From the NCBI GenBank assembly GCA_023382455.1, contig JAHDVX010000009.1:16701-80700 (forward strand): a DNA stretch of 64,000 bases, given 5' to 3'. The number at the start of each line of letters is the position of its first letter. Positions within the stretch are counted from its first letter, which is position 1. Of this stretch, positions 1 to 64,000 are shown piece after piece. The stretch is from Flavobacteriales bacterium. Its GTDB lineage: Bacteria; Bacteroidota; Bacteroidia; Flavobacteriales_F; PHOS-HE28. Made by a program: the position numbers and the translations under genes. Below the pieces are notes generated by a model. The model ran no database searches, was not told the origin of the DNA, and was given only the letters and a program-made list of their open reading frames with translations.

Positions 1-1328
1 TGAAGAACTTCATCGAAACGGTCAAGAACATCTGGCGGATCGAGGAGCTGCGCAACCGCATCCTCATCACGCTGGGCTTGTTGCTCGTGTTCCGTATCGG
101 AAGCTTCATCGCATTGCCAGGCGTGGACAGCAGTCGGCTGGGCAGCACCACGGGCGCGGGATCGGGCCTGGTGGACCTGCTGAGCATCTTCACCGGCGGG
201 GCTTTCACCCGGGCCAGCATCTTCGCCCTGGGCGTGATGCCCTACATCAGCGCGAGCATCATCATGCAGCTGGCCGGCATCGCCGTGCCCATGGTGCAGA
301 AGATGCAGAAGGAGGAGAGCGGCCGCCGGAAGATCAACCAGTGGACGCGCTACATGACCATCCTGATCTGCGTGTTCCAGGCCCCCGGCTACTTGCTGAC
401 GTACGTGGATGCCAGCGCCCGGCCGGAAGGCCAGTTCTGGATGATGACCAGCATCATCATCCTCACCGTGGGCACGCTCTTCGTGATGTGGCTTGGTGAG
501 CGCATCACCGAACGTGGATTGGGCAACGGCATTTCCCTGCTGATCATGATCGGCATCATTGCCGGCCTTCCCGAGGCCTTCCTGCAGGAGTTTGTGGGCC
601 GCCTTACCGGCGGTGGCGGCATGGTGGTCATCCTCATGGAAGTGGTCATCTGGCTGGTCATCATCGGTGCCAACGTCATGCTGGTGCAGGGCACGCGCCG
701 CATCCCGGTGCAGTTCGCCAAACGCGTGCAGGGCAATAAGCAGTACGGGGGCGTGCGCAACTACATCCCCCTGAAGGTGAATGCGGCAGGCGTGATGCCG
801 ATCATCTTCGCCCAGGCCATCGTGCTGGTGCCCATGTACGTGGCGCAAATGCCCGTGTTCAACGGCAACCCGCCCATGTGGCTGCAGCAGTTCACCAACT
901 ATCAGAGCTTCTCCTACAACCTGTTCCTGTTCCTCATGGTGGTGGCCTTCACCTACTTCTACACGGCCATCACGGTGAACCCGAACCAGTTGTCGGACGA
1001 CCTGAAGCGTAACGGCGGCTTCATTCCCGGTGTCAAGCCAGGTAAGCAAACGGCCAGCTACATCGACGACCTGTTGAGCCGGATCACCTTGCCGGGTTCC
1101 ATCTTCCTGGGCCTGGTGGCCATCCTGCCGGCCTTCGTGATGATGATGGGTGTGAAGCAAGGCTTCGCCCAGTTCTTCGGGGGGACGTCGCTGTTGATCA
1201 TGGTGGGTGTGCTGCTGGACACGCTCCAGCAAGTGGAAAGCCACCTGTTGATGAGGCATTATGACGGCCTGATGAAATCTGGCCGGATCAAGGGGAGGAC
1301 GAGCTCAGCTTTCGGAATGGCAGGATAA
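1..1328 (+). CDS. secY: preprotein translocase subunit SecY (5' end truncated by the window edge; frame 3, start probably about 1 nt upstream of the window)
   Basis: Translation KNFIETVKNIWRIEELRNRILITLGLLLVFRIGSFIALPGVD... matches the conserved SecY N-terminus and TM topology, and sits in the conserved position before map/infA/rpmJ. Confidence 0.95.
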   Translation, partial: KNFIETVKNIWRIEELRNRILITLGLLLVFRIGSFIALPGVDSSRLGSTTGAGSGLVDLLSIFTGGAFTRASIFALGVMPYISASIIMQLAGIAVPMVQKMQKEESGRRKINQWTRYMTILICVFQAPGYLLTYVDASARPEGQFWMMTSIIILTVGTLFVMWLGERITERGLGNGISLLIMIGIIAGLPEAFLQEFVGRLTGGGGMVVILMEVVIWLVIIGANVMLVQGTRRIPVQFAKRVQGNKQYGGVRNYIPLKVNAAGVMPIIFAQAIVLVPMYVAQMPVFNGNPPMWLQQFTNYQSFSYNLFLFLMVVAFTYFYTAITVNPNQLSDDLKRNGGFIPGVKPGKQTASYIDDLLSRITLPGSIFLGLVAILPAFVMMMGVKQGFAQFFGGTSLLIMVGVLLDTLQQVESHLLMRHYDGLMKSGRIKGRTSSAFGMAG

Positions 1329-2128
1329 TGGCCAGGACGGCGAACAGATTGAGCGAGGAGGAGATCGGACTGGTGAGGGAAAGTTCTTTGCTTGTTGGAA
1401 GGACCTTGGCCGAGGTGGCCCGCCGGATCGCTCCGGGGGTTTCCACCGGCGATCTGGACCGCATGGCGGAGGAATTCATCCGCGACCATGGCGGTATCCC
1501 GGGCTTCAAGGGCTTGTACGGATGCCCCTCCACGTTGTTGATCAGCATCAACGAGGAAGTGGTTCACGGGCTGCCCGGTAAGCGCACCCTGCAGGAAGGC
1601 GACGTGGCCAGCGTGGATTGCGGCGTGTTGATGCGGGGCTTCTACGGGGACAGTGCCTACACCTTCGAGGTAGGCGAGGTGAACCCCGAAGCGCAGGCCC
1701 TGCTTCGCGTGACGAAGGAATGCCTGGCCTTGGGCATCGCGCAAGCGGTGGCCAAGCACCGTACCGGTGACATCGGTTTCGCGGTGCAGCAGCACGCGGA
1801 GGCACACGGGTACGGCATCGTGCGCGAGTTGGTGGGCCACGGCGTGGGCCGCAAGCTGCACGAGGCGCCCGAAGTGCCGAACTACGGCAGGCGCGGGCAC
1901 GGTGCCCGTTTGGATGAAGGCATGGTGATCGCCATCGAACCGATGGTGACCATGGGCCGGAAGGAGGTGAGCCAGCTGGATGACGGCTGGACGGTGGTGA
2001 CCCAGGATGGGAAGCCCAGCGCCCACTTCGAGCATACCGTGGCCGTGCGGGAAGGCAAGGCGGAGGTCCTGACAACGTTCAGCTACATCGAGGATGTGCT
2101 GAAGGAAAGAGGAATGGCAGTGGCGTAG
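1328..2128 (+). CDS. map: type I methionyl aminopeptidase
   Basis: The ATG overlaps the secY TAA stop (TAATG). The sequence shows MetAP-1 motifs (GIPGFKG..., VHG, metal-binding D/H/E residues). Confidence 0.9.
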   Translation: MARTANRLSEEEIGLVRESSLLVGRTLAEVARRIAPGVSTGDLDRMAEEFIRDHGGIPGFKGLYGCPSTLLISINEEVVHGLPGKRTLQEGDVASVDCGVLMRGFYGDSAYTFEVGEVNPEAQALLRVTKECLALGIAQAVAKHRTGDIGFAVQQHAEAHGYGIVRELVGHGVGRKLHEAPEVPNYGRRGHGARLDEGMVIAIEPMVTMGRKEVSQLDDGWTVVTQDGKPSAHFEHTVAVREGKAEVLTTFSYIEDVLKERGMAVA

Positions 2129-2188
2129 CAACGCCTTGAACATGAACTAAACGGCGGCAACGCCGACAGGAAAAGGAAAGGAAGGAAA

Positions 2189-2410
2189 ATGAGCAGATCA
2201 GGGAACATTGAGCAGGACGGCGTCATCAAGGAGGCGTTGAGCAATGCCATGTTCCGTGTGGAGCTCGAGAACGGCCATGTGATCGTGGCCCACATCTCGG
2301 GCAAGATGCGGATGCACTACATCCGTATCCTGCCCGGCGACAAGGTGAAGGTGGAAATGAGCCCGTACGACCTCAGCAAGGGCCGCATCACCTTCCGGTA
2401 CAAAACGTGA
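2189..2410 (+). CDS. infA: translation initiation factor IF-1
   Basis: 72-aa S1-like protein [30 protein letters not shown]...ITFRYKT. Confidence 0.95.
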
Positions 2411-2435
2411 AGAACAGCAGAACACACCGACCCAA

Positions 2436-2552
2436 ATGAAAGTCAGGGCCTCGATCAAGAAGCGTTCAGCGGACTGCAAACTGGTTCGCCGCAAGGGACG
2501 TCTTTACATCATCAACAAGAAGAACCCGAAGTTCAAGCAACGTCAGGGCTGA
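2436..2552 (+). CDS. rpmJ: 50S ribosomal protein L36
   Basis: 38-aa [41 protein letters not shown]. It is missed by the >=60 aa ORF track but lies in the conserved position between infA and rpsM. Confidence 0.9.
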
Positions 2553-2565
2553 TAAACCGAAGAAC

Positions 2566-2943
2566 ATGGCACGTATCGCAGGCATCGACCTCCCCAAAAC
2601 AAAGCGTGGCGTCATCGGCCTCACGTACATCTACGGCATTGGCCGCAGCACGGCCCTCTCCATCCTGGAGCAGGCCGGTGTGGACCCCGACACCAAGGTG
2701 GAGGACTGGACGGACGACGATCAGGCGAAGATCCGTACGGTGATCAACGAGAACATCAAGGTGGAAGGTGCCTTGCGCAGCGAGGTGCAGTTGAGCATCA
2801 AGCGCCTGGTGGACATCAACTGCTACCGGGGCACGCGCCACCGCCAAGGGCTCCCGCTGCGCGGCCAGCGTACCCGCACCAACGCACGTACCCGCAAGGG
2901 CAAGCGCAAGACCGTGGCCAACAAGAAGAAGGTGACCAAGTAA
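2566..2943 (+). CDS. rpsM: 30S ribosomal protein S13
   Basis: [30 protein letters not shown]... is a canonical S13 sequence. Confidence 0.95.
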
Positions 2944-3017
2944 GATCAGTTGCCAGTTGTCAGTTGGCGGTAAACGGCTACTGACAACGGACAACGGACA
3001 ACCGACAACTGAAGACA

Positions 3018-3425
3018 ATGGCAAAGCAAGAGAAAGGCGGCGGGGCCGCAGGCAAGAAAAAGAAGAAGAACGTGGTGGTGGAAGCCTTCGGGCAAGCCCA
3101 CATCCGTGCTACCTTCAACAACCTGATCATCAGCCTCACCAACAACAAGGGCGAGGTGATCAGCTGGAGCAGCTCCGGGAAGATGGGTTTCCGCGGAAGC
3201 AAGAAGAACACCCCGTACGCCGGGCAGGTGAGCGCCGAGGAGGCCGCCCGCGAGGCGTTCGACCTGGGCCTGCGCAAGGTGAAGGTGTTCGTGCGCGGCC
3301 CCGGAGGCGGCCGCGAAAGCGCCATCCGCGCCCTGCACAACAGCGGTGTGGAGGTTACCGAGATCCTCGACCTTACCCCCATGCCGCACAACGGCTGCCG
3401 GCCGCCCAAGAAGCGCCGTGTCTAA
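3018..3425 (+). CDS. rpsK: 30S ribosomal protein S11
   Basis: A Lys-rich N-terminus followed by the conserved S11 core ([24 protein letters not shown]...). Confidence 0.95.
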
Positions 3426-3497
3426 CCTGAAATAAACCGTAGGGGGCGGAAACGCACCCCGTTGTTGGTGCGGAGCACGCACCCAAACCAAGAGAAA

Positions 3498-4106
3498 ATG
3501 GCACGATACATAGGACCCAAGACCAGGATCGCCCGCAAGTTCAAGGAAGCGATCTACGGACCCGACAAGTGGATGGAGCGCAAGCCCCACGCCCCGGGCC
3601 AGCACGGATTGAACGCCCGCCGCCGCAAGAAGGAGAGCGAGTACAAGTTGCAGCTCAACGAGAAGCAGAAGGCGAAATACACCTACGGCATCCTGGAGCG
3701 CCAGTTCCGCAAGATGTTCGAAACGGCCACCAGCAAGAAGGGGGTTACCGGGTCGGTGCTCCTGGCCTTGTGCGAGGCCCGCTTGGACAACACGGTGTAC
3801 CGCTTGGGAATCGCCCCCACGCGCAGCGCCGCCCGCCAGCTGGTGAACCACGGCCACATCACCGTGAACAAGGAGGTGGTGAACATCCCCAGCTACACCC
3901 TCCGCCCCGGCGACGAGGTGGCCGTGCGCGAGCGCAGCCGCAGCCTGGAGGTGATCACCAACAGCCTCTCCACCAACACCAACCGGTTCGATTGGCTGGA
4001 TTTCAACCCCGCCACCATGACGGGCAAGATGATCGCCCTGCCGGAGCGCGCCCAGATCCCGGAGAACATCCGCGAGCAGCTCATCGTCGAATTGTACTCC
4101 AAGTAA
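3498..4106 (+). CDS. rpsD: 30S ribosomal protein S4
   Basis: [15 protein letters not shown]... is the canonical S4 start. The ORF track begins 12 codons upstream at an alternative start. Confidence 0.92.
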
Positions 4107-4130
4107 GAACCCAAACAGAGCGAGCATCAC

Positions 4131-5159
4131 ATGCCAATCCTAGATTTCCAAAGACCGGACAAGGTCTCCATGATCGAAGCCGACGACAAGCACGGGATCT
4201 TTGAATTCCGCCCCTTGGAGCCCGGCTATGGCATCACCATCGGCAACTCCCTTCGCCGGATCCTGCTCAGCAGCCTGGAGGGGTATGCCATCACCAGCCT
4301 GCGCATCGATGGCGTGGAGCACGAATTCAGCACCATCAAGGGCGTGATCGAGGATGTCACCGAGATCGTGCTCAACCTCAAGCAGGTGCGTTTCCGCCGC
4401 CAGCTGGAGGATGTCAGCGATGAAAAGGTCAACTTCACCGTGGGCGGCAAGGAGGAATTCACCGCCGGCGACATCGGCAAGCACACCACCGGCTTCCAGG
4501 TGCTGAACCCCGAGCTGGTGATCTGCCGCATGGAGCCCGGCGTGAAGCTGCACGTGGAACTCTCCATCGGCAAGGGCCGTGGCTACGTGCCCGCCGACGA
4601 GAACAAGGTGGAAGGCGCCCCGATGGGCACCATCTTCATCGACTCCATCTTCACCCCGATCAAGAACGTGCGCTACAGCGTGGACAACACCCGCGTGGAG
4701 CAGAAGACCGACTATGAAAAGCTCACCATCGAGCTGGACACGGACGGCAGCATCGATCCGAAGAATGCACTGCAAGAGGCGGCCAAGATCCTGATCCACC
4801 ACTTCATGCTGTTCAGCGACGGCCGGATGACCATGGAACTGGAGGACCTCCAGCAGTCCGCCCCCGTTGAGTCGGGCAGCTCCACTTCCGATGTGGACGA
4901 CCTGGACGAGAGCGGCATGCACATGCGCCAACTGCTCAAGAGCAAGCTGGTCGACCTGGACCTGAGCGTGCGTGCCCTGAACTGCCTCAAGGCCGCCGAT
5001 ATCGAGACCCTCGGTGACCTGGTGAGCTTCAACCGGAACGACCTGCTGAAGTTCCGCAACTTCGGCAAGAAGAGCCTGACCGAGCTGGAGGACCTGCTGG
5101 AGAACAAGGGACTTTCCTTCGGCATGAGCGTGTCGAAGTTCAAACTGGACCGCGACTAA
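4131..5159 (+). CDS. rpoA: DNA-directed RNA polymerase subunit alpha
   Basis: [12 protein letters not shown]... N-terminal domain and a C-terminal alphaCTD ([22 protein letters not shown]). Confidence 0.95.
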
Positions 5160-5199
5160 GGATTGATCAACGGTAGCCGCCCGATGCGGCCAGAGGAAA

Positions 5200-5706
5200 A
5201 TGAGACACGGAAACAAGAACAACGCACTGGGGCGCAAGAAGGCCCATCGCGACAGCATGCTCAGCAACATGGCATGCTCGCTGATCGAGCATAAGCGCAT
5301 TGAGACCACCCTGGCCAAGGCCAAGGCCCTGCGGATCTTCGTGGAACCCTTGATCACCAAGAGCAAGGAGGACAGCACGCACAGCCGCCGCACGGTGTTC
5401 AGCTACCTGCGCAGCAAGGAGGCCACCACCACCTTGTTCCGCGATGTGGCCCCCAAGGTGGCCGACCGGCCAGGAGGATATACGCGCATCATCAAGCTGG
5501 GCAACCGCTTGGGCGATGCCGCCGAGCGCGCCATGATCGAGATGGTGGATTTCAACACCACCTACTCCCCCAAGGAGAAGGCCGGGGCCGAGGTGAAGCG
5601 CACGCGCCGCAGCCGCACGAAGGCCTCCACGGCCAAGGCTGGCGCGGCCAAGACCGAGGCCAAGGGCGATGCCCCCGCAGCCGAAGGCGAGGCCAAGGCG
5701 GAATGA
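5200..5706 (+). CDS. rplQ: 50S ribosomal protein L17 (with an Ala/Lys-rich C-terminal extension)
   Basis: [45 protein letters not shown]... is an L17 sequence. Confidence 0.93.
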
Positions 5707-5727
5707 TCGGCATTGTGAATAATCAAC

Positions 5728-5766
5728 GGGAACGGGGCGCCTTTGGGCGCCCCGTTCCATTTTCGG
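5728..5766 (+). terminator. rho-independent terminator after rplQ
   Basis: Perfect 13-bp stem GGGAACGGGGCGCC / GGCGCCCCGTTCC with a TTTG loop, followed by ATTTTCGG. Confidence 0.7.
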
Positions 5767-5771
5767 TCGGC

Positions 5772-5779
5772 TAATTTTG
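5772..5779 (+). promoter_or_regulatory. Bacteroidota sigmaA-type -7 element (TAnnTTTG) upstream of carA
   Basis: TAATTTTG lies 30 nt upstream of the carA ATG, immediately after the rplQ terminator. The -33 TTG is weak. Confidence 0.35.
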
Positions 5780-5809
5780 CCGTCCACCAAGCACCCGAAC
5801 CCTTTCTCC

Positions 5810-8277
<2,468 letters not shown>

Positions 8278-8683
8278 TGCCATTTCGCAATCTGGCGTAG
8301 GCCAGGGAAGCGAAGGGATTTTTTTCGGGACTAAACGGCGCGTTCGTTGTAATGCCGAAGGCATAGACCCCAGGGAGCGAAGCAACCAGGGGACGTGCCA
8401 CGGAACGATTATGACGGGGATTTCATGCGGGGAATGCTTCATCCCGCTTGCAGGAGGTCCGGGTAGATTGGCCTGCTCCCTGCGAAGTGGAATATGACCT
8501 CGCAAGGTTGAGGAATTCGTTCAATGGCGTGGCAATGCGCCCGTGTTTTATTGAGCGGCTTTCACCCAAGGCCACATCAACGTTGGCCGGTTTCGTCACG
8601 GGGGCGATTGACAGCAGGGAGAAATGCACCTCCACGCGTGAAGTGTGTTGAAGCAACACCCGGGGACGCGGAGGAATTTCGCA

Positions 8684-11062
8684 TCAGTGCACCAGCCGTA
8701 ATGGTCCCAACGGGATGGGGCGCATCCCAGGCCTGGTTACCGAGAGCAGCAGTGATTGTGCAGGCATTTGGGACATGTCGATGCGGTTGGCTCCGGGGAG
8801 CAACGCATGGAGGAGCAGCACCCGTCCCCCAAGGTCATGCACGGAAAGGACCGTGCCACGGGGCAGGTTGCTGTCGGGAGGGATCACCATGACGTGGTCC
8901 GATGCGGGGTCCGGATAGTAGTGCCAGCCATGCCCGGGCCCGCTGTGCGGCGTGATCCCGGTGGGGGAGGTGCGCCAGGCAATGGTGTAGTCACCGGGCA
9001 CGAAGCCGGGCATGTCCAGCCGGGCGTACTTGTCCGTGGGGCTCCCGCTCGTGGTCACGGTGGCGGGTTTCTCGCTCCACGGCCATCGGGCGTCAGGCCG
9101 CCAAAGCACCACCAGGCTGTCCTCATGGAAGGCAACACCGTTCACGTCTTGCATCAGCCCTTGGTCAAAGGCGCTGGAGAATCCCGGCCGGCCGTCCACG
9201 GTAATGCGCAAGGCCATGTCCGTGCCAGGTTGCAGGTCGGCCTCCATGCGCCACCAGCGGTCCGGTGAAACGAAGAAGGCCCCATCAGGGTCCGGGTCGG
9301 CCGGTACCCAGAATTCCTCCATGCGAACTTCGGTGGGTGCCGGTAGGGCATCGGTGATCAACCGGACATCGGCGTAGGAGAGAAACCGTTGGCCCGTGGT
9401 GGTGACCACCAGTGTGTCCAAGGTGGTGGCCAAGGCCAGCCGTTCATCATCGTTCAGGCGCACGGCCGATGGGGCGAAGGGAACCGTGATGGCCGCCGTG
9501 GAGTGTTCCCCGCCGAACGTGGCGATCTGCCGGAAGCGCTGTCCGGCCGGCCCGATGCAGGTGACGCTGACGGGCACCCCCTCGAAGAAGTCCGCACCGC
9601 CCCGGGTTTTTTGGCGCACATACAACTGCACATTGAAAGTGCCGCCCGATGGAACCACCTGGAAGGAGTCCACCATGAAAGCCGCCCCGCCCGGCTGCAT
9701 GACCCAGCCGTTGAAGAAATCATGCAGGTCCAGGCCGGTGGCGGCGCCCAGGCTGTCCCTGAAGGCCGCGCTGCTCATCGCCGTGTACGCGTTCCCGGCC
9801 AGCACCGCTTTCATGCCCGCACTGAAAAGGCTGTCGCCCATGACGGCCCGGAGCGTGCGCGCCACATCGGCTCCCTTCTTGTACGTGGTTTCGCCGTAGG
9901 TCATGTTGGACGGTACGCCGTCCAAGGCAAACCAGCCTTCATCCAGTACGTGGGCCATGGTGATCACCCGGCGGTGGTTGCTCCGCACGGTGGCCTTGTA
10001 CTCGGCCGGGCCATAGAGGCCCTCGATGAACAGCATGGCGCAGAAATCGGCAAAGCCCTCGTTGATGTACATCTCCTCCGGCCGGGCGCAGGTGATGAGG
10101 TTGCCGAACCAGTGGTGGGAGAGTTCGTGGGCGATCAGGTCCTCATATTCCAAGGTCCCGTCCGCCGCGAAATCGGGGTAGCAGATGTTGGTGGCGTGCT
10201 CCATGGCGCCGGCGCTGGTAAGCACGTAGCCTACGCGGGGCCAACGGTAAGGCCCGAACCATTGCTCGAAGGTGTCGAAGGCGTCCTGCAAGTGGCTGAA
10301 CGAGGCCCGCATCTGGGCGGTATCACCTGGGAGGGCGGCCAGGATCACCGGTACATCATGTCCGGCCACGCTCGGGAAGGAGTCCAGCAAGGCGGTGTAT
10401 TGGCCGGCCGCCACCGAGGCGAGGTAGGCGGGGATGGGTTCGTTGAGCCGCCAATGGGAGATGCGCTCTCCGTTGCCCAGTTCGGAAACATCGATCAGCG
10501 TACCATTGGCGAAGACTGACCGGCCGCCGGAGGTGTGCACCAGGAGATCGAAGCTGCAACGCTCCACGAAATTGTCGAAGCAAGGGAACCAGGCGCGGCC
10601 GTAGGAGTGGGGCACCGCCTCGAAGGCGACACCGAGGTCGTACTGGTAATTGCTGGAAGTGTAGAAGCCGCCGAAACCGCTGGGGTCCGTGGGCGGATCG
10701 CCCCCATAGAACACGGTCGCCATCAACGTGTCCCCCGGGCCGTATGTGGCCGGAAGGTTCACCGAGAGTACTTCGTCCGCTTGGGAAAACGTGAGCTGTG
10801 CCCCGTCCATGACCACGGAGTCCGTGGGCAGCAGCAGGTCCAACGGGAGCTGTGTGATGCCGGCAGTCCGGGGGGTGAAGGTGATGGTGGCGGCCCCGTG
10901 GACCACGCCGTTGGAGGTGCCGGTCAGGTCCAGTTCCAGCCAGGTGTGGAGGATATCGATGCTGTCGCTGCGGGCAGCGCTGCCCACGGGGCTCACCTGT
11001 GCCACCGCGACCAGCCCCGGCAAGTAAAAGGAAACCAATAGGAGCGTGCGTGGAAGTCTCAT
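8684..11062 (-). CDS. M1-family zinc aminopeptidase with a T9SS type-A C-terminal sorting domain
   Basis: Signal peptide, HELSHHWFGNL...NEGFA (HEXXH-X18-E), and a C-terminal Por_Secre_tail-like ~80 aa ending ...LSVHDLGGRVLL... Confidence 0.8.
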   Translation of the reverse strand: MRLPRTLLLVSFYLPGLVAVAQVSPVGSAARSDSIDILHTWLELDLTGTSNGVVHGAATITFTPRTAGITQLPLDLLLPTDSVVMDGAQLTFSQADEVLSVNLPATYGPGDTLMATVFYGGDPPTDPSGFGGFYTSSNYQYDLGVAFEAVPHSYGRAWFPCFDNFVERCSFDLLVHTSGGRSVFANGTLIDVSELGNGERISHWRLNEPIPAYLASVAAGQYTALLDSFPSVAGHDVPVILAALPGDTAQMRASFSHLQDAFDTFEQWFGPYRWPRVGYVLTSAGAMEHATNICYPDFAADGTLEYEDLIAHELSHHWFGNLITCARPEEMYINEGFADFCAMLFIEGLYGPAEYKATVRSNHRRVITMAHVLDEGWFALDGVPSNMTYGETTYKKGADVARTLRAVMGDSLFSAGMKAVLAGNAYTAMSSAAFRDSLGAATGLDLHDFFNGWVMQPGGAAFMVDSFQVVPSGGTFNVQLYVRQKTRGGADFFEGVPVSVTCIGPAGQRFRQIATFGGEHSTAAITVPFAPSAVRLNDDERLALATTLDTLVVTTTGQRFLSYADVRLITDALPAPTEVRMEEFWVPADPDPDGAFFVSPDRWWRMEADLQPGTDMALRITVDGRPGFSSAFDQGLMQDVNGVAFHEDSLVVLWRPDARWPWSEKPATVTTSGSPTDKYARLDMPGFVPGDYTIAWRTSPTGITPHSGPGHGWHYYPDPASDHVMVIPPDSNLPRGTVLSVHDLGGRVLLLHALLPGANRIDMSQMPAQSLLLSVTRPGMRPIPLGPLRLVH

Positions 11063-11174
11063 GTGACGAATGTACCGATGCGCGGCTTTTCGTCTGGCTC
11101 GAGTGGGAATTGGGAAGGAATGGGCAAACCAAGCCGGCGAATGCAGGAGGGCTGCACCTTGGTCACTGCTTCCC

Positions 11175-11182
11175 TATATTTG
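11175..11182 (+). promoter_or_regulatory. Bacteroidota -7 element TATATTTG upstream of the hypothetical gene
   Basis: TATATTTG lies 39 nt upstream of the ATG at 11221. A TTG is 13 nt upstream, which is shorter spacing than consensus. Confidence 0.35.
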
Positions 11183-11220
11183 GGGGAGCACTTTCCGCCG
11201 CCACGGACAGTGGTCCCCGA

Positions 11221-12762
11221 ATGAAGCCCAGTACCGAGCTTTTCGACCTGATCAAATCGCTCTCCAAGTCGGAAAAGCGTTTTTTCAAGCTGCACTCGGC
11301 ACTCCAAAGCGGGGAGAAGAACTACCTGAGGATCTTCGATGCGATCGATCGCCAGAAGACCTATGACGAGGAGGCCATCAAGAAGCAGTTCGCCAAGGAG
11401 GTCTTCGTCAAGCATTTTCCATCGGAGAAGAACCACTTATACAAATTGGTGCTGAAGGCGCTGCGTGCGTACCACGCGGAATCCAGCATCACCGGAGTGC
11501 TGAAGCAGCACATCAACAACATCGAGATCCTCTTCGCCAAGGCGCTGTATTCCGAGGCGGCCAAAGTGCTTCAACGGGCGAAACGGACCGCGCAGGAGCA
11601 TGAGCGGTTCTACATCTGGTTCGAGCTGCTGGCTTGGGAGAAGATGCTGATCGAGGAGGACTACCACAGCGGTAACTTCAGTCACGACGTGGAGCGGTTG
11701 ATCGAAGAGGAGGCGGATGTGTTGGAGAAACTCAAGAACCTCGCGGCATACAACGTGCTCTACACCAAGATCAACTACGTGTTCCGCAGCGGCGGATATG
11801 TGCGTACCGATGAGGAACGCACCATCGTGGAGGAGATCGGGGAACACCCGCTGATCAAGGGGAAGAATACGGCCCTGAGCCACCGTGCGAGCACCATCTG
11901 CCATTACACCCAAGGCTTTTGCTACTGGGCCAAGCGCGAATGGGCGACCAGCTATGCGAAGTTCATGCGTGTCCGGGAGATCCTGGACAAGCACCCCCAG
12001 TTGAAGAAAGACCTGCCCAAGCGGTATGTGCGCACATTGTACTACCTGATCCAGTGCGAGATCGAATTGGGTGACCACGCGCACGTGATGGAGGACATCC
12101 GTAAGCTGCGTGAATTATCGGACAAGCCCGGGTTCGATGACATCGACATCCGGATCCTGGTGTTCTGCAACAGCTATTTGAGCGAACTCCGATACCATGA
12201 CCGCACGGGCGAGTTTGCCAAAGGGGCGGCCTTGGAGGACAGGGTGGTGCTGGGGATGGAGCGCATGGGGCCGCGCTTGCCGAAGGAATATGAACTGGAG
12301 TTCTACTTCCTGCTGTCCACGTTGCACTTCGGTGCCGGACAGATGAACCGCGCCCTGCACTGGCTGAACAAGGTGTTGAACGATCCCGAGCCCGCATTGC
12401 GGCAGGATATCTTCACTTACGCGCGCTTGTTCAACCTGGTGGTGCATTACGAGCTCGGCAACTTCGACCTGCTGGAATATATCGTGCGCAGTACGCAGCG
12501 CTTCCTCAGCAAGCGGCACCGGGCCTATGGAGTGGAGGCTGCCTTGATCGAGCACGTCAAGAAGCTGGCGCGTGCCACCTCCGATGAGGCCCGGAGGAAG
12601 CTGTTCCTTTCCCTGCGCGAACGGTTGAAGGCGTTGATGGAGGACCCGAACGAGGAAACGGTGCTCAAGTATTTCAATATCCGTGCCTGGGTGGACGCCA
12701 AGCTGGAGGATGTTCCGTTCAGCGAAGTGGTGAAGCGGGCCGTGGCCGGAAAGCCCCGGTAG
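11221..12762 (+). CDS. hypothetical all-helical protein (513 aa)
   Basis: The ORF is long and has codon bias consistent with its neighbours. The probable true start is MKPSTELFDLIKSLSKSEKRFFKL at 11221, downstream of the promoter-like motif. No family is recognised. Confidence 0.6.
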   Translation: MKPSTELFDLIKSLSKSEKRFFKLHSALQSGEKNYLRIFDAIDRQKTYDEEAIKKQFAKEVFVKHFPSEKNHLYKLVLKALRAYHAESSITGVLKQHINNIEILFAKALYSEAAKVLQRAKRTAQEHERFYIWFELLAWEKMLIEEDYHSGNFSHDVERLIEEEADVLEKLKNLAAYNVLYTKINYVFRSGGYVRTDEERTIVEEIGEHPLIKGKNTALSHRASTICHYTQGFCYWAKREWATSYAKFMRVREILDKHPQLKKDLPKRYVRTLYYLIQCEIELGDHAHVMEDIRKLRELSDKPGFDDIDIRILVFCNSYLSELRYHDRTGEFAKGAALEDRVVLGMERMGPRLPKEYELEFYFLLSTLHFGAGQMNRALHWLNKVLNDPEPALRQDIFTYARLFNLVVHYELGNFDLLEYIVRSTQRFLSKRHRAYGVEAALIEHVKKLARATSDEARRKLFLSLRERLKALMEDPNEETVLKYFNIRAWVDAKLEDVPFSEVVKRAVAGKPR

Positions 12763-12767
12763 CCGGC

Positions 12768-14654
12768 CTACTTCCGTACACCGGCGTTGACCACCTTGAT
12801 CTCCGTCCGTCGGTTCTGCTGGTGCTCCTCCTCGGTGCATTCAACGCCGTCGTGGCAGCCGTTCACCAACATGGATTCGCCGTAGCCCCGAGCGATGAGT
12901 TGCTCATGCGGCACACCTTGGCGCAGCAGGTAGTCCACGGCGCTCTTGGCCCGGGCATCGCTGAGCACCAGGTTGTACAGGTCGCTGCCACGGCAATCGG
13001 TGTGGGAGCTCAATTCGAACACCAGATGGGGGTTGTCCATGAAGGTGCGTGCCAGTTTGTTCAGCTCCACCGCGGCATCCGGGCGGATGTCCCACTTGTC
13101 ATAGTCGTAATAGATGTTGGGCACCACGATCGGTTTCTCCAGTTCCAGGGGGTCGAGCATGATGTCCGCCCGGATATCGGAGCTGATGCCCAGCCCTACG
13201 GTGCTTACCATGGTGCTGCGGGCCAGCATGCTGTCGGATTGCACCAGGATGTTGTACACCCGGTTGGGGTCAAGCTTGAACGAGAAGTTGCCGTTGGCGT
13301 CCGCCGTGTCCTGCACGTTCATCAGGTCGGCCAGGTTTTGCAGGGTCACCAGGGCGAAGGGAACAGGCTTTCCATCCTGGGCATTGGAAATGGTTCCGGA
13401 TACGGTGAATTCAGGCGTGGGGATGATCAGCTCATGGATCAGGTCCGTACCCGTGCGCGAGCTGCTGAAATAGCCGTGCGTACCGGTGGAATCCAGCCAA
13501 AGGCCGAAGTCGTCCCGGGTGCTGTTCACGGGATAGCCCATGTTCTGCGGCTCGCTCCAGTATTCACCCTCGGGGTGGGTCTCGAAAATGTCCAGGCCGC
13601 CCATGTTGTTGTGGCCGGTGCTGGAGAAGTAGAGCGCGTCGCCCACCACGGTGGGGAACATCTCATCGCCGATGGTGTTGATGGACGGGCCCATGTTCAC
13701 CGGCGGCTCCCAGCCGGTGCCCAGGTTCCTGCTGTACCATAAGTCCTTGCCTCCATGCCCGCCGGGCATGTCACTGGTGAAGAACAACGTTTTGCCGTTC
13801 TTGCTCACCGCCGGTTGGCCCAAAGAGAAGCTCTCGCCGTTGTAGGCGAACTCCGTGATGTTGCCCCACGCCCCGTCTTCCCCCAGTGTGGCCCGGAAAA
13901 GCTTGAGGTTGCTGATGTTCTTCTGGTCCTTGATCAGTTTGCGGCCGTAGTAGTTGCTCCGGGTGAAGTAGAGGGTGCGCCCGCTGTCGGCAAGCGCAGC
14001 CGGGCCCTCGTGGAAGGGGCCGTTCACCGTGCCTTTGATGGGTTCCGGGGTGCCGGGGTTCCCTTGGGCATCCATGGTCACCAGGTACAGGTCGGCAAAT
14101 GATTGCCCGGACCAGGGGTCCTGCTTCGCCATGGTCGCCTCCTTTTGCCCGGTGAACAAGAGCCGGTCGCCGTGGGCCACGGGGGAGTAAGCCCTTGAAA
14201 TGCCTTGCATGGGCACGGGGCGGACCCGGTAGCGGAGGCTGTCGGTATAGAAGGATCGGTATCCCTGGCAGGCACCGATCAATTCCGCGATGTCGCTTTT
14301 TTCGGGACGGTCCTGCAGGGCCCGGACGAACATCGGTTCAGCCTCGGTGTACTTGCCCTGGGCCATCAGGAGCCTTCCGTAAGCGTAGGCATCATCACCC
14401 TCCAAAGGGGCCAGCTTCTCGGCGGCCGCGTAGTGCACGGATGCCTCCTCCACCTTTTCCTGCTTAAGCTCGGCTTGGCCGGCGAGCAGGAGGGTCCGCC
14501 GGTCTTCACCTTGTTTCAGGGCCTTGTCGAAGTGTTGCTCGGCCTGGGAATAGGCCAGGAGGCTCATGTCCTGTTCGCCCTTGCGCACGTGGTAGCTGGC
14601 GCAGGAACTGAACAGGAGCAATGTGGCGGCGGGAAGGAGCGCGTTATTCCGCAT
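12768..14654 (-). CDS. OmpA-family lipoprotein, PorE-like (TPR + WD40/TolB-like beta-propeller + carboxypeptidase-regulatory-like domain + OmpA_C)
   Basis: The lipobox is FSSC. The N-terminus has TPR repeats, followed by repeated propeller blades, a CRD-like segment (TVSGTISNAQDGKPVPFALVTL) and a C-terminal OmpA peptidoglycan-binding domain (HTDCRGSDLYNLVLSDARAKSAVDYL...RRTEI). Confidence 0.75.
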   Translation of the reverse strand: MRNNALLPAATLLLFSSCASYHVRKGEQDMSLLAYSQAEQHFDKALKQGEDRRTLLLAGQAELKQEKVEEASVHYAAAEKLAPLEGDDAYAYGRLLMAQGKYTEAEPMFVRALQDRPEKSDIAELIGACQGYRSFYTDSLRYRVRPVPMQGISRAYSPVAHGDRLLFTGQKEATMAKQDPWSGQSFADLYLVTMDAQGNPGTPEPIKGTVNGPFHEGPAALADSGRTLYFTRSNYYGRKLIKDQKNISNLKLFRATLGEDGAWGNITEFAYNGESFSLGQPAVSKNGKTLFFTSDMPGGHGGKDLWYSRNLGTGWEPPVNMGPSINTIGDEMFPTVVGDALYFSSTGHNNMGGLDIFETHPEGEYWSEPQNMGYPVNSTRDDFGLWLDSTGTHGYFSSSRTGTDLIHELIIPTPEFTVSGTISNAQDGKPVPFALVTLQNLADLMNVQDTADANGNFSFKLDPNRVYNILVQSDSMLARSTMVSTVGLGISSDIRADIMLDPLELEKPIVVPNIYYDYDKWDIRPDAAVELNKLARTFMDNPHLVFELSSHTDCRGSDLYNLVLSDARAKSAVDYLLRQGVPHEQLIARGYGESMLVNGCHDGVECTEEEHQQNRRTEIKVVNAGVRK

Positions 14655-15586
14655 CAGAAGAAGCGCGGGTTTTTGATCTGGATGGGCTCTTGTCCGAGGT
14701 CGATCCCGAGCATCACCTCATGGGATCCCCCGTTGTAGCGCCGCAGGTTGGAGGTGGTCATGTCATAGGCATAACCCGCCCGGAGCATGCGGCTGATCTG
14801 GTATTCCACCATGGCCACCACGGCATCCCCGGTCCGGTATCCGGCACCGATCCAGAACCGGTCCTTGAAAAGGACATTGAGATTGAGGTCCACTTCGGGG
14901 GGAGCTTGTGGCTGGTATTTCACGAGTACGCTGGGCTTCAGGTCGAAGTGCTCATTGAGCTCGAAAACGTGTCCGGCGTTAAGGTAATAGTGCTGGGTGA
15001 AGAAGTGCTCCTTCAGGCTGTTGATGGCCGAAGTGACCTTGCGGTCGGCCGCATAGATCATGGGCACGGAAAGGCCGGTGAAGGATCGTTCATTGCGCCA
15101 GTACAACCCGAAGCCGAACTTGCCGACCGTGGCATTGCTGATGTTCTGCTGGTACACGGCATCCTGCTGGTCCCAATAGATGAGTTCATTCAGGTTGGCC
15201 GTGTACATGGCCAGGCCCGCCTTGAGGCCGAAGGCGAGGTGTCCGTTCTTGCCGGTCCTGATGCGGTAGGCATAGTGCCCGGCCACTTCCATGTCGCGGC
15301 TCACGCCGATCATGTCATGGCTGAAGGTGAGGCCCAGGCCCATGTTGTTCCCGCGGATGGGACCATCGATGCCCAACAGGTTGGTGCGCGGTGCGCCGGA
15401 CATCCCGGTCCATTGGGAGCGGTGAACTGCGGTGGCGCCGGCATACGGATGGCTGCCTGCATAGGCCGGGTTCAGGAAGAGCCCGTTGAACATGTACTGG
15501 CTGATCATCAGCTCCTGCTGGGCATTGGCCCGGAAAGCGGAGCCTGCCAACAAGGCCGCGAAAAGGATGAGGCGGAAGTTGCGCAT
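14654..15586 (-). CDS. type IX secretion system membrane protein, PorP/SprF family
   Basis: The N-terminal motif is AQQELMISQYMFNGLFLNPAYAG. The protein is ~310 aa with beta-barrel-like composition and lies directly downstream of the type-B CTD cargo. Confidence 0.85.
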   Translation of the reverse strand: MRNFRLILFAALLAGSAFRANAQQELMISQYMFNGLFLNPAYAGSHPYAGATAVHRSQWTGMSGAPRTNLLGIDGPIRGNNMGLGLTFSHDMIGVSRDMEVAGHYAYRIRTGKNGHLAFGLKAGLAMYTANLNELIYWDQQDAVYQQNISNATVGKFGFGLYWRNERSFTGLSVPMIYAADRKVTSAINSLKEHFFTQHYYLNAGHVFELNEHFDLKPSVLVKYQPQAPPEVDLNLNVLFKDRFWIGAGYRTGDAVVAMVEYQISRMLRAGYAYDMTTSNLRRYNGGSHEVMLGIDLGQEPIQIKNPRFF

Positions 15587-15605
15587 GGTCTTTCGCAGGT
15601 TGGGT

Positions 15606-18600
15606 TCAACGGCGGAGATCGACGTAGTTCTGCAAGGTTTGTTCGGCGTTCAAGCGAAGCACCACGAAGTAGGTGCCGTTGGGCAGCTGCTGGCCCTGTT
15701 GGTTTTCACCGCCCCACTGGTTGCTGTACCGCAGTTGGTCGTACACCACGTTGCCCCAGCGGTTGAACACGGTGATCTGGTTCTCCGGGAAGGCCTCGAT
15801 GCCTTGCACCACGAAGAAGTCGTTGTCGCCGTCGCCGTTGGGCGTGAAGCCGGTGGGCATCCTGATGTCATCCGGTTCGGTCAGGATGATGGTCAGTTCC
15901 AGGGTACAGCCGTTTGCATCGGTCACGGTCACGGTGTAGGTGCCCGCATGGAGGCCATGGCGGTCCGCATCGCCGGAGCCGTCGTTCCACGCGTAGCTGT
16001 ACGGTGGTGTTCCTCCGGTCACGTTCAGCTCAATGGAGCCGTCATTGCCGTTCCATGTGCTCACATTGTGGCCGCTTGCATACTGGGATACCACCGTGTC
16101 TGCCACAAGTTCGGCGGGTGCATCAACCGTGATGGCCTGCTGCGAGGTGCAGCCGTTGGCATCGGTAACGGTCACCGAGTATATGCCGCCAGCCAAGCCC
16201 TGCAGGTCTTCGTCCGTGGCACCCGTACTCCAGAGGAAGGTGAAGGGTGCAGTACCGGCTGATACGGTGAGGTCAATGCTGCCGTCGGCGGAACCGTGGC
16301 AAAGCGGGTTGGAGACCGCGGATGAGGTTTCCACTGCCGGACTGCCGGTAATGGTGGCCGTGGCCGTGGCACTGCAATCATTGGCATCGTTCACGGTGAT
16401 GGTATAGGTGCCGGGGGCCAGGTTGGCCAGGTCCTCGGTCTGTGCGCCGTTGTCCCAGACCGTGGTGAACGCGGGGCTGCCACCGGTGATGGAGGCGTCG
16501 ATGGCACCGTTGTCCAGTCCGCAGGAGGCATGGGTGGCAATGGTGCCCACGGTGAGTTCATCCGGGCCGATCAACGTGATGCTGTCCTGCACACTGCACC
16601 CGTTGCTGTCCACCACGGCGAGGTAGTAGGTGCCTGCGGCCAAGGCGAAGGGGCTCAGGTCGCTGGATGAATAGCCGCCGGGGCCGGTCCACGTGTGCGT
16701 GTAGGGTGCGTGGCCGCCGCTGATGGCCGCCATGATGGCGCCGTCACTGGCGCCGAAGCAGCTGATCATGGTGCCGCCCGGATAGGTGATGGCATTGATC
16801 GAAAGCGTCACCGGCGGTGCGGGCACCACGGTTGCGGAATCCGAGATGGAGCAACCGTTGGCATCGGTGACCGTGATGGCGTACACGCCGGGGGCCAACC
16901 CCGAGATGCTGTCCTGTGCCGAGCTGAACCCGTTCGGGCCGGTCCAGCTATACGTGTACCCGGGCGTGCCGCCGGCTGCAAGCGTGGTGATGGCGCCATC
17001 GTTGGAGTCCGCGCAGGTGGTATTGCCACCGCCGTATTCCGCCAAGGACAAGGCAACGGTGAGCAGGGAGTCCGGTTGGCCGATGGTCGCCTGCACGGTG
17101 TAGGTGCACTGGTTGGCATCCACCACCACCAGCTCGTATGCGCCTGCGCCGATGCCGGTGATGTCCTGTGTGCTGTAGTGTGTGCTGTCCGGGCCGCGCC
17201 AGTCGAACGTGTACGGTGCGGACCCACCGGACACCACCGCGCTTGCACTGCCGTTCATCGCCCCGTGGCAGAGGAGGTCGGCCGTGGAGATGGCAGCAGA
17301 GAGGATGCTGTCCGGCTCGGTCAGGGTGATGGAGGTATCGCGCACGCAGCTTTGGCTGTCGGTGATCGTGGCCTGGTAAGTGCCGGCCGCCAGCCCATTG
17401 ATATTGGCGGTGTTGGCCAGGAAGCCGCCGGGGCCGACCCAAGCGATGTCCAACGGCGCATGGCCGCCGGTTACGGTAAGCTCGATCGTACCGGTGCTGG
17501 CGCCGTGGCAGGCGATGTTCACCGCGCCGTACTGGCTGGCATAGAGGTCAAGCGTGATCGGGGCTGCCGGGATCACCGTGGCTTGCGCGTTGGCCGTGCA
17601 TCCGGTGGCACTGGTCACGGTAACGGCATACACACCGCTGGCCAGGGAGGCGATGTCTTCATCCGAGGAAGTGAAGCCGCCGGGGCCTGTCCAAAGGATG
17701 GTGAACGGCGCCACGCCACCGCTGATGGTGAGGTCGATGGCGGCGTTGCTGGAGGTATCGCAGGCATTGTTGGTCACTGCGAGGCTGGCTTGCAGGTTGT
17801 CCGGGGCCGTCAGCGTGAAGGAGCGGCTGGTGGTGCAGTTATTGGCATCAGTGATCTGCACGGTGTACGTGCCAACCGCCAGGTTCACGATGTCCTCGTT
17901 CGAGGAGGCGAAGCCATTGGGTCCGTTCCAGTTGAACTGGTACGGGGCCAAGCCGCCGGCCACGGAGAGGTCGATGGAGCCGTCCTGCCCATTGCATCCC
18001 ACTTCATATCCGCCATGGTCGGAAAGCACGGCCGTGGTGGTGATCGGGAGTGGCGCGGTGAGGGTGACCGAGTTGTATGCCGCGCATCCGGCAACGTCGA
18101 TGATGGTGACGTTATAGGTCCCGGGTGCGAGGCCCTGCAGCGAGGTCTGTTGCGAGTTGAACCCGCCCGGCCCCGACCAGGTCACGGTGTAACCCGGACT
18201 TCCGCCGGATACCGCCAGCGTGATGGTGCCGTCCGCAGCACCGGCGCAGGACACCGCATGGCCATTGCTGAACACCGAGGTGGTGATGGTGGAGGCCAGC
18301 GGCGATGGCGCGCTCAGCACCACTTGGGCGGCCGCATTGCATCCGTTGGCATCGGTGATGGAGACCGTGTACGTACCGGCCATCAGGTTGGCGATGTCCT
18401 CCTGGTTCGCTTGGAAGCCGTTCGGTCCGGTCCAGTTCACTTGGTACGGGGCCGTGCCGCCACTGATCACCAGGTCGATGCTGCCGTCGGCGGCGTCAGC
18501 GCAGCTCACATGGTAACCGTTGGGGTGTTCCATGGCCGTGGTCTGCACGTCCAGCCCGATCGGGTTGTTGAGCGTGATGCTTGCCGAGGTTGAACATCCG

Positions 18601-21600
18601 AGGGCATCGGTGATCTGGGCCACGTAGGTGCCTGCCCCCACGTCGGTGAGGTTGGGCGAAATGCCCAGAGGTCCGTCGGGTCCTGTCCAAGAGATGGTGT
18701 ATGGGGCATTTCCGCCCGTGATGAAAGCATCGATGCTGCCTTCCTGCCCGCCTGCACAGGCGGGTTGGCTGGTGGCCACCAGGCCGACTTGGAGAGGCGA
18801 GGGTGCCACGAGGGTGAAGCTTTGGGTGGCGTTGCAGCCGTTGGCGTCATGTACGGTCAGGCTGTAGGTGCCCGCCGCCAGGCCGTTGAGGTCAAGGCTG
18901 ATGGAGGTGAAGCCGTTCGGTCCGTTCCAGAAGTAGCTGTACGGGGCCGTGCCTCCGCTGACGGTGGCATCAATGCTGCCGTCCATCGCATCCGCGCAGC
19001 TCACATGGTAGCCGCCGGCCAAGGTGCTCAGCACCGCAGTGATCTGGAAGAGGCCTGGTTGCCCCACGTTGTAGGCTTGTGTGGAAGTGCATCCGGCGGC
19101 ATCGGTCACCGTAACGGTGTACACGCCGGCCAGGAGGCTGCTGATGTCCTCCGTGGTGGCGGAGAAGGCCGGGAAGCCGGTCCAGGCGTAGGTGTACGGT
19201 CCGGTGCCTCCGGTCACGGCCAGGTCGATGGCCCCGGTGTTTGCGCCTTGGCAGGCGGCGGTGGTGATCGCGGCGGTGAGTTCGATGGCCGTTGGTTGTG
19301 CCAGGGTTTCTGCATACGTTGCCGTGCAGCCGTTGGCATCCGTCACCGTCACGGTGTAGCTGCCGGCGATGGTGCCGGAGAGGTCTTCCGTGGTGGCGGT
19401 GAACACGCCCGGACCGTACCATTGGAACGCATAAGGTGCCGTTCCGCCGGATACCTGGAGGTCGACGGCGCCGTCACTGCCTCCGTTGCACAGCAGATCG
19501 GTGCCGCTTGTGGCCAAGGAGATCGGGGCAGGTGCCGTGAGCGTTGCGCTGACCGAGGTGGAGCATCCATTGCCATCGGCCACGGTGGCGGTGTAGGTGC
19601 CGGCGGCAAGCCCGGTAAGCTGCCAGGCACCGGAAGTGAAGCCGCCGGGACCGGTCCATACCACGGTATAGGGCGGTGCACCACCGGCCGGTGTAAGCGT
19701 GATGGCACCATCCGTGGAGCCGTTGCAGCTGATGCCAGCACCGCCGGCGAAGGTTTGGGCAACGGCGGTGGCACTGATCGGCGGTGGTTCCATCAGCGTG
19801 GTGCTCGAGGTTACGGTGCAGCCGTTCGCATCGGTGATCGTGAGCGTGTAGGTTCCCGCTGCCAGGTAGTCGATGTCCGCCGTGCTGGCCGTGAAGCCGT
19901 TCGGCCCGGTCCAGGAGAAGGTATAAGGAGGTGTGCCGCCATCAAACTGCGTGATGATCTGGCCGTCGGCGCCCCCGGCGCAACTGATGTCGTAACCGCC
20001 GTGATTCTTCACCGAGATGACGAAGGCCGTCAGCGGTGCCGGAGGTGCCAGCGTGGTGCTGTACAAGGCTGAGCATCCGTTGCCGTCGGTGAGCGTCAGG
20101 TGGTAGCTGCCCGGGGCAAGGCCGGAAATGTCGGCCGTCGTAGCCGTGAATCCATTGGGCCCGATCCACGAGTACCAATAGGGGGGGGTGCCGCCACTTG
20201 CGGTCACCTGGATGGATCCATTGTGGGAGTTGCTGCACGATACCTCGCTCTGCACAGCATTGAAAGTGAACATCCCGGGTTCGGTGACATCGAAGGGCTG
20301 CACCAAGTGGCAGTTGTTCGCATCCGTGATGGTGATGGTATATACCCCCGCAGCCAGCTGGGACAGGTCCGCCGTGGAAGCGGTGAACCCGTCCGGCCCG
20401 CTCCAGTGATAGGTGAATGGTGCCACACCGTTGGCCACGGTGAGGTCAATGCTGCCATTGCTTTCGCCGTGGCAAATAGCGGATTGCACGGTCGCGGTGG
20501 CCATCATGGGCACGGGTGCAACCAGGGTGATGGACGTGTCCGTGAAGCAACCGTGTCCATCCCCGACAATGAGGTGGTAGGTGCCAGCCGCAAGTCCGGA
20601 TGGATCTTCCGTGGTGAAGATGTTGCCGAAGCCGTCCTGCCAGTGGTACTGGTAAGTGGGCGTACCGCCTGTCACGGTCACCTCGATGCTGCCGTCGCTG
20701 TTGCCCGGACAGCTTACATGGGCCCCGCCCGGATACGTGAATGGCGCGAGGGCGATGTTCACGGGTGCCGAGGGCCCGCCGATGGTGTGCGTGTACTGTA
20801 GCGCCTGCGCGCAGCCGTTGGCATCGGTGATGGTGGCCGTGTAGGTACCCGGCGCCAGGCCGTTGATGGTGCTGCCTGTCTGCACCGGCACGGTGTTCCA
20901 AACGATGTTATAGTTGCCGCTTCCGCCGGCCACTTGGATGGAGCCGCTGCCGTCATCGTCCCCGAAGCAGGTCACCGGCTGGGTGTTCGACACGGTGGCT
21001 GTGATGGGCTGTTGCGGCTGTGTGATCACCACGCTTCCCGTGGCGGTGCAACCATTGGCATCGGTAACGGTGACGCTCCACGTGCCGGCGGTCAATCCCG
21101 AAGCCGTGGCATCGGTGTTGACCGGCACGGTGTTCCACGCCCAAGTGTATGGTGCCGTTCCTCCTGTTGCCTGGGCCGTGGCCGCACCGGTTTGGCCGCC
21201 GTGGCAAAGCACGTGGGTGATGGAAGGGAAGGAAACGGACAGCGGTGCACTGGGCCCGGCGACCGTTACGCTGGTGGAGGCGGTGCATCCGTTCGCATCG
21301 GTTACCGTGACGCCGTATGTGCCCGCAGGCAGGCCTGTGGCCGTGGCCGCGAACTGCGGGGGCACGGTGGCCCAGGCATACGTGTAAGGCGCGGTACCGC
21401 CGGCAGCCTGCATGGTGGCTTGGCCGTTGCTGCTGCCATGGCAACTCACCGGGGTGGAGCCGGCCGGGGTGGCTGCAAGTGCATTGGGAGCGGTGAGCAC
21501 GGCGGTCTGCGTGGTGCTGCAACCGTTCGCATCGGTGATGGACAATTGGTAGCTGCCGGCTTCCAATCCCATAAGGTCCTCTGCAGCGGAGATGAAGCCG

Positions 21601-24600
21601 TTGGGGCCGGACCAGGACGTGGTGTACGGCGCGTTGCCACCGGAGATGGCGGTGTTGATGCTTCCGTCGTTCCCGCCGAAGCAGGAAACAGAGGTGTTTC
21701 CATGTACACCAAGGGTGAGCTGTGCCGAGATTGCGGGCGGTGCGCTGAGGATCACATCGTGGCCCGTGCTGCAGCCATTGTCATCGGTGATGCTCACCTG
21801 GTAGCTGCCCGCGGCTAGTCCCGTGGGGTCTTCCTGTACGGAGGTGAAGCCGCCTGGTCCGGTCCAGCTGAAGCTGTACGGCGGCATGGCACCGGTGACG
21901 GTCAGGTCGATGCTGCCGTTCGTGCTGGCCGGGCAGCTCACGTTGGCATTGCCGAAGATGCTCACCGTACTGCTCACGGTGAAGAGGCCGGGCTGGTTGA
22001 TGTCAAAGCTCGTCGTGGACGAACAACCGAGGGCATCGGTCACAGTAAGCGAATACCCGCCGGTCGGCACGCCCGCGATGTCCTCCGTGGTGGCGGTGAA
22101 TCCGCCCGGGCCGTTCCATGCGTAGGTGTAGGGGCTGGTGCCGCCGCTGACCGAGGCATCCACCGCACCGTCCGCCGCGCCTTGGCACTGTGCGGGTTCC
22201 ACCACGCCGCTCACCGCCAAGGGCGACGGCTCGGTGATGGTGACCGAGGCAGTGGTGGAGCAAGCCAGCTCATCGGTGACCAGCACTTCCCAAGTGCCGG
22301 GCGGCAGTGCGGTGGCCGTGCTGCCCAGCTGTGCGGGCGTGGTGTTCCACTGGAAGGTGTACGGCGCCGTCCCCCCGCTAACGTTCACCGTGGCGGTCCC
22401 GTTCTGCTCGCCGGCACAGGTAACATTCCCGAAGCTGCCGATGCTCGCCGTCAGTGCTGCGGTCGGCGCCGTGATCACCACCGTTTGGGTGGCCGTGCAT
22501 CCATGGATGTCCGTTGCCGTGGCGGTGTAGGTGCCAGCGGGAAGGCCGCTGGCGGTGGCGCCGTTCTGCACGGGCACCGTGTTCCAGGAATAGCCGTAGG
22601 GCCCGGTGCCCCCCGAGGCTTGTACCGTGGCCAATCCCGTGGGTTCCCCGTGGCAAGCGACATTTTCTTGCGCGGCGATCGACAGGCTCAACGCGAGTGC
22701 AGGTTCCTGGATGACCATCTGGAGGGTGGCGGTGCAACCGTTGGCATCGGTCACCGTGGCGGCATAGGTCCCACCGGCAAGGCCGCTTGCCGTGAGGCCA
22801 TTTTGCACCGGATTGGTGTTCCAGGCCACGGTGTAGCCGGGCGTGCCGCCGGAAACGCTGATCGTGGCGCTGCCGTTGGCGGCACCATGGCAGCTTACGT
22901 TGGTCTTGGCGGCCAATTGCACGGTCAGCGGCACGGTGGGGCCTTCAATGGTCACGGTGGAACTCACCGTGCATCCGTACTGGTCGGTGGCCGTTACCGT
23001 GTAGCTGCCGGGGTTGAGGCTGGTGGCCGTGGCCGTGCCCTGTACCGGAACGGTGCTCCAGCTGTACGTGTAGATGGGCATGCCGCCGGTCACGGTCACG
23101 GTGGCCGAGCCATCCTGGTCGTTGGCGCAGGCCACATGGGTCGTGTCTGTGATCTCAGCGGCCATCGGGGCACTTTCGGTCATGGTGATGCCGGCCGTGG
23201 CGGTGCAGCCGTTTGCATCAGTGATGGTGACGTTGTAGGTGCCGGCGATCAGGTTGCCGATGTCCACGGCATTGGAGATGAATCCGCCGGGACCGGTCCA
23301 ACTGGCACCGTAAGGACTCGTGCCGCCGGTGATGGTGGCGTCAATGCTGCCGTCGTTGCCGCCATGGCAGCTGATGTTCTGGCCGAAGATGAGCAGCGAT
23401 GGGGCCAGGGAGACCGACAACGGGGCCGGTTGGCCCACATTGAAACTCATGGTTTTGCTGCATGCGGCATCGGTGATGGTCACCGTGTACGTGCCTGCGG
23501 CGATGGACGCGATATCCTCGGTGGAAGCGGTGAAACCGCCCGGTCCGGACCAAAGGAAGGCATACGGCGGAATGCCTCCCGCGACGGACAGGTTGATGGC
23601 ACCGTTGGCGGCACCAGCGCACAGCGGCGGTGTGATGCTTGCCGTTCCGGTGATGTTGCTCACGTTGACGGTGGACTGCAGAATGGCGGAGCAGGCACCG
23701 TGTGTGATGTTGACGGTGTACGTGGTGGTTATGCTGGGCGAGGCCGATGGCCCGGGAATGTTCGTTGCACTGAGGCCCGCGGCCGGTGACCACGCATATT
23801 GTGCACCTCCCGTGGCGAGGAGGTCCATTTGCCCGCCGATGCAGATATTGCTCATCACCGGGCTCACCGTTGCGTGGAGCGAGTCCACTACCGGGATCAC
23901 CAGGGTGTCGAGCACGGTACCGGGGCAGTCCGGGTTGCCCAGGATCACCAGGATGGTTTCAGGGGAGTCCGGCGTGTTGTCCGCGACCAGTTGGATGGCC
24001 TGGTCCGCCGAGGCTTGGTTGGCCGGGATGATGATGGTCTTCGGCACAGACGGGTTCACATCACCGATAGCCGTATAGTCCGTGCCGTTGATCGCGGTGC
24101 CGTGCAGGTAGTATTCCAGTGTCAGCGGTTGGTTGGTGACCGTTTGGCGGGTGAAACGGATCAGGCCATTGTTGCACCCTTCGATCAAGGAATCGCTTCC
24201 GTTCTGGGTGATCACTTCCAAGGTCACCGGGTTGCTTTCCACCTTGGCGATGAAAACGCCGGAATCGTATTTGCGGTCCGAGGCGTCCGCCACCACGAGC
24301 TTCAGGTGGTAGGTTTCGCAGGGCTGCACTTGGGAAATGGCACTCAGCCCGGTGGTGAACCCGTCGTACTGCACATACTGGCCACCCGCATTGTCGAAGT
24401 AGAAGGATGCGTTCGATCCGTTGTTCACGTTGTTGATCGTCACCGCCTGGTTGGTGCCGGGGACCAAGGCGATGTTCTTGTCATTGCCGATGCCGGGGTC
24501 GCCGGTGATGCCCGGCCCGCTGATGAAGAAGCCGAACACGTCGTTGTATTGCGAACCGACCCATTCGTTGTATTCCTCGGAGGCGAACACGAAATCGAAG

Positions 24601-24995
24601 CGGAGGCTGTCCCCGGCGGGGATCACATCGAACTCGAACTTGCAGGCATCGCGCGTTTCCCGGCCCGTTACCGTGTTCAGCAGGGTGTTGCCTGGGCGGC
24701 CTTGGCTGAAGGTCTTGTCCTCCACATCATTCGGGCCCACGGCATTGCTGATGGTGCCGGAGGTGAGCAGGATACCCTCGTCGATGCCCAGCAGGCTGCC
24801 GCTGTACTGGAATTCACCGAAGCCGTCGTCATGGCAATCCACTTGCGGGTTGGCAATGACCACGCCCGGGCCCGTGATGGCGCGGGCCAGCTGGATGAGG
24901 TCGGTCTGGGGGGAAACCGCCAGTTGGGCGAAGGTGAGGGAAGCAGCTAGGGCCAAGGCACCCGTGACGGCCGTGCGGATGAAGTTGCTGCTCAT
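15606..24995 (-). CDS. giant SprB-repeat cell-surface adhesin with a T9SS type-B C-terminal domain (3129 aa)
   Basis: The signal peptide is MSSNFIRTAVTGALALAASLTFAQ. There is an N-terminal choice-of-anchor-L-like domain (FDFVFASEEYNEW...VFGFFISGPG) and a Calx-beta-like segment. About 32 tandem ~75-aa SprB repeats follow (C.G..DGSI...V.GGT.PY.Y.W.GP.GFTA.TEDI..L.AG.Y.VTVTDANGC). The C-terminal type-B CTD is ...PTGFTPNGDGDNDFFVVQGIEAFPEN...NRWGNVVY. The ORF track starts 58 codons upstream at an alternative start. Confidence 0.85.
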   Translation of the reverse strand: MSSNFIRTAVTGALALAASLTFAQLAVSPQTDLIQLARAITGPGVVIANPQVDCHDDGFGEFQYSGSLLGIDEGILLTSGTISNAVGPNDVEDKTFSQGRPGNTLLNTVTGRETRDACKFEFDVIPAGDSLRFDFVFASEEYNEWVGSQYNDVFGFFISGPGITGDPGIGNDKNIALVPGTNQAVTINNVNNGSNASFYFDNAGGQYVQYDGFTTGLSAISQVQPCETYHLKLVVADASDRKYDSGVFIAKVESNPVTLEVITQNGSDSLIEGCNNGLIRFTRQTVTNQPLTLEYYLHGTAINGTDYTAIGDVNPSVPKTIIIPANQASADQAIQLVADNTPDSPETILVILGNPDCPGTVLDTLVIPVVDSLHATVSPVMSNICIGGQMDLLATGGAQYAWSPAAGLSATNIPGPSASPSITTTYTVNITHGACSAILQSTVNVSNITGTASITPPLCAGAANGAINLSVAGGIPPYAFLWSGPGGFTASTEDIASIAAGTYTVTITDAACSKTMSFNVGQPAPLSVSLAPSLLIFGQNISCHGGNDGSIDATITGGTSPYGASWTGPGGFISNAVDIGNLIAGTYNVTITDANGCTATAGITMTESAPMAAEITDTTHVACANDQDGSATVTVTGGMPIYTYSWSTVPVQGTATATSLNPGSYTVTATDQYGCTVSSTVTIEGPTVPLTVQLAAKTNVSCHGAANGSATISVSGGTPGYTVAWNTNPVQNGLTASGLAGGTYAATVTDANGCTATLQMVIQEPALALSLSIAAQENVACHGEPTGLATVQASGGTGPYGYSWNTVPVQNGATASGLPAGTYTATATDIHGCTATQTVVITAPTAALTASIGSFGNVTCAGEQNGTATVNVSGGTAPYTFQWNTTPAQLGSTATALPPGTWEVLVTDELACSTTASVTITEPSPLAVSGVVEPAQCQGAADGAVDASVSGGTSPYTYAWNGPGGFTATTEDIAGVPTGGYSLTVTDALGCSSTTSFDINQPGLFTVSSTVSIFGNANVSCPASTNGSIDLTVTGAMPPYSFSWTGPGGFTSVQEDPTGLAAGSYQVSITDDNGCSTGHDVILSAPPAISAQLTLGVHGNTSVSCFGGNDGSINTAISGGNAPYTTSWSGPNGFISAAEDLMGLEAGSYQLSITDANGCSTTQTAVLTAPNALAATPAGSTPVSCHGSSNGQATMQAAGGTAPYTYAWATVPPQFAATATGLPAGTYGVTVTDANGCTASTSVTVAGPSAPLSVSFPSITHVLCHGGQTGAATAQATGGTAPYTWAWNTVPVNTDATASGLTAGTWSVTVTDANGCTATGSVVITQPQQPITATVSNTQPVTCFGDDDGSGSIQVAGGSGNYNIVWNTVPVQTGSTINGLAPGTYTATITDANGCAQALQYTHTIGGPSAPVNIALAPFTYPGGAHVSCPGNSDGSIEVTVTGGTPTYQYHWQDGFGNIFTTEDPSGLAAGTYHLIVGDGHGCFTDTSITLVAPVPMMATATVQSAICHGESNGSIDLTVANGVAPFTYHWSGPDGFTASTADLSQLAAGVYTITITDANNCHLVQPFDVTEPGMFTFNAVQSEVSCSNSHNGSIQVTASGGTPPYWYSWIGPNGFTATTADISGLAPGSYHLTLTDGNGCSALYSTTLAPPAPLTAFVISVKNHGGYDISCAGGADGQIITQFDGGTPPYTFSWTGPNGFTASTADIDYLAAGTYTLTITDANGCTVTSSTTLMEPPPISATAVAQTFAGGAGISCNGSTDGAITLTPAGGAPPYTVVWTGPGGFTSGAWQLTGLAAGTYTATVADGNGCSTSVSATLTAPAPISLATSGTDLLCNGGSDGAVDLQVSGGTAPYAFQWYGPGVFTATTEDLSGTIAGSYTVTVTDANGCTATYAETLAQPTAIELTAAITTAACQGANTGAIDLAVTGGTGPYTYAWTGFPAFSATTEDISSLLAGVYTVTVTDAAGCTSTQAYNVGQPGLFQITAVLSTLAGGYHVSCADAMDGSIDATVSGGTAPYSYFWNGPNGFTSISLDLNGLAAGTYSLTVHDANGCNATQSFTLVAPSPLQVGLVATSQPACAGGQEGSIDAFITGGNAPYTISWTGPDGPLGISPNLTDVGAGTYVAQITDALGCSTSASITLNNPIGLDVQTTAMEHPNGYHVSCADAADGSIDLVISGGTAPYQVNWTGPNGFQANQEDIANLMAGTYTVSITDANGCNAAAQVVLSAPSPLASTITTSVFSNGHAVSCAGAADGTITLAVSGGSPGYTVTWSGPGGFNSQQTSLQGLAPGTYNVTIIDVAGCAAYNSVTLTAPLPITTTAVLSDHGGYEVGCNGQDGSIDLSVAGGLAPYQFNWNGPNGFASSNEDIVNLAVGTYTVQITDANNCTTSRSFTLTAPDNLQASLAVTNNACDTSSNAAIDLTISGGVAPFTILWTGPGGFTSSDEDIASLASGVYAVTVTSATGCTANAQATVIPAAPITLDLYASQYGAVNIACHGASTGTIELTVTGGHAPLDIAWVGPGGFLANTANINGLAAGTYQATITDSQSCVRDTSITLTEPDSILSAAISTADLLCHGAMNGSASAVVSGGSAPYTFDWRGPDSTHYSTQDITGIGAGAYELVVVDANQCTYTVQATIGQPDSLLTVALSLAEYGGGNTTCADSNDGAITTLAAGGTPGYTYSWTGPNGFSSAQDSISGLAPGVYAITVTDANGCSISDSATVVPAPPVTLSINAITYPGGTMISCFGASDGAIMAAISGGHAPYTHTWTGPGGYSSSDLSPFALAAGTYYLAVVDSNGCSVQDSITLIGPDELTVGTIATHASCGLDNGAIDASITGGSPAFTTVWDNGAQTEDLANLAPGTYTITVNDANDCSATATATITGSPAVETSSAVSNPLCHGSADGSIDLTVSAGTAPFTFLWSTGATDEDLQGLAGGIYSVTVTDANGCTSQQAITVDAPAELVADTVVSQYASGHNVSTWNGNDGSIELNVTGGTPPYSYAWNDGSGDADRHGLHAGTYTVTVTDANGCTLELTIILTEPDDIRMPTGFTPNGDGDNDFFVVQGIEAFPENQITVFNRWGNVVYDQLRYSNQWGGENQQGQQLPNGTYFVVLRLNAEQTLQNYVDLRR
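15900..23657 (-). repeat. intragenic tandem array of ~225-bp SprB-domain-encoding repeats (~32 copies, divergent)
   Basis: Periodic recurrence of the PY.Y.W...TVTDANGC motifs in translation. The boundaries are approximate. Confidence 0.7.
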
Positions 24996-25351
24996 TGGCC
25001 TCGCACGATTTCGCATGCGGCCTCGGCGGCATGCAGGGTGATCTCTTCCGGTTCGATCCGCTGCGGGGCGATGATCGCGGCCAAAGTGCTGGCCACCTGG
25101 TCGCGCAAGGCTTGCCGCGAAACGGTCCCGTCCTGGGTGGCGAACACCACCAGCCCGGCGGGCACGCACGCGTAGATCATGCGCATGTCGCCCGAGGCCC
25201 GGGCACTCGCGGCCAAGGAGTCACGTTCGGCGCTGGTGAGCGCGGTGATGCGCAGGCCCATGGACTCTTGGGCGAGCAGGGGCCGATGGGAGATGCATGT
25301 GAGAAGCAAGGCCAGGGATATGGCACGGAGCACTACAGCTGTTCTAGCCAT
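24992..25351 (-). CDS. small secreted hypothetical protein (118 aa), translationally coupled to the adhesin gene
   Basis: The signal peptide is MARTAVVLRAISLALLLTCISHRPLLAQ. Its TGA stop overlaps the adhesin ATG (ATGA). No family is recognised. Confidence 0.5.
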   Translation of the reverse strand: MARTAVVLRAISLALLLTCISHRPLLAQESMGLRITALTSAERDSLAASARASGDMRMIYACVPAGLVVFATQDGTVSRQALRDQVASTLAAIIAPQRIEPEEITLHAAEAACEIVRGQ

Positions 25352-25478
25352 GGGAAGATGGGGACTTCGTGGATTGAATGGGGAGCGTATGGCTGTCTAA
25401 CGGCCATTGTACCCGACGGAACCCCTGAAGGTTTCGACGGATCCGGGCCGGGCACAGGCCAAGTCCAAGGTGCGTTGA

Positions 25479-26276
25479 TCAGCGGACCCCTTGCCCGGGG
25501 TCGGTCGGGCGCCGTTGGCGCAGCGCCTCATGTAGCGCCACGCCGGCTGCCACACCGACGTTCAGGGAGCCGATCCGGCCACCCATGCGGATACGGGCCA
25601 AGGCATCCGCCTTGCGGAGTATGGCGGGCGAGATGCCGGTATCCTCGGCCCCGAGCACCAGCACCACCGGCCCGCGCAGGTCGCAGTCCTCGATCAGGGT
25701 GTCCGCCTTTTCCGTCACCGCCACCACGCGCAGACCGTTGGCCTGTGCGCTTTCCAAGGCGGCCGGGAGCCTGTCCACGCGGCAAACGGGCTTGCGCAGC
25801 AAGGCTCCTGCGCTGCTTTTCACGGCATCGCTCCCCAGGCGCGCGGTGCCGGTTTTCGGCACCACCAGGCCATGGGCGGCAAAGCACTCGGCACTGCGGG
25901 CGATGGCCCCGATGTTCCGCACGTCGGTCACGCCGTCCAAGGCCACCAGGAACGGATCCTCACCCTGCTGGTACAATTGGGCGATCAGGCCATCGAGGTC
26001 CTGCATTGCCACGGGGCTGATGAAGGCGATCACGCCCTGGTGTTCGGTCCGTGTAAGGCGGTCCAGTTTTTCCGATGGAACGGGCTGCCAGGGTACACCA
26101 AGCTCCTGGGCCAGCTGTTTCACCTCCCGGACGGCCTCGCCGCCGGCATCGCGCCGCAGCAGGAGTTTCTCCACATGCAGCCCGCCGCGCAGCGCCTCGA
26201 TCACCGGGCGTGTGCCGCAGATCAGTTCGTCCTTCGCCACCCGTGGGCGGTCCCGTTGTGGGCCGTGTCGTTGCAT
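25479..26276 (-). CDS. rlmB: 23S rRNA (guanosine-2'-O)-methyltransferase, SpoU/TrmH family (RlmB-like)
   Basis: An N-terminal SpoU_sub_bind-like region and a SPOUT domain with LVLGAEDTGIS... Confidence 0.8.
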   Translation of the reverse strand: MQRHGPQRDRPRVAKDELICGTRPVIEALRGGLHVEKLLLRRDAGGEAVREVKQLAQELGVPWQPVPSEKLDRLTRTEHQGVIAFISPVAMQDLDGLIAQLYQQGEDPFLVALDGVTDVRNIGAIARSAECFAAHGLVVPKTGTARLGSDAVKSSAGALLRKPVCRVDRLPAALESAQANGLRVVAVTEKADTLIEDCDLRGPVVLVLGAEDTGISPAILRKADALARIRMGGRIGSLNVGVAAGVALHEALRQRRPTDPGQGVR

Positions 26277-26286
26277 GTTCTGGGGT

Positions 26287-27558
26287 TCAGTAGGGCAGGA
26301 TCCGTCCGTTGCGCCAGCTCTCCACGTTGCGGTACCAGGCGCTTTTCAGCTGCGGGTCGCGGCGAAGCATGAGGTCGTTGTTGCTGAAGGGCTCCTCGCG
26401 CCGCACGAAGGTGAACACCAGGCTCATCAGGTTCGATTCATCCCCGTAGGTCCAGCTTTCCCCCTCGGCGGATTTCCGGATGGTGGTGGGCGTGCCGAAG
26501 ATGATGTGGACCAGTCCGCGGTCGGTTCGCCAGCCTTCGGTGTAGCTGGTGAAGTGGCGGTTGGCGCTTTCCACCCTGCCGTAATACGCGGCGATGGCCT
26601 CGCGGGCGCGGTCACGGCTGCCTGCCGCATCGGTCCAGAATCGTTCCACCTGCTTCCGGGGGTCAGGGGCAGCGGCGATCTCCTCCCACTCCTTGTTGCT
26701 GGTGATGTAGCGTAGTGGGGCCACCATGTCCTCCGCGGTTTGGATGGTGGGGTAGGCCGGCCCATGCACGTACAGGGTGAAGCCGTTGGTGGAAGCCGTA
26801 TCCGCACGGAAGTGGTAGAAACCGCTGTTCCCGGCGGTGAACGGGAAGGTGCCGTCCGCGCCCACCATCACGGAGAAGCTGCTGTCCGGTGGCCCGCCCA
26901 GCGCCGGCGGCTGGGCCTGGGTGAAGACGGGTGCCGGCAGTTGCTCCACGGCCGCGAAGTGGTCCACGGTCAGCACGGTTTGGGCGTGCCGTTCAGCCTG
27001 CACGTTGATCCGCGTGCCGGGCGCCACATGGTCGTCGAACAGGGGCAGGTTGTCCGGGCGCAGCGGCAGGAAGTCCCGGGCACCGCTGGCCTTGGCGCGA
27101 TCCATGCGCAGGAGCACGGTGCTTTGCACGTCGCGGTTCAGGTCGTGCGCGGTGATCCGTAGGATGAACGGCTCATCGCGTGTCAGCTTCAGTGGCATGC
27201 TCCCGATCAGCTCCTTGTCCTCCGTGGGGGTCAAGGCCTGGTCCCGGATGGACGTGCTGGCGCTGTCCAGCAACTGCCTCGATCCGGGTTCCGGGAAGGC
27301 CTCATAGCGCATCTGCACGCGCGCGTAGTAGGGTCCGCCTCCGCCGCTGCCCTTGTACAGCAGGTCGGCGGTGCGCAGCTTGAAATAGATCACGGCCTGG
27401 CCATCGGCGGGCTGGTAAACGCGTGCGTCGAGCCGCACGTCCGTGGCTCCCTTGCCGTAGAGGTAGGCGAAGTTGTCACCCGTGGCCACGGGGGCTTGTG
27501 ATCCGCAACCGGCCAGCAGGGCCGCGGCGGAAACCAAGGGAAGGATCTGGCGGATCAT
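26287..27558 (-). CDS. GWxTD domain-containing lipoprotein
   Basis: Lipoprotein signal (LLAGCGS). The C-terminal GWRTDRGLVHIIFGTP matches the GWxTD motif typical of Bacteroidota. Confidence 0.7.
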   Translation of the reverse strand: MIRQILPLVSAAALLAGCGSQAPVATGDNFAYLYGKGATDVRLDARVYQPADGQAVIYFKLRTADLLYKGSGGGGPYYARVQMRYEAFPEPGSRQLLDSASTSIRDQALTPTEDKELIGSMPLKLTRDEPFILRITAHDLNRDVQSTVLLRMDRAKASGARDFLPLRPDNLPLFDDHVAPGTRINVQAERHAQTVLTVDHFAAVEQLPAPVFTQAQPPALGGPPDSSFSVMVGADGTFPFTAGNSGFYHFRADTASTNGFTLYVHGPAYPTIQTAEDMVAPLRYITSNKEWEEIAAAPDPRKQVERFWTDAAGSRDRAREAIAAYYGRVESANRHFTSYTEGWRTDRGLVHIIFGTPTTIRKSAEGESWTYGDESNLMSLVFTFVRREEPFSNNDLMLRRDPQLKSAWYRNVESWRNGRILPY

Positions 27559-28874
27559 GTTTCGTGTGCTTCGTCGTTGGCCCGGTCCAGCAGCTTGGCA
27601 TGAAGGCTCTTGTTGGTCTTGGCCCCCAGCTCCTTCAGCATCTCTACCTGCCGCACCAGGCTGCCCCGGCCTCCGCTCAGCTTGCCGAGGGCCTTCTCGT
27701 AGCTGTCCCGTGCCTCGTTCACGTGCTTGCCGATCCGCCCCAGGTCCTCGGTGAAGCCCACGAACTTTTCATAGAGCAGCCCGGCCCGCTCGGCGATCTC
27801 CAGGTGGTTGCGTGCGATGCGTTCGTTCTTCCACAGCCCGTGTATGGTGCGGAGGGTGGCCATCAGGGTGCTGTGCGTCACCATCACCACCTGCCGGTCA
27901 TAGGCTTCCTGGAAGATCTCCGGGCGTTCGCGCAAGGCCAGCAGGAAGGCCGGCTCGATGGGGACGAACATGAGCACGAAGTCCACGCTTTGCAGGCCGT
28001 AGAGCTTGGTATAGTTCTTTTCCCCGAGGCCCTTCGCATGGATGCGCATGCTCTCCACATGCAGGCGCAGGAAACGCGCGCGGGCGTCGTCCTCCGTCGT
28101 ATTGCAGTATTGCTCATAATGCAGCAGCGACACCTTGGAGTCAATGATCAGGTGCTTGTCTTCCGGCAGGTTGACCACCGCATCGGGGCGCAGCCGCGTC
28201 CCGTCCGCCTGGGTGGTGCTTTCCTGCATGCTGTATTCCTGGCCTTTCTGCAGCCCTGCGTCCTCCAGCAGTTTTTCCAGGATCATCTCGCCCCAGGCCC
28301 CTTGGCTCTGGGTATCGCCCTTGAGCGCCTTGGTCAGGTTGGTGGCATCCTGGCTCAGGCGCTGGTTCTGTTCCACCAGCTTGGCCACCTCGTTCTTCAG
28401 CAGGAAGCGCTCTTTACCCTCCTTGTCATAGGCCTGGCGCACCTGTTCCTGGAATTCCTTGATCCGGTCCTTGAAGGGGTCAAGCAAGGTTTTCAGTGTT
28501 CCTTCCTGGCGTTCCGCGAGCTGTTTGCCCTTCTCTTCCATCAAGGTGGCTGCAATCAGCTTGAATTCCTTGGTCATCCGCTCGTTCAACTGCTCCAATT
28601 GGGCCTGCTGGGTCTGAAGCTTCTCCTGGAGGCCTTCGTTGCGCTGGCGTTCTTTTTCCAGCTGGCCCTTTGAATCGCCCAGTTCACGGTGCAGGTCGGC
28701 CGTTTGGCGGTCGCGTTGGTGAAGCTGTTCCATCAGGTCCTGCCGGCCGGCCTCATGGGCCTCACGCAAGGCCCGCGCCGCATCGGCATTCCGTCCGCGT
28801 TGCCAAAAAGCCATGGCGACCATCCCGGCGATCACTCCGGCCAAGAGGCCCAACAGTAAGCTCATCCAAGCCAT
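27555..28874 (-). CDS. rmuC: DNA recombination protein RmuC
   Basis: An N-terminal TM segment, a long coiled-coil, and the RmuC C-terminal nuclease-like region (VDFVLMFVP..., MVTHSTLMATLRT). Confidence 0.85.
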   Translation of the reverse strand: MAWMSLLLGLLAGVIAGMVAMAFWQRGRNADAARALREAHEAGRQDLMEQLHQRDRQTADLHRELGDSKGQLEKERQRNEGLQEKLQTQQAQLEQLNERMTKEFKLIAATLMEEKGKQLAERQEGTLKTLLDPFKDRIKEFQEQVRQAYDKEGKERFLLKNEVAKLVEQNQRLSQDATNLTKALKGDTQSQGAWGEMILEKLLEDAGLQKGQEYSMQESTTQADGTRLRPDAVVNLPEDKHLIIDSKVSLLHYEQYCNTTEDDARARFLRLHVESMRIHAKGLGEKNYTKLYGLQSVDFVLMFVPIEPAFLLALRERPEIFQEAYDRQVVMVTHSTLMATLRTIHGLWKNERIARNHLEIAERAGLLYEKFVGFTEDLGRIGKHVNEARDSYEKALGKLSGGRGSLVRQVEMLKELGAKTNKSLHAKLLDRANDEAHET

Positions 28875-29002
28875 GCGGCTAAGGTAGCTTCGCCGGGCTG
28901 CGGGATCGAATGCGGCAAGCGATCAGCCCCGGAAAGCCGTACCGGACGGATTCCCCGGGCACGTGTTCGGGCAGGCATGCCGCCATCGGCGGCGCGATGC
29001 CT

Positions 29003-29644
29003 TCAGTTGTCCAGGATCACCACCAGTGTTCCTACGGGAATTTGATCGTAGAGCCTGATCACATCGCGGTTGCGCATGCGGATGCACCCGTGGGAGCTGG
29101 GCGTGCCCAGCGAGGCCTCGTCCGCCGTGCCGTGGATGTAGATGCCGCGCTCCATGCTATCCACGTCGCCACCTTCGTTCACACCGGGCTCCAGGCCGTC
29201 CAGCCAGAGGATCCGCGAGGTGATCAGGTCCCCACCGCCACTGTCCGGCGCCGCCACATCCCCGGTGAACCGCCGGGCCTTGAAGATGCCGAACGCGGGC
29301 ACGCCATCACCGAGCTTCCGCACCACGCGGTGCAAGCCTTCCGGCGTCCGCATGCTGTTGCGCGCCGCCCCGAGGCCGTTGCGTGCCGTGGAGATCACGT
29401 ATTCCGACCACATCCCGCCTTCCACGACAAGGTACATCCGTTGGCTTTGAACGGACACGTACAGCACATAGCCCTCCGAGGGTGCCGAAGGATATTTCGC
29501 GCGCATCCATTCGATCAGGAAGTCGGCGAGCACCTGCTTGCGCGCCGGGCCGGCCATGGCCAGGTCGGCATCCTGTGCGCGGAGCGCGGTGGCCGCCAGC
29601 ATGAAACCCGCCAGGAGAAATGGCTTCATCAAGGGGGTGCGCAT
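29003..29644 (-). CDS. L,D-transpeptidase (YkuD domain) secreted protein
   Basis: Signal peptide MRTPLMKPFLLAGFMLAATALRAQ and the catalytic motif IYIHGT...SHGCIRM. The ORF track starts 96 codons upstream at a GTG. Confidence 0.75.
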   Translation of the reverse strand: MRTPLMKPFLLAGFMLAATALRAQDADLAMAGPARKQVLADFLIEWMRAKYPSAPSEGYVLYVSVQSQRMYLVVEGGMWSEYVISTARNGLGAARNSMRTPEGLHRVVRKLGDGVPAFGIFKARRFTGDVAAPDSGGGDLITSRILWLDGLEPGVNEGGDVDSMERGIYIHGTADEASLGTPSSHGCIRMRNRDVIRLYDQIPVGTLVVILDN

Positions 29645-29751
29645 GATGCCCGGGACGTGTCGGTGTTGCACAGGCGAAGTTGGCCGTTGCACGTGTCGGG
29701 CGCTGCAAGGACCGGTGGGGAGTTTTCCCGGCCCGCGTGTGGACGCCGCCT

Positions 29752-31449
29752 TCAGAACAGGCTGGTGAACCCGAAATGGACCTTGCCGTTGCGCAACTCC
29801 ACGGGATTGTCGAATTGCCGGCCCAGGGCGTAACTCAGGGAGAAAATGCCGGCCTTGGTCTCGAAGCTGGTGCCCGCGCCGAAGCCGATCGGAGTGTCCG
29901 TCAGGAGGTCGGTGCGGCTCTGGTCCTCCCACCAGCCCTGGTCCACGAAGAGGAAAAGGTTGCTGTTCTCCTCGAACAGGAAGCGGTACTCCACGGTGCC
30001 GATGGCGTAGCTGGAGCAGTAGATGGAGGCCTCGTCCACGCCGCGCTGGCTTTTCACCCCGCCGATCCGGTACAGTTCATTGGCGTGGAGCTCCTCGTTC
30101 ACCATGCTGCCGCCCTGTGCGGCCAGGCGCAAGGTGGCGCGCTTGCCCAAGGGGATGTGCCAGGCCAACTGCCCGTTCAGGTCCAGCTGCAGGCTGGTGT
30201 GCTGCGTGTCCACGGTGTCGGTCAGGCTGGCCGAGGAGGTGTGCTTGTTGCCGGCCGCCCCTTCCAGGTCCAGCGAAAGGCCTTTCCGCGGGTTGAAGAG
30301 GTAGTCGAAGCGTTCGCGCCGGACGCCGATGCCGTAGGAGGTGAGCCGGATATCCGCGGTTCCCGGCACGAAGGAGGAGAGTTGGCCCAGGCGCTTGCTG
30401 CTCTTGGAGTTGACGAACACGCGGAGCTTGTCGCCCAGTCCCAACGGGTATTCCAAGGCGGCCCGCGAGCTTACTTCCAGGAAGGAGGTGTCCCGCTTGA
30501 AGATCTTCAGTCCGAGGTCCGTGCCGAACGGGGTGTTGAAGAGGAAGGGCATGTTGAATCCGGCCTTCAGGTCCTGGGTGCGGTCCTGCAGGCTGCGCCA
30601 ATTCAGATGCACGGCCTCGCCGCGGTGCATGGCGTTGCGCAGCTTCAGGTCCAGGTCGCCAGTGAGCCTGACCCTGCCGTCCACAGGGTCCTGAGCGATG
30701 CCGATGATGCCGTTGAAGCTGCTCGCCGGCTTGGCGTCCAGGAAGAGGTAAAGCTTGGTGTGCTCCGGCGTGAACATCAGATAGGCGGGGTGCTTGGTGG
30801 CCACGAAGGGCAGCTCGCGGGCCCGGTCGTCCACGCGGCGCACCAGGGCCTCGTTGTACGCGTCGCCGGGCTTGATGCCGATCTGGGCTTGCAGGAACCT
30901 TGGGCTGATGCGGGCGCTGCCCTTCACCACCACGCTGTCCAGCGTCACGAACCTTCCCTTTTCCAGGTTGACGGCGGCATGGAGGCCGTCCGCATCCATG
31001 CGCAGACTGTCCAGGCCGGCCGTGGCGAAGGGGAATCCGTTGTTCTCACAGGCGGCCAGCAAGTTTTCCAGGAGCTGGGCCACCTGGCGGGGTGTCACGG
31101 GCCGGTCCGGGTAGAAACGTTCGCGGAAGCCGGTGGCGCTGGCAATTTCCTGCGGGAGGTTGCCGGCCGAGAGCCTGGCCCAACGGTATTGGTCGCCGAG
31201 GTGGAGGAAGCAGCGGGTGGTATCGTTGGCCGTGATGCAGCTGTCGAAAGATGCGGCCAGGTAGCCTTGCCCGACCATTACCCAGCGCAGTTCGGCGGTG
31301 CGCCTTTCCACCTCGGCGGAATCGAGCTTGAAGGGGCCGCGCCACTTGCGGGGGAGCTCCGTGCCGGCCTCCACGGCGAGCACGTGCTGCTGCGCCCCGG
31401 CATGGAAGGCGGACGCCAGCAGCAGGAGCAGCGCCAAGGCACGCCACAT
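29752..31449 (-). CDS. Omp85/BamA-family outer membrane protein (POTRA + surface antigen D15 beta-barrel)
   Basis: Signal peptide MWRALALLLLLASAFHAGAQ, a beta-barrel-type C-terminus ending ...HFGFTSLF, and a ~565-aa size. Its start overlaps the ung stop (ATGA). Confidence 0.65.
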   Translation of the reverse strand: MWRALALLLLLASAFHAGAQQHVLAVEAGTELPRKWRGPFKLDSAEVERRTAELRWVMVGQGYLAASFDSCITANDTTRCFLHLGDQYRWARLSAGNLPQEIASATGFRERFYPDRPVTPRQVAQLLENLLAACENNGFPFATAGLDSLRMDADGLHAAVNLEKGRFVTLDSVVVKGSARISPRFLQAQIGIKPGDAYNEALVRRVDDRARELPFVATKHPAYLMFTPEHTKLYLFLDAKPASSFNGIIGIAQDPVDGRVRLTGDLDLKLRNAMHRGEAVHLNWRSLQDRTQDLKAGFNMPFLFNTPFGTDLGLKIFKRDTSFLEVSSRAALEYPLGLGDKLRVFVNSKSSKRLGQLSSFVPGTADIRLTSYGIGVRRERFDYLFNPRKGLSLDLEGAAGNKHTSSASLTDTVDTQHTSLQLDLNGQLAWHIPLGKRATLRLAAQGGSMVNEELHANELYRIGGVKSQRGVDEASIYCSSYAIGTVEYRFLFEENSNLFLFVDQGWWEDQSRTDLLTDTPIGFGAGTSFETKAGIFSLSYALGRQFDNPVELRNGKVHFGFTSLF

Positions 31450-32150
31450 CAGAGGGTCCAGTTGATCGGCACGCCGCCCTGGGCCTCCAGGATCTCGTTC
31501 GCCTGCCGGAAATGCCCGCAACCCAGAAAGCCCCGATGGGCCGAGAGCGGGGAGGGGTGGGGGGCCTTCAGCACGTAGTGCCGGTCCGGGTCGATCAAGG
31601 CCTCCTTCGATTGCGCATGGCGGCCCCACAGCAGGAAGACGATGCCGGAGCGTTCACGTGAAAGCGCACTGATGGCCGCATCGGTGAACCGCTCCCAGCC
31701 CTGCCCGGCGTGTGATGCGGGTTCGCCGGCGCGCACGGTCAACGTGGTGTTCAGCAGCAGCACGCCCTGTGCGGCCCAGGGGCTCAGGTCCCCGTTGCGG
31801 GGCTGGAAATCGCCGTGGTCGCGCTGGATCTCCTTGAGGATGTTCTGCAGCGATGGCGGCGCGGGCACGCCATCGGGCACCGAGAAGCAGAGCCCGTGCG
31901 CCTGCCCGGGGCCGTGGTACGGGTCCTGCCCCAGGATCACCACGCGCACGGCATCGAACGGGGTGAGCTGGAAGGCGCGCAGGATATCACCGCCCCGGGG
32001 ATACACCGTATGCCGGGCGCGTTCGGTCACCAGGAAGCGCTTCAGGTCGGCGAAATAGGGGGCGCCGAACTCCGCTTCCAGCCATTGGAGCCAGTCGGGA
32101 TCCAGGGCCGGTATTTGCGGAGGATCAGGGGGAAGCGGGCTGCTGGTCAT
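31449..32150 (-). CDS. ung: uracil-DNA glycosylase
   Basis: LQWLEAEFGAPYFADLKRFL..., GQDPYHGPGQAHGLCFSV and HPSPLSAHRGF are canonical family-1 UDG motifs. The true start is at MTSSPLPP. Confidence 0.9.
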   Translation of the reverse strand: MTSSPLPPDPPQIPALDPDWLQWLEAEFGAPYFADLKRFLVTERARHTVYPRGGDILRAFQLTPFDAVRVVILGQDPYHGPGQAHGLCFSVPDGVPAPPSLQNILKEIQRDHGDFQPRNGDLSPWAAQGVLLLNTTLTVRAGEPASHAGQGWERFTDAAISALSRERSGIVFLLWGRHAQSKEALIDPDRHYVLKAPHPSPLSAHRGFLGCGHFRQANEILEAQGGVPINWTL

Positions 32151-32250
32151 GGCGATCAAAATGATTCCTCCGTCGATCGTTGAAACATTTTGGACGGGAA
32201 CAAGGTAATAGGGGCTACTTTTGAGAGGTTGATACAGCACACGAGCAACG

Positions 32251-32379
32251 ATGAAAAAGCTCTTCAAGGTATTCGCGGTCCTGGCAGTGGCAAGCCTGCT
32301 GTTCAGTGCATGCAAGTCGGTCCACTCCTGCCCGGCCTACGGCAAGGTGGTGAAACCTTCCGCTGAGCGCGCGAGCTGA
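32251..32379 (+). CDS. small putative lipoprotein (42 aa)
   Basis: MKKLFKVFAVLAVASLLFSACKSVHSCPAYGKVVKPSAERAS has a classic signal peptide and lipobox. It is below the ORF-track size cutoff, so the call is speculative. Confidence 0.35.
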   Translation: MKKLFKVFAVLAVASLLFSACKSVHSCPAYGKVVKPSAERAS

Positions 32380-32439
32380 GGTGCATTCCTGCATCAATTC
32401 CCGGCCCGGACCCGTTCCGGGCTTTCCCGTTTTATAGGG

Positions 32440-32847
32440 TCACTTGTAGGTGAAGGTCACTTCCTGCTTCAGGGCGGGGCTCAGGCTTTGGGCCACCGGG
32501 CAGGTGCGGGCGGCATGCTCCAGGATGCTCCGCTGGCGTTGGTCCAAATGGCTGCCGTCCAGTTCAAAATGCAGTTCAACGCGAGCCACCCGGCGCGGAT
32601 CGGCGGCCATGTGCTTCACCACGCGCGCGGTCAGCCCGGTCAAGGGGATCTGCTTGGCCTCGGCGGCGATCCCCATCAGGGTCATCATGCAGCAGGCCAG
32701 CGAAGTGCTCATCAGGTCGGTGGGGCTGAAGGCTTCACCCTTTCCGTGGTTGTCCACCGGGGCGTCGGTGATGATCCGTTCCCCGCTGCGCAGGTGGGTG
32801 GCCTCGGTGCGAAGCCCGCCCAAATAGGTCACGTGTGCGGTATCCAT
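32440..32847 (-). CDS. OsmC/Ohr-family peroxiredoxin-like protein
   Basis: ~135 aa with paired Cys residues (SLACCMMT ... ARTCPV) typical of OsmC. The true start is at MDTAHVTYLGG. Confidence 0.7.
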   Translation of the reverse strand: MDTAHVTYLGGLRTEATHLRSGERIITDAPVDNHGKGEAFSPTDLMSTSLACCMMTLMGIAAEAKQIPLTGLTARVVKHMAADPRRVARVELHFELDGSHLDQRQRSILEHAARTCPVAQSLSPALKQEVTFTYK

Positions 32848-32947
32848 GGCGCGAAGGAACGAAGCTTCCTCCGGGATCTTACCGCCCGCGTTGCCACGGT
32901 GTTCCGGTCCTGCTCCTTCCTCCGTAGCTTTGAGGGCCCCTACCGCC

Positions 32948-33709
32948 ATGCTGCGCACCGCATTGCTGCTCCTTTTGGCCACCTTGGTGGCCGGTCTGCG
33001 CGCGCAATCGCAGGAAAGCATGTACGACGACCCTGCCCGCACGCTGTATTCCCATGAGCTCTACGGCGGGCCCATGATCCATGGCAGCGGCTGGGGCGTC
33101 ACCTTCCAGTACGGCAAGTACGCCACCGCCAAGGACCGCCACATGTTCGGGATCGATATCGTTTCGATGAAGCATCCCAAGGAGATCAAGAGCTTCAATC
33201 CCAACTACCAGGACGCGCGCGGCTATTTCTACGGCAAGCTCAACAGCCTGGTGGTGGTGCGGCCCACCTACGGGCGCAAGCACCGCATCGCGGAAAAGAT
33301 CCGCAAAAGCGCCGTGGAGGTCAACTATGTCTGGGGCATCGGCCCTTCCCTGGGGCTGCTCAAGCCGGTGTACCTGCAGATCGGTGAGCCGGCCTTCCCT
33401 TACCAGTACATCGTGACCGAGCGGTACGACCCGGCCAGGCATTTCGCGGACAATATCTTCGGCCGGGCCTCGTGGTTCAAGGGCCTGGGCGAGATGAAGC
33501 TCTATCCGGGCGCCTTCGGGCGCTTCGCCTTCAATTTCGAATATGCCGGCAACAACACCGGCATTCGTGCCCTGGAGGCTGGGGTCACCATGGATGCCTA
33601 CGGGGAGAAGCTTCCCCAGATGGCCGACCTGGAGGGGCAGGACTACAACAAGCAATTCTTCCTGGACTTCTACTTGGCGCTGCACTTCGGTGCGAAGAAG
33701 ATACGATGA
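32948..33709 (+). CDS. hypothetical secreted protein (253 aa), aromatic-rich and beta-rich
   Basis: Signal peptide [20 protein letters not shown]. Its stop overlaps the lipA start (ATGA). No family is recognised. Confidence 0.5.
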
Positions 33710-34581
33710 GCGAGATCACCGGGGCCGTTGCCGGACCGGCGCGGCGCAAACCTGAATGGCTGCGCGTGAAGCTGGCCAACGGCGAGAACTACAAGCGCGT
33801 GCGGGCGATCGTGAACGAGCACCGGCTGCACACCATCTGCCAAAGCGGCAACTGCCCGAACAAGGCCGAATGCTGGGGCGCGGGTTCCGCCACGTTCATG
33901 ATCCTGGGCAACACGTGCACGCGTTCCTGCGGCTTCTGCAACGTGGCCACCGGAAGGCCCGATGCGGAGGATCCCTTCGAGCCGGCGCGGGTCTCCCGCT
34001 CCGTGGAGCTCATGGGCGTGAAGCACTGCGTGATCACCTCCGTGGACCGGGACGACCTGCCCGACGGCGGGGCCAACACGTGGGCGCGCACCATCCGCTC
34101 GGTGCGCCGGCGTTGTCCGCAAACGAAGCTCGAGACACTGATCCCCGATTTCAAGGGGGAATGGCACAATCTGGCCATCGTGCTGGCCGAACGTCCCGAG
34201 GTGCTCAGCCACAATGTGGAGACCGTACGCCGCCTCACCCGCAAAGTGCGCGTGCAGGCCAAGTACGACCGCAGCCTCGAGGTGCTGATGCGCGCCAAGC
34301 GCGAGGGCCTGCGTACCAAGAGCGGCATCATGCTCGGCCTCGGTGAGCGGGACCATGAGGTGCTGGAGACCATGGACGACCTGCGCAGCGTGGGCTGCGA
34401 CGTGCTCACCATCGGGCAGTACCTCCAACCTTCAAGGAAGCACTTGCCCGTGGTGGAGTATTCGCATCCCGACCGCTTCCGGAAGTTCCGCGAGGAAGGC
34501 CTCATGCGCGGCTTCCTGTTCGTGGAAAGCGGCCCCCTGGTGCGAAGCAGCTACCATGCCTGGAAACACGCCAATGGATAG
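33706..34581 (+). CDS. lipA: lipoyl synthase
   Basis: [13 protein letters not shown] and [10 protein letters not shown] Fe-S/radical-SAM motifs, and a ~290-aa size. Confidence 0.92.
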
Positions 34582-34638
34582 GGCGCGAACCAATCACCCA
34601 GCCAACTGTTCAACCGATCGAACCCCCACCATACAGTC

Positions 34639-35643
34639 ATGAGCAACCTCCGCATCGCCATCAACGGCTTCGGGCGCATCGGCCGCATCACCACCCGTAT
34701 CCTGCTGCAGCGCGATGGCCTGGAGCTGGTGGCCGTGAACGACCTCGCCGACACACGCACGCTCGCACACCTGTTCAAGTACGATTCGGTGCATGGCCGG
34801 TTTTCGGAAGAGGTGGGCAGCGATGCCGACCACCTTTTCATCGGGGGGCGCAAGGTGAAGGTGTTCGCCAAAGCGGACCCGGCCGAGTTGCCATGGAAGG
34901 AGCTGGGTATTGATGTGGTGATCGAATGCACCGGCCACTTCCTTACGCAGGAACTCGCGGGAAAGCACCTGCATGCCGGTGCCAGGAAGGTGGTGCTCTC
35001 CGCGCCCGCCAAGGACAAGACCACCAAGACCGTGGTGCTTGGCGTGAACGACGGGATATTGGATGGTAACGAGGACATCATCAGCAACGCCAGCTGCACC
35101 ACCAACTGCGCCGCGCCCATGATCCTTGGCCTTGATGAGCTTTGCGGCATCGAGGACGGCTTCATCAGCACGGTGCACAGCTACACCAGCGACCAACGCC
35201 TCCACGACGCACCGCACCGCGACCTGCGCCGTGCGCGCGCCGCCGCCGTCAGCATCATCCCCACCACCACCGGCGCGGCCAAGGCCGTCACGCGCGTGCT
35301 GCCCAAGCTGGACGGCCGCCTGGGCGGCACCGGCATCCGCGTGCCCGTGCCGGACGGGTCCATCACCGACATCGCCTGCCGCGTGCGCAACCTCAAGAGC
35401 GAGGAGGAGATCAACGCCTACTTCAAGGAGCTTGCCGAAGGCCGCATGAAAGGCATCCTGCGCTACACCGAGGATCCCATCGTGGGCGTGGACATCGTGG
35501 GCGATCCCGCCAGCTGCATTTTCGACGCCAAGCTCACCAGCGTGGTGGGCAATATGGTGAAGATCATGGGCTGGTACGACAACGAGTACGGATACAGCGC
35601 CCGCCTGGTGGACCTGGTGGAGCGCCTGGGAGGGAAGAGATAA
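34639..35643 (+). CDS. gap: type I glyceraldehyde-3-phosphate dehydrogenase
   Basis: INGFGRIGR NAD-binding motif, ASCTTNCAAP active site, and WYDNEYGYS near the C-terminus. Confidence 0.95.
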   Translation: MSNLRIAINGFGRIGRITTRILLQRDGLELVAVNDLADTRTLAHLFKYDSVHGRFSEEVGSDADHLFIGGRKVKVFAKADPAELPWKELGIDVVIECTGHFLTQELAGKHLHAGARKVVLSAPAKDKTTKTVVLGVNDGILDGNEDIISNASCTTNCAAPMILGLDELCGIEDGFISTVHSYTSDQRLHDAPHRDLRRARAAAVSIIPTTTGAAKAVTRVLPKLDGRLGGTGIRVPVPDGSITDIACRVRNLKSEEEINAYFKELAEGRMKGILRYTEDPIVGVDIVGDPASCIFDAKLTSVVGNMVKIMGWYDNEYGYSARLVDLVERLGGKR

Positions 35644-35648
35644 CAGCC

Positions 35649-36521
35649 CTACACCGCCGGTCCGCCCGTGATCCGCACATCCGTGGAAAGCGGCCCGTCT
35701 CCCTTGCGCTTCATCAGCTTCAGTCCATTGCCGTCAAACACGGCATAGGTGAAGTGGGTGATCCAGTCGCCCAGGTTAATGTAGCGAGCATGGTTGCCGA
35801 TAGGCCTGGCCGCCGGGCCCTCCCTTCCTGCTCCCGCCGGGTCTCCTGCAAGGGACCCTGCAGCATGCTTCACTTCCATGTCCACCGGTAAATGCCGGTG
35901 GCCGAAAATGAAGAAGTCGAAGTGCTCCTTCCGCAGCAATTCCCCGCAGTATTGCACCAGCCATTCCTTGTCGGCGCCCAGCCACTTACGGTCGTTCTCG
36001 TAGCTCTTTTTCCGGCTGCGCCCGCTCCAGAAGTCGCCCAGCCACAGCGCGAAGTTGGGGTGCAGCCGGGCGAAGAGCCATTGGCACACCGGGTTGCGGA
36101 AGACCTGCTTGATGAATTTGTAGCCGTGGTCGCCGGGGCCCAGCCCGTCGCCGTGCCCGATCAGGAAGCGCTTGCCCCCGATCTCGCGCACCACCGGCTC
36201 CCGGTGCAGGACCACGCCGGTCTCCTTCGGCAGGTAATCGAAGATCCACATGTCGTGGTTGCCGATGAAGAGATGCACCGGCAGTCCTCGGTCCGTGAGC
36301 TCGGCCAATTTGCCCAGCAGGCGGGTGAAACCGCGCGGCACGGCCTTTTTCCACTCGAACCAGAAGTCGAAGAGGTCGCCCAGCAGAATGATCTCCGCCG
36401 CGTCCTTGGCCGCCTCGTCCAGGAAGGCCGTGATACGCTTTTCGCGCACCAGGCTGCTTTCCGCATCGGGTGCACCAAGGTGGAAATCGCTCAGGAAATA
36501 GATCTTCCGGCCGGGCTGCAT
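35649..36521 (-). CDS. calcineurin-like metallophosphoesterase, UDP-2,3-diacylglucosamine diphosphatase (LpxH)-like
   Basis: The motifs SDFHLG, LGDLFDFW, GNHD and GHGD are present. Confidence 0.6.
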   Translation of the reverse strand: MQPGRKIYFLSDFHLGAPDAESSLVREKRITAFLDEAAKDAAEIILLGDLFDFWFEWKKAVPRGFTRLLGKLAELTDRGLPVHLFIGNHDMWIFDYLPKETGVVLHREPVVREIGGKRFLIGHGDGLGPGDHGYKFIKQVFRNPVCQWLFARLHPNFALWLGDFWSGRSRKKSYENDRKWLGADKEWLVQYCGELLRKEHFDFFIFGHRHLPVDMEVKHAAGSLAGDPAGAGREGPAARPIGNHARYINLGDWITHFTYAVFDGNGLKLMKRKGDGPLSTDVRITGGPAV

Positions 36522-36552
36522 CGGGCCCAAAGATGGCAACGGGAAGCACGCG

Positions 36553-37971
36553 CTACTTCAGGGCCTCCTCGATCAGTGGCCCTGCGGCCTCTGCGCCCAT
36601 CACGTTGGGGTCGATGAAACGACCTTCCCGGTCCAGCAGCACATAGTGCGGGATGCCGTCGAAGTTGAAGGCCTTCCGTATGGCGTTGGACTGCTCTTCC
36701 GTGGCAAACAGGTTGTGGCCCGGCGGCTGCTCCTTGCGCAGGTAGCCGCGCCAACGCTCCGGCGTGTCGTTCACGTTCACGAAGAGGAAGGCAACGTCCG
36801 TGCGGCCCTTGTATTCTTCCGTCAAGGCGTACGACTTCGGCAGGGATACCCTGCATGGCGCGCACCACGTGGCCCAGAAATCGATGAAGACCACTTTGCC
36901 GCGGAAGGAGGAAAGCTTCACCTCCAGGCCCGCGCTGTCCACCAGGGCGGCGTCCGGTGCCGGTTGGCCCGGTGCCACTTGCTTGGCCACCTGGAGCAGG
37001 CGGTCGATGATCGCAACATACTCCGGGTTGCGGCAGGTCGTGCGGTAATCCCCCACCAGGGAATCCAGGAATGCGGGCGGTACCTGCCCCTGTTCAATGC
37101 GGCCCTTCATGAAGGAGGTCAACTGGTGGTCCAGCACCTTGCCGGTGAATGTGCCCTTGCGGAAGTTGTAGTTCCCGCGGATCCAGGCCTTCCGTTGCTC
37201 CTCCTTGGGCAGGGAGTCGTTCCAGTTGAATTTGCTGTCGTGCAGGGTGCTGAGGTAGCGGTCCAAGGCGAGCGCGTAGGTGCCGTTGTCCGCGGCGGCC
37301 TGGTCGTTCCGATCGATCGCATCGAGGAAATCAAAATATCCCGGCGGCACTTCCTTCGTGTAGAATTCCTTCTTCTCCCGGTTGTATCCCACCTGGAACA
37401 TGTACCGGGGATTGACGAAGCGGTATTGCAGTTCGGGCCGCATGTAGTCCCGGAATGCTTGGCTCATGCCCGGCTTGTCGTAGCGTTTCCACAAGGCATT
37501 GCTCAGGCGTTCCACGCTGTCCACGAACAGCTTGTATTTATTGCCGTCGGAATAGGCCATGTAGGTGCTGGCGGCGTATCCAAAATTCCCCAGGACATCG
37601 GCGGCCAGGTAGTTGTTCGCCTCGGCCCCCTTGCCGCTGTAATGCAGCGTGGAATCGAAGCGGGCATAGTCCACGGTGAAGTGGAGGCTGTCGCCCGGGG
37701 AAAGGAACAGTTTCGTGTATTGATCGGCGATGGTCAGGGAAGCCGGTTTGGCCGCATCCCATGGAATGCGGAAGGCGAAATGCCCGCTGCTGTCCAGCAG
37801 GGTGGAGGCCGCCGTGACCTCCGTGTATTCGATGGTGTTGTTGTAGAACGTGATGCGGACCGCGGCTGCGTCCGGAGCATGCTTCACGTCCCCTGAAAGA
37901 TAAACCTGCCCAAAGGCGGTGGCGGTGCCCAAAAGCAGGGCGGCGGCAAGCGCATTCCGTGGATTGTTCAT
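36553..37971 (-). CDS. TlpA-like thiol:disulfide oxidoreductase (redoxin fold) with a long N-terminal domain
   Basis: Signal peptide MNNPRNALAAALLLGTATAFGQ, and a C-terminal FWATWCAPCR thioredoxin CxxC motif. The ORF track starts 119 codons upstream in low-complexity sequence. Confidence 0.7.
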   Translation of the reverse strand: MNNPRNALAAALLLGTATAFGQVYLSGDVKHAPDAAAVRITFYNNTIEYTEVTAASTLLDSSGHFAFRIPWDAAKPASLTIADQYTKLFLSPGDSLHFTVDYARFDSTLHYSGKGAEANNYLAADVLGNFGYAASTYMAYSDGNKYKLFVDSVERLSNALWKRYDKPGMSQAFRDYMRPELQYRFVNPRYMFQVGYNREKKEFYTKEVPPGYFDFLDAIDRNDQAAADNGTYALALDRYLSTLHDSKFNWNDSLPKEEQRKAWIRGNYNFRKGTFTGKVLDHQLTSFMKGRIEQGQVPPAFLDSLVGDYRTTCRNPEYVAIIDRLLQVAKQVAPGQPAPDAALVDSAGLEVKLSSFRGKVVFIDFWATWCAPCRVSLPKSYALTEEYKGRTDVAFLFVNVNDTPERWRGYLRKEQPPGHNLFATEEQSNAIRKAFNFDGIPHYVLLDREGRFIDPNVMGAEAAGPLIEEALK

Positions 37972-38032
37972 GATGTTCGGGGGATTGTCGGGCCCGCGAA
38001 GGCCAAGGTAGGGGCTTCGCACCGGCCGGGGG

Positions 38033-41000
38033 TCAATGCGGCAGTTCCCGCACCGCCCGCGTGGGATCGAGCTTCTCCAGGGCCAGCACGAAGCGGATCC
38101 TATCGGTGAAGGTGAAGCCGCGCAGGTCCTGTTCCTTTTGGATGTCGTCCGAGAAGGCCAAGGGCACCCACATCTCCACCCGGTCGCGCCAGATGCGCAC
38201 GCCGATCCCCGCCTCCCAGTTGCCGCGCCAGTCCGTGCTTTTTCCGGTCGGGGTGACCACCGTGACCGGGGCCGCGCCATAGCTGGCGAAGGCGGTGAGC
38301 GGCAAGGCGAAGGGGAAATCGGCCTCAAGGTTCATTGCGGCGATCCACGTGTCGCTGGTGCCCACGGCCGTAGGTGTACGGAATCCGCCCTGCTCAATGT
38401 TGAACTGGGCCGCGGTGTTCTGCCCCGTGTATTGCCGGTCGATGTAGAGGTGGTCGTACAACAGGCCGCTGCTGCCCCAATACATCCGCCAGCCCATCGC
38501 GGGTTGCATCAGCGCGCGGTCCTTGCGGAGGAAGGTGCCGGCAAAGGCGCGAATGGAGATGCGGTGTTTCCGCTCGTCATAGATCGCGCTCCACTCGGCA
38601 TCCATCGCGATCCGGTTGAATGCCTCGCTGTTGAGCGAGACCAAGGAGATGTCGAACGGATTGAAGCCGGTGGTGCGGGATAGTTTCACGCTCGCCTCGT
38701 GATAGATGCTTCGATCCGTGAGGTCAATGGGCTGCGGTCCGTCCGTGGTTTCGAGATTGCCCTGCGCATGCTCCCAGAGCAGGATGCTGCGGTAGCCGAT
38801 GGAGGCCCCGGCCCCGGTAGGCTTCAGCCGCGGGTACAGCGTGACCGACGGTACCAGGCGCTGGTACCACTGTTCCACGGCGCTGGCGTTGTAAAGGGAT
38901 GCCGAGAAGCCCGATAGCCCGACCTGGATGTTCCGGAGCAGCTTGCTGCGCAGGCGGTCCTGGTGCCAGGTGATCCGGGCACCTCCGGCGAGCCTGCCGC
39001 TGCCGAGCCCGTATAGCGGGGCCGCCACCCATTCCAATTGTTGCGAGGGGAAGGTGGTGTTGTGCAATGCCAGCCCGGCCATCCAACCGTCGTGCGTGTT
39101 GTAGCCTACAGCGGGCAACCAATGGATGCTTCGCCGATCATCCTGCTCCAGCCCGAGGAGGAATTGGGTGGCCGGCAACCGGGAACGCTTCAACAAGGCC
39201 GAACGGTGCACCTCGTTGTTCCGGCGGTCGATGTCCAGCGTACGTTTTCCGGCATCGATCCGGACTCGGGTGGCATCGCGCCAAGGCAGTTCCGCCGTGT
39301 TGCGCCCGGGGCTGCTGTCCAACCAGACGGTGCCCAGACTATCCGCGCCGTTCCATGCCGTCACGGGGAAGGGAAAGCCCTTCGCGGCGGAGGACCGCCA
39401 CATGAACATTCCGCCTTTCAGCCTGCGGGCCTTGAGGTCCACCTTGTCCGCAGTGCCGATCAATTCCCCGAAGCACCAATCGAGGTTCTCGCCGCTTGCT
39501 GCTTCATAGCTGGCCCGTAAATCGGCGGGTTGCGGATGCCGCATGGCCCATCGGTGGAAGTAGGCTTGCGTGCAGGAATCGAACCGCGCAGGGCCGAGGG
39601 AGGCGAAGAGCTGGTCGAATACCAGCGCGCTCTTGGCATAGACCGTGGTGCCATAGTCCAGTTCGCTGAATGCGGTGGACGTGCTGCCCGTTGGGGAATC
39701 CCAATTGCGCCGGGCATTGAAGCGGTACATCAGTTCGTTCTGGTAGCGATAATTGACGCCCTTGCCTTTGTTGATGATCGCGATAGGGAATCCGCTGACA
39801 TCCCTTTCCAGTATGTTCGTATAGCGCTCGCGCATGTAGCGCATCTCGAAGAAGCTGTTCATGCCCTCGTCCATCCACGGATGGTCGCGCTCGTTGCTGG
39901 CCAGCATGCCGTAGAACCAATTGTGGCCCACCTCGTGTGCGATCACCTGGTCCAGGCTGCGCTTGCTGCCCATGTTCCCGATGATGGTGATCATCGGGTA
40001 CTCCATGCCGCCGCCGGCCGCAATGGTGCCGTCCACGGCCGTGCATCGCGCATAGCGGTAGTCGCCCACCCACTGGCTGTACAGGCGCACGCTTTCATTC
40101 ACGTATGTGATGGCATCCGCCCAGAGCCCGGCGTTGGCGGGGGTGAAGAGCACTTGCGTTTCCACAGTGCGGCCGGTGTGGGGCAAGGTCACTTCCCCGG
40201 TGCGCACCAGGAAGCGCTTGTCTGCGAACCACGCGAAATCATGCACGCTGTCCTGCATGAACCGCAGGGTCTTGCTGCGTTTGGCCGAGGGTGGGAATAC
40301 ATTGGATCCGGCCTTGGGCATGGGAAGTGCGGCCAGCGAATCCATCCAGGCCTCTTCCGCCGGGTTGTCCTTCAGAATACCTGTGGCACCTACCACGTAG
40401 TTCGTCGGAAGGGTGACCGTCACATCAAAGGAGCCGAACTCGGAATAGAATTCGCCCTGTGAGAGATAGGGCATGGCATGCCATCCTTGTGCGTCGTAAA
40501 CCGCGGGTTTGGGATACCACTGCGTGATGTAGTAAGCCTGTCCGGTATGCCCCAGCCGGGAAAACCGGGCATCCGGCACCTTTACCCGGAACGGGGTGGA
40601 GATGGTTACCGTACCGCCTGGCTTGAGCGGTTCAGCCAGGACAACCCAAGCGATGTCGGGGTTGTTGGCTTGAAGCCCCCACGCCAATCGCTGCCCATTG
40701 CCGTGAAAGTCCAGGCTATCGATGAAGCCGCGTTCCTCTGGGGAAGCGAAGTGAAGGTCGAAGTCGTTCTGGCTGTCGTGCTGCCAGCATAGCGCTGTAT
40801 TACGGCTTCCGTATGCGTTGGGCCACAGATGGATCCACAACGTGTCCAAGGCCGTCGGTGAATGATTGGTGTAATCAAACTCCTCCGTGGCGTGCAGCAT
40901 GTGCGCGGCATCGTCCAACCGTACCTGGATCCGGTAGCCCACTTGCTGCTGGAAGTAGCCTTGGCCCAAGACCGCCACTTCACCGAAAAGCGTTGTGAGC

Positions 41001-41044
41001 ACCACGCACAGAAGGCGGAAAGGAGCCGGAAGGTTCAACTGCAT
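38033..41044 (-). CDS. M1-family zinc metallopeptidase with a ~570-aa C-terminal extension of unknown function
   Basis: Signal peptide, HEVGHNWFYG...DEGMNSF (HEXXH-X18-E), and a C-terminal half rich in alternating aromatic/beta-like segments. Confidence 0.75.
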   Translation of the reverse strand: MQLNLPAPFRLLCVVLTTLFGEVAVLGQGYFQQQVGYRIQVRLDDAAHMLHATEEFDYTNHSPTALDTLWIHLWPNAYGSRNTALCWQHDSQNDFDLHFASPEERGFIDSLDFHGNGQRLAWGLQANNPDIAWVVLAEPLKPGGTVTISTPFRVKVPDARFSRLGHTGQAYYITQWYPKPAVYDAQGWHAMPYLSQGEFYSEFGSFDVTVTLPTNYVVGATGILKDNPAEEAWMDSLAALPMPKAGSNVFPPSAKRSKTLRFMQDSVHDFAWFADKRFLVRTGEVTLPHTGRTVETQVLFTPANAGLWADAITYVNESVRLYSQWVGDYRYARCTAVDGTIAAGGGMEYPMITIIGNMGSKRSLDQVIAHEVGHNWFYGMLASNERDHPWMDEGMNSFFEMRYMRERYTNILERDVSGFPIAIINKGKGVNYRYQNELMYRFNARRNWDSPTGSTSTAFSELDYGTTVYAKSALVFDQLFASLGPARFDSCTQAYFHRWAMRHPQPADLRASYEAASGENLDWCFGELIGTADKVDLKARRLKGGMFMWRSSAAKGFPFPVTAWNGADSLGTVWLDSSPGRNTAELPWRDATRVRIDAGKRTLDIDRRNNEVHRSALLKRSRLPATQFLLGLEQDDRRSIHWLPAVGYNTHDGWMAGLALHNTTFPSQQLEWVAAPLYGLGSGRLAGGARITWHQDRLRSKLLRNIQVGLSGFSASLYNASAVEQWYQRLVPSVTLYPRLKPTGAGASIGYRSILLWEHAQGNLETTDGPQPIDLTDRSIYHEASVKLSRTTGFNPFDISLVSLNSEAFNRIAMDAEWSAIYDERKHRISIRAFAGTFLRKDRALMQPAMGWRMYWGSSGLLYDHLYIDRQYTGQNTAAQFNIEQGGFRTPTAVGTSDTWIAAMNLEADFPFALPLTAFASYGAAPVTVVTPTGKSTDWRGNWEAGIGVRIWRDRVEMWVPLAFSDDIQKEQDLRGFTFTDRIRFVLALEKLDPTRAVRELPH

Positions 41045-41100
41045 CTTGTGAAAACTGCCCCTGCCTACTGCGCCTGCCTACTGCCCCTGCCAACTGCCCC

Positions 41101-42243
41101 TCACTTCAACACCTCGGCCAGTTTCTCCTCCAGCGCCGGCCCCCTCAGGTTCTTGGCCAACACCTTGCCTTCCCGGTCCACGAGCACGGTGTAGGGAATC
41201 GCGGATACGCCATATTGCTGCGCCACGGCGTTGTTCCAGAATTGCAGGTCGCTCACATGCTTCCACGGCAATCCATCTTGCTTGATGGCCCCGGTCCAGG
41301 CCTCTTTGGTCTTGTCCAAGCTCACACCGAGGATCTCGAAACCCTTGTTGTGGTACTTGTTGTACACCCGCAATACATTCGGGTTTTCCATGCGGCACGG
41401 ACGGCACCAGCTGGCCCAGAAATCGATGAGCACCACCTTGCCCCGCAGGCTGCTCAGGCTGATCGGCTTCCCTTCCGGACTGTTCTGGGTGAAGTCCGGG
41501 GCTTCGCTCCCTACGGGGATCAGGTTGTCCAGCTTGGCCTGCTGCTCCTCCTGCTGCTTCTGGGCCAGCAACTGCTGGGTCATGCGGTCCACCTGGTCAC
41601 GGAATCCCTTGAAGTATTCGCTCCCTCCAATGGTGGTGCGGAGAGAGTCACGCACCTGCTGGAACAGGGGAAGCTCTTCCTGGATGTTGAGCCGGTTCAA
41701 TGCGGCGAGAACCGCAGGGGAGCTCATGTGTTCCTTTACGAACGACTTGCTCTTTTCCATGAATTCCTTGTTCAGTGTGGCGAACTCCGACATGGCGGTG
41801 CTGTCTTGCGGGTTCGAGCGCAGGCGGTTGGCCAGTGCGGTGCGCTGGTCATCGAATGCCTTGGCTTCCTTGAAGTAGCCATGCATCAGGGAGGTGTTCA
41901 CCGAGCCTTCAATGCTGGTCGGGAAGGCCATGGAGTCCAACCGGGCCGACACGGTGACGTTCTCTGCGCTGTCCAGCAGCAGCACCAGGATCTTGTCGTT
42001 CCCGAGTGTGAGTGCATAGAAGTCCAACGGCATGGGGGGGAGGCTGATCACCCCATTGCCTTGGGCGTCCAGTACGGTGCTGTCCACATGGACCGGTTTG
42101 TTGGCCACGAACTTGTCGAAGTAGAGCGTCTGGCCTGCCGCCCCATCGATCCGGGCGGTGACCGTACGCTCCTCGGGATGCGATCCGCAACTGGCCAGGA
42201 TCAGCAATGCCGTGGAAAGGAAAAGGGTCAGGTTCTTGTTCAT
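41101..42243 (-). CDS. TlpA-family thiol:disulfide oxidoreductase lipoprotein
   Basis: Lipobox LASCGS, a C-terminal FWASWCRPCR motif, and a paralog-like C-terminus (…EKLAEVLK) resembling the gene at 36553-37971. Confidence 0.75.
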   Translation of the reverse strand: MNKNLTLFLSTALLILASCGSHPEERTVTARIDGAAGQTLYFDKFVANKPVHVDSTVLDAQGNGVISLPPMPLDFYALTLGNDKILVLLLDSAENVTVSARLDSMAFPTSIEGSVNTSLMHGYFKEAKAFDDQRTALANRLRSNPQDSTAMSEFATLNKEFMEKSKSFVKEHMSSPAVLAALNRLNIQEELPLFQQVRDSLRTTIGGSEYFKGFRDQVDRMTQQLLAQKQQEEQQAKLDNLIPVGSEAPDFTQNSPEGKPISLSSLRGKVVLIDFWASWCRPCRMENPNVLRVYNKYHNKGFEILGVSLDKTKEAWTGAIKQDGLPWKHVSDLQFWNNAVAQQYGVSAIPYTVLVDREGKVLAKNLRGPALEEKLAEVLK

Positions 42244-43736
42244 TCTTGTTCGAGCATGCGTTTTACGGTCTCATTGGCCGCGCGCGGGTCGGCCTTGCCC
42301 TTCGTGGCTTTCATCACTTCACCCATGAACAGGCCGAGCAGGCCCTTGTTGCCACTGCGATAGGCCTGCACCTTGTCCGGGTACCGGCCCATGGCCGCAC
42401 GCACCGCGTCCTCGATGGCCGAGGCATCCACGTCCAGCAACAGGCCGTTGGACTGGGCCAGCTCGGCTGCGCTGCCCGGATTGCCCAGCATCAACGGGAA
42501 AAGCTTCTGGGAGGCCAAGGTGTGGCTCACCTTGCCGCTTTCGATCAACTCCACCAGGCCGGCGAGCCGTTCCGGTGTGATCGGCAGGTCCGCGAGTGTC
42601 AGGCCATTTTCATTCACCCAGGATCGTACATCGCCCATCACCCAGTTGGCGGCCTGCTTGTACGGCTTTTTGCCATTCGTTCCGGAGAGCGCCGCCACCA
42701 CCGCTTCGTAGTACAGGGCGGTTCCCTTGTCATCAGTGAGCACCTCTGCATCGTAGGCGCTCAGGCCATATTCGCCCGTGTACTTGGCCCGCAGTTCGCG
42801 CGGCAATGGCGGCATGGCCTTGCGTACCGCGTCTTTCCTGGCCTCGCTCACCGTGAGCGGCTGAAGGTCGGGTTCCGGGAAGTAGCGGTAGTCATGCGCC
42901 ATCTCCTTGCTGCGCAGGCTCGTGGTGATCCCCTTGGCCGCGTCGAAGTTGCGCGTCTCCATGGTGATGCTGCCACCCGCGTCCAGGATCTCGCTTTGCC
43001 GCTGGGCCTCGTGTTCAATGGCGCGCTGCACGTTCTTGAAGCTGTTGAGGTTCTTCACCTCCGTGCGCGTTCCGAAGGTCGGGGAACCCTTCGGACGGAT
43101 GCTGATGTTCGCATCGCAACGCAGGCTGCCTTCCTCCATGTTGCCGTCGCAGATGTCCAGGTAGCGCACCAGGCGGCGCACTTCCACCAGGTAGTCGTAG
43201 GCTTCCTGGGAGGAATGGATCACGGGATCGCTCACGATCTCTACCAGGGGCACCCCGGCCCGGTTCAGGTCGATCAGCGTGTTGAAGGGATCCACGTCGT
43301 GCAGGCTCTTCCCGGCATCCTCCTCCATGTGGATGCGGGTGAGCGTGATGGCCTTTTCACCGCCATCAGCGGTGGTGATGGTGATGGCCCCGCCGGTGCA
43401 GATGGGCGTGGTGTCCTGCGTGATCTGGTAACCCTTGGGCAGGTCGGGGTAGAAGTAGTTCTTGCGGGCGTAGTGCATGCGCGGCGCGATGGTGCAGCCG
43501 CAGGCCAGGCCCAGCTTGATGGCATGGTCGATCACCTTGGTGTTCGGTACCGGCAGGGTGCCGGGCAGCGCCAGCGTCACCGGGCCCACCAGTGTGTTGG
43601 GCCGGTCGCCGTAGGCGTTGGGGTCGCTGGAATAGGCCTTGCTCTCCGTGAGCAACTGGGCGTGCACCTCCAAGCCTACGACCAATTCCCACTTCTCGCT
43701 CCAATGGGGAGCATTCTGCTTGTTGTCCGCCTTCAT
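42240..43736 (-). CDS. gatB: Asp-tRNA(Asn)/Glu-tRNA(Gln) amidotransferase subunit B
   Basis: WELVVGLEVHAQL..., PNTLVGPVTLALPG and a C-terminal GatB/YqeY-like domain. Confidence 0.92.
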   Translation of the reverse strand: MKADNKQNAPHWSEKWELVVGLEVHAQLLTESKAYSSDPNAYGDRPNTLVGPVTLALPGTLPVPNTKVIDHAIKLGLACGCTIAPRMHYARKNYFYPDLPKGYQITQDTTPICTGGAITITTADGGEKAITLTRIHMEEDAGKSLHDVDPFNTLIDLNRAGVPLVEIVSDPVIHSSQEAYDYLVEVRRLVRYLDICDGNMEEGSLRCDANISIRPKGSPTFGTRTEVKNLNSFKNVQRAIEHEAQRQSEILDAGGSITMETRNFDAAKGITTSLRSKEMAHDYRYFPEPDLQPLTVSEARKDAVRKAMPPLPRELRAKYTGEYGLSAYDAEVLTDDKGTALYYEAVVAALSGTNGKKPYKQAANWVMGDVRSWVNENGLTLADLPITPERLAGLVELIESGKVSHTLASQKLFPLMLGNPGSAAELAQSNGLLLDVDASAIEDAVRAAMGRYPDKVQAYRSGNKGLLGLFMGEVMKATKGKADPRAANETVKRMLEQE

Positions 43737-43847
43737 GCTTGTTCTTGCACCTCTGGCCCCAGAGGCGATTAGCCTGCAAAGGTGCGACGGGAATCCGCTT
43801 CCCGTAACATGCTATTCCCGCGGTTCCCGCTGGTGGGCGTCCTGTAT

Positions 43848-44660
43848 TTAGCTTCCGGCCACCATCTCCCGCATGATCAGCGTCAAGCTGGGCTCGGCTT
43901 TTTCGGCCACGCGCTGCACCATCTCGTGGGTGGTCTTTTCAATGCGGCCCTCCACGCCCATGTCGGTGATCACGCTCATGGCAAAGCAGGGCAGTCCCAT
44001 CTGCCGAGCGGCGATCACCTCCGGCACGGTGCTCATGCCCACCGCATCCCCGCCGATGATCCGCACATAGCGGTATTCCGCCGGGGTTTCCAGCGTGGGG
44101 CCCGTGAGGCCCACGTAGGTGCCGGTGCGCACCGGGATGTTGTTCGCCTTGGCAATGGCCTTGGCACGGGCCACCAGGCCGTGGTCATAGGCCTCGCTCA
44201 TGTCCGGGAAGCGCGGGCCGAAGGCGTCGATGTTGGGGCCGATCAACGGGTTGGGGAAAAGGTTGATGTGGTCCGTGATGATCATCAGGTCGCCGGTCTC
44301 GAAGCCTGCGTTCACCCCGCCGCAGGCGTTGCTCACGAAGAGCCGTTGGATGCCGATCAGCTTCATCACCCGCACGGGCAGGATCACCTCCGGCATGGTC
44401 CAGCCTTCGTAGTAGTGGAAGCGGCCTTGCATGGCCACCACCGGCTTGCCGCCCAGCAGGCCGAAGAGCAGCTTGCCGGGGTGCCCTTCCACGGTGCTCA
44501 CGGGGAACTCCGGGATGTCCTTGTAGGCGATTGCGTGTTTCACGTCGATCTCCTTGCCCAGGCCGCTGAGGCCGGTGCCCAGGATGATGCCGGTCTCGGG
44601 CACGAAGCCGCCGGTGGCTTTCTTCAGGTGGTCAGCGATGCGCTGGATGCGTTGCAACAT
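43848..44660 (-). CDS. purine nucleoside phosphorylase (PNP family I)
   Basis: [27 protein letters not shown] and STVPEVIAA motifs. Confidence 0.88.
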
Positions 44661-45708
44661 GGGATCGGATCAGTGCTTCGAATTCGTGTGGTTGGTCCAG
44701 GATGATGGATCGGATGCCGATCACTGCCACGGGAATGCCCCGCAAAGGGCCGTTCAGGGCGGCGGTGCCGAGGCGCGCAGCATCCTTTTCGGTGGTGATC
44801 AGTGTTTTTCGGCTGGTGGCGAAGCTATTGAAAACCGCCGCCACATGCTCCAGCTCTTTTTCACTGAAGGCGTGATGGTCGCTGTAGGCCAAGTGGCGAA
44901 CGGTGCCGAAAAGGCCTCGTACATGCGCGGCCAACGGGGCAGGGTCGGCCACGCCGGTGAGCAGGAGGGCCGCGGTATCCGGACCTTGATGGACATCCCC
45001 TGTGGAAGCCAACGGCCTGGGAGCTTCGTACCGCAGCCCGCTGAAGAAGAGGGCTTGCCGGGGCAGGAGGCGCAGCTTTCGCCGCCAGGCCTCGCGTGCT
45101 TGGTGTGAAGGGCGCTCCGGGCATTTGGTCACGATCACCACCTCGGCCTGCCGGGCGCGGTAGGGCAGGTCGCGCAGGTTGCCCGCAGGCAGCAGGTGGT
45201 CCTCATTCCATGGGCGCTGCCAGGTGGTGAGCACGATGTTCAGGCTGGACCGGAAGGCCCGATGTTGCAGGGCATCGTCCAGGATGACGGCCCGCAACTG
45301 CGGTACGCGTTCCCGGATCCCGGCAACCGCCTGGGCCCTGTCCGCCCCTACGAACACGTGCACGCCACTGAACTTGCGCTTCAACATCAGCGGTTCGTCG
45401 CCCACGCTGGCCGCATCGCTTTCCATGGACACTTCGGCAAACCCGGTGCCCTTGCGGCCGTACCCCCGGCTCAGGGTGGCCAGCACCGGGACGGGATCGC
45501 TTCCTTGGCCGTCCAACAAGGTGCGGAGCACAAGTTCCACATGGGGGGTCTTCCCCGTGCCTCCCAAGGCGATATTGCCGACCGTGATGGTGGGCACATC
45601 GGCGCTTTTAGCCCGCAGCCACCCGAGGTCGTAGCCGGCGTGGCGCAGGCGCAACACCAGGCCATAGAGCCAGGAGAAGGGGAGGAGGGCCAGCCGCAGG
45701 AAGGACAT
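44632..45708 (-). CDS. lpxK: tetraacyldisaccharide 4'-kinase
   Basis: [13 protein letters not shown]-loop, a ~358-aa size, and the LpxK-family layout. It overlaps the PNP start by 29 nt. Confidence 0.85.
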
Positions 45709-45835
45709 GGAGGCCAAAGATGGGCAGCCGGGAGGAATGCGTTGCGCCAAGCTTCCCATGGGATCTCCAAGACCTTGTGGTTACGGGGCGGCCTTCCGCT
45801 GCATTGGCAGTTCAAATTGCCATAGCGTGGTTGAA

Positions 45836-45867
45836 ATATCGCCACAAAGTGGTGAAATTTACAAGCC
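45836..45867. repeat. left arm of an imperfect inverted repeat flanking the AAA ATPase gene (contains the palindrome TCGCCAC-AAA-GTGGTGA)
   Basis: TATCGCCACAAAGTGGTGAAATTTACAAGCC lies immediately 3' of the ATPase stop. It matches the reverse complement of 47119-47157 at about 30 of 43 positions. Confidence 0.55.
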
Positions 45868-47099
45868 TACCATTCCCAGACGGCGCTCAGCGGAACGGCA
45901 TGCAGGTCCTTGCTGAACGGGGTGACCGAAGCCCCGGTGTGCAGTACGATGCCCCGCACCCAGTGCTTCCCGGCGGCGTTTCGCAGCTCCGACAGGCCAC
46001 TGAGGTCGCGCGGTCCGATGCTCGCCGAGGCTTTCACTTCGATGCCCACGACACGCCCGGCTGGATCCTCCAGCACCAGGTCCACTTCCTTGCCGGTATC
46101 CATGCGGAAGTGGTAGGGTGCCACCGGCAGCTTGGCCCAAGTGGCCATCTTCCGGAGTTCGTTCACCAGGAAACTTTCCAACAGGTGCCCCCAGTTGGGG
46201 CCTGCCGCCAATTGCGATGGGGCGGCGGCGCCGCACAGCCAAGCGGCGAAGCCGGTATCGGCAAGGTGGACCTTGGGCGATTTCACCAGGCGCTTGGCGC
46301 GTGAGGCATGCCAAGGCTGCAGCGGTGTCAACAGGAAGGTGGCCTCCAGCAGCGCCATATAGCGCCGCAGGGTGGAGTGGGGGATGTCCAGGTCGCGGGA
46401 GATATCGGCCAGGTTGAGCAGGTTGGCGCTGCGCAGGGCCAGCTGCGTCAGCAGCCTCGGCAGCGTGGTAAGGTCGGCGATGTTGCTGATGTCGCGCACG
46501 TCCTTTTGAAGGATGGTGGCGATATAGGCCTGATACCAGGCATGGCGGCGGGCACCATCCCGGCGCTGGCGCACTTCCGGGTAGCCACCCGCGAAGACAC
46601 GCCGCGCCATGGAGGCCATGCCGGCGGCGTCGGTGTAGCCCAGCGGGATCCGGGACTTGAAGAGCGTATCGATGAAGGCGCTCCTACGGCCGGCGAGCTC
46701 ATCCTGCGCGAAGGGGTGCATGGAGATGATCTCCATGCGGCCGGCGAGCGAATCGCCCATGCGCGGCAGGGCCAGCACATTGGCGCTGCCGGTGAGGAGA
46801 AAGCGCCCCGGCCTTCGGTCGCGGTCCACCGAGGCCTTGATGGCCCGGAAGATGTTCGGGGCGTTCTGCACTTCATCCACCACGGCGAACGGACCAAGGG
46901 ATTCCACGAAGCCGGCCGGGTCGTTCAATGCGGCGTGCAGCATGCCGTGGTCGTCCAAGGTGACGTAAACGGCCTTGCGCTTCCGGGCGATATCGCGCAC
47001 CAAGGTGGTCTTGCCGGTCTGCCGGGCACCGTTCACCAGCACCACGGGGGTATCCTTCAACGCAGCCGCGATGGCTGTGGCGATATTGCGGTTCTTCAT
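45867..47099 (-). CDS. AAA+ ATPase (AAA_14 + DUF4143-type, COG1373-like)
   Basis: The Walker A motif is VNGARQTGKTT and Walker B is VVDEVQ. The C-terminal domain is typical of the DUF4143 ATPase family. Confidence 0.75.
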   Translation of the reverse strand: MKNRNIATAIAAALKDTPVVLVNGARQTGKTTLVRDIARKRKAVYVTLDDHGMLHAALNDPAGFVESLGPFAVVDEVQNAPNIFRAIKASVDRDRRPGRFLLTGSANVLALPRMGDSLAGRMEIISMHPFAQDELAGRRSAFIDTLFKSRIPLGYTDAAGMASMARRVFAGGYPEVRQRRDGARRHAWYQAYIATILQKDVRDISNIADLTTLPRLLTQLALRSANLLNLADISRDLDIPHSTLRRYMALLEATFLLTPLQPWHASRAKRLVKSPKVHLADTGFAAWLCGAAAPSQLAAGPNWGHLLESFLVNELRKMATWAKLPVAPYHFRMDTGKEVDLVLEDPAGRVVGIEVKASASIGPRDLSGLSELRNAAGKHWVRGIVLHTGASVTPFSKDLHAVPLSAVWEW

Positions 47100-47118
47100 G
47101 GCACACCAAAGTTATCCA

Positions 47119-47157
47119 GGTTTGTAAAAATCGCCACGACATGGCGAAAATATAACC
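47119..47157. repeat. right arm of the inverted repeat (contains the palindrome TCGCCAC-GAC-ATGGCGA)
   Basis: GGTTTGTAAAAATCGCCACGACATGGCGAAAATATAACC lies 20 nt upstream of the ATPase start codon, in the divergent region shared with nif3. Confidence 0.55.
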
Positions 47158-47292
47158 ACGATGTGAATATTGGAACAGCCTTCCGCGGGATCACCCGGGA
47201 CCGGCCTCGCCAGTAAAGCGCACCCATGGAGAGGGCCTGGCCGGATCGGTCATGCATGCTCACGGTACCTTGGCGCTCCGATTCCGAAGAGC

Positions 47293-48387
47293 ATGAAGAT
47301 CAAGGAGGTCATCCAAGAGTTGGAGCAATGGGCACCGCCCATGTTGCAGGAGGAGTACGACAACAGCCGCCTGCAGACGGGCCACCCGGACCAGGACGTC
47401 AAGGCAGCCCTGCTTACCCTGGATTGCACCGAGGCCGTGGTGGCGGAGGCCGTGGAGAAGGGTTGCGGCCTGGTCATCACGCACCATCCGGTGATCTTCA
47501 AAGGGCTGAAAAGCCTCACCGGCGCCACGGATGTGGAGCGCACCATCCTGGCCGCCGTGCGGAACAACGTGGCCATCTATGCCATCCACACCAACCTGGA
47601 CAACGTGATCGATGGGGTGAGCGGGGAGATGGCCGCCCGCCTTGGCCTGAAGCCGCTGCACGTCCTTGATCCCAAACCGGGGCAGTTGCAGAAGTTGGCG
47701 GTCTTTGTGCCCAAGGACCACGCGGATGCGGTGCGGGATGCCATGTTTGCCGCGGGGGCAGGCCGGGTGGGGGCCTATGATGAATGCAGCTTCAACCTCG
47801 AAGGGACCGGCACTTTCCGGGCGGGTGAAGGCACGGACCCATTCGTGGGAGAGAAGGGCATGCGCCACGGGGAGCACGAGGTGCGGGTGGAGGTGATCTG
47901 CCCGGCCACCGTGCAGCAGGCCGTGGTTACCGCCATGGAAGCTGCCCATCCGTATGAGGAGGTGGCCTATGACCTGTACCCGCTCCTGAACCGGCACCAC
48001 GGGGTGGGCAGCGGCCTGGTGGGAGAGTTTGATGAGGCCATCCCTGAAACGGAGTTCCTGGACCGGCTGAAGGCCGTTTTCGGTCCACCCGCCATCCGGC
48101 ATACCGCCTTGCGGAACAGGCCGGTAAAGCGTGTGGCCCTTTGCGGCGGCTCGGGCGCCTTCCTGATCGGCAAAGCCTTGGCCGCCAAGGCGGATGCCTA
48201 TGTGACCGGGGATGTGAAGTACCATGATTTTTTCCTGCCTGAGGGCCGGTTGCTCTTGGCCGACATCGGCCATTTTGAGAGCGAACGGTTCACCCCGGTC
48301 CTGGTCCAGCGCCGGTTAGCCCGGATTCTGCCTACCTTTGCCACCCGTTTGTCGGAAACGGGCACCAATCCCATTCATTTTCATTGA
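47293..48387 (+). CDS. Nif3-like dinuclear metal center protein (GTP cyclohydrolase 1 type 2 homolog)
   Basis: GLVITHHP...AIYAIHTNLD and a C-terminal YVTGDVKYHDF are NIF3/YqfO-family hallmarks. The true start is at MKIKEV. Confidence 0.85.
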   Translation: MKIKEVIQELEQWAPPMLQEEYDNSRLQTGHPDQDVKAALLTLDCTEAVVAEAVEKGCGLVITHHPVIFKGLKSLTGATDVERTILAAVRNNVAIYAIHTNLDNVIDGVSGEMAARLGLKPLHVLDPKPGQLQKLAVFVPKDHADAVRDAMFAAGAGRVGAYDECSFNLEGTGTFRAGEGTDPFVGEKGMRHGEHEVRVEVICPATVQQAVVTAMEAAHPYEEVAYDLYPLLNRHHGVGSGLVGEFDEAIPETEFLDRLKAVFGPPAIRHTALRNRPVKRVALCGGSGAFLIGKALAAKADAYVTGDVKYHDFFLPEGRLLLADIGHFESERFTPVLVQRRLARILPTFATRLSETGTNPIHFH

Positions 48388-48390
48388 CCC

Positions 48391-49197
48391 ATGGCGAAGA
48401 CCGCAACAAAGACCGCCGAGGAGGCTAAGCCCGCGAAAACAGCCACCAAGGCCGAGCAGGCCGTGGCGGCAAAACTCGAGGGGCTGTACCGTCTGCAGCA
48501 TTTTGATTCCCTGGTGGACAAGATCCGCACCCAACGCGGCGAACTGCCCCTGGAGGTGCAGGACCTGGAGGATGAGGTGGTGGGCCTTGAAACCCGCATG
48601 AACAAGCTGGCCGAGGACCTCAAGGAGGCCGAGACGGCCGTGTCGGACAAGCAGAACTTCATCAAGGACGCCAAGGCGAGCATCAAGAAGTACGAGGCGC
48701 AGCAGAGCAAGGTGCGCAACAACAGGGAGTACGATTCCCTGGGCAAGGAGATCGAATTCCAGAACCTGGAGATCCAACTGGCCGAGAAGCGGATCAAGGA
48801 AGGCAAGTTGGCGATCGAGGCCAAGAGCGCCGCAGTGGAGGAGAGCAAGAGGCTGTACAAGGACCGCAAGAAGGACCTTGACCTGAAGAAGAAAGAATTG
48901 GACGAGATCGTAGCCGAGACCGAGAAGGAAGAGAAGGAGCTCGTCAAGAAGAGCGATGCGGCTGCTGCATTGGTGGAGGAGCGCCTACTGAAGGCCTACC
49001 ACCGGATCCGGGGCAATGCACGCAACGGCCTCGCGGTGGTGGCTGTGGAGCGCGGCTCCTGCGGCGGATGCTTCAACGCCATCCCCCCGCAGCGCCAGCT
49101 GGACATCGCCAGCCACAAGAAGATCATCGTGTGCGAGCACTGCGGCCGCATCCTGGTGGATGATTCCGTGGTGAACGAGGTACTTGGCACCAAGTGA
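48391..49197 (+). CDS. zinc-ribbon domain protein with a coiled-coil (COG1579-type partner of Nif3)
   Basis: A long coiled-coil plus C-terminal CGGC...CEHCGRIL. The Nif3 / zinc-ribbon gene pair is conserved. Confidence 0.75.
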   Translation: MAKTATKTAEEAKPAKTATKAEQAVAAKLEGLYRLQHFDSLVDKIRTQRGELPLEVQDLEDEVVGLETRMNKLAEDLKEAETAVSDKQNFIKDAKASIKKYEAQQSKVRNNREYDSLGKEIEFQNLEIQLAEKRIKEGKLAIEAKSAAVEESKRLYKDRKKDLDLKKKELDEIVAETEKEEKELVKKSDAAAALVEERLLKAYHRIRGNARNGLAVVAVERGSCGGCFNAIPPQRQLDIASHKKIIVCEHCGRILVDDSVVNEVLGTK

Positions 49198-49216
49198 TCA
49201 ACGATCCGCTCCCAAT

Positions 49217-49244
49217 GAAAAAGCCTCCCGCGGGAGGCTTTTTC
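49217..49244. terminator. bidirectional rho-independent terminator between convergent genes
   Basis: GAAAAAGCCTCCCG CGGGAGGCTTTTTC is a perfect palindrome with A/T tracts on both sides. Confidence 0.75.
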
Positions 49245-49286
49245 ATTGGGAAGCCCTTGCCTCAGGGCTCAGGTCCCGACCGGTGC

Positions 49287-50780
49287 TCAAGGCCGGAAGG
49301 CCAACGTGAGCATGCCGCGCGTGTCGTTCAGGCGGACGTTCGTGGCTTGCACCAGGCCTGGGTCATACTGGAAGTAGCTGGTGTCCCGCGTACCGTGGAC
49401 GGCCGTGAAGTCCACGCTCAGGCGCCCCGTGCGGTAGCCGATGCCGGCCGTGTACCGCTTGTAGGCCGTTCCATGCCGCGGGTCGCTCTCCGCATAGGCA
49501 TCCGGCCAAATTCCCCAGCCCGCCCGGAAGTACCAGGCTCCGGCCCGCCATTCGGTGCCCACCCGAAGGCTGTGGGTGGCGCGGGTCGAATTGTTCAGCA
49601 CCTCGTTCTCCTTGCTGAAGTCGTACGGGTCCAGCAGGTCCGAGCTCTTGTTCAGCTTCGATTGCCTGAAGTCCGTGTACGCATAATCGACGCTCACCAG
49701 GCCGTGCTGCCCGGCCACAAAGGCGGCGGAGGCCAGGACGCTCCACGGGGTGCGGATGCGGTAGTTGAAGGTGCCGTCCGGGGAGGAAAGGGCATATTGC
49801 GTATCCCCATTGCTGTCCGGCGAACGGAACTCAGTGGACATGTCGTAGGCATACGAATCGCTCATCTGGAGCCACTTCGGGCTCTGGAATGCCAAGCCCA
49901 GCCGCACATTCTTCCCGGCCCTGGCCAGCACGCCCACCTTCAGGTCGATACCATTCCCCGTGGTGAGCAGGTGTTCTTTGTAGGCCAAGCTTTCCATGTC
50001 GAAGGATGTATCGGCAGGCATGGTCTCGGCATGGGTCATTTCCCGCTGGTACCGCAGCCCGGTGAACCCGATGGATGCACCGAGATACAGCCGGTCCATA
50101 TAGTTGCCTGCATAGAAGAAGCTGGTCGTGTTCAACCGGCCGGCGGTGCTGGTCATATGGTCCTGCCCGATGGCCGTTCCGAAGGGTACGGCGCTCCGGT
50201 AGGTATTGGCGGTGGTGTCCAGCGGGTCGATGCCATAGGTCATGTAGGCCAGGTCGCTGGTGAAGGGCAGTCTGGTTTCCAGGTCGGCCGGCGAAATGCC
50301 ATTGGCCTCATTGACGAACTTCTGCAGAATGGTGCTCGGAACGTCCACTCCCTTGGCATGCTCTTCCCAGTGGAAGCTGGCTTGGCGGTCGAGTGAAAGG
50401 CCGAACACACCACCGCGCCACGCCTTGCCCGCTTCACTGGGGTAGCTCAGGATAAGCGACAGATTGTTGAAGCTGAACCGGTTGTCGTTGTCCGAAGTGG
50501 AAAGTCCGTAATGGGTGGACTTGGCCGTGTTCACCTCGAATTGCGGCGTGAACGAGACCTCGCTCGTGTTATAGAGGCCCAATCCGGCGGGATTGGTGGT
50601 GATGCTGCCCGGGTCCGCCCCTATGGCCCCGATGGCCCCTCCCAAGGCCCAGCTACGGGCCGTGCCACCGGGCAACAGGCTGGAAAAGCGCAAGGCGTCT
50701 TCCTCATTCTGGCCGAAAGTGGCATGCACGCCCAGAAGCAGGCAGGCGGCGAAAAGGAGGATGTGGTGTTTCAGGTTCAT
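49287..50780 (-). CDS. FadL/OmpP1/TodX-family outer membrane transport beta-barrel protein
   Basis: Signal peptide MNLKHHILLFAACLLLGVHATFGQ, beta-strand-rich sequence, and a C-terminus ending ...LTLAFRP. The ORF track has an alternative start at 50804. Confidence 0.6.
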   Translation of the reverse strand: MNLKHHILLFAACLLLGVHATFGQNEEDALRFSSLLPGGTARSWALGGAIGAIGADPGSITTNPAGLGLYNTSEVSFTPQFEVNTAKSTHYGLSTSDNDNRFSFNNLSLILSYPSEAGKAWRGGVFGLSLDRQASFHWEEHAKGVDVPSTILQKFVNEANGISPADLETRLPFTSDLAYMTYGIDPLDTTANTYRSAVPFGTAIGQDHMTSTAGRLNTTSFFYAGNYMDRLYLGASIGFTGLRYQREMTHAETMPADTSFDMESLAYKEHLLTTGNGIDLKVGVLARAGKNVRLGLAFQSPKWLQMSDSYAYDMSTEFRSPDSNGDTQYALSSPDGTFNYRIRTPWSVLASAAFVAGQHGLVSVDYAYTDFRQSKLNKSSDLLDPYDFSKENEVLNNSTRATHSLRVGTEWRAGAWYFRAGWGIWPDAYAESDPRHGTAYKRYTAGIGYRTGRLSVDFTAVHGTRDTSYFQYDPGLVQATNVRLNDTRGMLTLAFRP

Positions 50781-50800
50781 GTCCAAAGGCTGGGCCCGTA

Positions 50801-51721
50801 TCAACGGGGCCGTGGGCTGACCGTACGGCCGCCGCCGCCGCCAAAGTCACCGCCGGTGGAGCGGGAGGGGCGTGCATGGTCAAGGTCGAAAGTGCGGGTA
50901 GGCCGCTGCGCGGGCCGACGCTCCAATTGGCGGGTGGGTGCTTCAGGCACGGTGATCCGGTCGGTCCTGCGGTTCCCTTCCCGGTCCTGGCGGAAAGCGG
51001 GTGTTTCAGCGGCTTGGGGCGGCGTCAACAGGCTCGCCGGATTCCGGACGGCCATTCGCGGCGTGCCGGGCACGGTGGAACCGGCAACACCGGATGCCAC
51101 GGACGGGCGGTGGGAATACACCAGGTTCTGGTAGCCGATGGGTTCGTAGCACCCGTAGCATCCGCCCCAAGGGCCTTGGTAGGGGCCATAGCCCATGCCA
51201 TAACCGCCATAACCGTAGCCGTAGTTACCATAGCCGTAGTAACCGAACGGATGCCCGTAGCCGAAGGGGCTGTACGGATTGTAGCCGTACCCGCTGACCC
51301 AGCTGTTGCTCCAGTACGGGTCGTAGCCCCAGGAGCCGTAGCCCGTGCCATAGCCGATGCTCATACTGCCGAAGCTAGTGGGCCACCCGTAGCTCAGGCC
51401 CATGCCGAAGCCCGGACCGAAGGAGCTGATGGAACTGCCGAAGCCGAAGCGGCCGTAATTGTACCAGTAAGGGTCGTTATAGGCCAGGTCGTAATACCCG
51501 CGCTGCGCGCTTTCGGCCCGTGCCGATTCAGCGGGGTCGTAGTAATCATCCGTAGCGGGCGGGGCCTCGGTATCCCGGGGCGCCGGAGCCATGGCCACCA
51601 CCGAACGGTCCGGTATATCATACACATCATCGCCGGACATGGCGGTTTCCTGCAAGGTGCTGCAGGCGGAGGCCATCAGCAGCAAGAGGGGCAACAGGGC
51701 GGTATGCGGGCGGAGTCTCAT
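50801..51721 (-). CDS. Gly/Tyr-rich low-complexity lipoprotein (306 aa)
   Basis: A lipoprotein-like signal (…LLLLMASAC), a central ~150 aa dominated by GYG/YGY/PYW repeats ([25 protein letters not shown]), and an Arg/Pro-rich tail. The true start is at MRLRPH. Confidence 0.5.
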
Positions 51722-51812
51722 CGTATGGCAGGCGTTCATTCGGCCATGGGCAGCCCTTACTTTCGCGGCCCGTTGGCATTGGAACAAAAATAATACCATA
51801 AAACCGCCCCGC

Positions 51813-53282
51813 ATGAGCGATCAACTGACCAAGCGCGAAACCGACTACGCCCAGTGGTACAACGACTTGGTGTTGAAGGCCGACATGGCCGAGCACAGCG
51901 ACGTGCGCGGCTGCATGGTGATCAAGCCGCACGGCTACGCCATCTGGGAGAAGATGCAATCCGCGCTGGACGCCATGTTCAAGGCCACCGGCCATGTCAA
52001 TGCGTACTTCCCCCTGTTCATCCCCAAGAGCTACCTGGCCAAGGAAGCCGACCACGTGGAGGGCTTCGCCAAGGAATGTGCCGTGGTGACGCACTACCGC
52101 CTGAAGAGCGATGCGGAGCACGGCGTGGTGGTGGACCCCGACGCGAAGCTGGAGGAAGAGTTGATCGTGCGGCCCACCAGCGAAACCATCATTTGGAACA
52201 CCTACCGCGGCTGGATCAAGAGCTACCGCGACCTGCCACTGCTCATCAATCAATGGGCCAATGTGGTACGCTGGGAGCTGCGCACGCGCCTTTTCCTGCG
52301 CACGGCCGAATTCCTGTGGCAGGAAGGCCATACCGCCCATGCCAGCCGGGCCGAGGCCGAGGAGGAGGCCCGCCGGATGCTGGATGTCTACGCGGAGTTC
52401 GCCGAGAAATGGCTGGCCATGCCCGTGATCAAAGGGGTGAAGACGGCCAGCGAACGCTTCGCCGGTGCGGTGGATACCTTTTGTATTGAGGCGCTCATGC
52501 AGGATGGCAAGGCGCTCCAGGCGGGCACCTCCCATTTCCTGGGCCAGAACTTCGCCAAGGCCTTCGACGTTCTGTTCACTAACAAGGACAACCAGCAGGA
52601 GTACGTTTGGGCCACCAGCTGGGGGGTAAGCACCCGTCTGATGGGTGCCCTGATCATGACCCACAGCGACGACCATGGCCTGGTGCTCCCGCCGAAACTC
52701 GCGCCCGTCCAGGTGGCCATCGTGCCCATCGCCAAGAACGGCGAGCAGTTGCAGGCCATCGATGCGTATGTCAAACCGATCCTGGAAGCCTTGCGTGCCA
52801 AGGGCATCTCCGTGAAGTATGACAATGACGACAAGCGCAAACCGGGGTGGAAGTTCGCCGAGTACGAGTTCAAGGGCTACCCGGTGCGCATCGCCATCGG
52901 CCCGCGCGACATGGAGAACGGCACCGTAGAAGTGGCGCGGCGTGATACCTTGGAGAAACAAGTGATGCAAGCCGCGGGCATCGCTGAGAAAGTGCAACAC
53001 CTGCTGGAGGCCATCCAGGACAACCTCTACCGGAAGGCCTTGACCATGCGCGAGGAGAACACGCACCACGTGGATACCTACGAGGAGTTCAAGGACCGGA
53101 TCGGGCAAGGCGGTTTCTTCCTGGCCCACTGGGACGGCACCCCGGAAACCGAGGAGCGGATCAAGAACGAGACCAAGGCCACCATCCGTTGCATCCCGTT
53201 CACCGCTGAACCCAAGCCCGGCAAGTGCATGGTGACAGGCAAGCCCAGCGCCCAGCGCGTCATCTTCGCAAGGTCGTACTGA
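51813..53282 (+). CDS. proS: proline--tRNA ligase (archaeal/eukaryal-type class II ProRS, ~489 aa)
   Basis: ProRS class II motifs and a C-terminal ProRS-C1-type Zn-binding domain. The true start is at MSDQLTKRE. Confidence 0.9.
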
Positions 53283-53986
53283 TGGGCAAGATAAAGGAAC
53301 GGAAGGATGCCGTCCAGATGATCCTGGACCTCATGGCGGACCGCTCGGGCATGAAGCAGGACGTGTATGCCCGGTGCCGGGAATCATTTGCCATGCTGAA
53401 GGCGGAGCTGAAATCCCTGGCCGACCAACTGGCCCCGGCGATCGCCGGGCGCGATCCCCGATTGAAGGTGGAGTATGGTGAGCAGGGCGACTTTTCCGCC
53501 AAGGTGGTCATCGCCGGGGACACGGTGGTTTTCTCCATGCACACCAATGTCTTCCGCTTGGATCAAAGCAACAGCCTTTGGCAGGGAAGCTACCTGCAGG
53601 AGGACCAGCACCGCGGATACTTCGGTGTGGTCAACGTCTACAATTTCCTGAGCGATTCTTTCCGGTATGATCGCCAACGGGACATCGGGTACCTGGTGGC
53701 TCGCATCTTCCTCAACAAGGAAGGCCACTTCTTCATCCAGGGGAAGAAGCAGATCGGCTTCCTGTACAACGACCTGCCGGACAGTATCCTGGATCGATCG
53801 AAATTGCGCGAAGTGCTCTGCTCCATCCTGTTGTACGTCCTGGACTTCGACCTGCTGGCGCCGCCGTATGACCAAGTGAGCCAAGTGACCGTGCAAGAAA
53901 TGAAGGAGGTGGAGGCCTATTCCATGATCAGCACCGGCAAGCGCCTCGGGTTCCGGTTTCAGGCCGATACCGACGAGATTACATGA
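53282..53986 (+). CDS. conserved hypothetical protein (234 aa), coupled to proS (TGATG overlap)
   Basis: The ORF has good codon bias and starts at MGKIKERKD, overlapping the proS stop. No family is recognised. Confidence 0.5.
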   Translation: MGKIKERKDAVQMILDLMADRSGMKQDVYARCRESFAMLKAELKSLADQLAPAIAGRDPRLKVEYGEQGDFSAKVVIAGDTVVFSMHTNVFRLDQSNSLWQGSYLQEDQHRGYFGVVNVYNFLSDSFRYDRQRDIGYLVARIFLNKEGHFFIQGKKQIGFLYNDLPDSILDRSKLREVLCSILLYVLDFDLLAPPYDQVSQVTVQEMKEVEAYSMISTGKRLGFRFQADTDEIT

Positions 53987-54065
53987 TCGGATTTGGAGGA
54001 ATGGTGAAAGCCGTTATTTTTGCGGCCCCCAAAGCACGGCTCACGTGCCGGGGAATTGAGGAAAT

Positions 54066-54137
54066 GGCCCGTTCGTCTAGGGGTTAGGACGCGTCCCTTT
54101 CACGGATGAAACAGGGGTTCGATTCCCCTACGGGCTA
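54066..54137 (+). tRNA. tRNA-Glu (anticodon UUC)
   Basis: Manual cloverleaf: the acceptor stem GGCCCGT/ACGGGCT has a G-U at positions 1-72. The D-stem is GTCT/GGAC. The anticodon stem is CGTCC/GGATG and the loop CTTTCAC carries anticodon TTC at 54099-54101. The T-arm is AGGGG-TTCGATT-CCCCT. The discriminator is A and CCA is not encoded. Confidence 0.85.
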
Positions 54138-54141
54138 CTAA

Positions 54142-54176
54142 GGAAACCCGCGCTCAGGCGCGGGTTTCCTCGTTTT
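54142..54176 (+). terminator. rho-independent terminator after tRNA-Glu
   Basis: GGAAACCCGCGC-TCAG-GCGCGGGTTTCC followed by TCGTTTT. Confidence 0.8.
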
Positions 54177-54308
54177 GCGCCCATTGTTCAGGCGTCCCCC
54201 TCCGCGCTTCCGAGGGTATCCGTTCCCGTTCCTGTGGGAATGGATGTGCCGGGCCGGTTCCCGCTCTGGAACCTGCTTCCGGCGCAAACCTGAACCCCGC
54301 TGTGCACG

Positions 54309-54316
54309 TATATTTG
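54309..54316 (+). promoter_or_regulatory. Bacteroidota -7 element TATATTTG upstream of the polysaccharide locus
   Basis: TATATTTG lies 73 nt upstream of the wza ATG at 54389. No clear -33 TTG was seen. Confidence 0.3.
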
Positions 54317-54388
54317 GCGGATGCACGATCCGGCAGCCAGTGAGCGCTTGGAAGAAGGCATCCGCACCGTATCCGTAAAGCATAACGC

Positions 54389-55162
54389 ATGAAATTGGCC
54401 AAGGTGTTTTTTGCGCTCGCCGTCATGGGCTTGTTCGCCTCCTGCGTCGGAAAGCGCACCATGAATTATCTGCATGACAGTTCACTGAGCAACACCAGCA
54501 AGCTCTTCCCGAACCGGAAGTTCGAGTACCGGATCCAGGTCAATGACGTGTTCAGCATCAGGGTGCTCGGCCTGGACGATGAGAATGCACGTCTGTTCAA
54601 CGTGGAAACGGTGAATGCAGGGCTGGCCTTGAACGACGCATCGCTGTACGTCAACGGCTTCTCGGTGGACAAGGCCGGGAATGTCCAGCTGCCCTCCGTG
54701 GGCAAGGTGAAGCTGCAGGGCCTCACGGTGGGTGAGGCCCAGGACCTGCTCCAGCGGAAGATCAACGAGTACTTCGCCAATGCCACGGTGATCCTCAAGC
54801 TGGTCAGCTTCCGTGTGAGCGTATTGGGCGAGGTGGAGCGGCCCGGCACCTATTTCGTGTACAATAACCAGATCACCTTGTTGGAGGCCTTGGCGCAGGC
54901 CGGCGGCCCTTCAGTCATGGGGGACAAGCGGCACGTGACGCTGATGCGCCAAAGCGACCAGGGAACCCAGGCCCTTTATCTTGACCTGGGCAAGGCCGAA
55001 GTGATGTCCAGCGAGTATTATTACCTGCTGCCCAACGATGTGGTGTACGTGCCTTCATTGGGGGCCCGGCCACAGCGCATGAACCTTGACCTGTTGACCA
55101 TCCTGTTCGGGGCCATCAGTGCGGCGGCGTTGGTGGTCACCGTTGTACAGAACCAGAAATGA
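54389..55162 (+). CDS. polysaccharide export outer-membrane protein (Wza-like, Poly_export + SLBB)
   Basis: Lipoprotein signal (LFASCVG), a Poly_export-like core and a C-terminal TM helix. Confidence 0.8.
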   Translation: MKLAKVFFALAVMGLFASCVGKRTMNYLHDSSLSNTSKLFPNRKFEYRIQVNDVFSIRVLGLDDENARLFNVETVNAGLALNDASLYVNGFSVDKAGNVQLPSVGKVKLQGLTVGEAQDLLQRKINEYFANATVILKLVSFRVSVLGEVERPGTYFVYNNQITLLEALAQAGGPSVMGDKRHVTLMRQSDQGTQALYLDLGKAEVMSSEYYYLLPNDVVYVPSLGARPQRMNLDLLTILFGAISAAALVVTVVQNQK

Positions 55163-57495
55163 GCCAGGGACAAAGCGAGACCATTGACCTGCAGGCCATC
55201 ATCCGGAAAGTGTTCCGGATGTGGTGGTTGTTCGCCATCACCCTGGTGTTGGCGGGAGCCTCCGCCGTGTGGTACGTGAAGACCACGCCGAAAACCTATC
55301 AGGTCTCGGGCGTGATGCTCATGAGCGACACCAAGCGCAACAGCTTCGGCGGTGCAGCGGAGGATTTCATCAAGGGCACGTCCTACTTGAGCAGCAAGGC
55401 GGGCCTGGAGGATGAGATCAGCATCCTCACTTCCTACACCAACATGCTCAATACGATCCAGAAGCTGGATTTCGGGGTGAGCTACTATAAGGAAGCGGAC
55501 TTCCTGGACCAGGAGATCTACGAGGACAAACCCTTTATCGTCCGGTTGGATACCGGTCTGCAGATCACCGGCATCAAGGTGCAGGTGCGACCGGACCTCA
55601 AAGCCGGCACGTACCGGGTCATTGCGAAGGGAAAGAACGTACGCATGTTCAATGCCGGTCTGCAAATGCCGGTGGACAACTTCGTTCCCGACCTGGAGCT
55701 GGACCAAACGGCACGGTTAGGGGAGCCCTTCCGGAGCCCGTACCTGAACTTCCATATCCAGTTTTTCCCCGAATACTTGAAGACCGACGGCTCGAAGTAC
55801 TTCTTCGTGCCGGCCAGCAATCCGGATGTTGCCGCCTACTACCGGTCCAAAACCATGGTGACCCCGTTGAGTGATGAAAGCAACATCATCACCATCGCCA
55901 CCACGGGCCAGGATACGAAGAAGGAGAAGGACTTCATCAATACCTTGATGGACACCTACATCAAGGGCGAGCAGGCCAAGCACAACGAGAAGGGGGAGAA
56001 GACCATCGCCTTCATCGACGACCAGTTGAACCGGTCCATCGGTAATCTGGAGGTGGCCGAGGGCAACCTCCAGAACGTGCAGGCCTCCGCCGGCAACCTG
56101 GTGGGCAGCGCCGGGGATCGCGGGGCGGCTGTGTTCAATGACCTATCCCGGTTAAAGGACGAGCAGGCCAAAGCGAGGTCGAGATTGGATTACCTCGGGG
56201 AGCTGATCACCCACATGGGGACGGATGACGGAGGAACCCCGACCACCATCTCGGCCGTCAATGTCGGAGCGCCCTCGTTGAGCAACCTGATCGATCAGTA
56301 TAACCAGGATGTGAACGAACTGGCGACGCGGCGCCTCTCGGAACGTCAGCAATCCGCACCCACCATCGCCTTGACACGGAAGATCCAAACGGAACGCAAC
56401 CAGATCATCCAAAGCGCCCAGGATGCAAGGAGGGGCGCACAGTTCGAGTTGAACCAACTGACCGACCGTGTCCGGCAGCTCGAATACCAGTTGAACCAGC
56501 TTCCGCAAAGCAGCCGGGAAGTGTCCATCGCCACCCGCAAGTACGAGATCAATGCGAGCATCAACACGTATTTGATGGAGAAGCGGTATGAAGCGGAGAT
56601 CGCGGTGAATTCGGACCAGGTGGACAAGTACATCATCGATGCCGCCCGTGTAACGGACGGAGGGCCGGTGGCACCGAAGAAGTCGGTCGTGGTGGGCATG
56701 GCGGTGGCCATTGCCCTGCTATTGCCCTTGGGCTTCATCCTGGTGCGCGACATCCTCAACGACCGCATCATGGACCTGGAAGAGCTCAAGCGACTGAGCC
56801 CGATCCCGGTGCTCAGCACCATTCCGATGACGCGGCATGAGCGCATCACCAAGGAGGATGACCGGTCCGTCCTGGCGGAAAGTTTCCGCACGGCTCGCAT
56901 CAACCTGCAGTACCTCAATGCGGCGATGGACCGGCAGGTGGTGGGAATCACCAGCAGCACCAGCGGGGAAGGGAAGACCTTCTGTGCCGTGAACCTGGCC
57001 ACGGTGATGGCCATGGGCAGTAAGCGCACCTTGCTGATCGATGCGGATATGCGCAAGCCCAAGGTCCACGAGCGGCTCGGCATGGAGGTAGGAATAGGTT
57101 TGAGCACCTACCTGATCCGTGAAGCCGGGTTGGACCAAGTGATCCGACGTACGGACATCGCCGGTCTCGATGTGATCACGGCCGGCCCGGTCCCCCCCAA
57201 CCCGTTGGAGCTTTTCGAGGGGCCTTTGATGGGTGAGTTGTTCCAGCAGTTGCGCAAGCGTTACGACCAGGTCGTGGTGGATGCATCGCCGATGGGCCTG
57301 GTCAGCGAGTTCAAGGTGTTGGTCAGCCATCTGGACATCACGTTGTACGTGGTGCGTCAAGGCTACACGCGCCGGGCTATGCTCCGCCCGGTAAACGAGT
57401 TGTTCCGAACGGAGAAGATCAAACACATCGACCTGCTGCTCAATGGCGTGAAGGCCGGGGACGGGTACGGCTACGTGTATGATTCGAGATCGTGA
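55159..57495 (+). CDS. polysaccharide co-polymerase / BY-kinase (Wzc-like tyrosine autokinase)
   Basis: An N-terminal Wzz domain with two TM segments, a coiled-coil, a C-terminal P-loop (SSTSGEGKT), Walker B (LLIDADMRKP), and a Tyr-rich tail (DGYGYVYD). Confidence 0.85.
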   Translation: MSQGQSETIDLQAIIRKVFRMWWLFAITLVLAGASAVWYVKTTPKTYQVSGVMLMSDTKRNSFGGAAEDFIKGTSYLSSKAGLEDEISILTSYTNMLNTIQKLDFGVSYYKEADFLDQEIYEDKPFIVRLDTGLQITGIKVQVRPDLKAGTYRVIAKGKNVRMFNAGLQMPVDNFVPDLELDQTARLGEPFRSPYLNFHIQFFPEYLKTDGSKYFFVPASNPDVAAYYRSKTMVTPLSDESNIITIATTGQDTKKEKDFINTLMDTYIKGEQAKHNEKGEKTIAFIDDQLNRSIGNLEVAEGNLQNVQASAGNLVGSAGDRGAAVFNDLSRLKDEQAKARSRLDYLGELITHMGTDDGGTPTTISAVNVGAPSLSNLIDQYNQDVNELATRRLSERQQSAPTIALTRKIQTERNQIIQSAQDARRGAQFELNQLTDRVRQLEYQLNQLPQSSREVSIATRKYEINASINTYLMEKRYEAEIAVNSDQVDKYIIDAARVTDGGPVAPKKSVVVGMAVAIALLLPLGFILVRDILNDRIMDLEELKRLSPIPVLSTIPMTRHERITKEDDRSVLAESFRTARINLQYLNAAMDRQVVGITSSTSGEGKTFCAVNLATVMAMGSKRTLLIDADMRKPKVHERLGMEVGIGLSTYLIREAGLDQVIRRTDIAGLDVITAGPVPPNPLELFEGPLMGELFQQLRKRYDQVVVDASPMGLVSEFKVLVSHLDITLYVVRQGYTRRAMLRPVNELFRTEKIKHIDLLLNGVKAGDGYGYVYDSRS

Positions 57496-58831
57496 AGGCG
57501 GGTTATGGGCCGCGGGCCGTACGGCCGGGTTCAGGAAATACCTCGGCAACACGTCGTGGCTTTTTGCGGACAAGGTGGTGCGCCTGGCCGCTGTGCTGGT
57601 GACCAGCATCTTCATCACCCGTTATCTCGGCCCTGAGCTGTTCGGACAGCTGAATTATGCAAGTGCTTTCGTGGGCATGTTCTTCGCCCTCACGTCCATG
57701 GGCTTGGATGACATTCTCGTTCGGGACCTTGTGCGAAGACCGGACCGTGGCAACAAGCTGATGGGTACGGTGGCCGGCATCAAGCTGGCCGGGGCGGGCC
57801 TGTTGTTCATCACCGTGGTGGTGCTCGCCTGGTTGAAGGCCATGCCACCAAACAAGTTCGCCATGGTGGTCATCATTGCCTTGGCGGAGTTCCTCAAGCC
57901 GGTGGTGGTGGTGGAGCAGTTTTTCAATGCCCAGGTGAAGGGCAGGGTGTCGGCGAAGGTGAACATCGTGCAGTCGTTGCTGGGTTCTGCTTTCAAGCTG
58001 GCCCTGGTGGTGGTGCACGCACCCCTCGTTTGGTTTGCATGGGCCTATGTGGTGGAGATGCTGATCAGCGCGGTCGGGTTTGGGCTGGCCTATGGCCGCC
58101 ATGGTCATCGCTTGCGGGAGTGGGGTTTCAGTAGGACGATGGCCGTCTACCTCCTGCGGCAGTCCTGGCCATTGTTGGTGTACGGGCTGGCCTTGTACGT
58201 GCAGGCGAAGATCGACCAGGTGATGATCGGGGACATCCTTGGCCGGACCTTGGGCCAGGAAGCGGCGGACAAGGAGGTGGGGCAGTATTCGGCAGCCCTG
58301 AAGATGATCGAAGCCCTCGGCTTCATTCCCACCGTTATTTTGGCTTCCCTTGCACCCGCCATCACACGGGCCAGGGCCACGGACAGAAGCTTGTATGAGG
58401 ACCGATTGGTGAACCTGTACCGCCTCATGTTCATCCTCTTTCTCGTGGTGTCGGTCCCGCTCTACTTCCTGGCCGAGCCCATCATGGTCCTTCTGTTCGG
58501 CGAGGAGTTCAGGATGGCCGGCCATCTCTTGGCCCTGTTCGCCATCCGCCTGTTCTTCACCAACATGGGCGTGGCCAAGAGCAGTTTCATCACCAATGAG
58601 AGCCTGTTCAAATACTCCTTGGTCACGGCGGTGGTGGGGGCCGTGCTCAACATCACGATGAACTATCTGCTCATTCCCACGTATCAGTCCATCGGCGCCA
58701 TTTGGGCCATGATCGGCTCCTTCTTCGTCAGCATTTTCCTGGTGGACCTGTTCTTCAAGGAGGCCAGGCCCAATTTCGTTTGGATGATGCGGGGGATCGG
58801 AACGTTCTGGCGGGTGCACAAGGTGAGTTGA
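57479..58831 (+). CDS. oligosaccharide flippase (Wzx/RfbX, MOP superfamily)
   Basis: ~12 predicted TM segments and a typical Wzx N-terminus. It overlaps the wzc end by 17 nt. Confidence 0.75.
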   Translation: MIRDREGGLWAAGRTAGFRKYLGNTSWLFADKVVRLAAVLVTSIFITRYLGPELFGQLNYASAFVGMFFALTSMGLDDILVRDLVRRPDRGNKLMGTVAGIKLAGAGLLFITVVVLAWLKAMPPNKFAMVVIIALAEFLKPVVVVEQFFNAQVKGRVSAKVNIVQSLLGSAFKLALVVVHAPLVWFAWAYVVEMLISAVGFGLAYGRHGHRLREWGFSRTMAVYLLRQSWPLLVYGLALYVQAKIDQVMIGDILGRTLGQEAADKEVGQYSAALKMIEALGFIPTVILASLAPAITRARATDRSLYEDRLVNLYRLMFILFLVVSVPLYFLAEPIMVLLFGEEFRMAGHLLALFAIRLFFTNMGVAKSSFITNESLFKYSLVTAVVGAVLNITMNYLLIPTYQSIGAIWAMIGSFFVSIFLVDLFFKEARPNFVWMMRGIGTFWRVHKVS

Positions 58832-58834
58832 ACC

Positions 58835-60097
58835 ATGTCGTCCAGCCCGTTCCTCGTACAGCTCAAGCCGCCGGCGCCTGAAGGTGTGGTGTGCCCGGCA
58901 TGCGGCCAGGGAGGGGTGACGCCGGTGGGGTCGGTATGGCCCGGGATCCATGTGATGGGGCGCTACGCCTGCCCGGGTTGCGGCAAGGATTTCCTGCGTG
59001 ATTTCCCGGTCGGGTTCGCCGTAGACCATCCCATGGCCATCGGGCTGCCTGACGGCCCTTTGTACAACCCGACGAACGGCCCCGGGTGGATCCATGTGCC
59101 GCTGTTTGAAAGCTTCCGTGCGCCCAACCAGGAGCCGGTGAAGGTGGAACGCATCGTCCACCGCGAATGCCGCCGGGTGGTCATCCTGAACACCTTGGAC
59201 TACCTGTACGGGCATGTGCTCCTGAAGCTGTACAACGCGCCGTACTATTTGGACAACCACCCGGACGTCGGGCTTGTCCTGCTGGTGCCGCGCATGTTCC
59301 AATGGCTCGTGCCCGATGGTGTGGCCGAGGTCTGGGTGGTGGACCAGCCTTTGTCCAAGGCACAGCGTTGGTCCACGGCCATCGACGCCTTCGTGCAGGA
59401 GCAGCTGCCACGCTTTGATGAAGCGTTCCTGGGCATGGGTTTCGCCCATCCGGAGTTCAGCGGGTTGAACATCGAACGCTTCAGTGGAGTGGCTCCATTC
59501 CCGATGGAAGCGTTCACCACACGCCCTCCCCATGTCACCTTCGTGGTGCGCGAGGACCGCCTGTGGTTCCCGGGGCCGGTGGCCAAGTTCCTGTACAAGG
59601 TATGGGGCAAGTTGGGCCTTCGGGGAACAGTGGGCTGGTACCATGTGCATGCCCAGGACCGTTTGGTGAAGCGGACCATGGAACGGGTCCGCCGCTTGGT
59701 CCCGGGTGTGCGGTTCAGTGTGGTGGGGCTGGGCGAACCGGGCGGATTGGGCGCCGATGTGGAGGATCTGCGGACCAAGCGAATGAACAAGGAGACGGAA
59801 CTGGCCTGGTGCCGGGCCTATGCCCGCAGCCATGTGGTGGTGGGCGTACATGGGAGCAACATGCTCCTGCCCACGGCCCATGCGGCCGGATGCGTGGAGA
59901 TCCTTCCCTATGACCGGTATGGCAACATGGTCCAGGACATCTCCGTGCGGTGGAGCGACCGCATGCAGTTGTTCCTCTACCGCTTCGTCGATGAATTTGC
60001 GTCGCCCAGGGCCGTTGCACGCCATGTGCATGGCATATTTGCCGACTTTCAAGTCTATTTCCGGGACAACCGGACGAACATTTTCAGCGGACAATGA
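58835..60097 (+). CDS. putative GT-B glycosyltransferase, family-9 (heptosyltransferase)-like, with an N-terminal C4 zinc-ribbon extension
   Basis: CPACG...CPGCG at the N-terminus. A GT9-like N-lobe pattern (RVVILNTLDYLYGHVLLKLYNAPYYLDNHPDVGLVLLV) and a C-lobe motif (SHVVVGVHGSNMLLPTAHAAG) resemble the GT9 'GNDSGxMHLAAA' motif. The assignment is by motif only. Confidence 0.4.
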   Translation: MSSSPFLVQLKPPAPEGVVCPACGQGGVTPVGSVWPGIHVMGRYACPGCGKDFLRDFPVGFAVDHPMAIGLPDGPLYNPTNGPGWIHVPLFESFRAPNQEPVKVERIVHRECRRVVILNTLDYLYGHVLLKLYNAPYYLDNHPDVGLVLLVPRMFQWLVPDGVAEVWVVDQPLSKAQRWSTAIDAFVQEQLPRFDEAFLGMGFAHPEFSGLNIERFSGVAPFPMEAFTTRPPHVTFVVREDRLWFPGPVAKFLYKVWGKLGLRGTVGWYHVHAQDRLVKRTMERVRRLVPGVRFSVVGLGEPGGLGADVEDLRTKRMNKETELAWCRAYARSHVVVGVHGSNMLLPTAHAAGCVEILPYDRYGNMVQDISVRWSDRMQLFLYRFVDEFASPRAVARHVHGIFADFQVYFRDNRTNIFSGQ

Positions 60098-61089
60098 AGG
60101 ACTTCACACCGCCGGGCCCGTTGCGTACGCCGGTCCTGTTCATTGCCTTCAACCGGTACGACAGTGCGAAGCGCGTCATGGAAGCCATACGTGCCGCCAA
60201 GCCGCCCCGGCTCTATTTCGCCTGTGATGGTCCGCGGAACAAAAAGGAGGGGGAGAAGTGCCGGAAGGTGAGAAGCCTGGTGGAACTGGTGGACTGGGAG
60301 TGCGAGCTGCACACCCGCTTCAGCGATGTGAACCAAGGCGTGATGATGGGGGAGAGCACCGCCATGGACTGGTTCTGGGCGGCCGAAGAGGAAGGGATCG
60401 TGCTGGAGGACGACACCTATCCGTCCCAATCCTTTTTCTGGTACTGCCAGGATCTGCTGGAGCGCTACCGGCACGATGAACGCGTCTGGTGCATCATGGG
60501 GAACAACCTCATGACCGAATGGGAGGTGAAGGGAGATGCCAGCTACTACTTCTCAGCCCACGGCTATGGTGCCTACTGGGGTTGGGCGGGTTGGCGCAGG
60601 ACATGGGCCAAATACGACGTGCACATGACCGATTGGCCGGCGTGCCGGGATGGCGGGCTGCTCAACGGGTTCTTCCTGAGCAAGGCCGAGATGGAGGAGG
60701 CCTACAAGCTCTTCGAAGGCCAGTATACCGGCAGCATCCGGTCATGGGACTACCAGATGGACCTGGCGCGCCTGCTCAACCGGGGGGTAACCTGCATTCC
60801 CAACGTGAACCTGATCCGGAATATCGGGTTCGGCGCCGAGGGCACGCATACGGTGAGCGAGAAGGACCGCCGGAACAAGAAGGACCATTCCGAGCTGTCC
60901 TTCCCGTTGAACCATCCCAAGCACATGCTGGTGGACCACGAACGGGACCTGGCCTATTTCGAGCGGTACATCGAACCGGGCAGGTTCCGCAAGTTCAAGA
61001 ATGCGCTGAAGGGCCTGCTGCCGGCCAAGGTGGATGAAGCGCTCACGCCCTTTCTCTCCAAGGTCCAGCGGAAAATGGGCATCACTTGA
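60094..61089 (+). CDS. putative GT-A-like glycosyltransferase (HlpA-like family)
   Basis: The N-terminal VLFIAFNRYDSAKRVMEAIRAAKPPRLYFACDGPR pattern recalls the HlpA-like GT family. The gene sits inside the polysaccharide locus. Family identity is uncertain. Confidence 0.4.
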   Translation: MKDFTPPGPLRTPVLFIAFNRYDSAKRVMEAIRAAKPPRLYFACDGPRNKKEGEKCRKVRSLVELVDWECELHTRFSDVNQGVMMGESTAMDWFWAAEEEGIVLEDDTYPSQSFFWYCQDLLERYRHDERVWCIMGNNLMTEWEVKGDASYYFSAHGYGAYWGWAGWRRTWAKYDVHMTDWPACRDGGLLNGFFLSKAEMEEAYKLFEGQYTGSIRSWDYQMDLARLLNRGVTCIPNVNLIRNIGFGAEGTHTVSEKDRRNKKDHSELSFPLNHPKHMLVDHERDLAYFERYIEPGRFRKFKNALKGLLPAKVDEALTPFLSKVQRKMGIT

Positions 61090-61123
61090 GGTGGCTAACT
61101 TGCGGCGCACTACCCCGTGAGGT

Positions 61124-62425
61124 TTGCTGATCCGGAAGACATCCATTGTCAATGCCCTGTTCGTACTGGCGTTTCCGCTGTACGGACTGGGCAACTACCT
61201 GTCCTTCCGGCTGAATTTCAGCGCAGGGATCATCATCTCGGTCTCCGCCTTCCTGGCCATACTGCTCTTTTTCGTCCTGGACCGCCTCTACCAAGGACCG
61301 GTCGAACGGGTGCTGAACCGCAAGTTCACCATCGGGTTCCTGTTCACCTTGTCGATCGCCTGGAGCATGTGGGTGGCCTACCTCAAGCATTTTCCCGGCC
61401 TGAACCTCGTGAACACGGCGTCCACGTCCGTGATGCTCATTGTGCCGTTCCTGGCGTCCGTGGTGGTGCATGTGTACAACCGGGCCAATGACGGGTTCGA
61501 TTTCGCGTGGTTGGTGCTGAAGGGGCTGTTGCTGCTTATCGCCATCAACCTGGTGGGTTACGCCGCCGGGTTCCGCAACTTGATCCATGGCTTTTCGGGA
61601 AGGATCAACATTCCTTTTGCCATGGGCATCTATGATGCGTCGCACCTCATGTCGATCATCAATCTGATGCTGCTGTTCTACATGAAGGATTTCATGAAGA
61701 GGCCAGGGCGGTTCCTGTTGCTGCTGGCCTTTTTCGTGGTGAACCTGGCGGTCATGTTGAACGTGAACAGCCGGCTCTCGCTGATGATCTATTTGGCAGT
61801 GACCGTGCTCTTCCTGACCCGGTCGGCAGGAAGGATCAAGGGCTTATACACCATTTCCCTGTTCACCATGCCGCTGCTCATGAATTTTGCCCTGCTGGTG
61901 TACAAGATCCTCTCCCTGCCGGTTTTCACGGCCCTTTTGCAGCGGGTGACCAAGGAGGATGTCACCACCTTCAACGGTCGCACCTACATCTGGAACGCCG
62001 TGGCGGACTGGGTCTGGGACGATCGCCGGGGGATCATCTTTGGCAATGGCTACCGGGGCCAATACCAGGTGAGGTTGCTCGACTTCCTGGCCGTGCTATG
62101 GAACGAGAAGCACAGCTACAACTTCCACCTGCACAGCACTTTCTTGGAGATCCTCATGGACCAGGGTATCGTAGGCCTCATCCTGTTCTATATGGTGATC
62201 TGGTACACCTATTCGTTCTATCGCCGCAAGTATGTGGATGGCGCCTTGGAGTCCCCTTTGTTTGCGGCCGCGGTGTACTTGATGTTCATTTGGCAGATCG
62301 ACATTTTCTGCTCCGGCATGGACATCGGGAACCCGCTGGTCTTCATTTTGTTCTCGATGGTGGTGATCAACGAACGTTTTATCACGCGTAAACCGAGGCT
62401 CCTTGGCGGGGCGGTAATGGCATGA
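61124..62425 (+). CDS. O-antigen polymerase/ligase-like polytopic membrane protein (Wzy-like)
   Basis: ~10-12 TM helices with a large periplasmic loop near the C-terminus, and a TTG start. Its position between GT genes fits Wzy. Confidence 0.6.
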   Translation: MLIRKTSIVNALFVLAFPLYGLGNYLSFRLNFSAGIIISVSAFLAILLFFVLDRLYQGPVERVLNRKFTIGFLFTLSIAWSMWVAYLKHFPGLNLVNTASTSVMLIVPFLASVVVHVYNRANDGFDFAWLVLKGLLLLIAINLVGYAAGFRNLIHGFSGRINIPFAMGIYDASHLMSIINLMLLFYMKDFMKRPGRFLLLLAFFVVNLAVMLNVNSRLSLMIYLAVTVLFLTRSAGRIKGLYTISLFTMPLLMNFALLVYKILSLPVFTALLQRVTKEDVTTFNGRTYIWNAVADWVWDDRRGIIFGNGYRGQYQVRLLDFLAVLWNEKHSYNFHLHSTFLEILMDQGIVGLILFYMVIWYTYSFYRRKYVDGALESPLFAAAVYLMFIWQIDIFCSGMDIGNPLVFILFSMVVINERFITRKPRLLGGAVMA

Positions 62426-63216
62426 ACCCGGGCGGCAATCCTCCCTTGGTCAGCATAGTGACCGTGGTGTACAATGGGGCGTCCACATTGGAGCGGACCA
62501 TCCAAAGTGTGCTCACCCAGGACTGGCCCCGTATCGAATACATCATCGTGGATGGTGGTTCCTCGGATGGCTCGCTGGATGTGATCCGCAAGTATGGGGA
62601 TCGGCTGGCGCGCTGGGTGAGCGAAAAGGACGGCGGCATCTACGATGCGATGAACAAGGGCGTTGCCATGTGCACCGGCGAATGGGTCGGACTGATCAAT
62701 GCGGACGACGCCTATGCACCCGGGGCGGTGCGCCGGGCGATGGAGGCAGTGGCGGCCCGGCCTGCGGTCAATGTGGTCCATGGGGATATCCGCATGGTCT
62801 ATCCCGATGGCACCAGCAAGGTGAAGCGTGCACGTCGTTCATCGTTCCTGTTGAAGTATTGGGAGATGGTGCTCAACCATCCCAGCTTTTTCGTGCGCCG
62901 GTCATACTACCGGGGAAGGCCTTTCGACCCGTCCTTCCGGGTCAGTGGAGATCACCTATGGACGCTGCAGGCCTGGCGGGAGAGCTCCAAGCAGTTTCAT
63001 TACATCCCGGAGGTACAGGCGGATTTCGCCGTGGGCGGGGCCAGTATGTCTGTTTCCTTGGGCAAGGTGCTGCGCGAGAGCGACCGCATGAGCGACGTGC
63101 TCGGCTACGGGTTGGCGGAGCGGTGGTTGGCCCGGCTGGTGCGTGCGGCCCTGTATGGCCCGGTCATGGCCAAATTGCGCATCAACCGCATGGTGGCACA
63201 TTTGCAATCCGAGTGA
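62422..63216 (+). CDS. family 2 glycosyltransferase
   Basis: VSIVTVVYNGASTLERTIQSVLTQ...IIVDGGSSDGS...DADD is a GT2 signature. Confidence 0.85.
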   Translation: MNPGGNPPLVSIVTVVYNGASTLERTIQSVLTQDWPRIEYIIVDGGSSDGSLDVIRKYGDRLARWVSEKDGGIYDAMNKGVAMCTGEWVGLINADDAYAPGAVRRAMEAVAARPAVNVVHGDIRMVYPDGTSKVKRARRSSFLLKYWEMVLNHPSFFVRRSYYRGRPFDPSFRVSGDHLWTLQAWRESSKQFHYIPEVQADFAVGGASMSVSLGKVLRESDRMSDVLGYGLAERWLARLVRAALYGPVMAKLRINRMVAHLQSE

Positions 63217-63220
63217 CGGC

Positions 63221-63736
63221 ATGGTACGGTACGGCATCCTCCAAGATTGGCAAGCCAATGCGGGCAATCCCAAAGGGCGCCTGGTCTTGGCGTTCTTCCG
63301 GCTGATGCACTTGCTTCGCCAAAGCCTGTTGACCTTTATCCTGTTCCTGCCGCTCTTTCTCCTTTACCGCCTGCTCGTGGAATGGTTCATGGGCATCGAG
63401 CTGCCGTGGAAGACGCGGATCGGCCCGGGGTTCCGGGTGGACCATGGCCAAGCCCTCGTGATCAATGATGGCACGGTGTTCGGTGCAGGTTGCACGGTGC
63501 GCAATTCCACCACCATCGGGAACAAGCGCGCTGCGGGCGGCGGCTATACCAGGGCCCCGATCTTCGGGGATCGCGTGGATATCGGCGCCAATGCCGTGAT
63601 CATCGGCCCGGTGACGATCGGGGATGATGTGTTGATCGGCGCGGGTGCGGTGGTGGTGAAGGATGTGCCCGCAGGCCACATCGCCGTGGGCAATCCCGCC
63701 CGCATACTTCCGCGCAAGGACCTCCGCGTAGGCTAG
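63221..63736 (+). CDS. hexapeptide-repeat acetyltransferase (serine O-acetyltransferase / WbbJ-like)
   Basis: Left-handed beta-helix hexapeptide repeats (IGANAVIIGPVTIGDDVLIGAGAVV) and a CysE-like core (RIGPGFRVDHGQALVI). Confidence 0.8.
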   Translation: MVRYGILQDWQANAGNPKGRLVLAFFRLMHLLRQSLLTFILFLPLFLLYRLLVEWFMGIELPWKTRIGPGFRVDHGQALVINDGTVFGAGCTVRNSTTIGNKRAAGGGYTRAPIFGDRVDIGANAVIIGPVTIGDDVLIGAGAVVVKDVPAGHIAVGNPARILPRKDLRVG

Positions 63737-64000
63737 TTCACCATCACTTTCACCGCCTGGCGCGCACCGGCGTTGTCCGTCAGTTCCAGGATGTACAGCC
63801 CGGGCCTTGTGCCCTGCGGAATGGTCAAGGTGGTCCCGTTGACCGCTTCAGGCAGGGTCCAACGTTTGCCGTCCGGGGCGATGAGCATGGCGATGCCGGT
63901 GACGGTGGTTGCAATTTGAAGCTGCCTGCCGGCATCCACGGGGTTGGGGAATACGACGGGGGAGGCGCTTGATGGCATGTTCGGGACCGTGGTGGCGATG
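63733..64000 (-). CDS. C-terminal fragment of a T9SS type-A CTD (Por_Secre_tail) cargo protein; the N-terminus lies beyond the window end
   Basis: ...VVFPNPVDAGRQLQI...GLYILELTDNAGARQAVKVMVN is a type-A CTD. The frame stays open to position 64000. Confidence 0.7.
   Translation of the reverse strand, partial: IATTVPNMPSSASPVVFPNPVDAGRQLQIATTVTGIAMLIAPDGKRWTLPEAVNGTTLTIPQGTRPGLYILELTDNAGARQAVKVMVN

Follow-up and report, generated by a model that had tools for sequence, protein, structure and literature searches.

The locus comprises four genes in an operon of the known cargo/PorP-like/PorE-like type, with a small gene at its upstream end, and comes from an uncultured Flavobacteriales bacterium of high GC content (Table 1). 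Coordinates refer to the window, i.e., the whole 64,000-nucleotide stretch of DNA that was analyzed. The open reading frames and all three junctions were re-read from the sequence, and the four co-directional, tightly coupled minus-strand genes described in the initial annotation were recovered. The small gene and the adhesin gene share an ATGA overlap at 24992-24995, the adhesin and PorP genes are separated by a 19-nt gap (...CGTTGA ACCCAACCTGCGAAAGACC ATG), and the PorP and PorE-like genes overlap by 1 nt (TTCTGATGCGG). The longest adhesin ORF extends to a GTG at 25169. Sec signals are present on all four products. The spacing suggests that the four genes are co-transcribed. Scans for σ70 promoters, for terminators, and for the Bacteroidetes −7 motif TAnnTTTG gave no signal above chance and none upstream of the operon, and were uninformative on transcription. 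The gene upstream of the operon codes for a SpoU methylase, and the window contains no gld or spr genes and no T9SS core genes.

Table 1. Genes and protein domains of the operon (positions in the window).
Feature	Position	Strand	Extent	Remarks
Small secreted protein gene	24992..25351	(-)	119 aa	stop overlaps adhesin start (ATGA)
Giant T9SS type-B cargo adhesin gene	15606..24995	(-)	3129 aa	counted from ATG
Adhesin signal peptide	24927..24995	(-)	aa 1 to ~23	cleavage between MSSNFIRTAVTGALALAASLTFA and Q, by inspection of translation
Choice-of-anchor-L domain	24243..24893	(-)	adhesin aa 35-251	jelly-roll β-sandwich, distal tip
Calx-beta-like β-sandwich	23916..24233	(-)	adhesin aa ~255-360	
Ig-like domain	23658..23909	(-)	adhesin aa ~363-446	
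SprB repeat array	15891..23633	(-)	adhesin aa ~455-3035	32 repeats of 78-86 aa
Type-B T9SS C-terminal sorting domain (CTD)	15609..15863	(-)	adhesin aa 3045-3129	includes FTPNGDGDNDFF
PorP/SprF-family outer-membrane β-barrel gene	14654..15586	(-)	310 aa	with signal peptide
PorE-like OmpA-family lipoprotein gene	12768..14654	(-)	628 aa	
OmpA_C peptidoglycan-binding domain	12786..13121	(-)	PorE-like protein aa 512-623	TD..G....N..LS..RA motif

Domain organization and integrity of the adhesin

The mature adhesin has a mass of ~312 kDa, a pI of 4.05, and 70 Cys; residues 2-18 of the precursor form an N-terminal helix in the AF2 model. The N-terminal domain proposed initially as choice-of-anchor-L-like was matched by Choice_anch_L (NF038133) with 242 bits over residues 35-251, and is the most conserved part of the protein. 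The claim of a Calx-beta-like segment behind it holds by structure, since the segment has the Calx-beta fold and is homologous to annotated Calx-beta segments, but not at the level of Pfam, where no Calx-beta (PF03160) match was obtained in residues 246-460 at E ≤ 5. A Foldseek search of the head domains against the PDB returned just generic β-sandwich and Calx-beta matches.

The stalk consists of SprB repeats, initially estimated at about 32; PF13573 matched exactly this number of stretches, with 878 bits. A pair of Cys 50-54 residues apart is present in 31 of the 32 repeats, while the 32nd repeat is degenerate and lacks the first Cys. Tandem Repeats Finder detected no DNA-level tandem array in the adhesin gene, so the repeat units have diverged at the DNA level. 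Intact orthologues are 3131 aa (locus L002) and 3133 aa (locus L085) long. Since there is no DNA-level tandem repeat, and orthologues of matching length are intact, the giant ORF probably does not stem from faulty assembly; misassembly was rejected on the agreement of orthologue lengths within 4 aa, and the ORF is uninterrupted here. In two related assemblies (L087 and L088), the adhesin ORF is split.

The C-terminal domain scored above cut-off with both TIGR04131, the type-B model (55.8 bits, cut-off 35), and CHU_C (PF13585; 86.2 bits, cut-off 27). When this domain was scanned alone, type B prevailed over type A (62.1 versus 32.0 bits), and the FTPNGDGDNDFF motif is present, in line with the type-B assignment made earlier. 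The protein thus combines a CTD above cut-off, a Sec signal peptide, and a porP/sprF-like gene directly 3′, as a T9SS type-B cargo does, and is predicted to be secreted via T9SS and a cognate shuttle.

The PorP/SprF partner and the PorE-like lipoprotein

The 310-aa product of the gene that follows is a PorP/SprF protein, as had been claimed: TIGR03519 (cut-off 90.55) matched it at full length (model positions 4-291 of 292) with 271.6 bits, and PF11751 with 255.6 bits. A PDB sequence search with PorP gave no match. The protein is predicted to shuttle and anchor the adhesin as the cognate partner of its CTD.

The last gene codes for a protein with a lipobox, LLFSS preceding C18, recognized by inspection. 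The four-domain PorE architecture attributed to it was recovered, with matches to TPR (E-values of 3e-6 to 1e-4, each model under its own gathering score), the β-propeller (PD40, 31.3 bits), the carboxypeptidase-regulatory-like domain, CRD (CarboxypepD_reg, 35.8 bits), and OmpA_C (OmpA, 49.4 bits; all Pfam). Inspection of OmpA_C revealed the peptidoglycan-binding motif HTDCRGSDLYNLVLSDARAKSAV, and the closest PDB match of this domain was 6TOP, the C-terminal domain of P. gingivalis PorE (E-value of 2e-20). T9SS_PorE (NF052230; cut-off 600) aligned over positions 7-597 of its 648 with a score of 361.3 bits, and CHU_0125_OmpA (cut-off 620) over positions 8-638 of its 639 with 391.7 bits. Because both scores fall under the NCBIfam equivalog cut-offs, the protein is equivalent to PorE by architecture only; with 361.3 bits below 600 and the CHU_0125 model scoring higher, it is treated here as a PorE-like paralogue, not PorE.

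The small upstream protein

The product of the first gene carries a Sec-type signal peptide, with cleavage around the junction of LLAQ and ES. It is folded as a β-α-β-β-α-β (HMA-like ferredoxin) domain with a C-terminal helix; the fold is generic and gives no hint of function. Two invariant residues, Cys62 and Cys113, and an ACVPAG motif are its sole strongly conserved features. Neither the full-length nor the mature sequence matched any Pfam or NCBIfam model at E-values up to 5, and the family profile matched no PDB sequence. A spurious ORF can be dismissed on account of protein-level conservation over lineages of 33-70% GC, the signal peptide, and the confident fold.

The ferredoxin-like fold would fit membership in the HMA family, but the protein has no CxxC and no HMA HMM match. 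Its β1-α1 loop reads LTSAERD and contains no Cys, and, given also the lack of Pfam matches at E ≤ 5, we do not regard it as an HMA member. Compared with HMA/Atx1-type metallochaperones, the MxCxxC motif is replaced by LTSxxRD or, in low-GC relatives, is unconserved; also distinctive are an added C-terminal helix and the conserved Cys62/Cys113 pair, and the small protein is exported rather than cytoplasmic. A thioredoxin fold and a CTD are likewise absent.

The small gene lies directly upstream of the adhesin gene in 77 of 79 genome loci, both exceptions being contig ends, and each of the 17 metagenome loci containing the adhesin start also has it, low-GC ones included. An ATGA overlap is possible in ~55 of the 79 evaluable loci; in the others the genes are at most 11 nt apart, save for one at 49 nt. 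The low-GC relatives have a spacing of ~75 nt, and strict translational coupling thus does not hold throughout. Identity among relatives is 30-56% for the small protein versus 55-74% for the adhesin head domain. The statement that this protein has no recognizable family is correct for curated libraries, but it does belong to a conserved family, strictly linked to the adhesin and uncharacterized, which is new here. Literature searches yielded nothing relevant on cargo-specific periplasmic chaperones of T9SS and no papers on “choice-of-anchor L”. The small-protein family is the sole element of the locus without precedent in the libraries and literature searched; the remainder confirms known biology.

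Conservation of the cassette

A second new observation is that the locus is syntenic across a Flavobacteriales clade. It occupies one chromosomal site beside SpoU clade-wide and is apparently single-copy. Where related loci leave room for the neighboring gene, the PorP orthologue is immediately preceded by a gene encoding a type-B CTD (53 of 53 loci) and immediately followed by a PorE-like gene (47 of 50). The cassette is conserved across loci with GC contents of 0.29-0.63. The records derive from metagenomes of activated sludge, lakes, and groundwater, and adhesin homologues are named [quoted passage not shown] in the source records.

The cassette was also found in four loci, representing two distinct cassettes, whose cargos are labeled Chitinophagales or Bacteroidetes by NCBI. 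These are short choice-of-anchor-L type-B cargos (614-775 aa), with a homologous head (37-42% identity over >90% of the first 460 aa) and the same PorP and PorE-like genes downstream, but they lack the SprB-repeat stalk, and the small upstream gene is absent. In one of the two cassettes, the cargo genes form a tandem pair.

Discussion

We consider it probable that the operon specifies a static surface adhesin that is held by PorP, anchored by the PorE-like protein, and assisted by a small periplasmic partner. This reading is built on gene structure, domains, conservation, and linkage, while its interactions, static anchoring, and secretion route are extrapolated from P. gingivalis and F. johnsoniae. 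The 3129-aa cargo would enter the periplasm, where its type-B CTD would be recognized by the T9SS translocon, the core of which, like gliding genes, is assumed to be present in the genome. The PorP/SprF-like β-barrel would take up the cargo and retain the adhesin at the surface of the cell through its CTD. The PorE-like lipoprotein, whose translation is coupled to that of PorP, would bind PorP through its TPR and propeller domains and peptidoglycan through OmpA_C, and these contacts would fix the complex to the cell wall. The predicted outcome is a static, disulfide-stapled stalk of ~32 repeats displaying the conserved jelly-roll/Calx-beta/Ig-like head, which may bind a surface, a particle, or another cell; a mobile gliding adhesin would not be expected. 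The small protein would be co-produced with the adhesin through ATGA coupling and, having no CTD, would stay in the periplasm, where we speculate that it most likely serves as a dedicated partner (chaperone/holdase or assembly factor) of the SprB-repeat cargo.

The initial annotation proposed a motility or attachment determinant. The attachment half of this proposal agrees with our analysis; the likeness to gliding adhesins and SprB is weaker, given that a PorE-like gene is present and sprC/sprD are absent. Attachment appears more likely than gliding because published PorE-containing operons are linked to static, wall-tethered adhesins. Cell-wall tethering has been proposed for cargo/PorP-like/PorE-like operons (PMC9143113; PMC12618676), and F. 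johnsoniae Fjoh_3952, which requires Fjoh_3951 and is followed by the PorE-like gene Fjoh_3950, gives static foci only (PMC12618676); this static-versus-mobile rule comes from a small number of tested proteins, Fjoh_3952 being the sole PorE-linked cargo imaged. A mobile gliding adhesin, i.e., a functional SprB analogue that its PorP/SprF-like partner would place on the gliding track for propulsion along the cell, would agree with the 32 SprB repeats, the type-B CTD, the adjoining PorP/SprF-family gene, and the names given to homologues, and some type-B CTDs do direct cargo to the gliding machinery (PMC12618676). We nevertheless judge it unlikely, because a PorE-like peptidoglycan anchor is part of the operon and is retained in nearly all related loci, while sprB/sprF and other dynamic cargos have no PorE-like neighbor (PMC9143113; PMC12618676), and because there are no sprC/sprD-like genes upstream and no gld/spr genes in the window. 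Also unlikely, in our view, is that, in the manner of P. gingivalis, the PorP- and PorE-like genes encode the organism's one core set of T9SS PorP and PorE, in which case the adhesin would take the role of PG1035 and the locus would belong to the secretion apparatus proper instead of being a cargo-specific cassette. In its favor, the synteny and apparently single copy at one site beside SpoU across the clade resemble a core gene set more than an accessory one, and the P. gingivalis PorE-PorP-PG1035 complex associates with PorK/N rings (PMC9143113). Against this stand the T9SS_PorE score of 361 bits (cut-off 600), the protein being slightly nearer the CHU_0125 paralogue model, and the occurrence of two tandem cargos with one PorP/PorE pair in two of the four short-cargo loci, which is typical of cargo cassettes; moreover, F. 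johnsoniae has ten PorP-like genes and several PorE-like genes, as cargo-specific copies (PMC9143113; PMC12618676).

For the small protein, we tentatively raise the possibility that it represents a hitherto undescribed class of periplasmic, cargo-specific accessory factors of T9SS (dedicated chaperones or assembly partners), acquired by the Flavobacteriales clade together with the Cys-paired SprB-repeat stalk. If so, it would be needed for the secretion competence of a ~300-kDa, 70-Cys adhesin or for its handover to the PorP shuttle. It is rather doubtful that the protein instead is co-exported with the folded adhesin as a stoichiometric subunit, masks or inhibits the head domain, or serves the 31 Cys pairs of the stalk as a redox helper. 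Its strict linkage to the adhesin, the coupled translation suggestive of 1:1 production, its restriction to cargos with Cys-paired SprB repeats, and the prominence of two invariant Cys and ACVPAG in its conservation all suit these roles. Yet it has no CTD and hence no known route across the outer membrane, a redox role is opposed by the lack of a CxxC motif and thioredoxin fold, and its lower identity relative to the head is more in keeping with a helper under loose constraint than with a tight inhibitor.

The cassette thus amounts to a sequence-level prediction of surface or floc attachment by an uncultured Flavobacteriales clade, by means of a lectin-like head on a long, disulfide-stapled stalk that is wall-fixed via PorP and the PorE-like protein. 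The short cargos without the small gene, the ~1950-2700-aa versions, and the 3130-aa versions with the small gene form a comparison series that bears on static versus mobile type-B cargos and on the periplasmic handling of very large T9SS cargos.

Comparisons with Fjoh_3952-3951-3950, SprF, and PG1035 are based on published descriptions and gene order. The Fjoh_3952-3951-3950 operon has the same order of cargo, PorP-like, and PorE-like genes, a type-B CTD, and a shuttle immediately 3′. It differs in that the cargo described here has a choice-of-anchor-L, Calx-beta, and Ig-like head and 32 SprB repeats, and in that a fourth, coupled small gene lies 5′ of the cargo, of which there is no mention in PMC12618676 or PMC9143113. 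The porE-like genes of F. johnsoniae lie beside six porP-like genes and not beside sprB/sprF (PMC9143113), which are preceded by sprC/sprD and unlinked to a porE-like gene (PMC9143113; PMC12618676); SprF binds SprB (PMC9143113). The locus shares with sprCDBF the SprB repeats (PF13573), the type-B CTD, and a PorP/SprF-family gene directly downstream, but not the operon context, since the 119-aa gene and the SpoU methylase gene take the place of sprC/sprD and a PorE-like gene, absent from the sprB operon, is included. SprB, at ~6500 aa, is mobile, whereas the 3129-aa adhesin is predicted to be static. CHU_0125 of Cytophaga hutchinsonii, a PorE-like, Pal-like lipoprotein, is the top-scoring NCBIfam model for the OmpA protein, although under its equivalog cut-off of 620; its described phenotype concerns general outer-membrane integrity (PMC5891637) and not the anchoring of a particular cargo. 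Finally, P. gingivalis PorE (PG1058) has the same four-domain architecture and lipoprotein signal, and PorE, PorP, and PG1035 follow the same tripartite logic, with the cargo on PorP and PorP on a peptidoglycan-binding PorE. No single cassette unites the three P. gingivalis genes, and there PorP and PorE each have one copy and belong to the core components, whereas here the PorE-like gene is encoded together with its cargo.

Organization of the Cassette and Its Surroundings

The four cassette genes and the features adjoining them are collected in the table below. The gene junctions, read from the sequence, are those described in the initial annotation: the small gene and the adhesin gene overlap in an ATGA (24992–24995), a 19-nt spacer precedes the PorP gene, and the PorP and PorE-like genes share 1 nt, the overlap reading TGATG.

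Features of the cassette and its immediate flanks (window positions)
Feature	Position	Strand	Description	Source
Small protein gene	24992–25351	−	119 aa	ORF list and translation
Giant adhesin gene	15606–24995	−	3129 aa, counted from ATG	ORF list and translation
PorP/SprF gene	14654–15586	−	310 aa	ORF list and translation
PorE-like gene	12768–14654	−	628 aa	ORF list and translation
RmuC, GWxTD-domain protein and SpoU-type methylase block	25479–28874	−	just upstream of the cassette	
Convergent gene	10999–12762	+	587 aa, end 5 nt past the stop of the PorE-like gene	

The GC content of the window is 58–67%, and the flanking genes are housekeeping ones (SecY, RpoA, ribosomal proteins, CarA, enolase, GAPDH, GatB, LpxK, ProRS). 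No T9SS or gliding genes other than those of the cassette were found within the 64 kb. Genes for a SpoU-type methylase, a GWxTD protein and RmuC lie directly upstream, the latter two overlapping by 4 nt. This block and the cassette are syntenic in the high-GC relatives L001–L003, and the SpoU gene still adjoins the cassette in the low-GC relatives L148–L150. The cassette thus occupies a fixed, vertically inherited chromosomal site. No recognisable promoter motif was seen in the 127-nt spacer at 25352–25478. In the spacer between the SpoU and small genes of L001 (9758–9988, minus strand) and L003 (3726–3956, minus strand), gene callers placed an opposite-strand 76-aa ORF, which is probably spurious in this high-GC DNA. 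The convergent gene product matched no Pfam family significantly (TPR-type matches were sub-threshold only); it aligned over its full length with the NCBIfam model BT2802, "ribose utilization protein", at 222 bits, below the cut-off of 550.

Several other genes of the window were recorded. At 36553–42270 on the minus strand, an ORF of ~1000 aa that weakly matches M1 peptidases is flanked by two TlpA/AhpC-like proteins; these have a thioredoxin fold and long N-terminal extensions, measure 592 and 389 aa in the scanned form, and may be periplasmic redox proteins. A 633-aa ORF (29752–31653, minus strand) with a weak C-terminal match to the Omp85 superfamily (36.6 bits) is possibly an outer-membrane assembly or transport protein and has no relation to the cassette. 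A polysaccharide export and biosynthesis cluster (54386–63216, plus strand) encodes Wza-like Poly_export/SLBB, Wzz/GNVR tyrosine-kinase-type, flippase, Wzy_C-like and GT2 glycosyltransferase proteins, along with two ORFs without a family.

The Adhesin and Its Predicted Secretion Partners

All the profile searches proposed in the initial annotation were run, and the type-B CTD, SprB, PorP/SprF, OmpA_C and CarboxypepD_reg models all gave matches. The adhesin matched choice-of-anchor L (NF038133; 242 bits, aa 35–251), PF13573 SprB (878 bits in 32 stretches), CHU_C (86 bits) and the type-B sorting domain TIGR04131 (55.8 bits, cut-off 35), in agreement with the claimed type-B CTD and about 32 SprB repeats. 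The type-A sorting model cross-matches the CTD as well; however, when the last 149 aa were searched alone, type B outscored type A (62.1 versus 32.0 bits), and the CTD was therefore assigned to type B. The repeat units measure 78–86 aa, and 31 of them contain two Cys residues spaced 50–54 residues apart, the first Cys being missing from the 32nd. There are 70 Cys in total, and the mature chain is ~312 kDa with a pI of 4.05.

Since TRF detected no DNA-level tandem repeat in the adhesin gene, repeat collapse during assembly is unlikely. Unbroken orthologues occur in L002 (3131 aa) and L085 (3133 aa, 32 repeats). The orthologue is broken into two long ORFs in L087 (581–9978) and L088 (441–9979), for which a frameshift, an error of assembly or genuine pseudogenisation could account.

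The third protein, annotated as the PorP/SprF partner, is indeed a full-length member of that family (TIGR03519, 271.6 bits; PF11751, 255.6 bits). The fourth carries a lipobox (LLFSS|C18) and TPR, PD40, CarboxypepD_reg and OmpA matches, the four-domain architecture of PorE that had been proposed for it. It aligned end to end with two NCBIfam models, scoring 361 bits against T9SS_PorE, whose cut-off is 600, and 392 bits against CHU_0125_OmpA, whose cut-off is 620. [quoted passage not shown] By these features the protein is PorE-like in architecture; because both equivalog cut-offs were missed, we refer to it as a PorE paralogue.

Conservation of the Three-Gene Core

Metagenome contigs were scanned with the PorP protein, and tblastn was run with the proteins of the window. 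In all 53 loci with room for it, the gene immediately upstream of PorP encoded a type-B CTD. A PorE-like gene came directly after PorP in 47 of 50; those three loci that lack it contain the most distant PorP relatives (30–35% identity). The GC content of the surveyed loci ranged from 0.29 to 0.63. Short cargos of 614–775 aa, labelled Chitinophagales or Bacteroidetes by NCBI, share the head of the adhesin and have a CHU_C tail, lack SprB repeats and have the same two genes, PorP and PorE-like, downstream of them; a Calx-beta annotation is also carried by several homologues. The three-gene core is therefore widespread and ordinary. In the cassette of L153 (5001–12328) and L154 (3633–10960), whose cargo cluster has the NCBI label Bacteroidetes, two tandem short choice-of-anchor-L type-B cargos (775 and 749 aa) precede one PorP/PorE-like pair, which suggests that two paralogous cargos can share a single shuttle and anchor.

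A Small Protein Family Linked to the Adhesin

The small protein had been described as having no recognisable family, and it matched no curated one. A profile seeded by four close homologues collected 115 representative clusters, nearly all of 110–130 aa; source annotations read "hypothetical protein" throughout, except for one JGI "spore coat protein U-like protein". A genome scan located the gene in 79 genomes at species level; NCBI labels nearly all of them as MAGs of uncultured Flavobacteriales or Bacteroidota. An adhesin orthologue follows immediately in 77 of these loci (head identity 55–74%), and in the remaining two the contig stops right after the small gene. Among the fetched loci, an ATGA overlap is available in about 55 of 79 that could be evaluated, the other gene pairs lying within 11 nt except for one at 49 nt. 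With the family HMM, the small gene was found directly upstream of the adhesin in each of the 17 PorP-anchored metagenome loci that hold the adhesin start, including low-GC lineages (33–48% GC) with adhesins of 1940–2690 aa. Small gene and adhesin lie ~75 nt apart in L148–L150, where the upstream SpoU gene is kept. The small gene was not found in the four short-cargo loci (L151–L154). Some MAGs with the clade-specific locus (L009, L024, L033, L037, L042 and others; local GC 58–66%) were deposited under the names "Cryomorpha ignava", "Chryseobacterium gleum" or "uncultured Chryseobacterium sp.", which look like taxonomic mislabels.

The small protein thus belongs to an undescribed family strictly linked to the adhesin, and the vertical conservation of the locus in an uncultured Flavobacteriales clade is notable. 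Our working model, drawn from this linkage, is that the protein would act in the periplasm as a dedicated partner of the cargo in its SprB-repeat form, either as a chaperone or as an assembly factor. Less probably, it may be a co-exported subunit, mask the head or provide redox help to the 31 Cys pairs. The small protein is the only route to something new at this locus.

Comparison with Static and Gliding Adhesins

The P. gingivalis proteins PorE and PorP occur in one complex with the type-B cargo PG1035, and SprB is bound by SprF; six porP-like genes of F. johnsoniae adjoin porE-like genes, while sprB/sprF do not (PMC9143113, Gorasia et al. 2022). The same authors proposed that mobile cargo is held by a PorP-like protein alone, whereas immobile cargo is fastened to the cell wall by PorP together with a PorE-like protein. 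[quoted passage not shown]

The observation and main interpretation of the initial annotation stand, and the locus belongs to an already known operon type. Of the suggested role in motility or attachment, the attachment part is strengthened by the PorE-like gene in the operon, while the likeness to SprB and gliding is weakened, sprB/sprF being without such a neighbour. Because of the gene order, the best-supported reading, under a rule with few tested cases, is that the adhesin would be static and peptidoglycan-tethered rather than gliding. The order of cargo, PorP-like and PorE-like genes in the window is the same as in the Fjoh_3952 type; the cassette differs from sprB and matches the static Fjoh_3952 kind instead.

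Follow-up and report, generated by a model that had tools for sequence, protein, structure and literature searches.

The window, a stretch of 64,000 nt from a Flavobacteriales genome, carries an AAA_14/DUF4143 ATPase gene between lpxK and NIF3 (Table 1). This arrangement had been called in an earlier note made from the sequence alone, and domain matches for AAA_14, DUF4143, LpxK and NIF3 confirmed it. On the minus strand, the ATPase gene runs from the start codon at 47097-47099 to the stop codon CTA at 45867-45869; the start of lpxK is probably at 45708 rather than at 45759.

Table 1. Features in and around the ATPase gene (window coordinates).
Feature	Position	Strand	Description
lpxK, left neighbour	44632..45759	-	domain match; conserved CCAAAGATG promoter motif
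Downstream module	45812..45866	-	begins directly 3' of the ATPase stop codon; decayed second unit 45816-45835
Downstream core	45838-45856	-	gene strand: TTCACCAC-TTT-GTGGCGAT, with GCTTGTAAAT before it
AAA_14/DUF4143 gene	45867..47099	-	410 aa; AAA+ ATPase, winged-HTH and PD-(D/E)XK nuclease domains
Half-site AATATCGCCACA	47076..47087	-	within ATPase codons 5-8 (N-I-A-T)
Predicted -7 promoter box TAACTTTG	47107..47114	-	7 nt 5' of the ATPase ATG
Upstream module	47119..47170	-	palindrome core plus decayed distal unit 47150-47170
Upstream core	47130-47148	-	gene-proximal; gene strand: TTCGCCAT-GTC-GTGGCGAT, then TTTTTACAAACC
NIF3/DUF34, right neighbour	47293..48387	+	domain match

The encoded protein is a full-length, high-scoring member of the AAA_14/DUF4143 family (COG1373; PADLOC candidate PDC-S01), matching Pfam PF13173 (AAA_14, E = 1e-25), PF13635 (DUF4143, E = 1e-43) and, over residues 3-409, the PADLOC PDC-S01 profile PDLC04790 (E = 6e-159). 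Its Walker A (GARQTGKT) and Walker B (VVDE) motifs are intact. Among 61 homologs, G29, K30, D75 and E76 are invariant, as is the nuclease motif formed by E338-V-D340 and E354-x-K356; the PD-(D/E)XK families include DUF4143 (PMC3424549). The combination of AAA+ and winged-helix domains resembles the architecture of the archaeal ATPases 2qen/2fna and of Orc1/Cdc6. A PDB sequence search with the protein gave no homolog, NCBIfam no model and Rfam no match, and profile searches detected no transposase domain in the gene and its flanks. PDC-S01 is reported to rank fourth in frequency among the candidate defence systems of prokaryotes, with validation still pending for most such candidates (PMC12988326). 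Based on the PDC-S01 match, the window protein is a candidate anti-phage protein, and the genes neighbouring it here or in relatives (lpxK, NIF3 and dapA) are housekeeping genes. Our literature searches found no mechanistic work on DUF4143, COG1373 or PDC-S01 and nothing on cis-elements, DNA specificity or regulation of AAA_14/DUF4143 genes.

Both sides of the ATPase gene are occupied by palindromic sequences, which were read at the positions given in the earlier note. The flank 3' of the stop codon holds ATCGCCACAAAGTGGTGAA at 45838-45856, then ATTTACAAGC; 19 nt 5' of the start codon lies GGTTTGTAAAA, then ATCGCCACGACATGGCGAA at 47130-47148. The pattern TCGCCAC-N3-RTGGYGA, which had been described as common to both flanks, was indeed found exactly twice in the 64 kb, compared with 0.01 expected from 100 shuffles, none of which (0/100) contained two or more matches. 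Both exact copies abut the ATPase gene, and no additional site was detected in the window at up to two mismatches. Likewise, a consensus scan over 16 specified positions reached 14/16 at the two flank sites only, with six scattered runners-up at 12/16.

The inverted similarity of 30 in 43 positions reported for the two flanks is close to our own values of 26/38 by eye and about 69% over at least 45 nt. Aligned with each other, the flanks score 0.69 in inverted and 0.54 in direct orientation, two readings that are not independent because each element is itself palindromic. The gene-proximal palindrome on each side thus stands as described, but a further unit, now decayed, is present in both flanks. 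A strain variant (L234/L237) differs by 45838 A>T and 45853 T>C, giving a perfect TTCGCCAC-AAA-GTGGCGAA in the downstream core. Partial decay of the two window modules and their weak folding (z -2.3 and -1.7) suggest that their function in this genome may be relaxed. The half-site inside the coding sequence matches the reverse complement of 45835-45846 exactly over 12 nt; it may serve as an additional half-operator or be incidental to the codons it overlaps.

The box preceding the ATPase gene was named a -7 box on the basis of TAnnTTTG, the established consensus for Bacteroidetes-type -7 elements. A TAnnTT(T/C)G-like motif lies between module and ATG in 13 Bacteroidota cassettes (gene plus flanking modules), with the last bases varying in some, and about 16 nt separate the module end from the predicted box. 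Both lpxK and NIF3 have retained -7 boxes of their own, which lie away from the modules.

Next, we compared 11 Flavobacteriales cassettes, whose proteins are 64-80% identical to that of the window and 57-97% among themselves. Modules are present in all 11, and on both sides in the 10 cassettes with both flanks readable. The module of about 55 bp consists of two 19-bp palindromes, TTCGCCAC-N3-GTGGCGAA (unit A) and then TACACCAC-N3-GTGGCGAA (unit B), with a spacing of 22 nt in every two-unit module; the downstream unit begins 8-12 nt 3' of the stop codon in 9/10 cassettes. The order A then B is identical on both flanks, and the modules point the same way, which makes the flanks direct repeats and not terminal inverted repeats. 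Direct alignment of the flanks was better in nine of 10 cassettes, with one tie, and inverted alignment was better in the window alone. Here, only the gene-proximal unit is kept on each side, so that the flanks mimic an inverted repeat.

Modules within one cassette are more alike than modules of different cassettes (0.77 vs 0.645, permutation p < 5e-5), and lineage-specific variants are common to both modules of a cassette, such as TCCGCCAC in L015 and CCGGCCAT in L231. Unit A of the relatives forms long perfect hairpins (arms up to 23 bp, z -5 to -8.5), followed by T-runs of just 3-5. The outer hairpin arms differ between lineages yet remain complementary, which suggests selection on structure (terminator or cruciform), besides or instead of protein recognition. 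At the second locus, beside dapA, the downstream module fills a gap of 45-75 nt between convergent genes.

More distant homologs (52-55% identity) in Nitrospirota-like, Pseudomonadota and Phycisphaerae genomes have the upstream palindrome only, located at the promoter about 28 nt 5' of the ATG. In L225, this palindrome is the spacer of a sigma70 promoter predicted by a tool (TTGAAA-17-TAATAT); scans of L224 and L191 stayed under the tool threshold, with 8/12 and 7/12 counted by eye. Across two Bacteroidota loci and three other phyla, a recognisable upstream site is present in 16 of 17 cassettes, and the 17th (L226) carries a variant array, as judged by eye. In a few lineages, half-sites co-vary with the recognition helix of the protein's HTH: the conserved H-[ST]-T-[LM]-[RK]-R-Y helix pairs with TTCGCCAC-type sites, PYTTITRY with ATCACCAT/ATGGTTAT and PQTSLKRY with TCATCCAC/GTGGTTGA. 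Among plasmid homologs of about 47% identity, a related palindrome was seen in the P. mendocina copy only. The palindrome readout of the Thermus, Rhodoferax and Sinorhizobium plasmid copies is limited partly by uncertain start codons.

The sites are tightly linked to the ATPase gene. In 1.07 Mb of fetched loci, covering about 15 kb of each related genome, each of the 45 sites scoring at least 14/16 is found no more than 150 nt from an ATPase gene, and neither such sites nor solo modules occur elsewhere. The further copies that the earlier note had proposed to look for are thus absent from both the 64-kb window and these loci. A metagenome scan with the 16-nt core added, among the 120 matches listed, four located right beside ATPase homologs, together with some further module-like ones at contig ends; in this spot check, the remaining listed matches show no ATPase homolog, and most are without palindromic arms beyond the core. 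The same core gave four matches in a viral scan, with no ATPase homolog nearby. One contig (L144) with two palindromes 1438 nt apart was considered as a cassette and rejected, as it is ORF-free with 43% G+C; the pair, which is also present in L137, is probably a eukaryotic repeat.

As for its history, the ATPase gene arrived between lpxK and NIF3 by insertion. The two neighbours are directly adjacent in at least 40 Bacteroidota/Chlorobiota genomes, which bears out the empty site anticipated by the earlier note, and three empty sites (L012, L014 and L017, the last being sister to the window subclade) fall within the clade of the window. Phylogenetically, the ATPases at the lpxK site nest within the dapA-adjacent ones. 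The ancestral home of the gene is beside dapA, a position stable down to 55% protein identity, and a single relocation accounts for the tree. Homology between cassettes at these two unrelated loci stops at the outer module edges, and no other genes travel with the cassette in the loci compared. In the species of the window, the cassette is present in 23/23 contigs read, with no empty-site polymorphism.

When the empty sites L012, L014, L017 and L018 were searched by local alignment against shuffles, no solo-module scar stayed significant once multiple testing was allowed for. Between L014 and L015, 74 nt are replaced by 1719 nt, with imprecise breakpoints, as the genomes are only about 86% identical. 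No matching short repeats indicative of a target-site duplication were found outside the modules, with empty and occupied sites too diverged for a base-precise comparison. In L011, L021 and L039, the ATPases are 95-97% identical, compared with 83-89% for housekeeping proteins, and identity at four-fold sites is 0.81 for the ATPase vs 0.53-0.61 for lpxK, NIF3 and a Zn-ribbon gene. This higher identity of the ATPase at four-fold sites indicates recent lateral exchange. Of the MITE-like mobile insertion proposed earlier, the insertion is supported by empty sites and tree nesting, but the transposon is not supported: the repeats are direct, no transposase was seen, and no extra copy lies in the window or the 1.07 Mb of related loci.

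Altogether, the 1.35-kb unit is probably a self-contained single-gene cassette bracketed by two copies of its own putative operator module. Judging from the sequence comparisons, the palindromes are most likely binding sites for the encoded protein rather than transposon ends. A dyad site overlaps or abuts the gene's own promoter in the L225 spacer and in the Bacteroidota modules, these promoters being predictions, and across genomic contexts site and gene occur and vary together. From these features we infer the identity of the binding protein, repression and looping or termination. The ancestral module would comprise a pair of dyad-symmetric 19-bp sites with a spacing of 22 bp, or roughly two turns of the helix, to which dimers of the encoded protein would bind via the HTH helix P-H-S-T-L-R-R-Y. 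By abutting or overlapping the promoter, the upstream module would let the protein, a potentially toxic nuclease, repress its own gene. The role of the downstream module may be that of an auxiliary operator, which would contact the upstream module through looping or oligomer bridging, that of a hairpin terminator or insulator, or both. The cassette with its operators would have been relocated or laterally acquired once, from the dapA side into the lpxK-NIF3 divergent promoter region, and afterwards lost or exchanged in some lineages; decay of each window module to one good, gene-proximal palindrome would have produced the inverted-repeat appearance. Of the two earlier suggestions, operators for a dimeric regulator fit the evidence better, although the gene under control would be the ATPase itself and not lpxK or NIF3. 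The palindromes accompany the ATPase gene when it occurs at another locus or in other phyla, and the -7 boxes of both neighbours stay apart from the modules.

One alternative is that the palindromes act as intrinsic bidirectional terminators or insulators that isolate the gene, with gene conversion keeping them similar and no dedicated binder. The downstream module begins 0-12 nt after the stop codon and fills the convergent gap at dapA, the relatives' hairpins are very stable with complementary, non-conserved outer arms, the upstream palindrome was called terminator-like by a tool (TCGCCATGTCGTGGCGA then TTTTTACAAA), and the similarity within a cassette fits gene conversion. Nevertheless, we consider this reading unlikely. 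Terminator stems normally drift with compensatory change, whereas here the core sequence itself, beyond its pairing, is conserved over about 55-100% protein identity and across phyla. A hairpin needs neither a second unit in constant 22-nt phase nor an asymmetric half-site (TACACCAC), T-runs are short, and no terminator was called by the tool for the downstream module of the window. The palindrome of distant homologs lies about 28 nt 5' of the ATG, and that of L225 between -35 and -10 of the gene's predicted promoter. Moreover, the gene on the upstream side, such as NIF3 here or RNase T in L091/L098/L231, often points away from the ATPase gene, and the upstream copy then cannot serve as terminator for a co-directional upstream gene.

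It is also conceivable, though quite unlikely, that the modules are ends of a mobile element, recognised by the encoded AAA+/nuclease or by a transposase in trans, which moves the cassette. The occupation of two unrelated loci with homology stopping at the module edges, the scarless empty sites, the patchy presence inside one clade, the exchange among L011, L021 and L039 and the frequency of homologs of about 47% identity on plasmids speak for mobility. However, the modules are direct and not inverted repeats in 9/10 cassettes, no recognisable transposase or recombinase was found, and in the window and the 1.07 Mb of related loci each locus has a single copy and no solo modules. No target-site duplication was seen, the dapA-side position is stable to 55% identity with one relocation sufficing for the tree, distant homologs have the promoter-side site only, and the 23 contigs of the species show no empty-site polymorphism. 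Homologous recombination via the flanks can account for exchange within one locus, and similarity to MuB/TnsC is generic to AAA+ proteins. A bolder version, which we regard as very improbable, is a minimal mobile element in which one polypeptide cuts at its own palindromic, cruciform-forming ends and moves the gene between loci and genomes; it would combine a TnsC/MuB-like AAA+ domain, a sequence-specific winged helix and a TnsA-like PD-(D/E)XK nuclease. In its favour, homology ends at the module edges, empty sites are scarless and synonymous sites point to recent exchange between species. Least probable of all appears to be a host global-regulator site or dispersed REP/BIME-like repeat that flanks the gene by chance. 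Dyad symmetry is typical of many bacterial regulators, and each related genome was covered over a short section only. Yet the many intergenic copies of a REP/BIME family are absent from the 64-kb window and from the 1.07 Mb of related loci, where no copy lies off the ATPase gene; the site stays with the gene at another locus and in other phyla, and it abuts ATPase homologs in four of the metagenome core matches listed.

The proposed autoregulatory arrangement can be compared, from textbook knowledge, with the lambda immunity region, where OL and OR surround cI-rexA-rexB and CI forms loops. In both cases, tandem dyad operators of 17-19 bp with a spacing of about two turns would lie on both sides of the gene of the (here proposed) binder, one cluster overlapping the promoter of that gene and the clusters being separated by a distance of kilobase order. 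In contrast to lambda, the proposed binder is an AAA+/wHTH/nuclease protein instead of a small repressor, a cluster has two units and not three, the downstream cluster has no promoter, and binding and looping are proposals. One gene bracketed by similar same-strand hairpins, thought to be recognised by the encoded protein, is also reminiscent of RAYT genes with REP palindromes and of IS200/IS605 ends. However, the cassette is without an HUH/Y1 transposase domain or a conserved GTAG-type tetranucleotide, and unlike REP sequences its palindromes are not dispersed in the window and the 1.07 Mb, and distant homologs have the promoter copy only. A reading as replication origin or iteron array was rejected: in contrast to Orc1/Cdc6 and iteron-type Rep systems, the sequence between the repeats has no AT-rich unwinding element, nothing points to a replication function, a nuclease domain is present, and the setting is one of chromosomal housekeeping genes.

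The putative operator modules flanking AAA_14/DUF4143 genes appear to be undescribed and represent a new candidate cis-element for this abundant, uncharacterised family. A conserved 19-bp palindrome travels with one PDC-S01 subfamily across loci and phyla; it offers a testable candidate DNA ligand for the winged-helix domain and predicts tight autoregulation. In addition, this case illustrates that a decaying direct-repeat operator pair can mimic the inverted repeats of a transposon in a single genome.

The palindromes flanking the ATPase gene are real and non-random. An earlier note had described this gene as bracketed by inverted repeats of about 30 bp between lpxK and NIF3, and the observation was confirmed: the quoted sequences lie at the positions given, and the pattern TCGCCAC-N3-RTGGYGA occurs within the 64-kb window (62% G+C) only at the two flanks of the gene (two matches vs. 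0.01 expected by chance; two matches in 0 of 100 shuffles). The same two sites alone match the family consensus TTCGCCAC-N3-GTGGCGAA at 14 or more of its 16 specified positions, and the two flanks show ~69% complementarity across 45 nt or more. The lpxK start is probably the ATG at 45708 (358 aa) rather than 45759 (375 aa), with gene callers differing between contigs; a conserved CCAAAGATG motif, common to relatives, lies just upstream of the 45708 start on the lpxK strand.

Positions of genes and sequence elements in the window and in fetched loci (L-numbers)
Feature	Sequence	Position	Strand or remark
gatB, PNP, lpxK (in this order)	window		minus
Distal unit, downstream flank	window	45816-45835	decayed
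Palindrome, downstream flank	window	45839-45855	
AAA_14/DUF4143 ATPase gene	window	45867-47099	minus
Exact reverse complement (12 nt) of 45835-45846	window	47076-47087	AATATCGCCACA, ATPase codons 5-8
Palindrome, upstream flank	window	47131-47147	
Distal unit, upstream flank	window	47150-47170	decayed
NIF3, followed by Zn-ribbon gene	window	from 47293	NIF3 plus
ATPases 95–97% identical to one another, homologs of the window gene	L011	2178-3407	
	L039	4570-5799	
	L021	3-1160	
Frameshifted ATPase	L015	4385-5640	
EcoRI-like endonuclease, D12-class methyltransferase	L091	444-2267	
Locus with Thermus thermophilus plasmid homolog	L244 (NZ_AP025618.1)	78856-83055	
16-nt core, different repeat	L144	25-43, 1463-1481	
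	L137	1916-1934	
Unit A	Flavobacteriales cassettes		AAATTCGCCAC-N3-GTGGCGAATTT, gene strand
Unit B	Flavobacteriales cassettes		TACACCAC-N3-GTGGCGAwTTTTAC, gene strand, starts exactly 22 nt after unit A
Homologs with palindrome, other phyla	L224, L191		Nitrospirota-like
	L225		Pseudomonadota
	L227		Phycisphaerae

We compared 11 Flavobacteriales cassettes (the ATPase gene with its flanking elements) on the gene strand, the downstream flank lying within the fetched DNA for 10 of them. All 10 carry the same module of two palindromic units on both flanks. The upstream module is followed after ~16 nt by a Bacteroidetes-type -7 box (TAnnTT(T/C)G-like), itself 7–10 nt from the ATG (35–45 nt in three species), and the downstream module begins 0–5 nt after the stop codon; in 9/10 its unit A core lies at +8 to +12. 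Since A precedes B on either side of the gene, the flanks are direct repeats, and direct identity exceeds inverted identity in nine of ten cassettes, with one tie. An inverted reading is also possible because the whole module is nearly palindromic (TTGTAAAA...TTTTACAA). The apparent inverted-repeat geometry of the window (inverted 0.69 vs. direct 0.54) arises because the distal units have decayed and the gene-proximal palindromes alone survive. One co-occurring strain (L234/L237) has 99.25% identity over 1.6 kb and shows 45838 A>T and 45853 T>C. These two of 12 SNPs fall within the 16 core positions, and together they restore a perfect consensus palindrome at the downstream site (TTCGCCAC-AAA-GTGGCGAA). 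The L039 counterpart (ATCGCCAC) of the 12-nt reverse complement within the ATPase gene keeps the 22-nt phase of the upstream units; the window copy is 2 nt off phase.

Upstream and downstream modules of one cassette are more alike (0.77) than modules of different cassettes (0.645; p<5e-5) and have lineage-specific variants in common; the explanation is gene conversion or else co-evolution with a single binding partner. In relatives, unit A lies inside perfect palindromes with arms of 15–23 bp, whose outer parts differ between lineages and are still complementary; very stable hairpins are predicted (z -5 to -8.5), and structure, too, seems to matter.

On the sequence evidence, the palindrome belongs to the ATPase gene. 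A search for further copies, as proposed in the earlier note, returned sites of at least 14/16 only at this gene: across the fetched Bacteroidota loci (1.07 Mb), 45/45 lie within 150 nt of an ATPase gene and none elsewhere. Homologs of 52–55% identity from other phyla carry a related palindrome ~28 nt before the ATG and a half-site over the ATG. At the pseudomonadotal locus, the palindrome forms the 17-nt spacer of a predicted sigma70 promoter (TTGAAA-17-TAATAT); both Nitrospirota-like loci have this layout with weaker hexamers, and on a P. mendocina plasmid, a homolog of 47% identity repeats it with a variant of the site. The 16-nt core was also found in metagenomes, where among the matches listed four lie directly at ATPase genes, two of them Nitrospirota-type. 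Sites and protein co-vary in the lineages compared: a helix H-[ST]-T-[LM]-[RK]-R-Y accompanies TTCGCCAC-type sites, P-Y-T-T-I-T-R-Y occurs with ATCACCAT/ATGGTTAT (L226) and P-Q-T-S-L-K-R-Y with TCATCCAC/GTGGTTGA (L227). The downstream pair of sites has been found only in the Flavobacteriales lineage. Further core matches in ORF-free metagenome contigs of 43% G+C (L144, L137) belong to a different repeat (GGCTAATTTCGCCAC...GTGGCGAAATTAGCC), which is probably eukaryotic and unrelated to the ATPase.

To judge by the aligned length and by a helix-helix-helix-hairpin pattern at model residues ~210–265, alignments of the protein to the archaeal ATPases 2qen/2fna and Orc1/Cdc6 would cover an ATPase core, lid and winged helix. 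A PD-(D/E)XK signature occupies residues ~300–410, and Walker A, Walker B and the nuclease residues D340/E354/K356 are invariant in 61 homologs. PADLOC assigns the protein to PDC-S01 (E=6e-159), a "guilt-by-embedding" candidate that is said to rank fourth among prokaryotic defences by frequency; most such candidates await validation (PMC12988326). DUF4143 was listed as a PD-(D/E)XK family of unknown function (PMC3424549), and we found no literature on DNA specificity or regulation of DUF4143/PDC-S01 proteins. The expression of a Thermus AAA_14/DUF4143 gene, TT_P0211, is reported to change with plasmid DNA present (value 6.6; PMC4406477). The T. thermophilus plasmid homolog (47% identical) sits immediately downstream of an IS200/IS605 tnpA/tnpB pair.

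With NIF3 as query and one genome per species, 80 loci were obtained. lpxK and NIF3 are divergent neighbours, 15–180 nt apart, in Flavobacteriales, Bacteroidales, Chitinophagales and Chlorobiota; in L012–L090 the pair lies near position 6000, in most cases alongside PNP and the Zn-ribbon gene, and spacers go down to 15–50 nt. Among these loci, the ATPase lies in between only in the window species, L011, L015, L021 and L039, and all 23 contigs read that encode the window species' exact NIF3 contain the cassette. A five-protein concatenated tree places the carriers in one clade. Empty sites of the kind that the earlier note had asked for exist inside this clade in three genomes: L012, L014, which is the sister of L015, and L017, which groups as sister to the subclade of the window species. 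Every outgroup is empty as well, and the empty sites hold neither a palindrome nor a detectable scar of the module. Homologs with 55–74% identity to the window protein occupy another, conserved position in at least eight species, convergent with dapA-DUF6913-ligA. In the ATPase tree the lpxK-site genes form a single clade nested within the dapA-site genes, which indicates that the ancestral position is beside dapA; one relocation or acquisition into the lpxK-NIF3 gap, with later loss in some lineages, is the history read from this topology. The L015 ATPase is frameshifted near residue 81, and both its modules are still perfect 15-bp-arm palindromes. L091 encodes an endonuclease/methyltransferase pair some 1.7 kb upstream of its ATPase at the dapA site; in L093 this spot is taken by a different DNA methylase.

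The best-supported reading, which we consider rather probable, is that the palindromes serve as operators to which the encoded protein binds as a dimer via its HTH. The operator reading of the earlier note is supported, with the ATPase itself rather than lpxK or NIF3 as target. The upstream pair, on or next to the promoter, would serve to autorepress an ATP-dependent nuclease that is potentially toxic. The downstream pair could be an auxiliary operator bridged to the upstream pair by the oligomerising AAA+ domain, in an arrangement resembling lambda OL/OR; alternatively, it could act as a hairpin terminator or insulator, or combine such a role with that of an auxiliary operator. Pure terminators or insulators would account for the downstream copy, but leave the conserved core sequence, the phased second unit and the promoter-embedded copies of other phyla unexplained, and are unlikely. 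Host-regulator sites or REP elements are highly improbable, given that the sites are exclusive to the ATPase gene in the window and the 1.07 Mb.

That the cassette is a mobile element, for which homology stopping at the module edges and the clean empty sites speak, appears quite doubtful. The empty sites in the clade and outgroups bear out an insertion, but not the TIR-bracketed MITE of the earlier note: the modules are direct, no target-site duplication was seen, there is no transposase, each locus has one copy, and synteny beside dapA is long-lived. In favour of mobility, the cassette is also anomalously similar among L011, L021 and L039, with ATPases 95–97% identical vs. 83–89% for flanking housekeeping proteins. 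Four-fold-site identity is 0.81 for the ATPase vs. 0.53–0.61 for lpxK, NIF3 and the Zn-ribbon gene; over the ATPase comparisons it ranges from 0.80 to 0.88, and for the other three genes it is 0.52–0.61 in two L011 comparisons. This suggests recent lateral exchange, but at one and the same locus, for which homologous recombination via the flanks suffices. Autoregulatory operators are a known kind of element; new here would be their duplication at both gene ends. The ATPase-nuclease family is abundant and uncharacterised, and the flank element seems to be a cis-regulatory feature of it that has not been described before.
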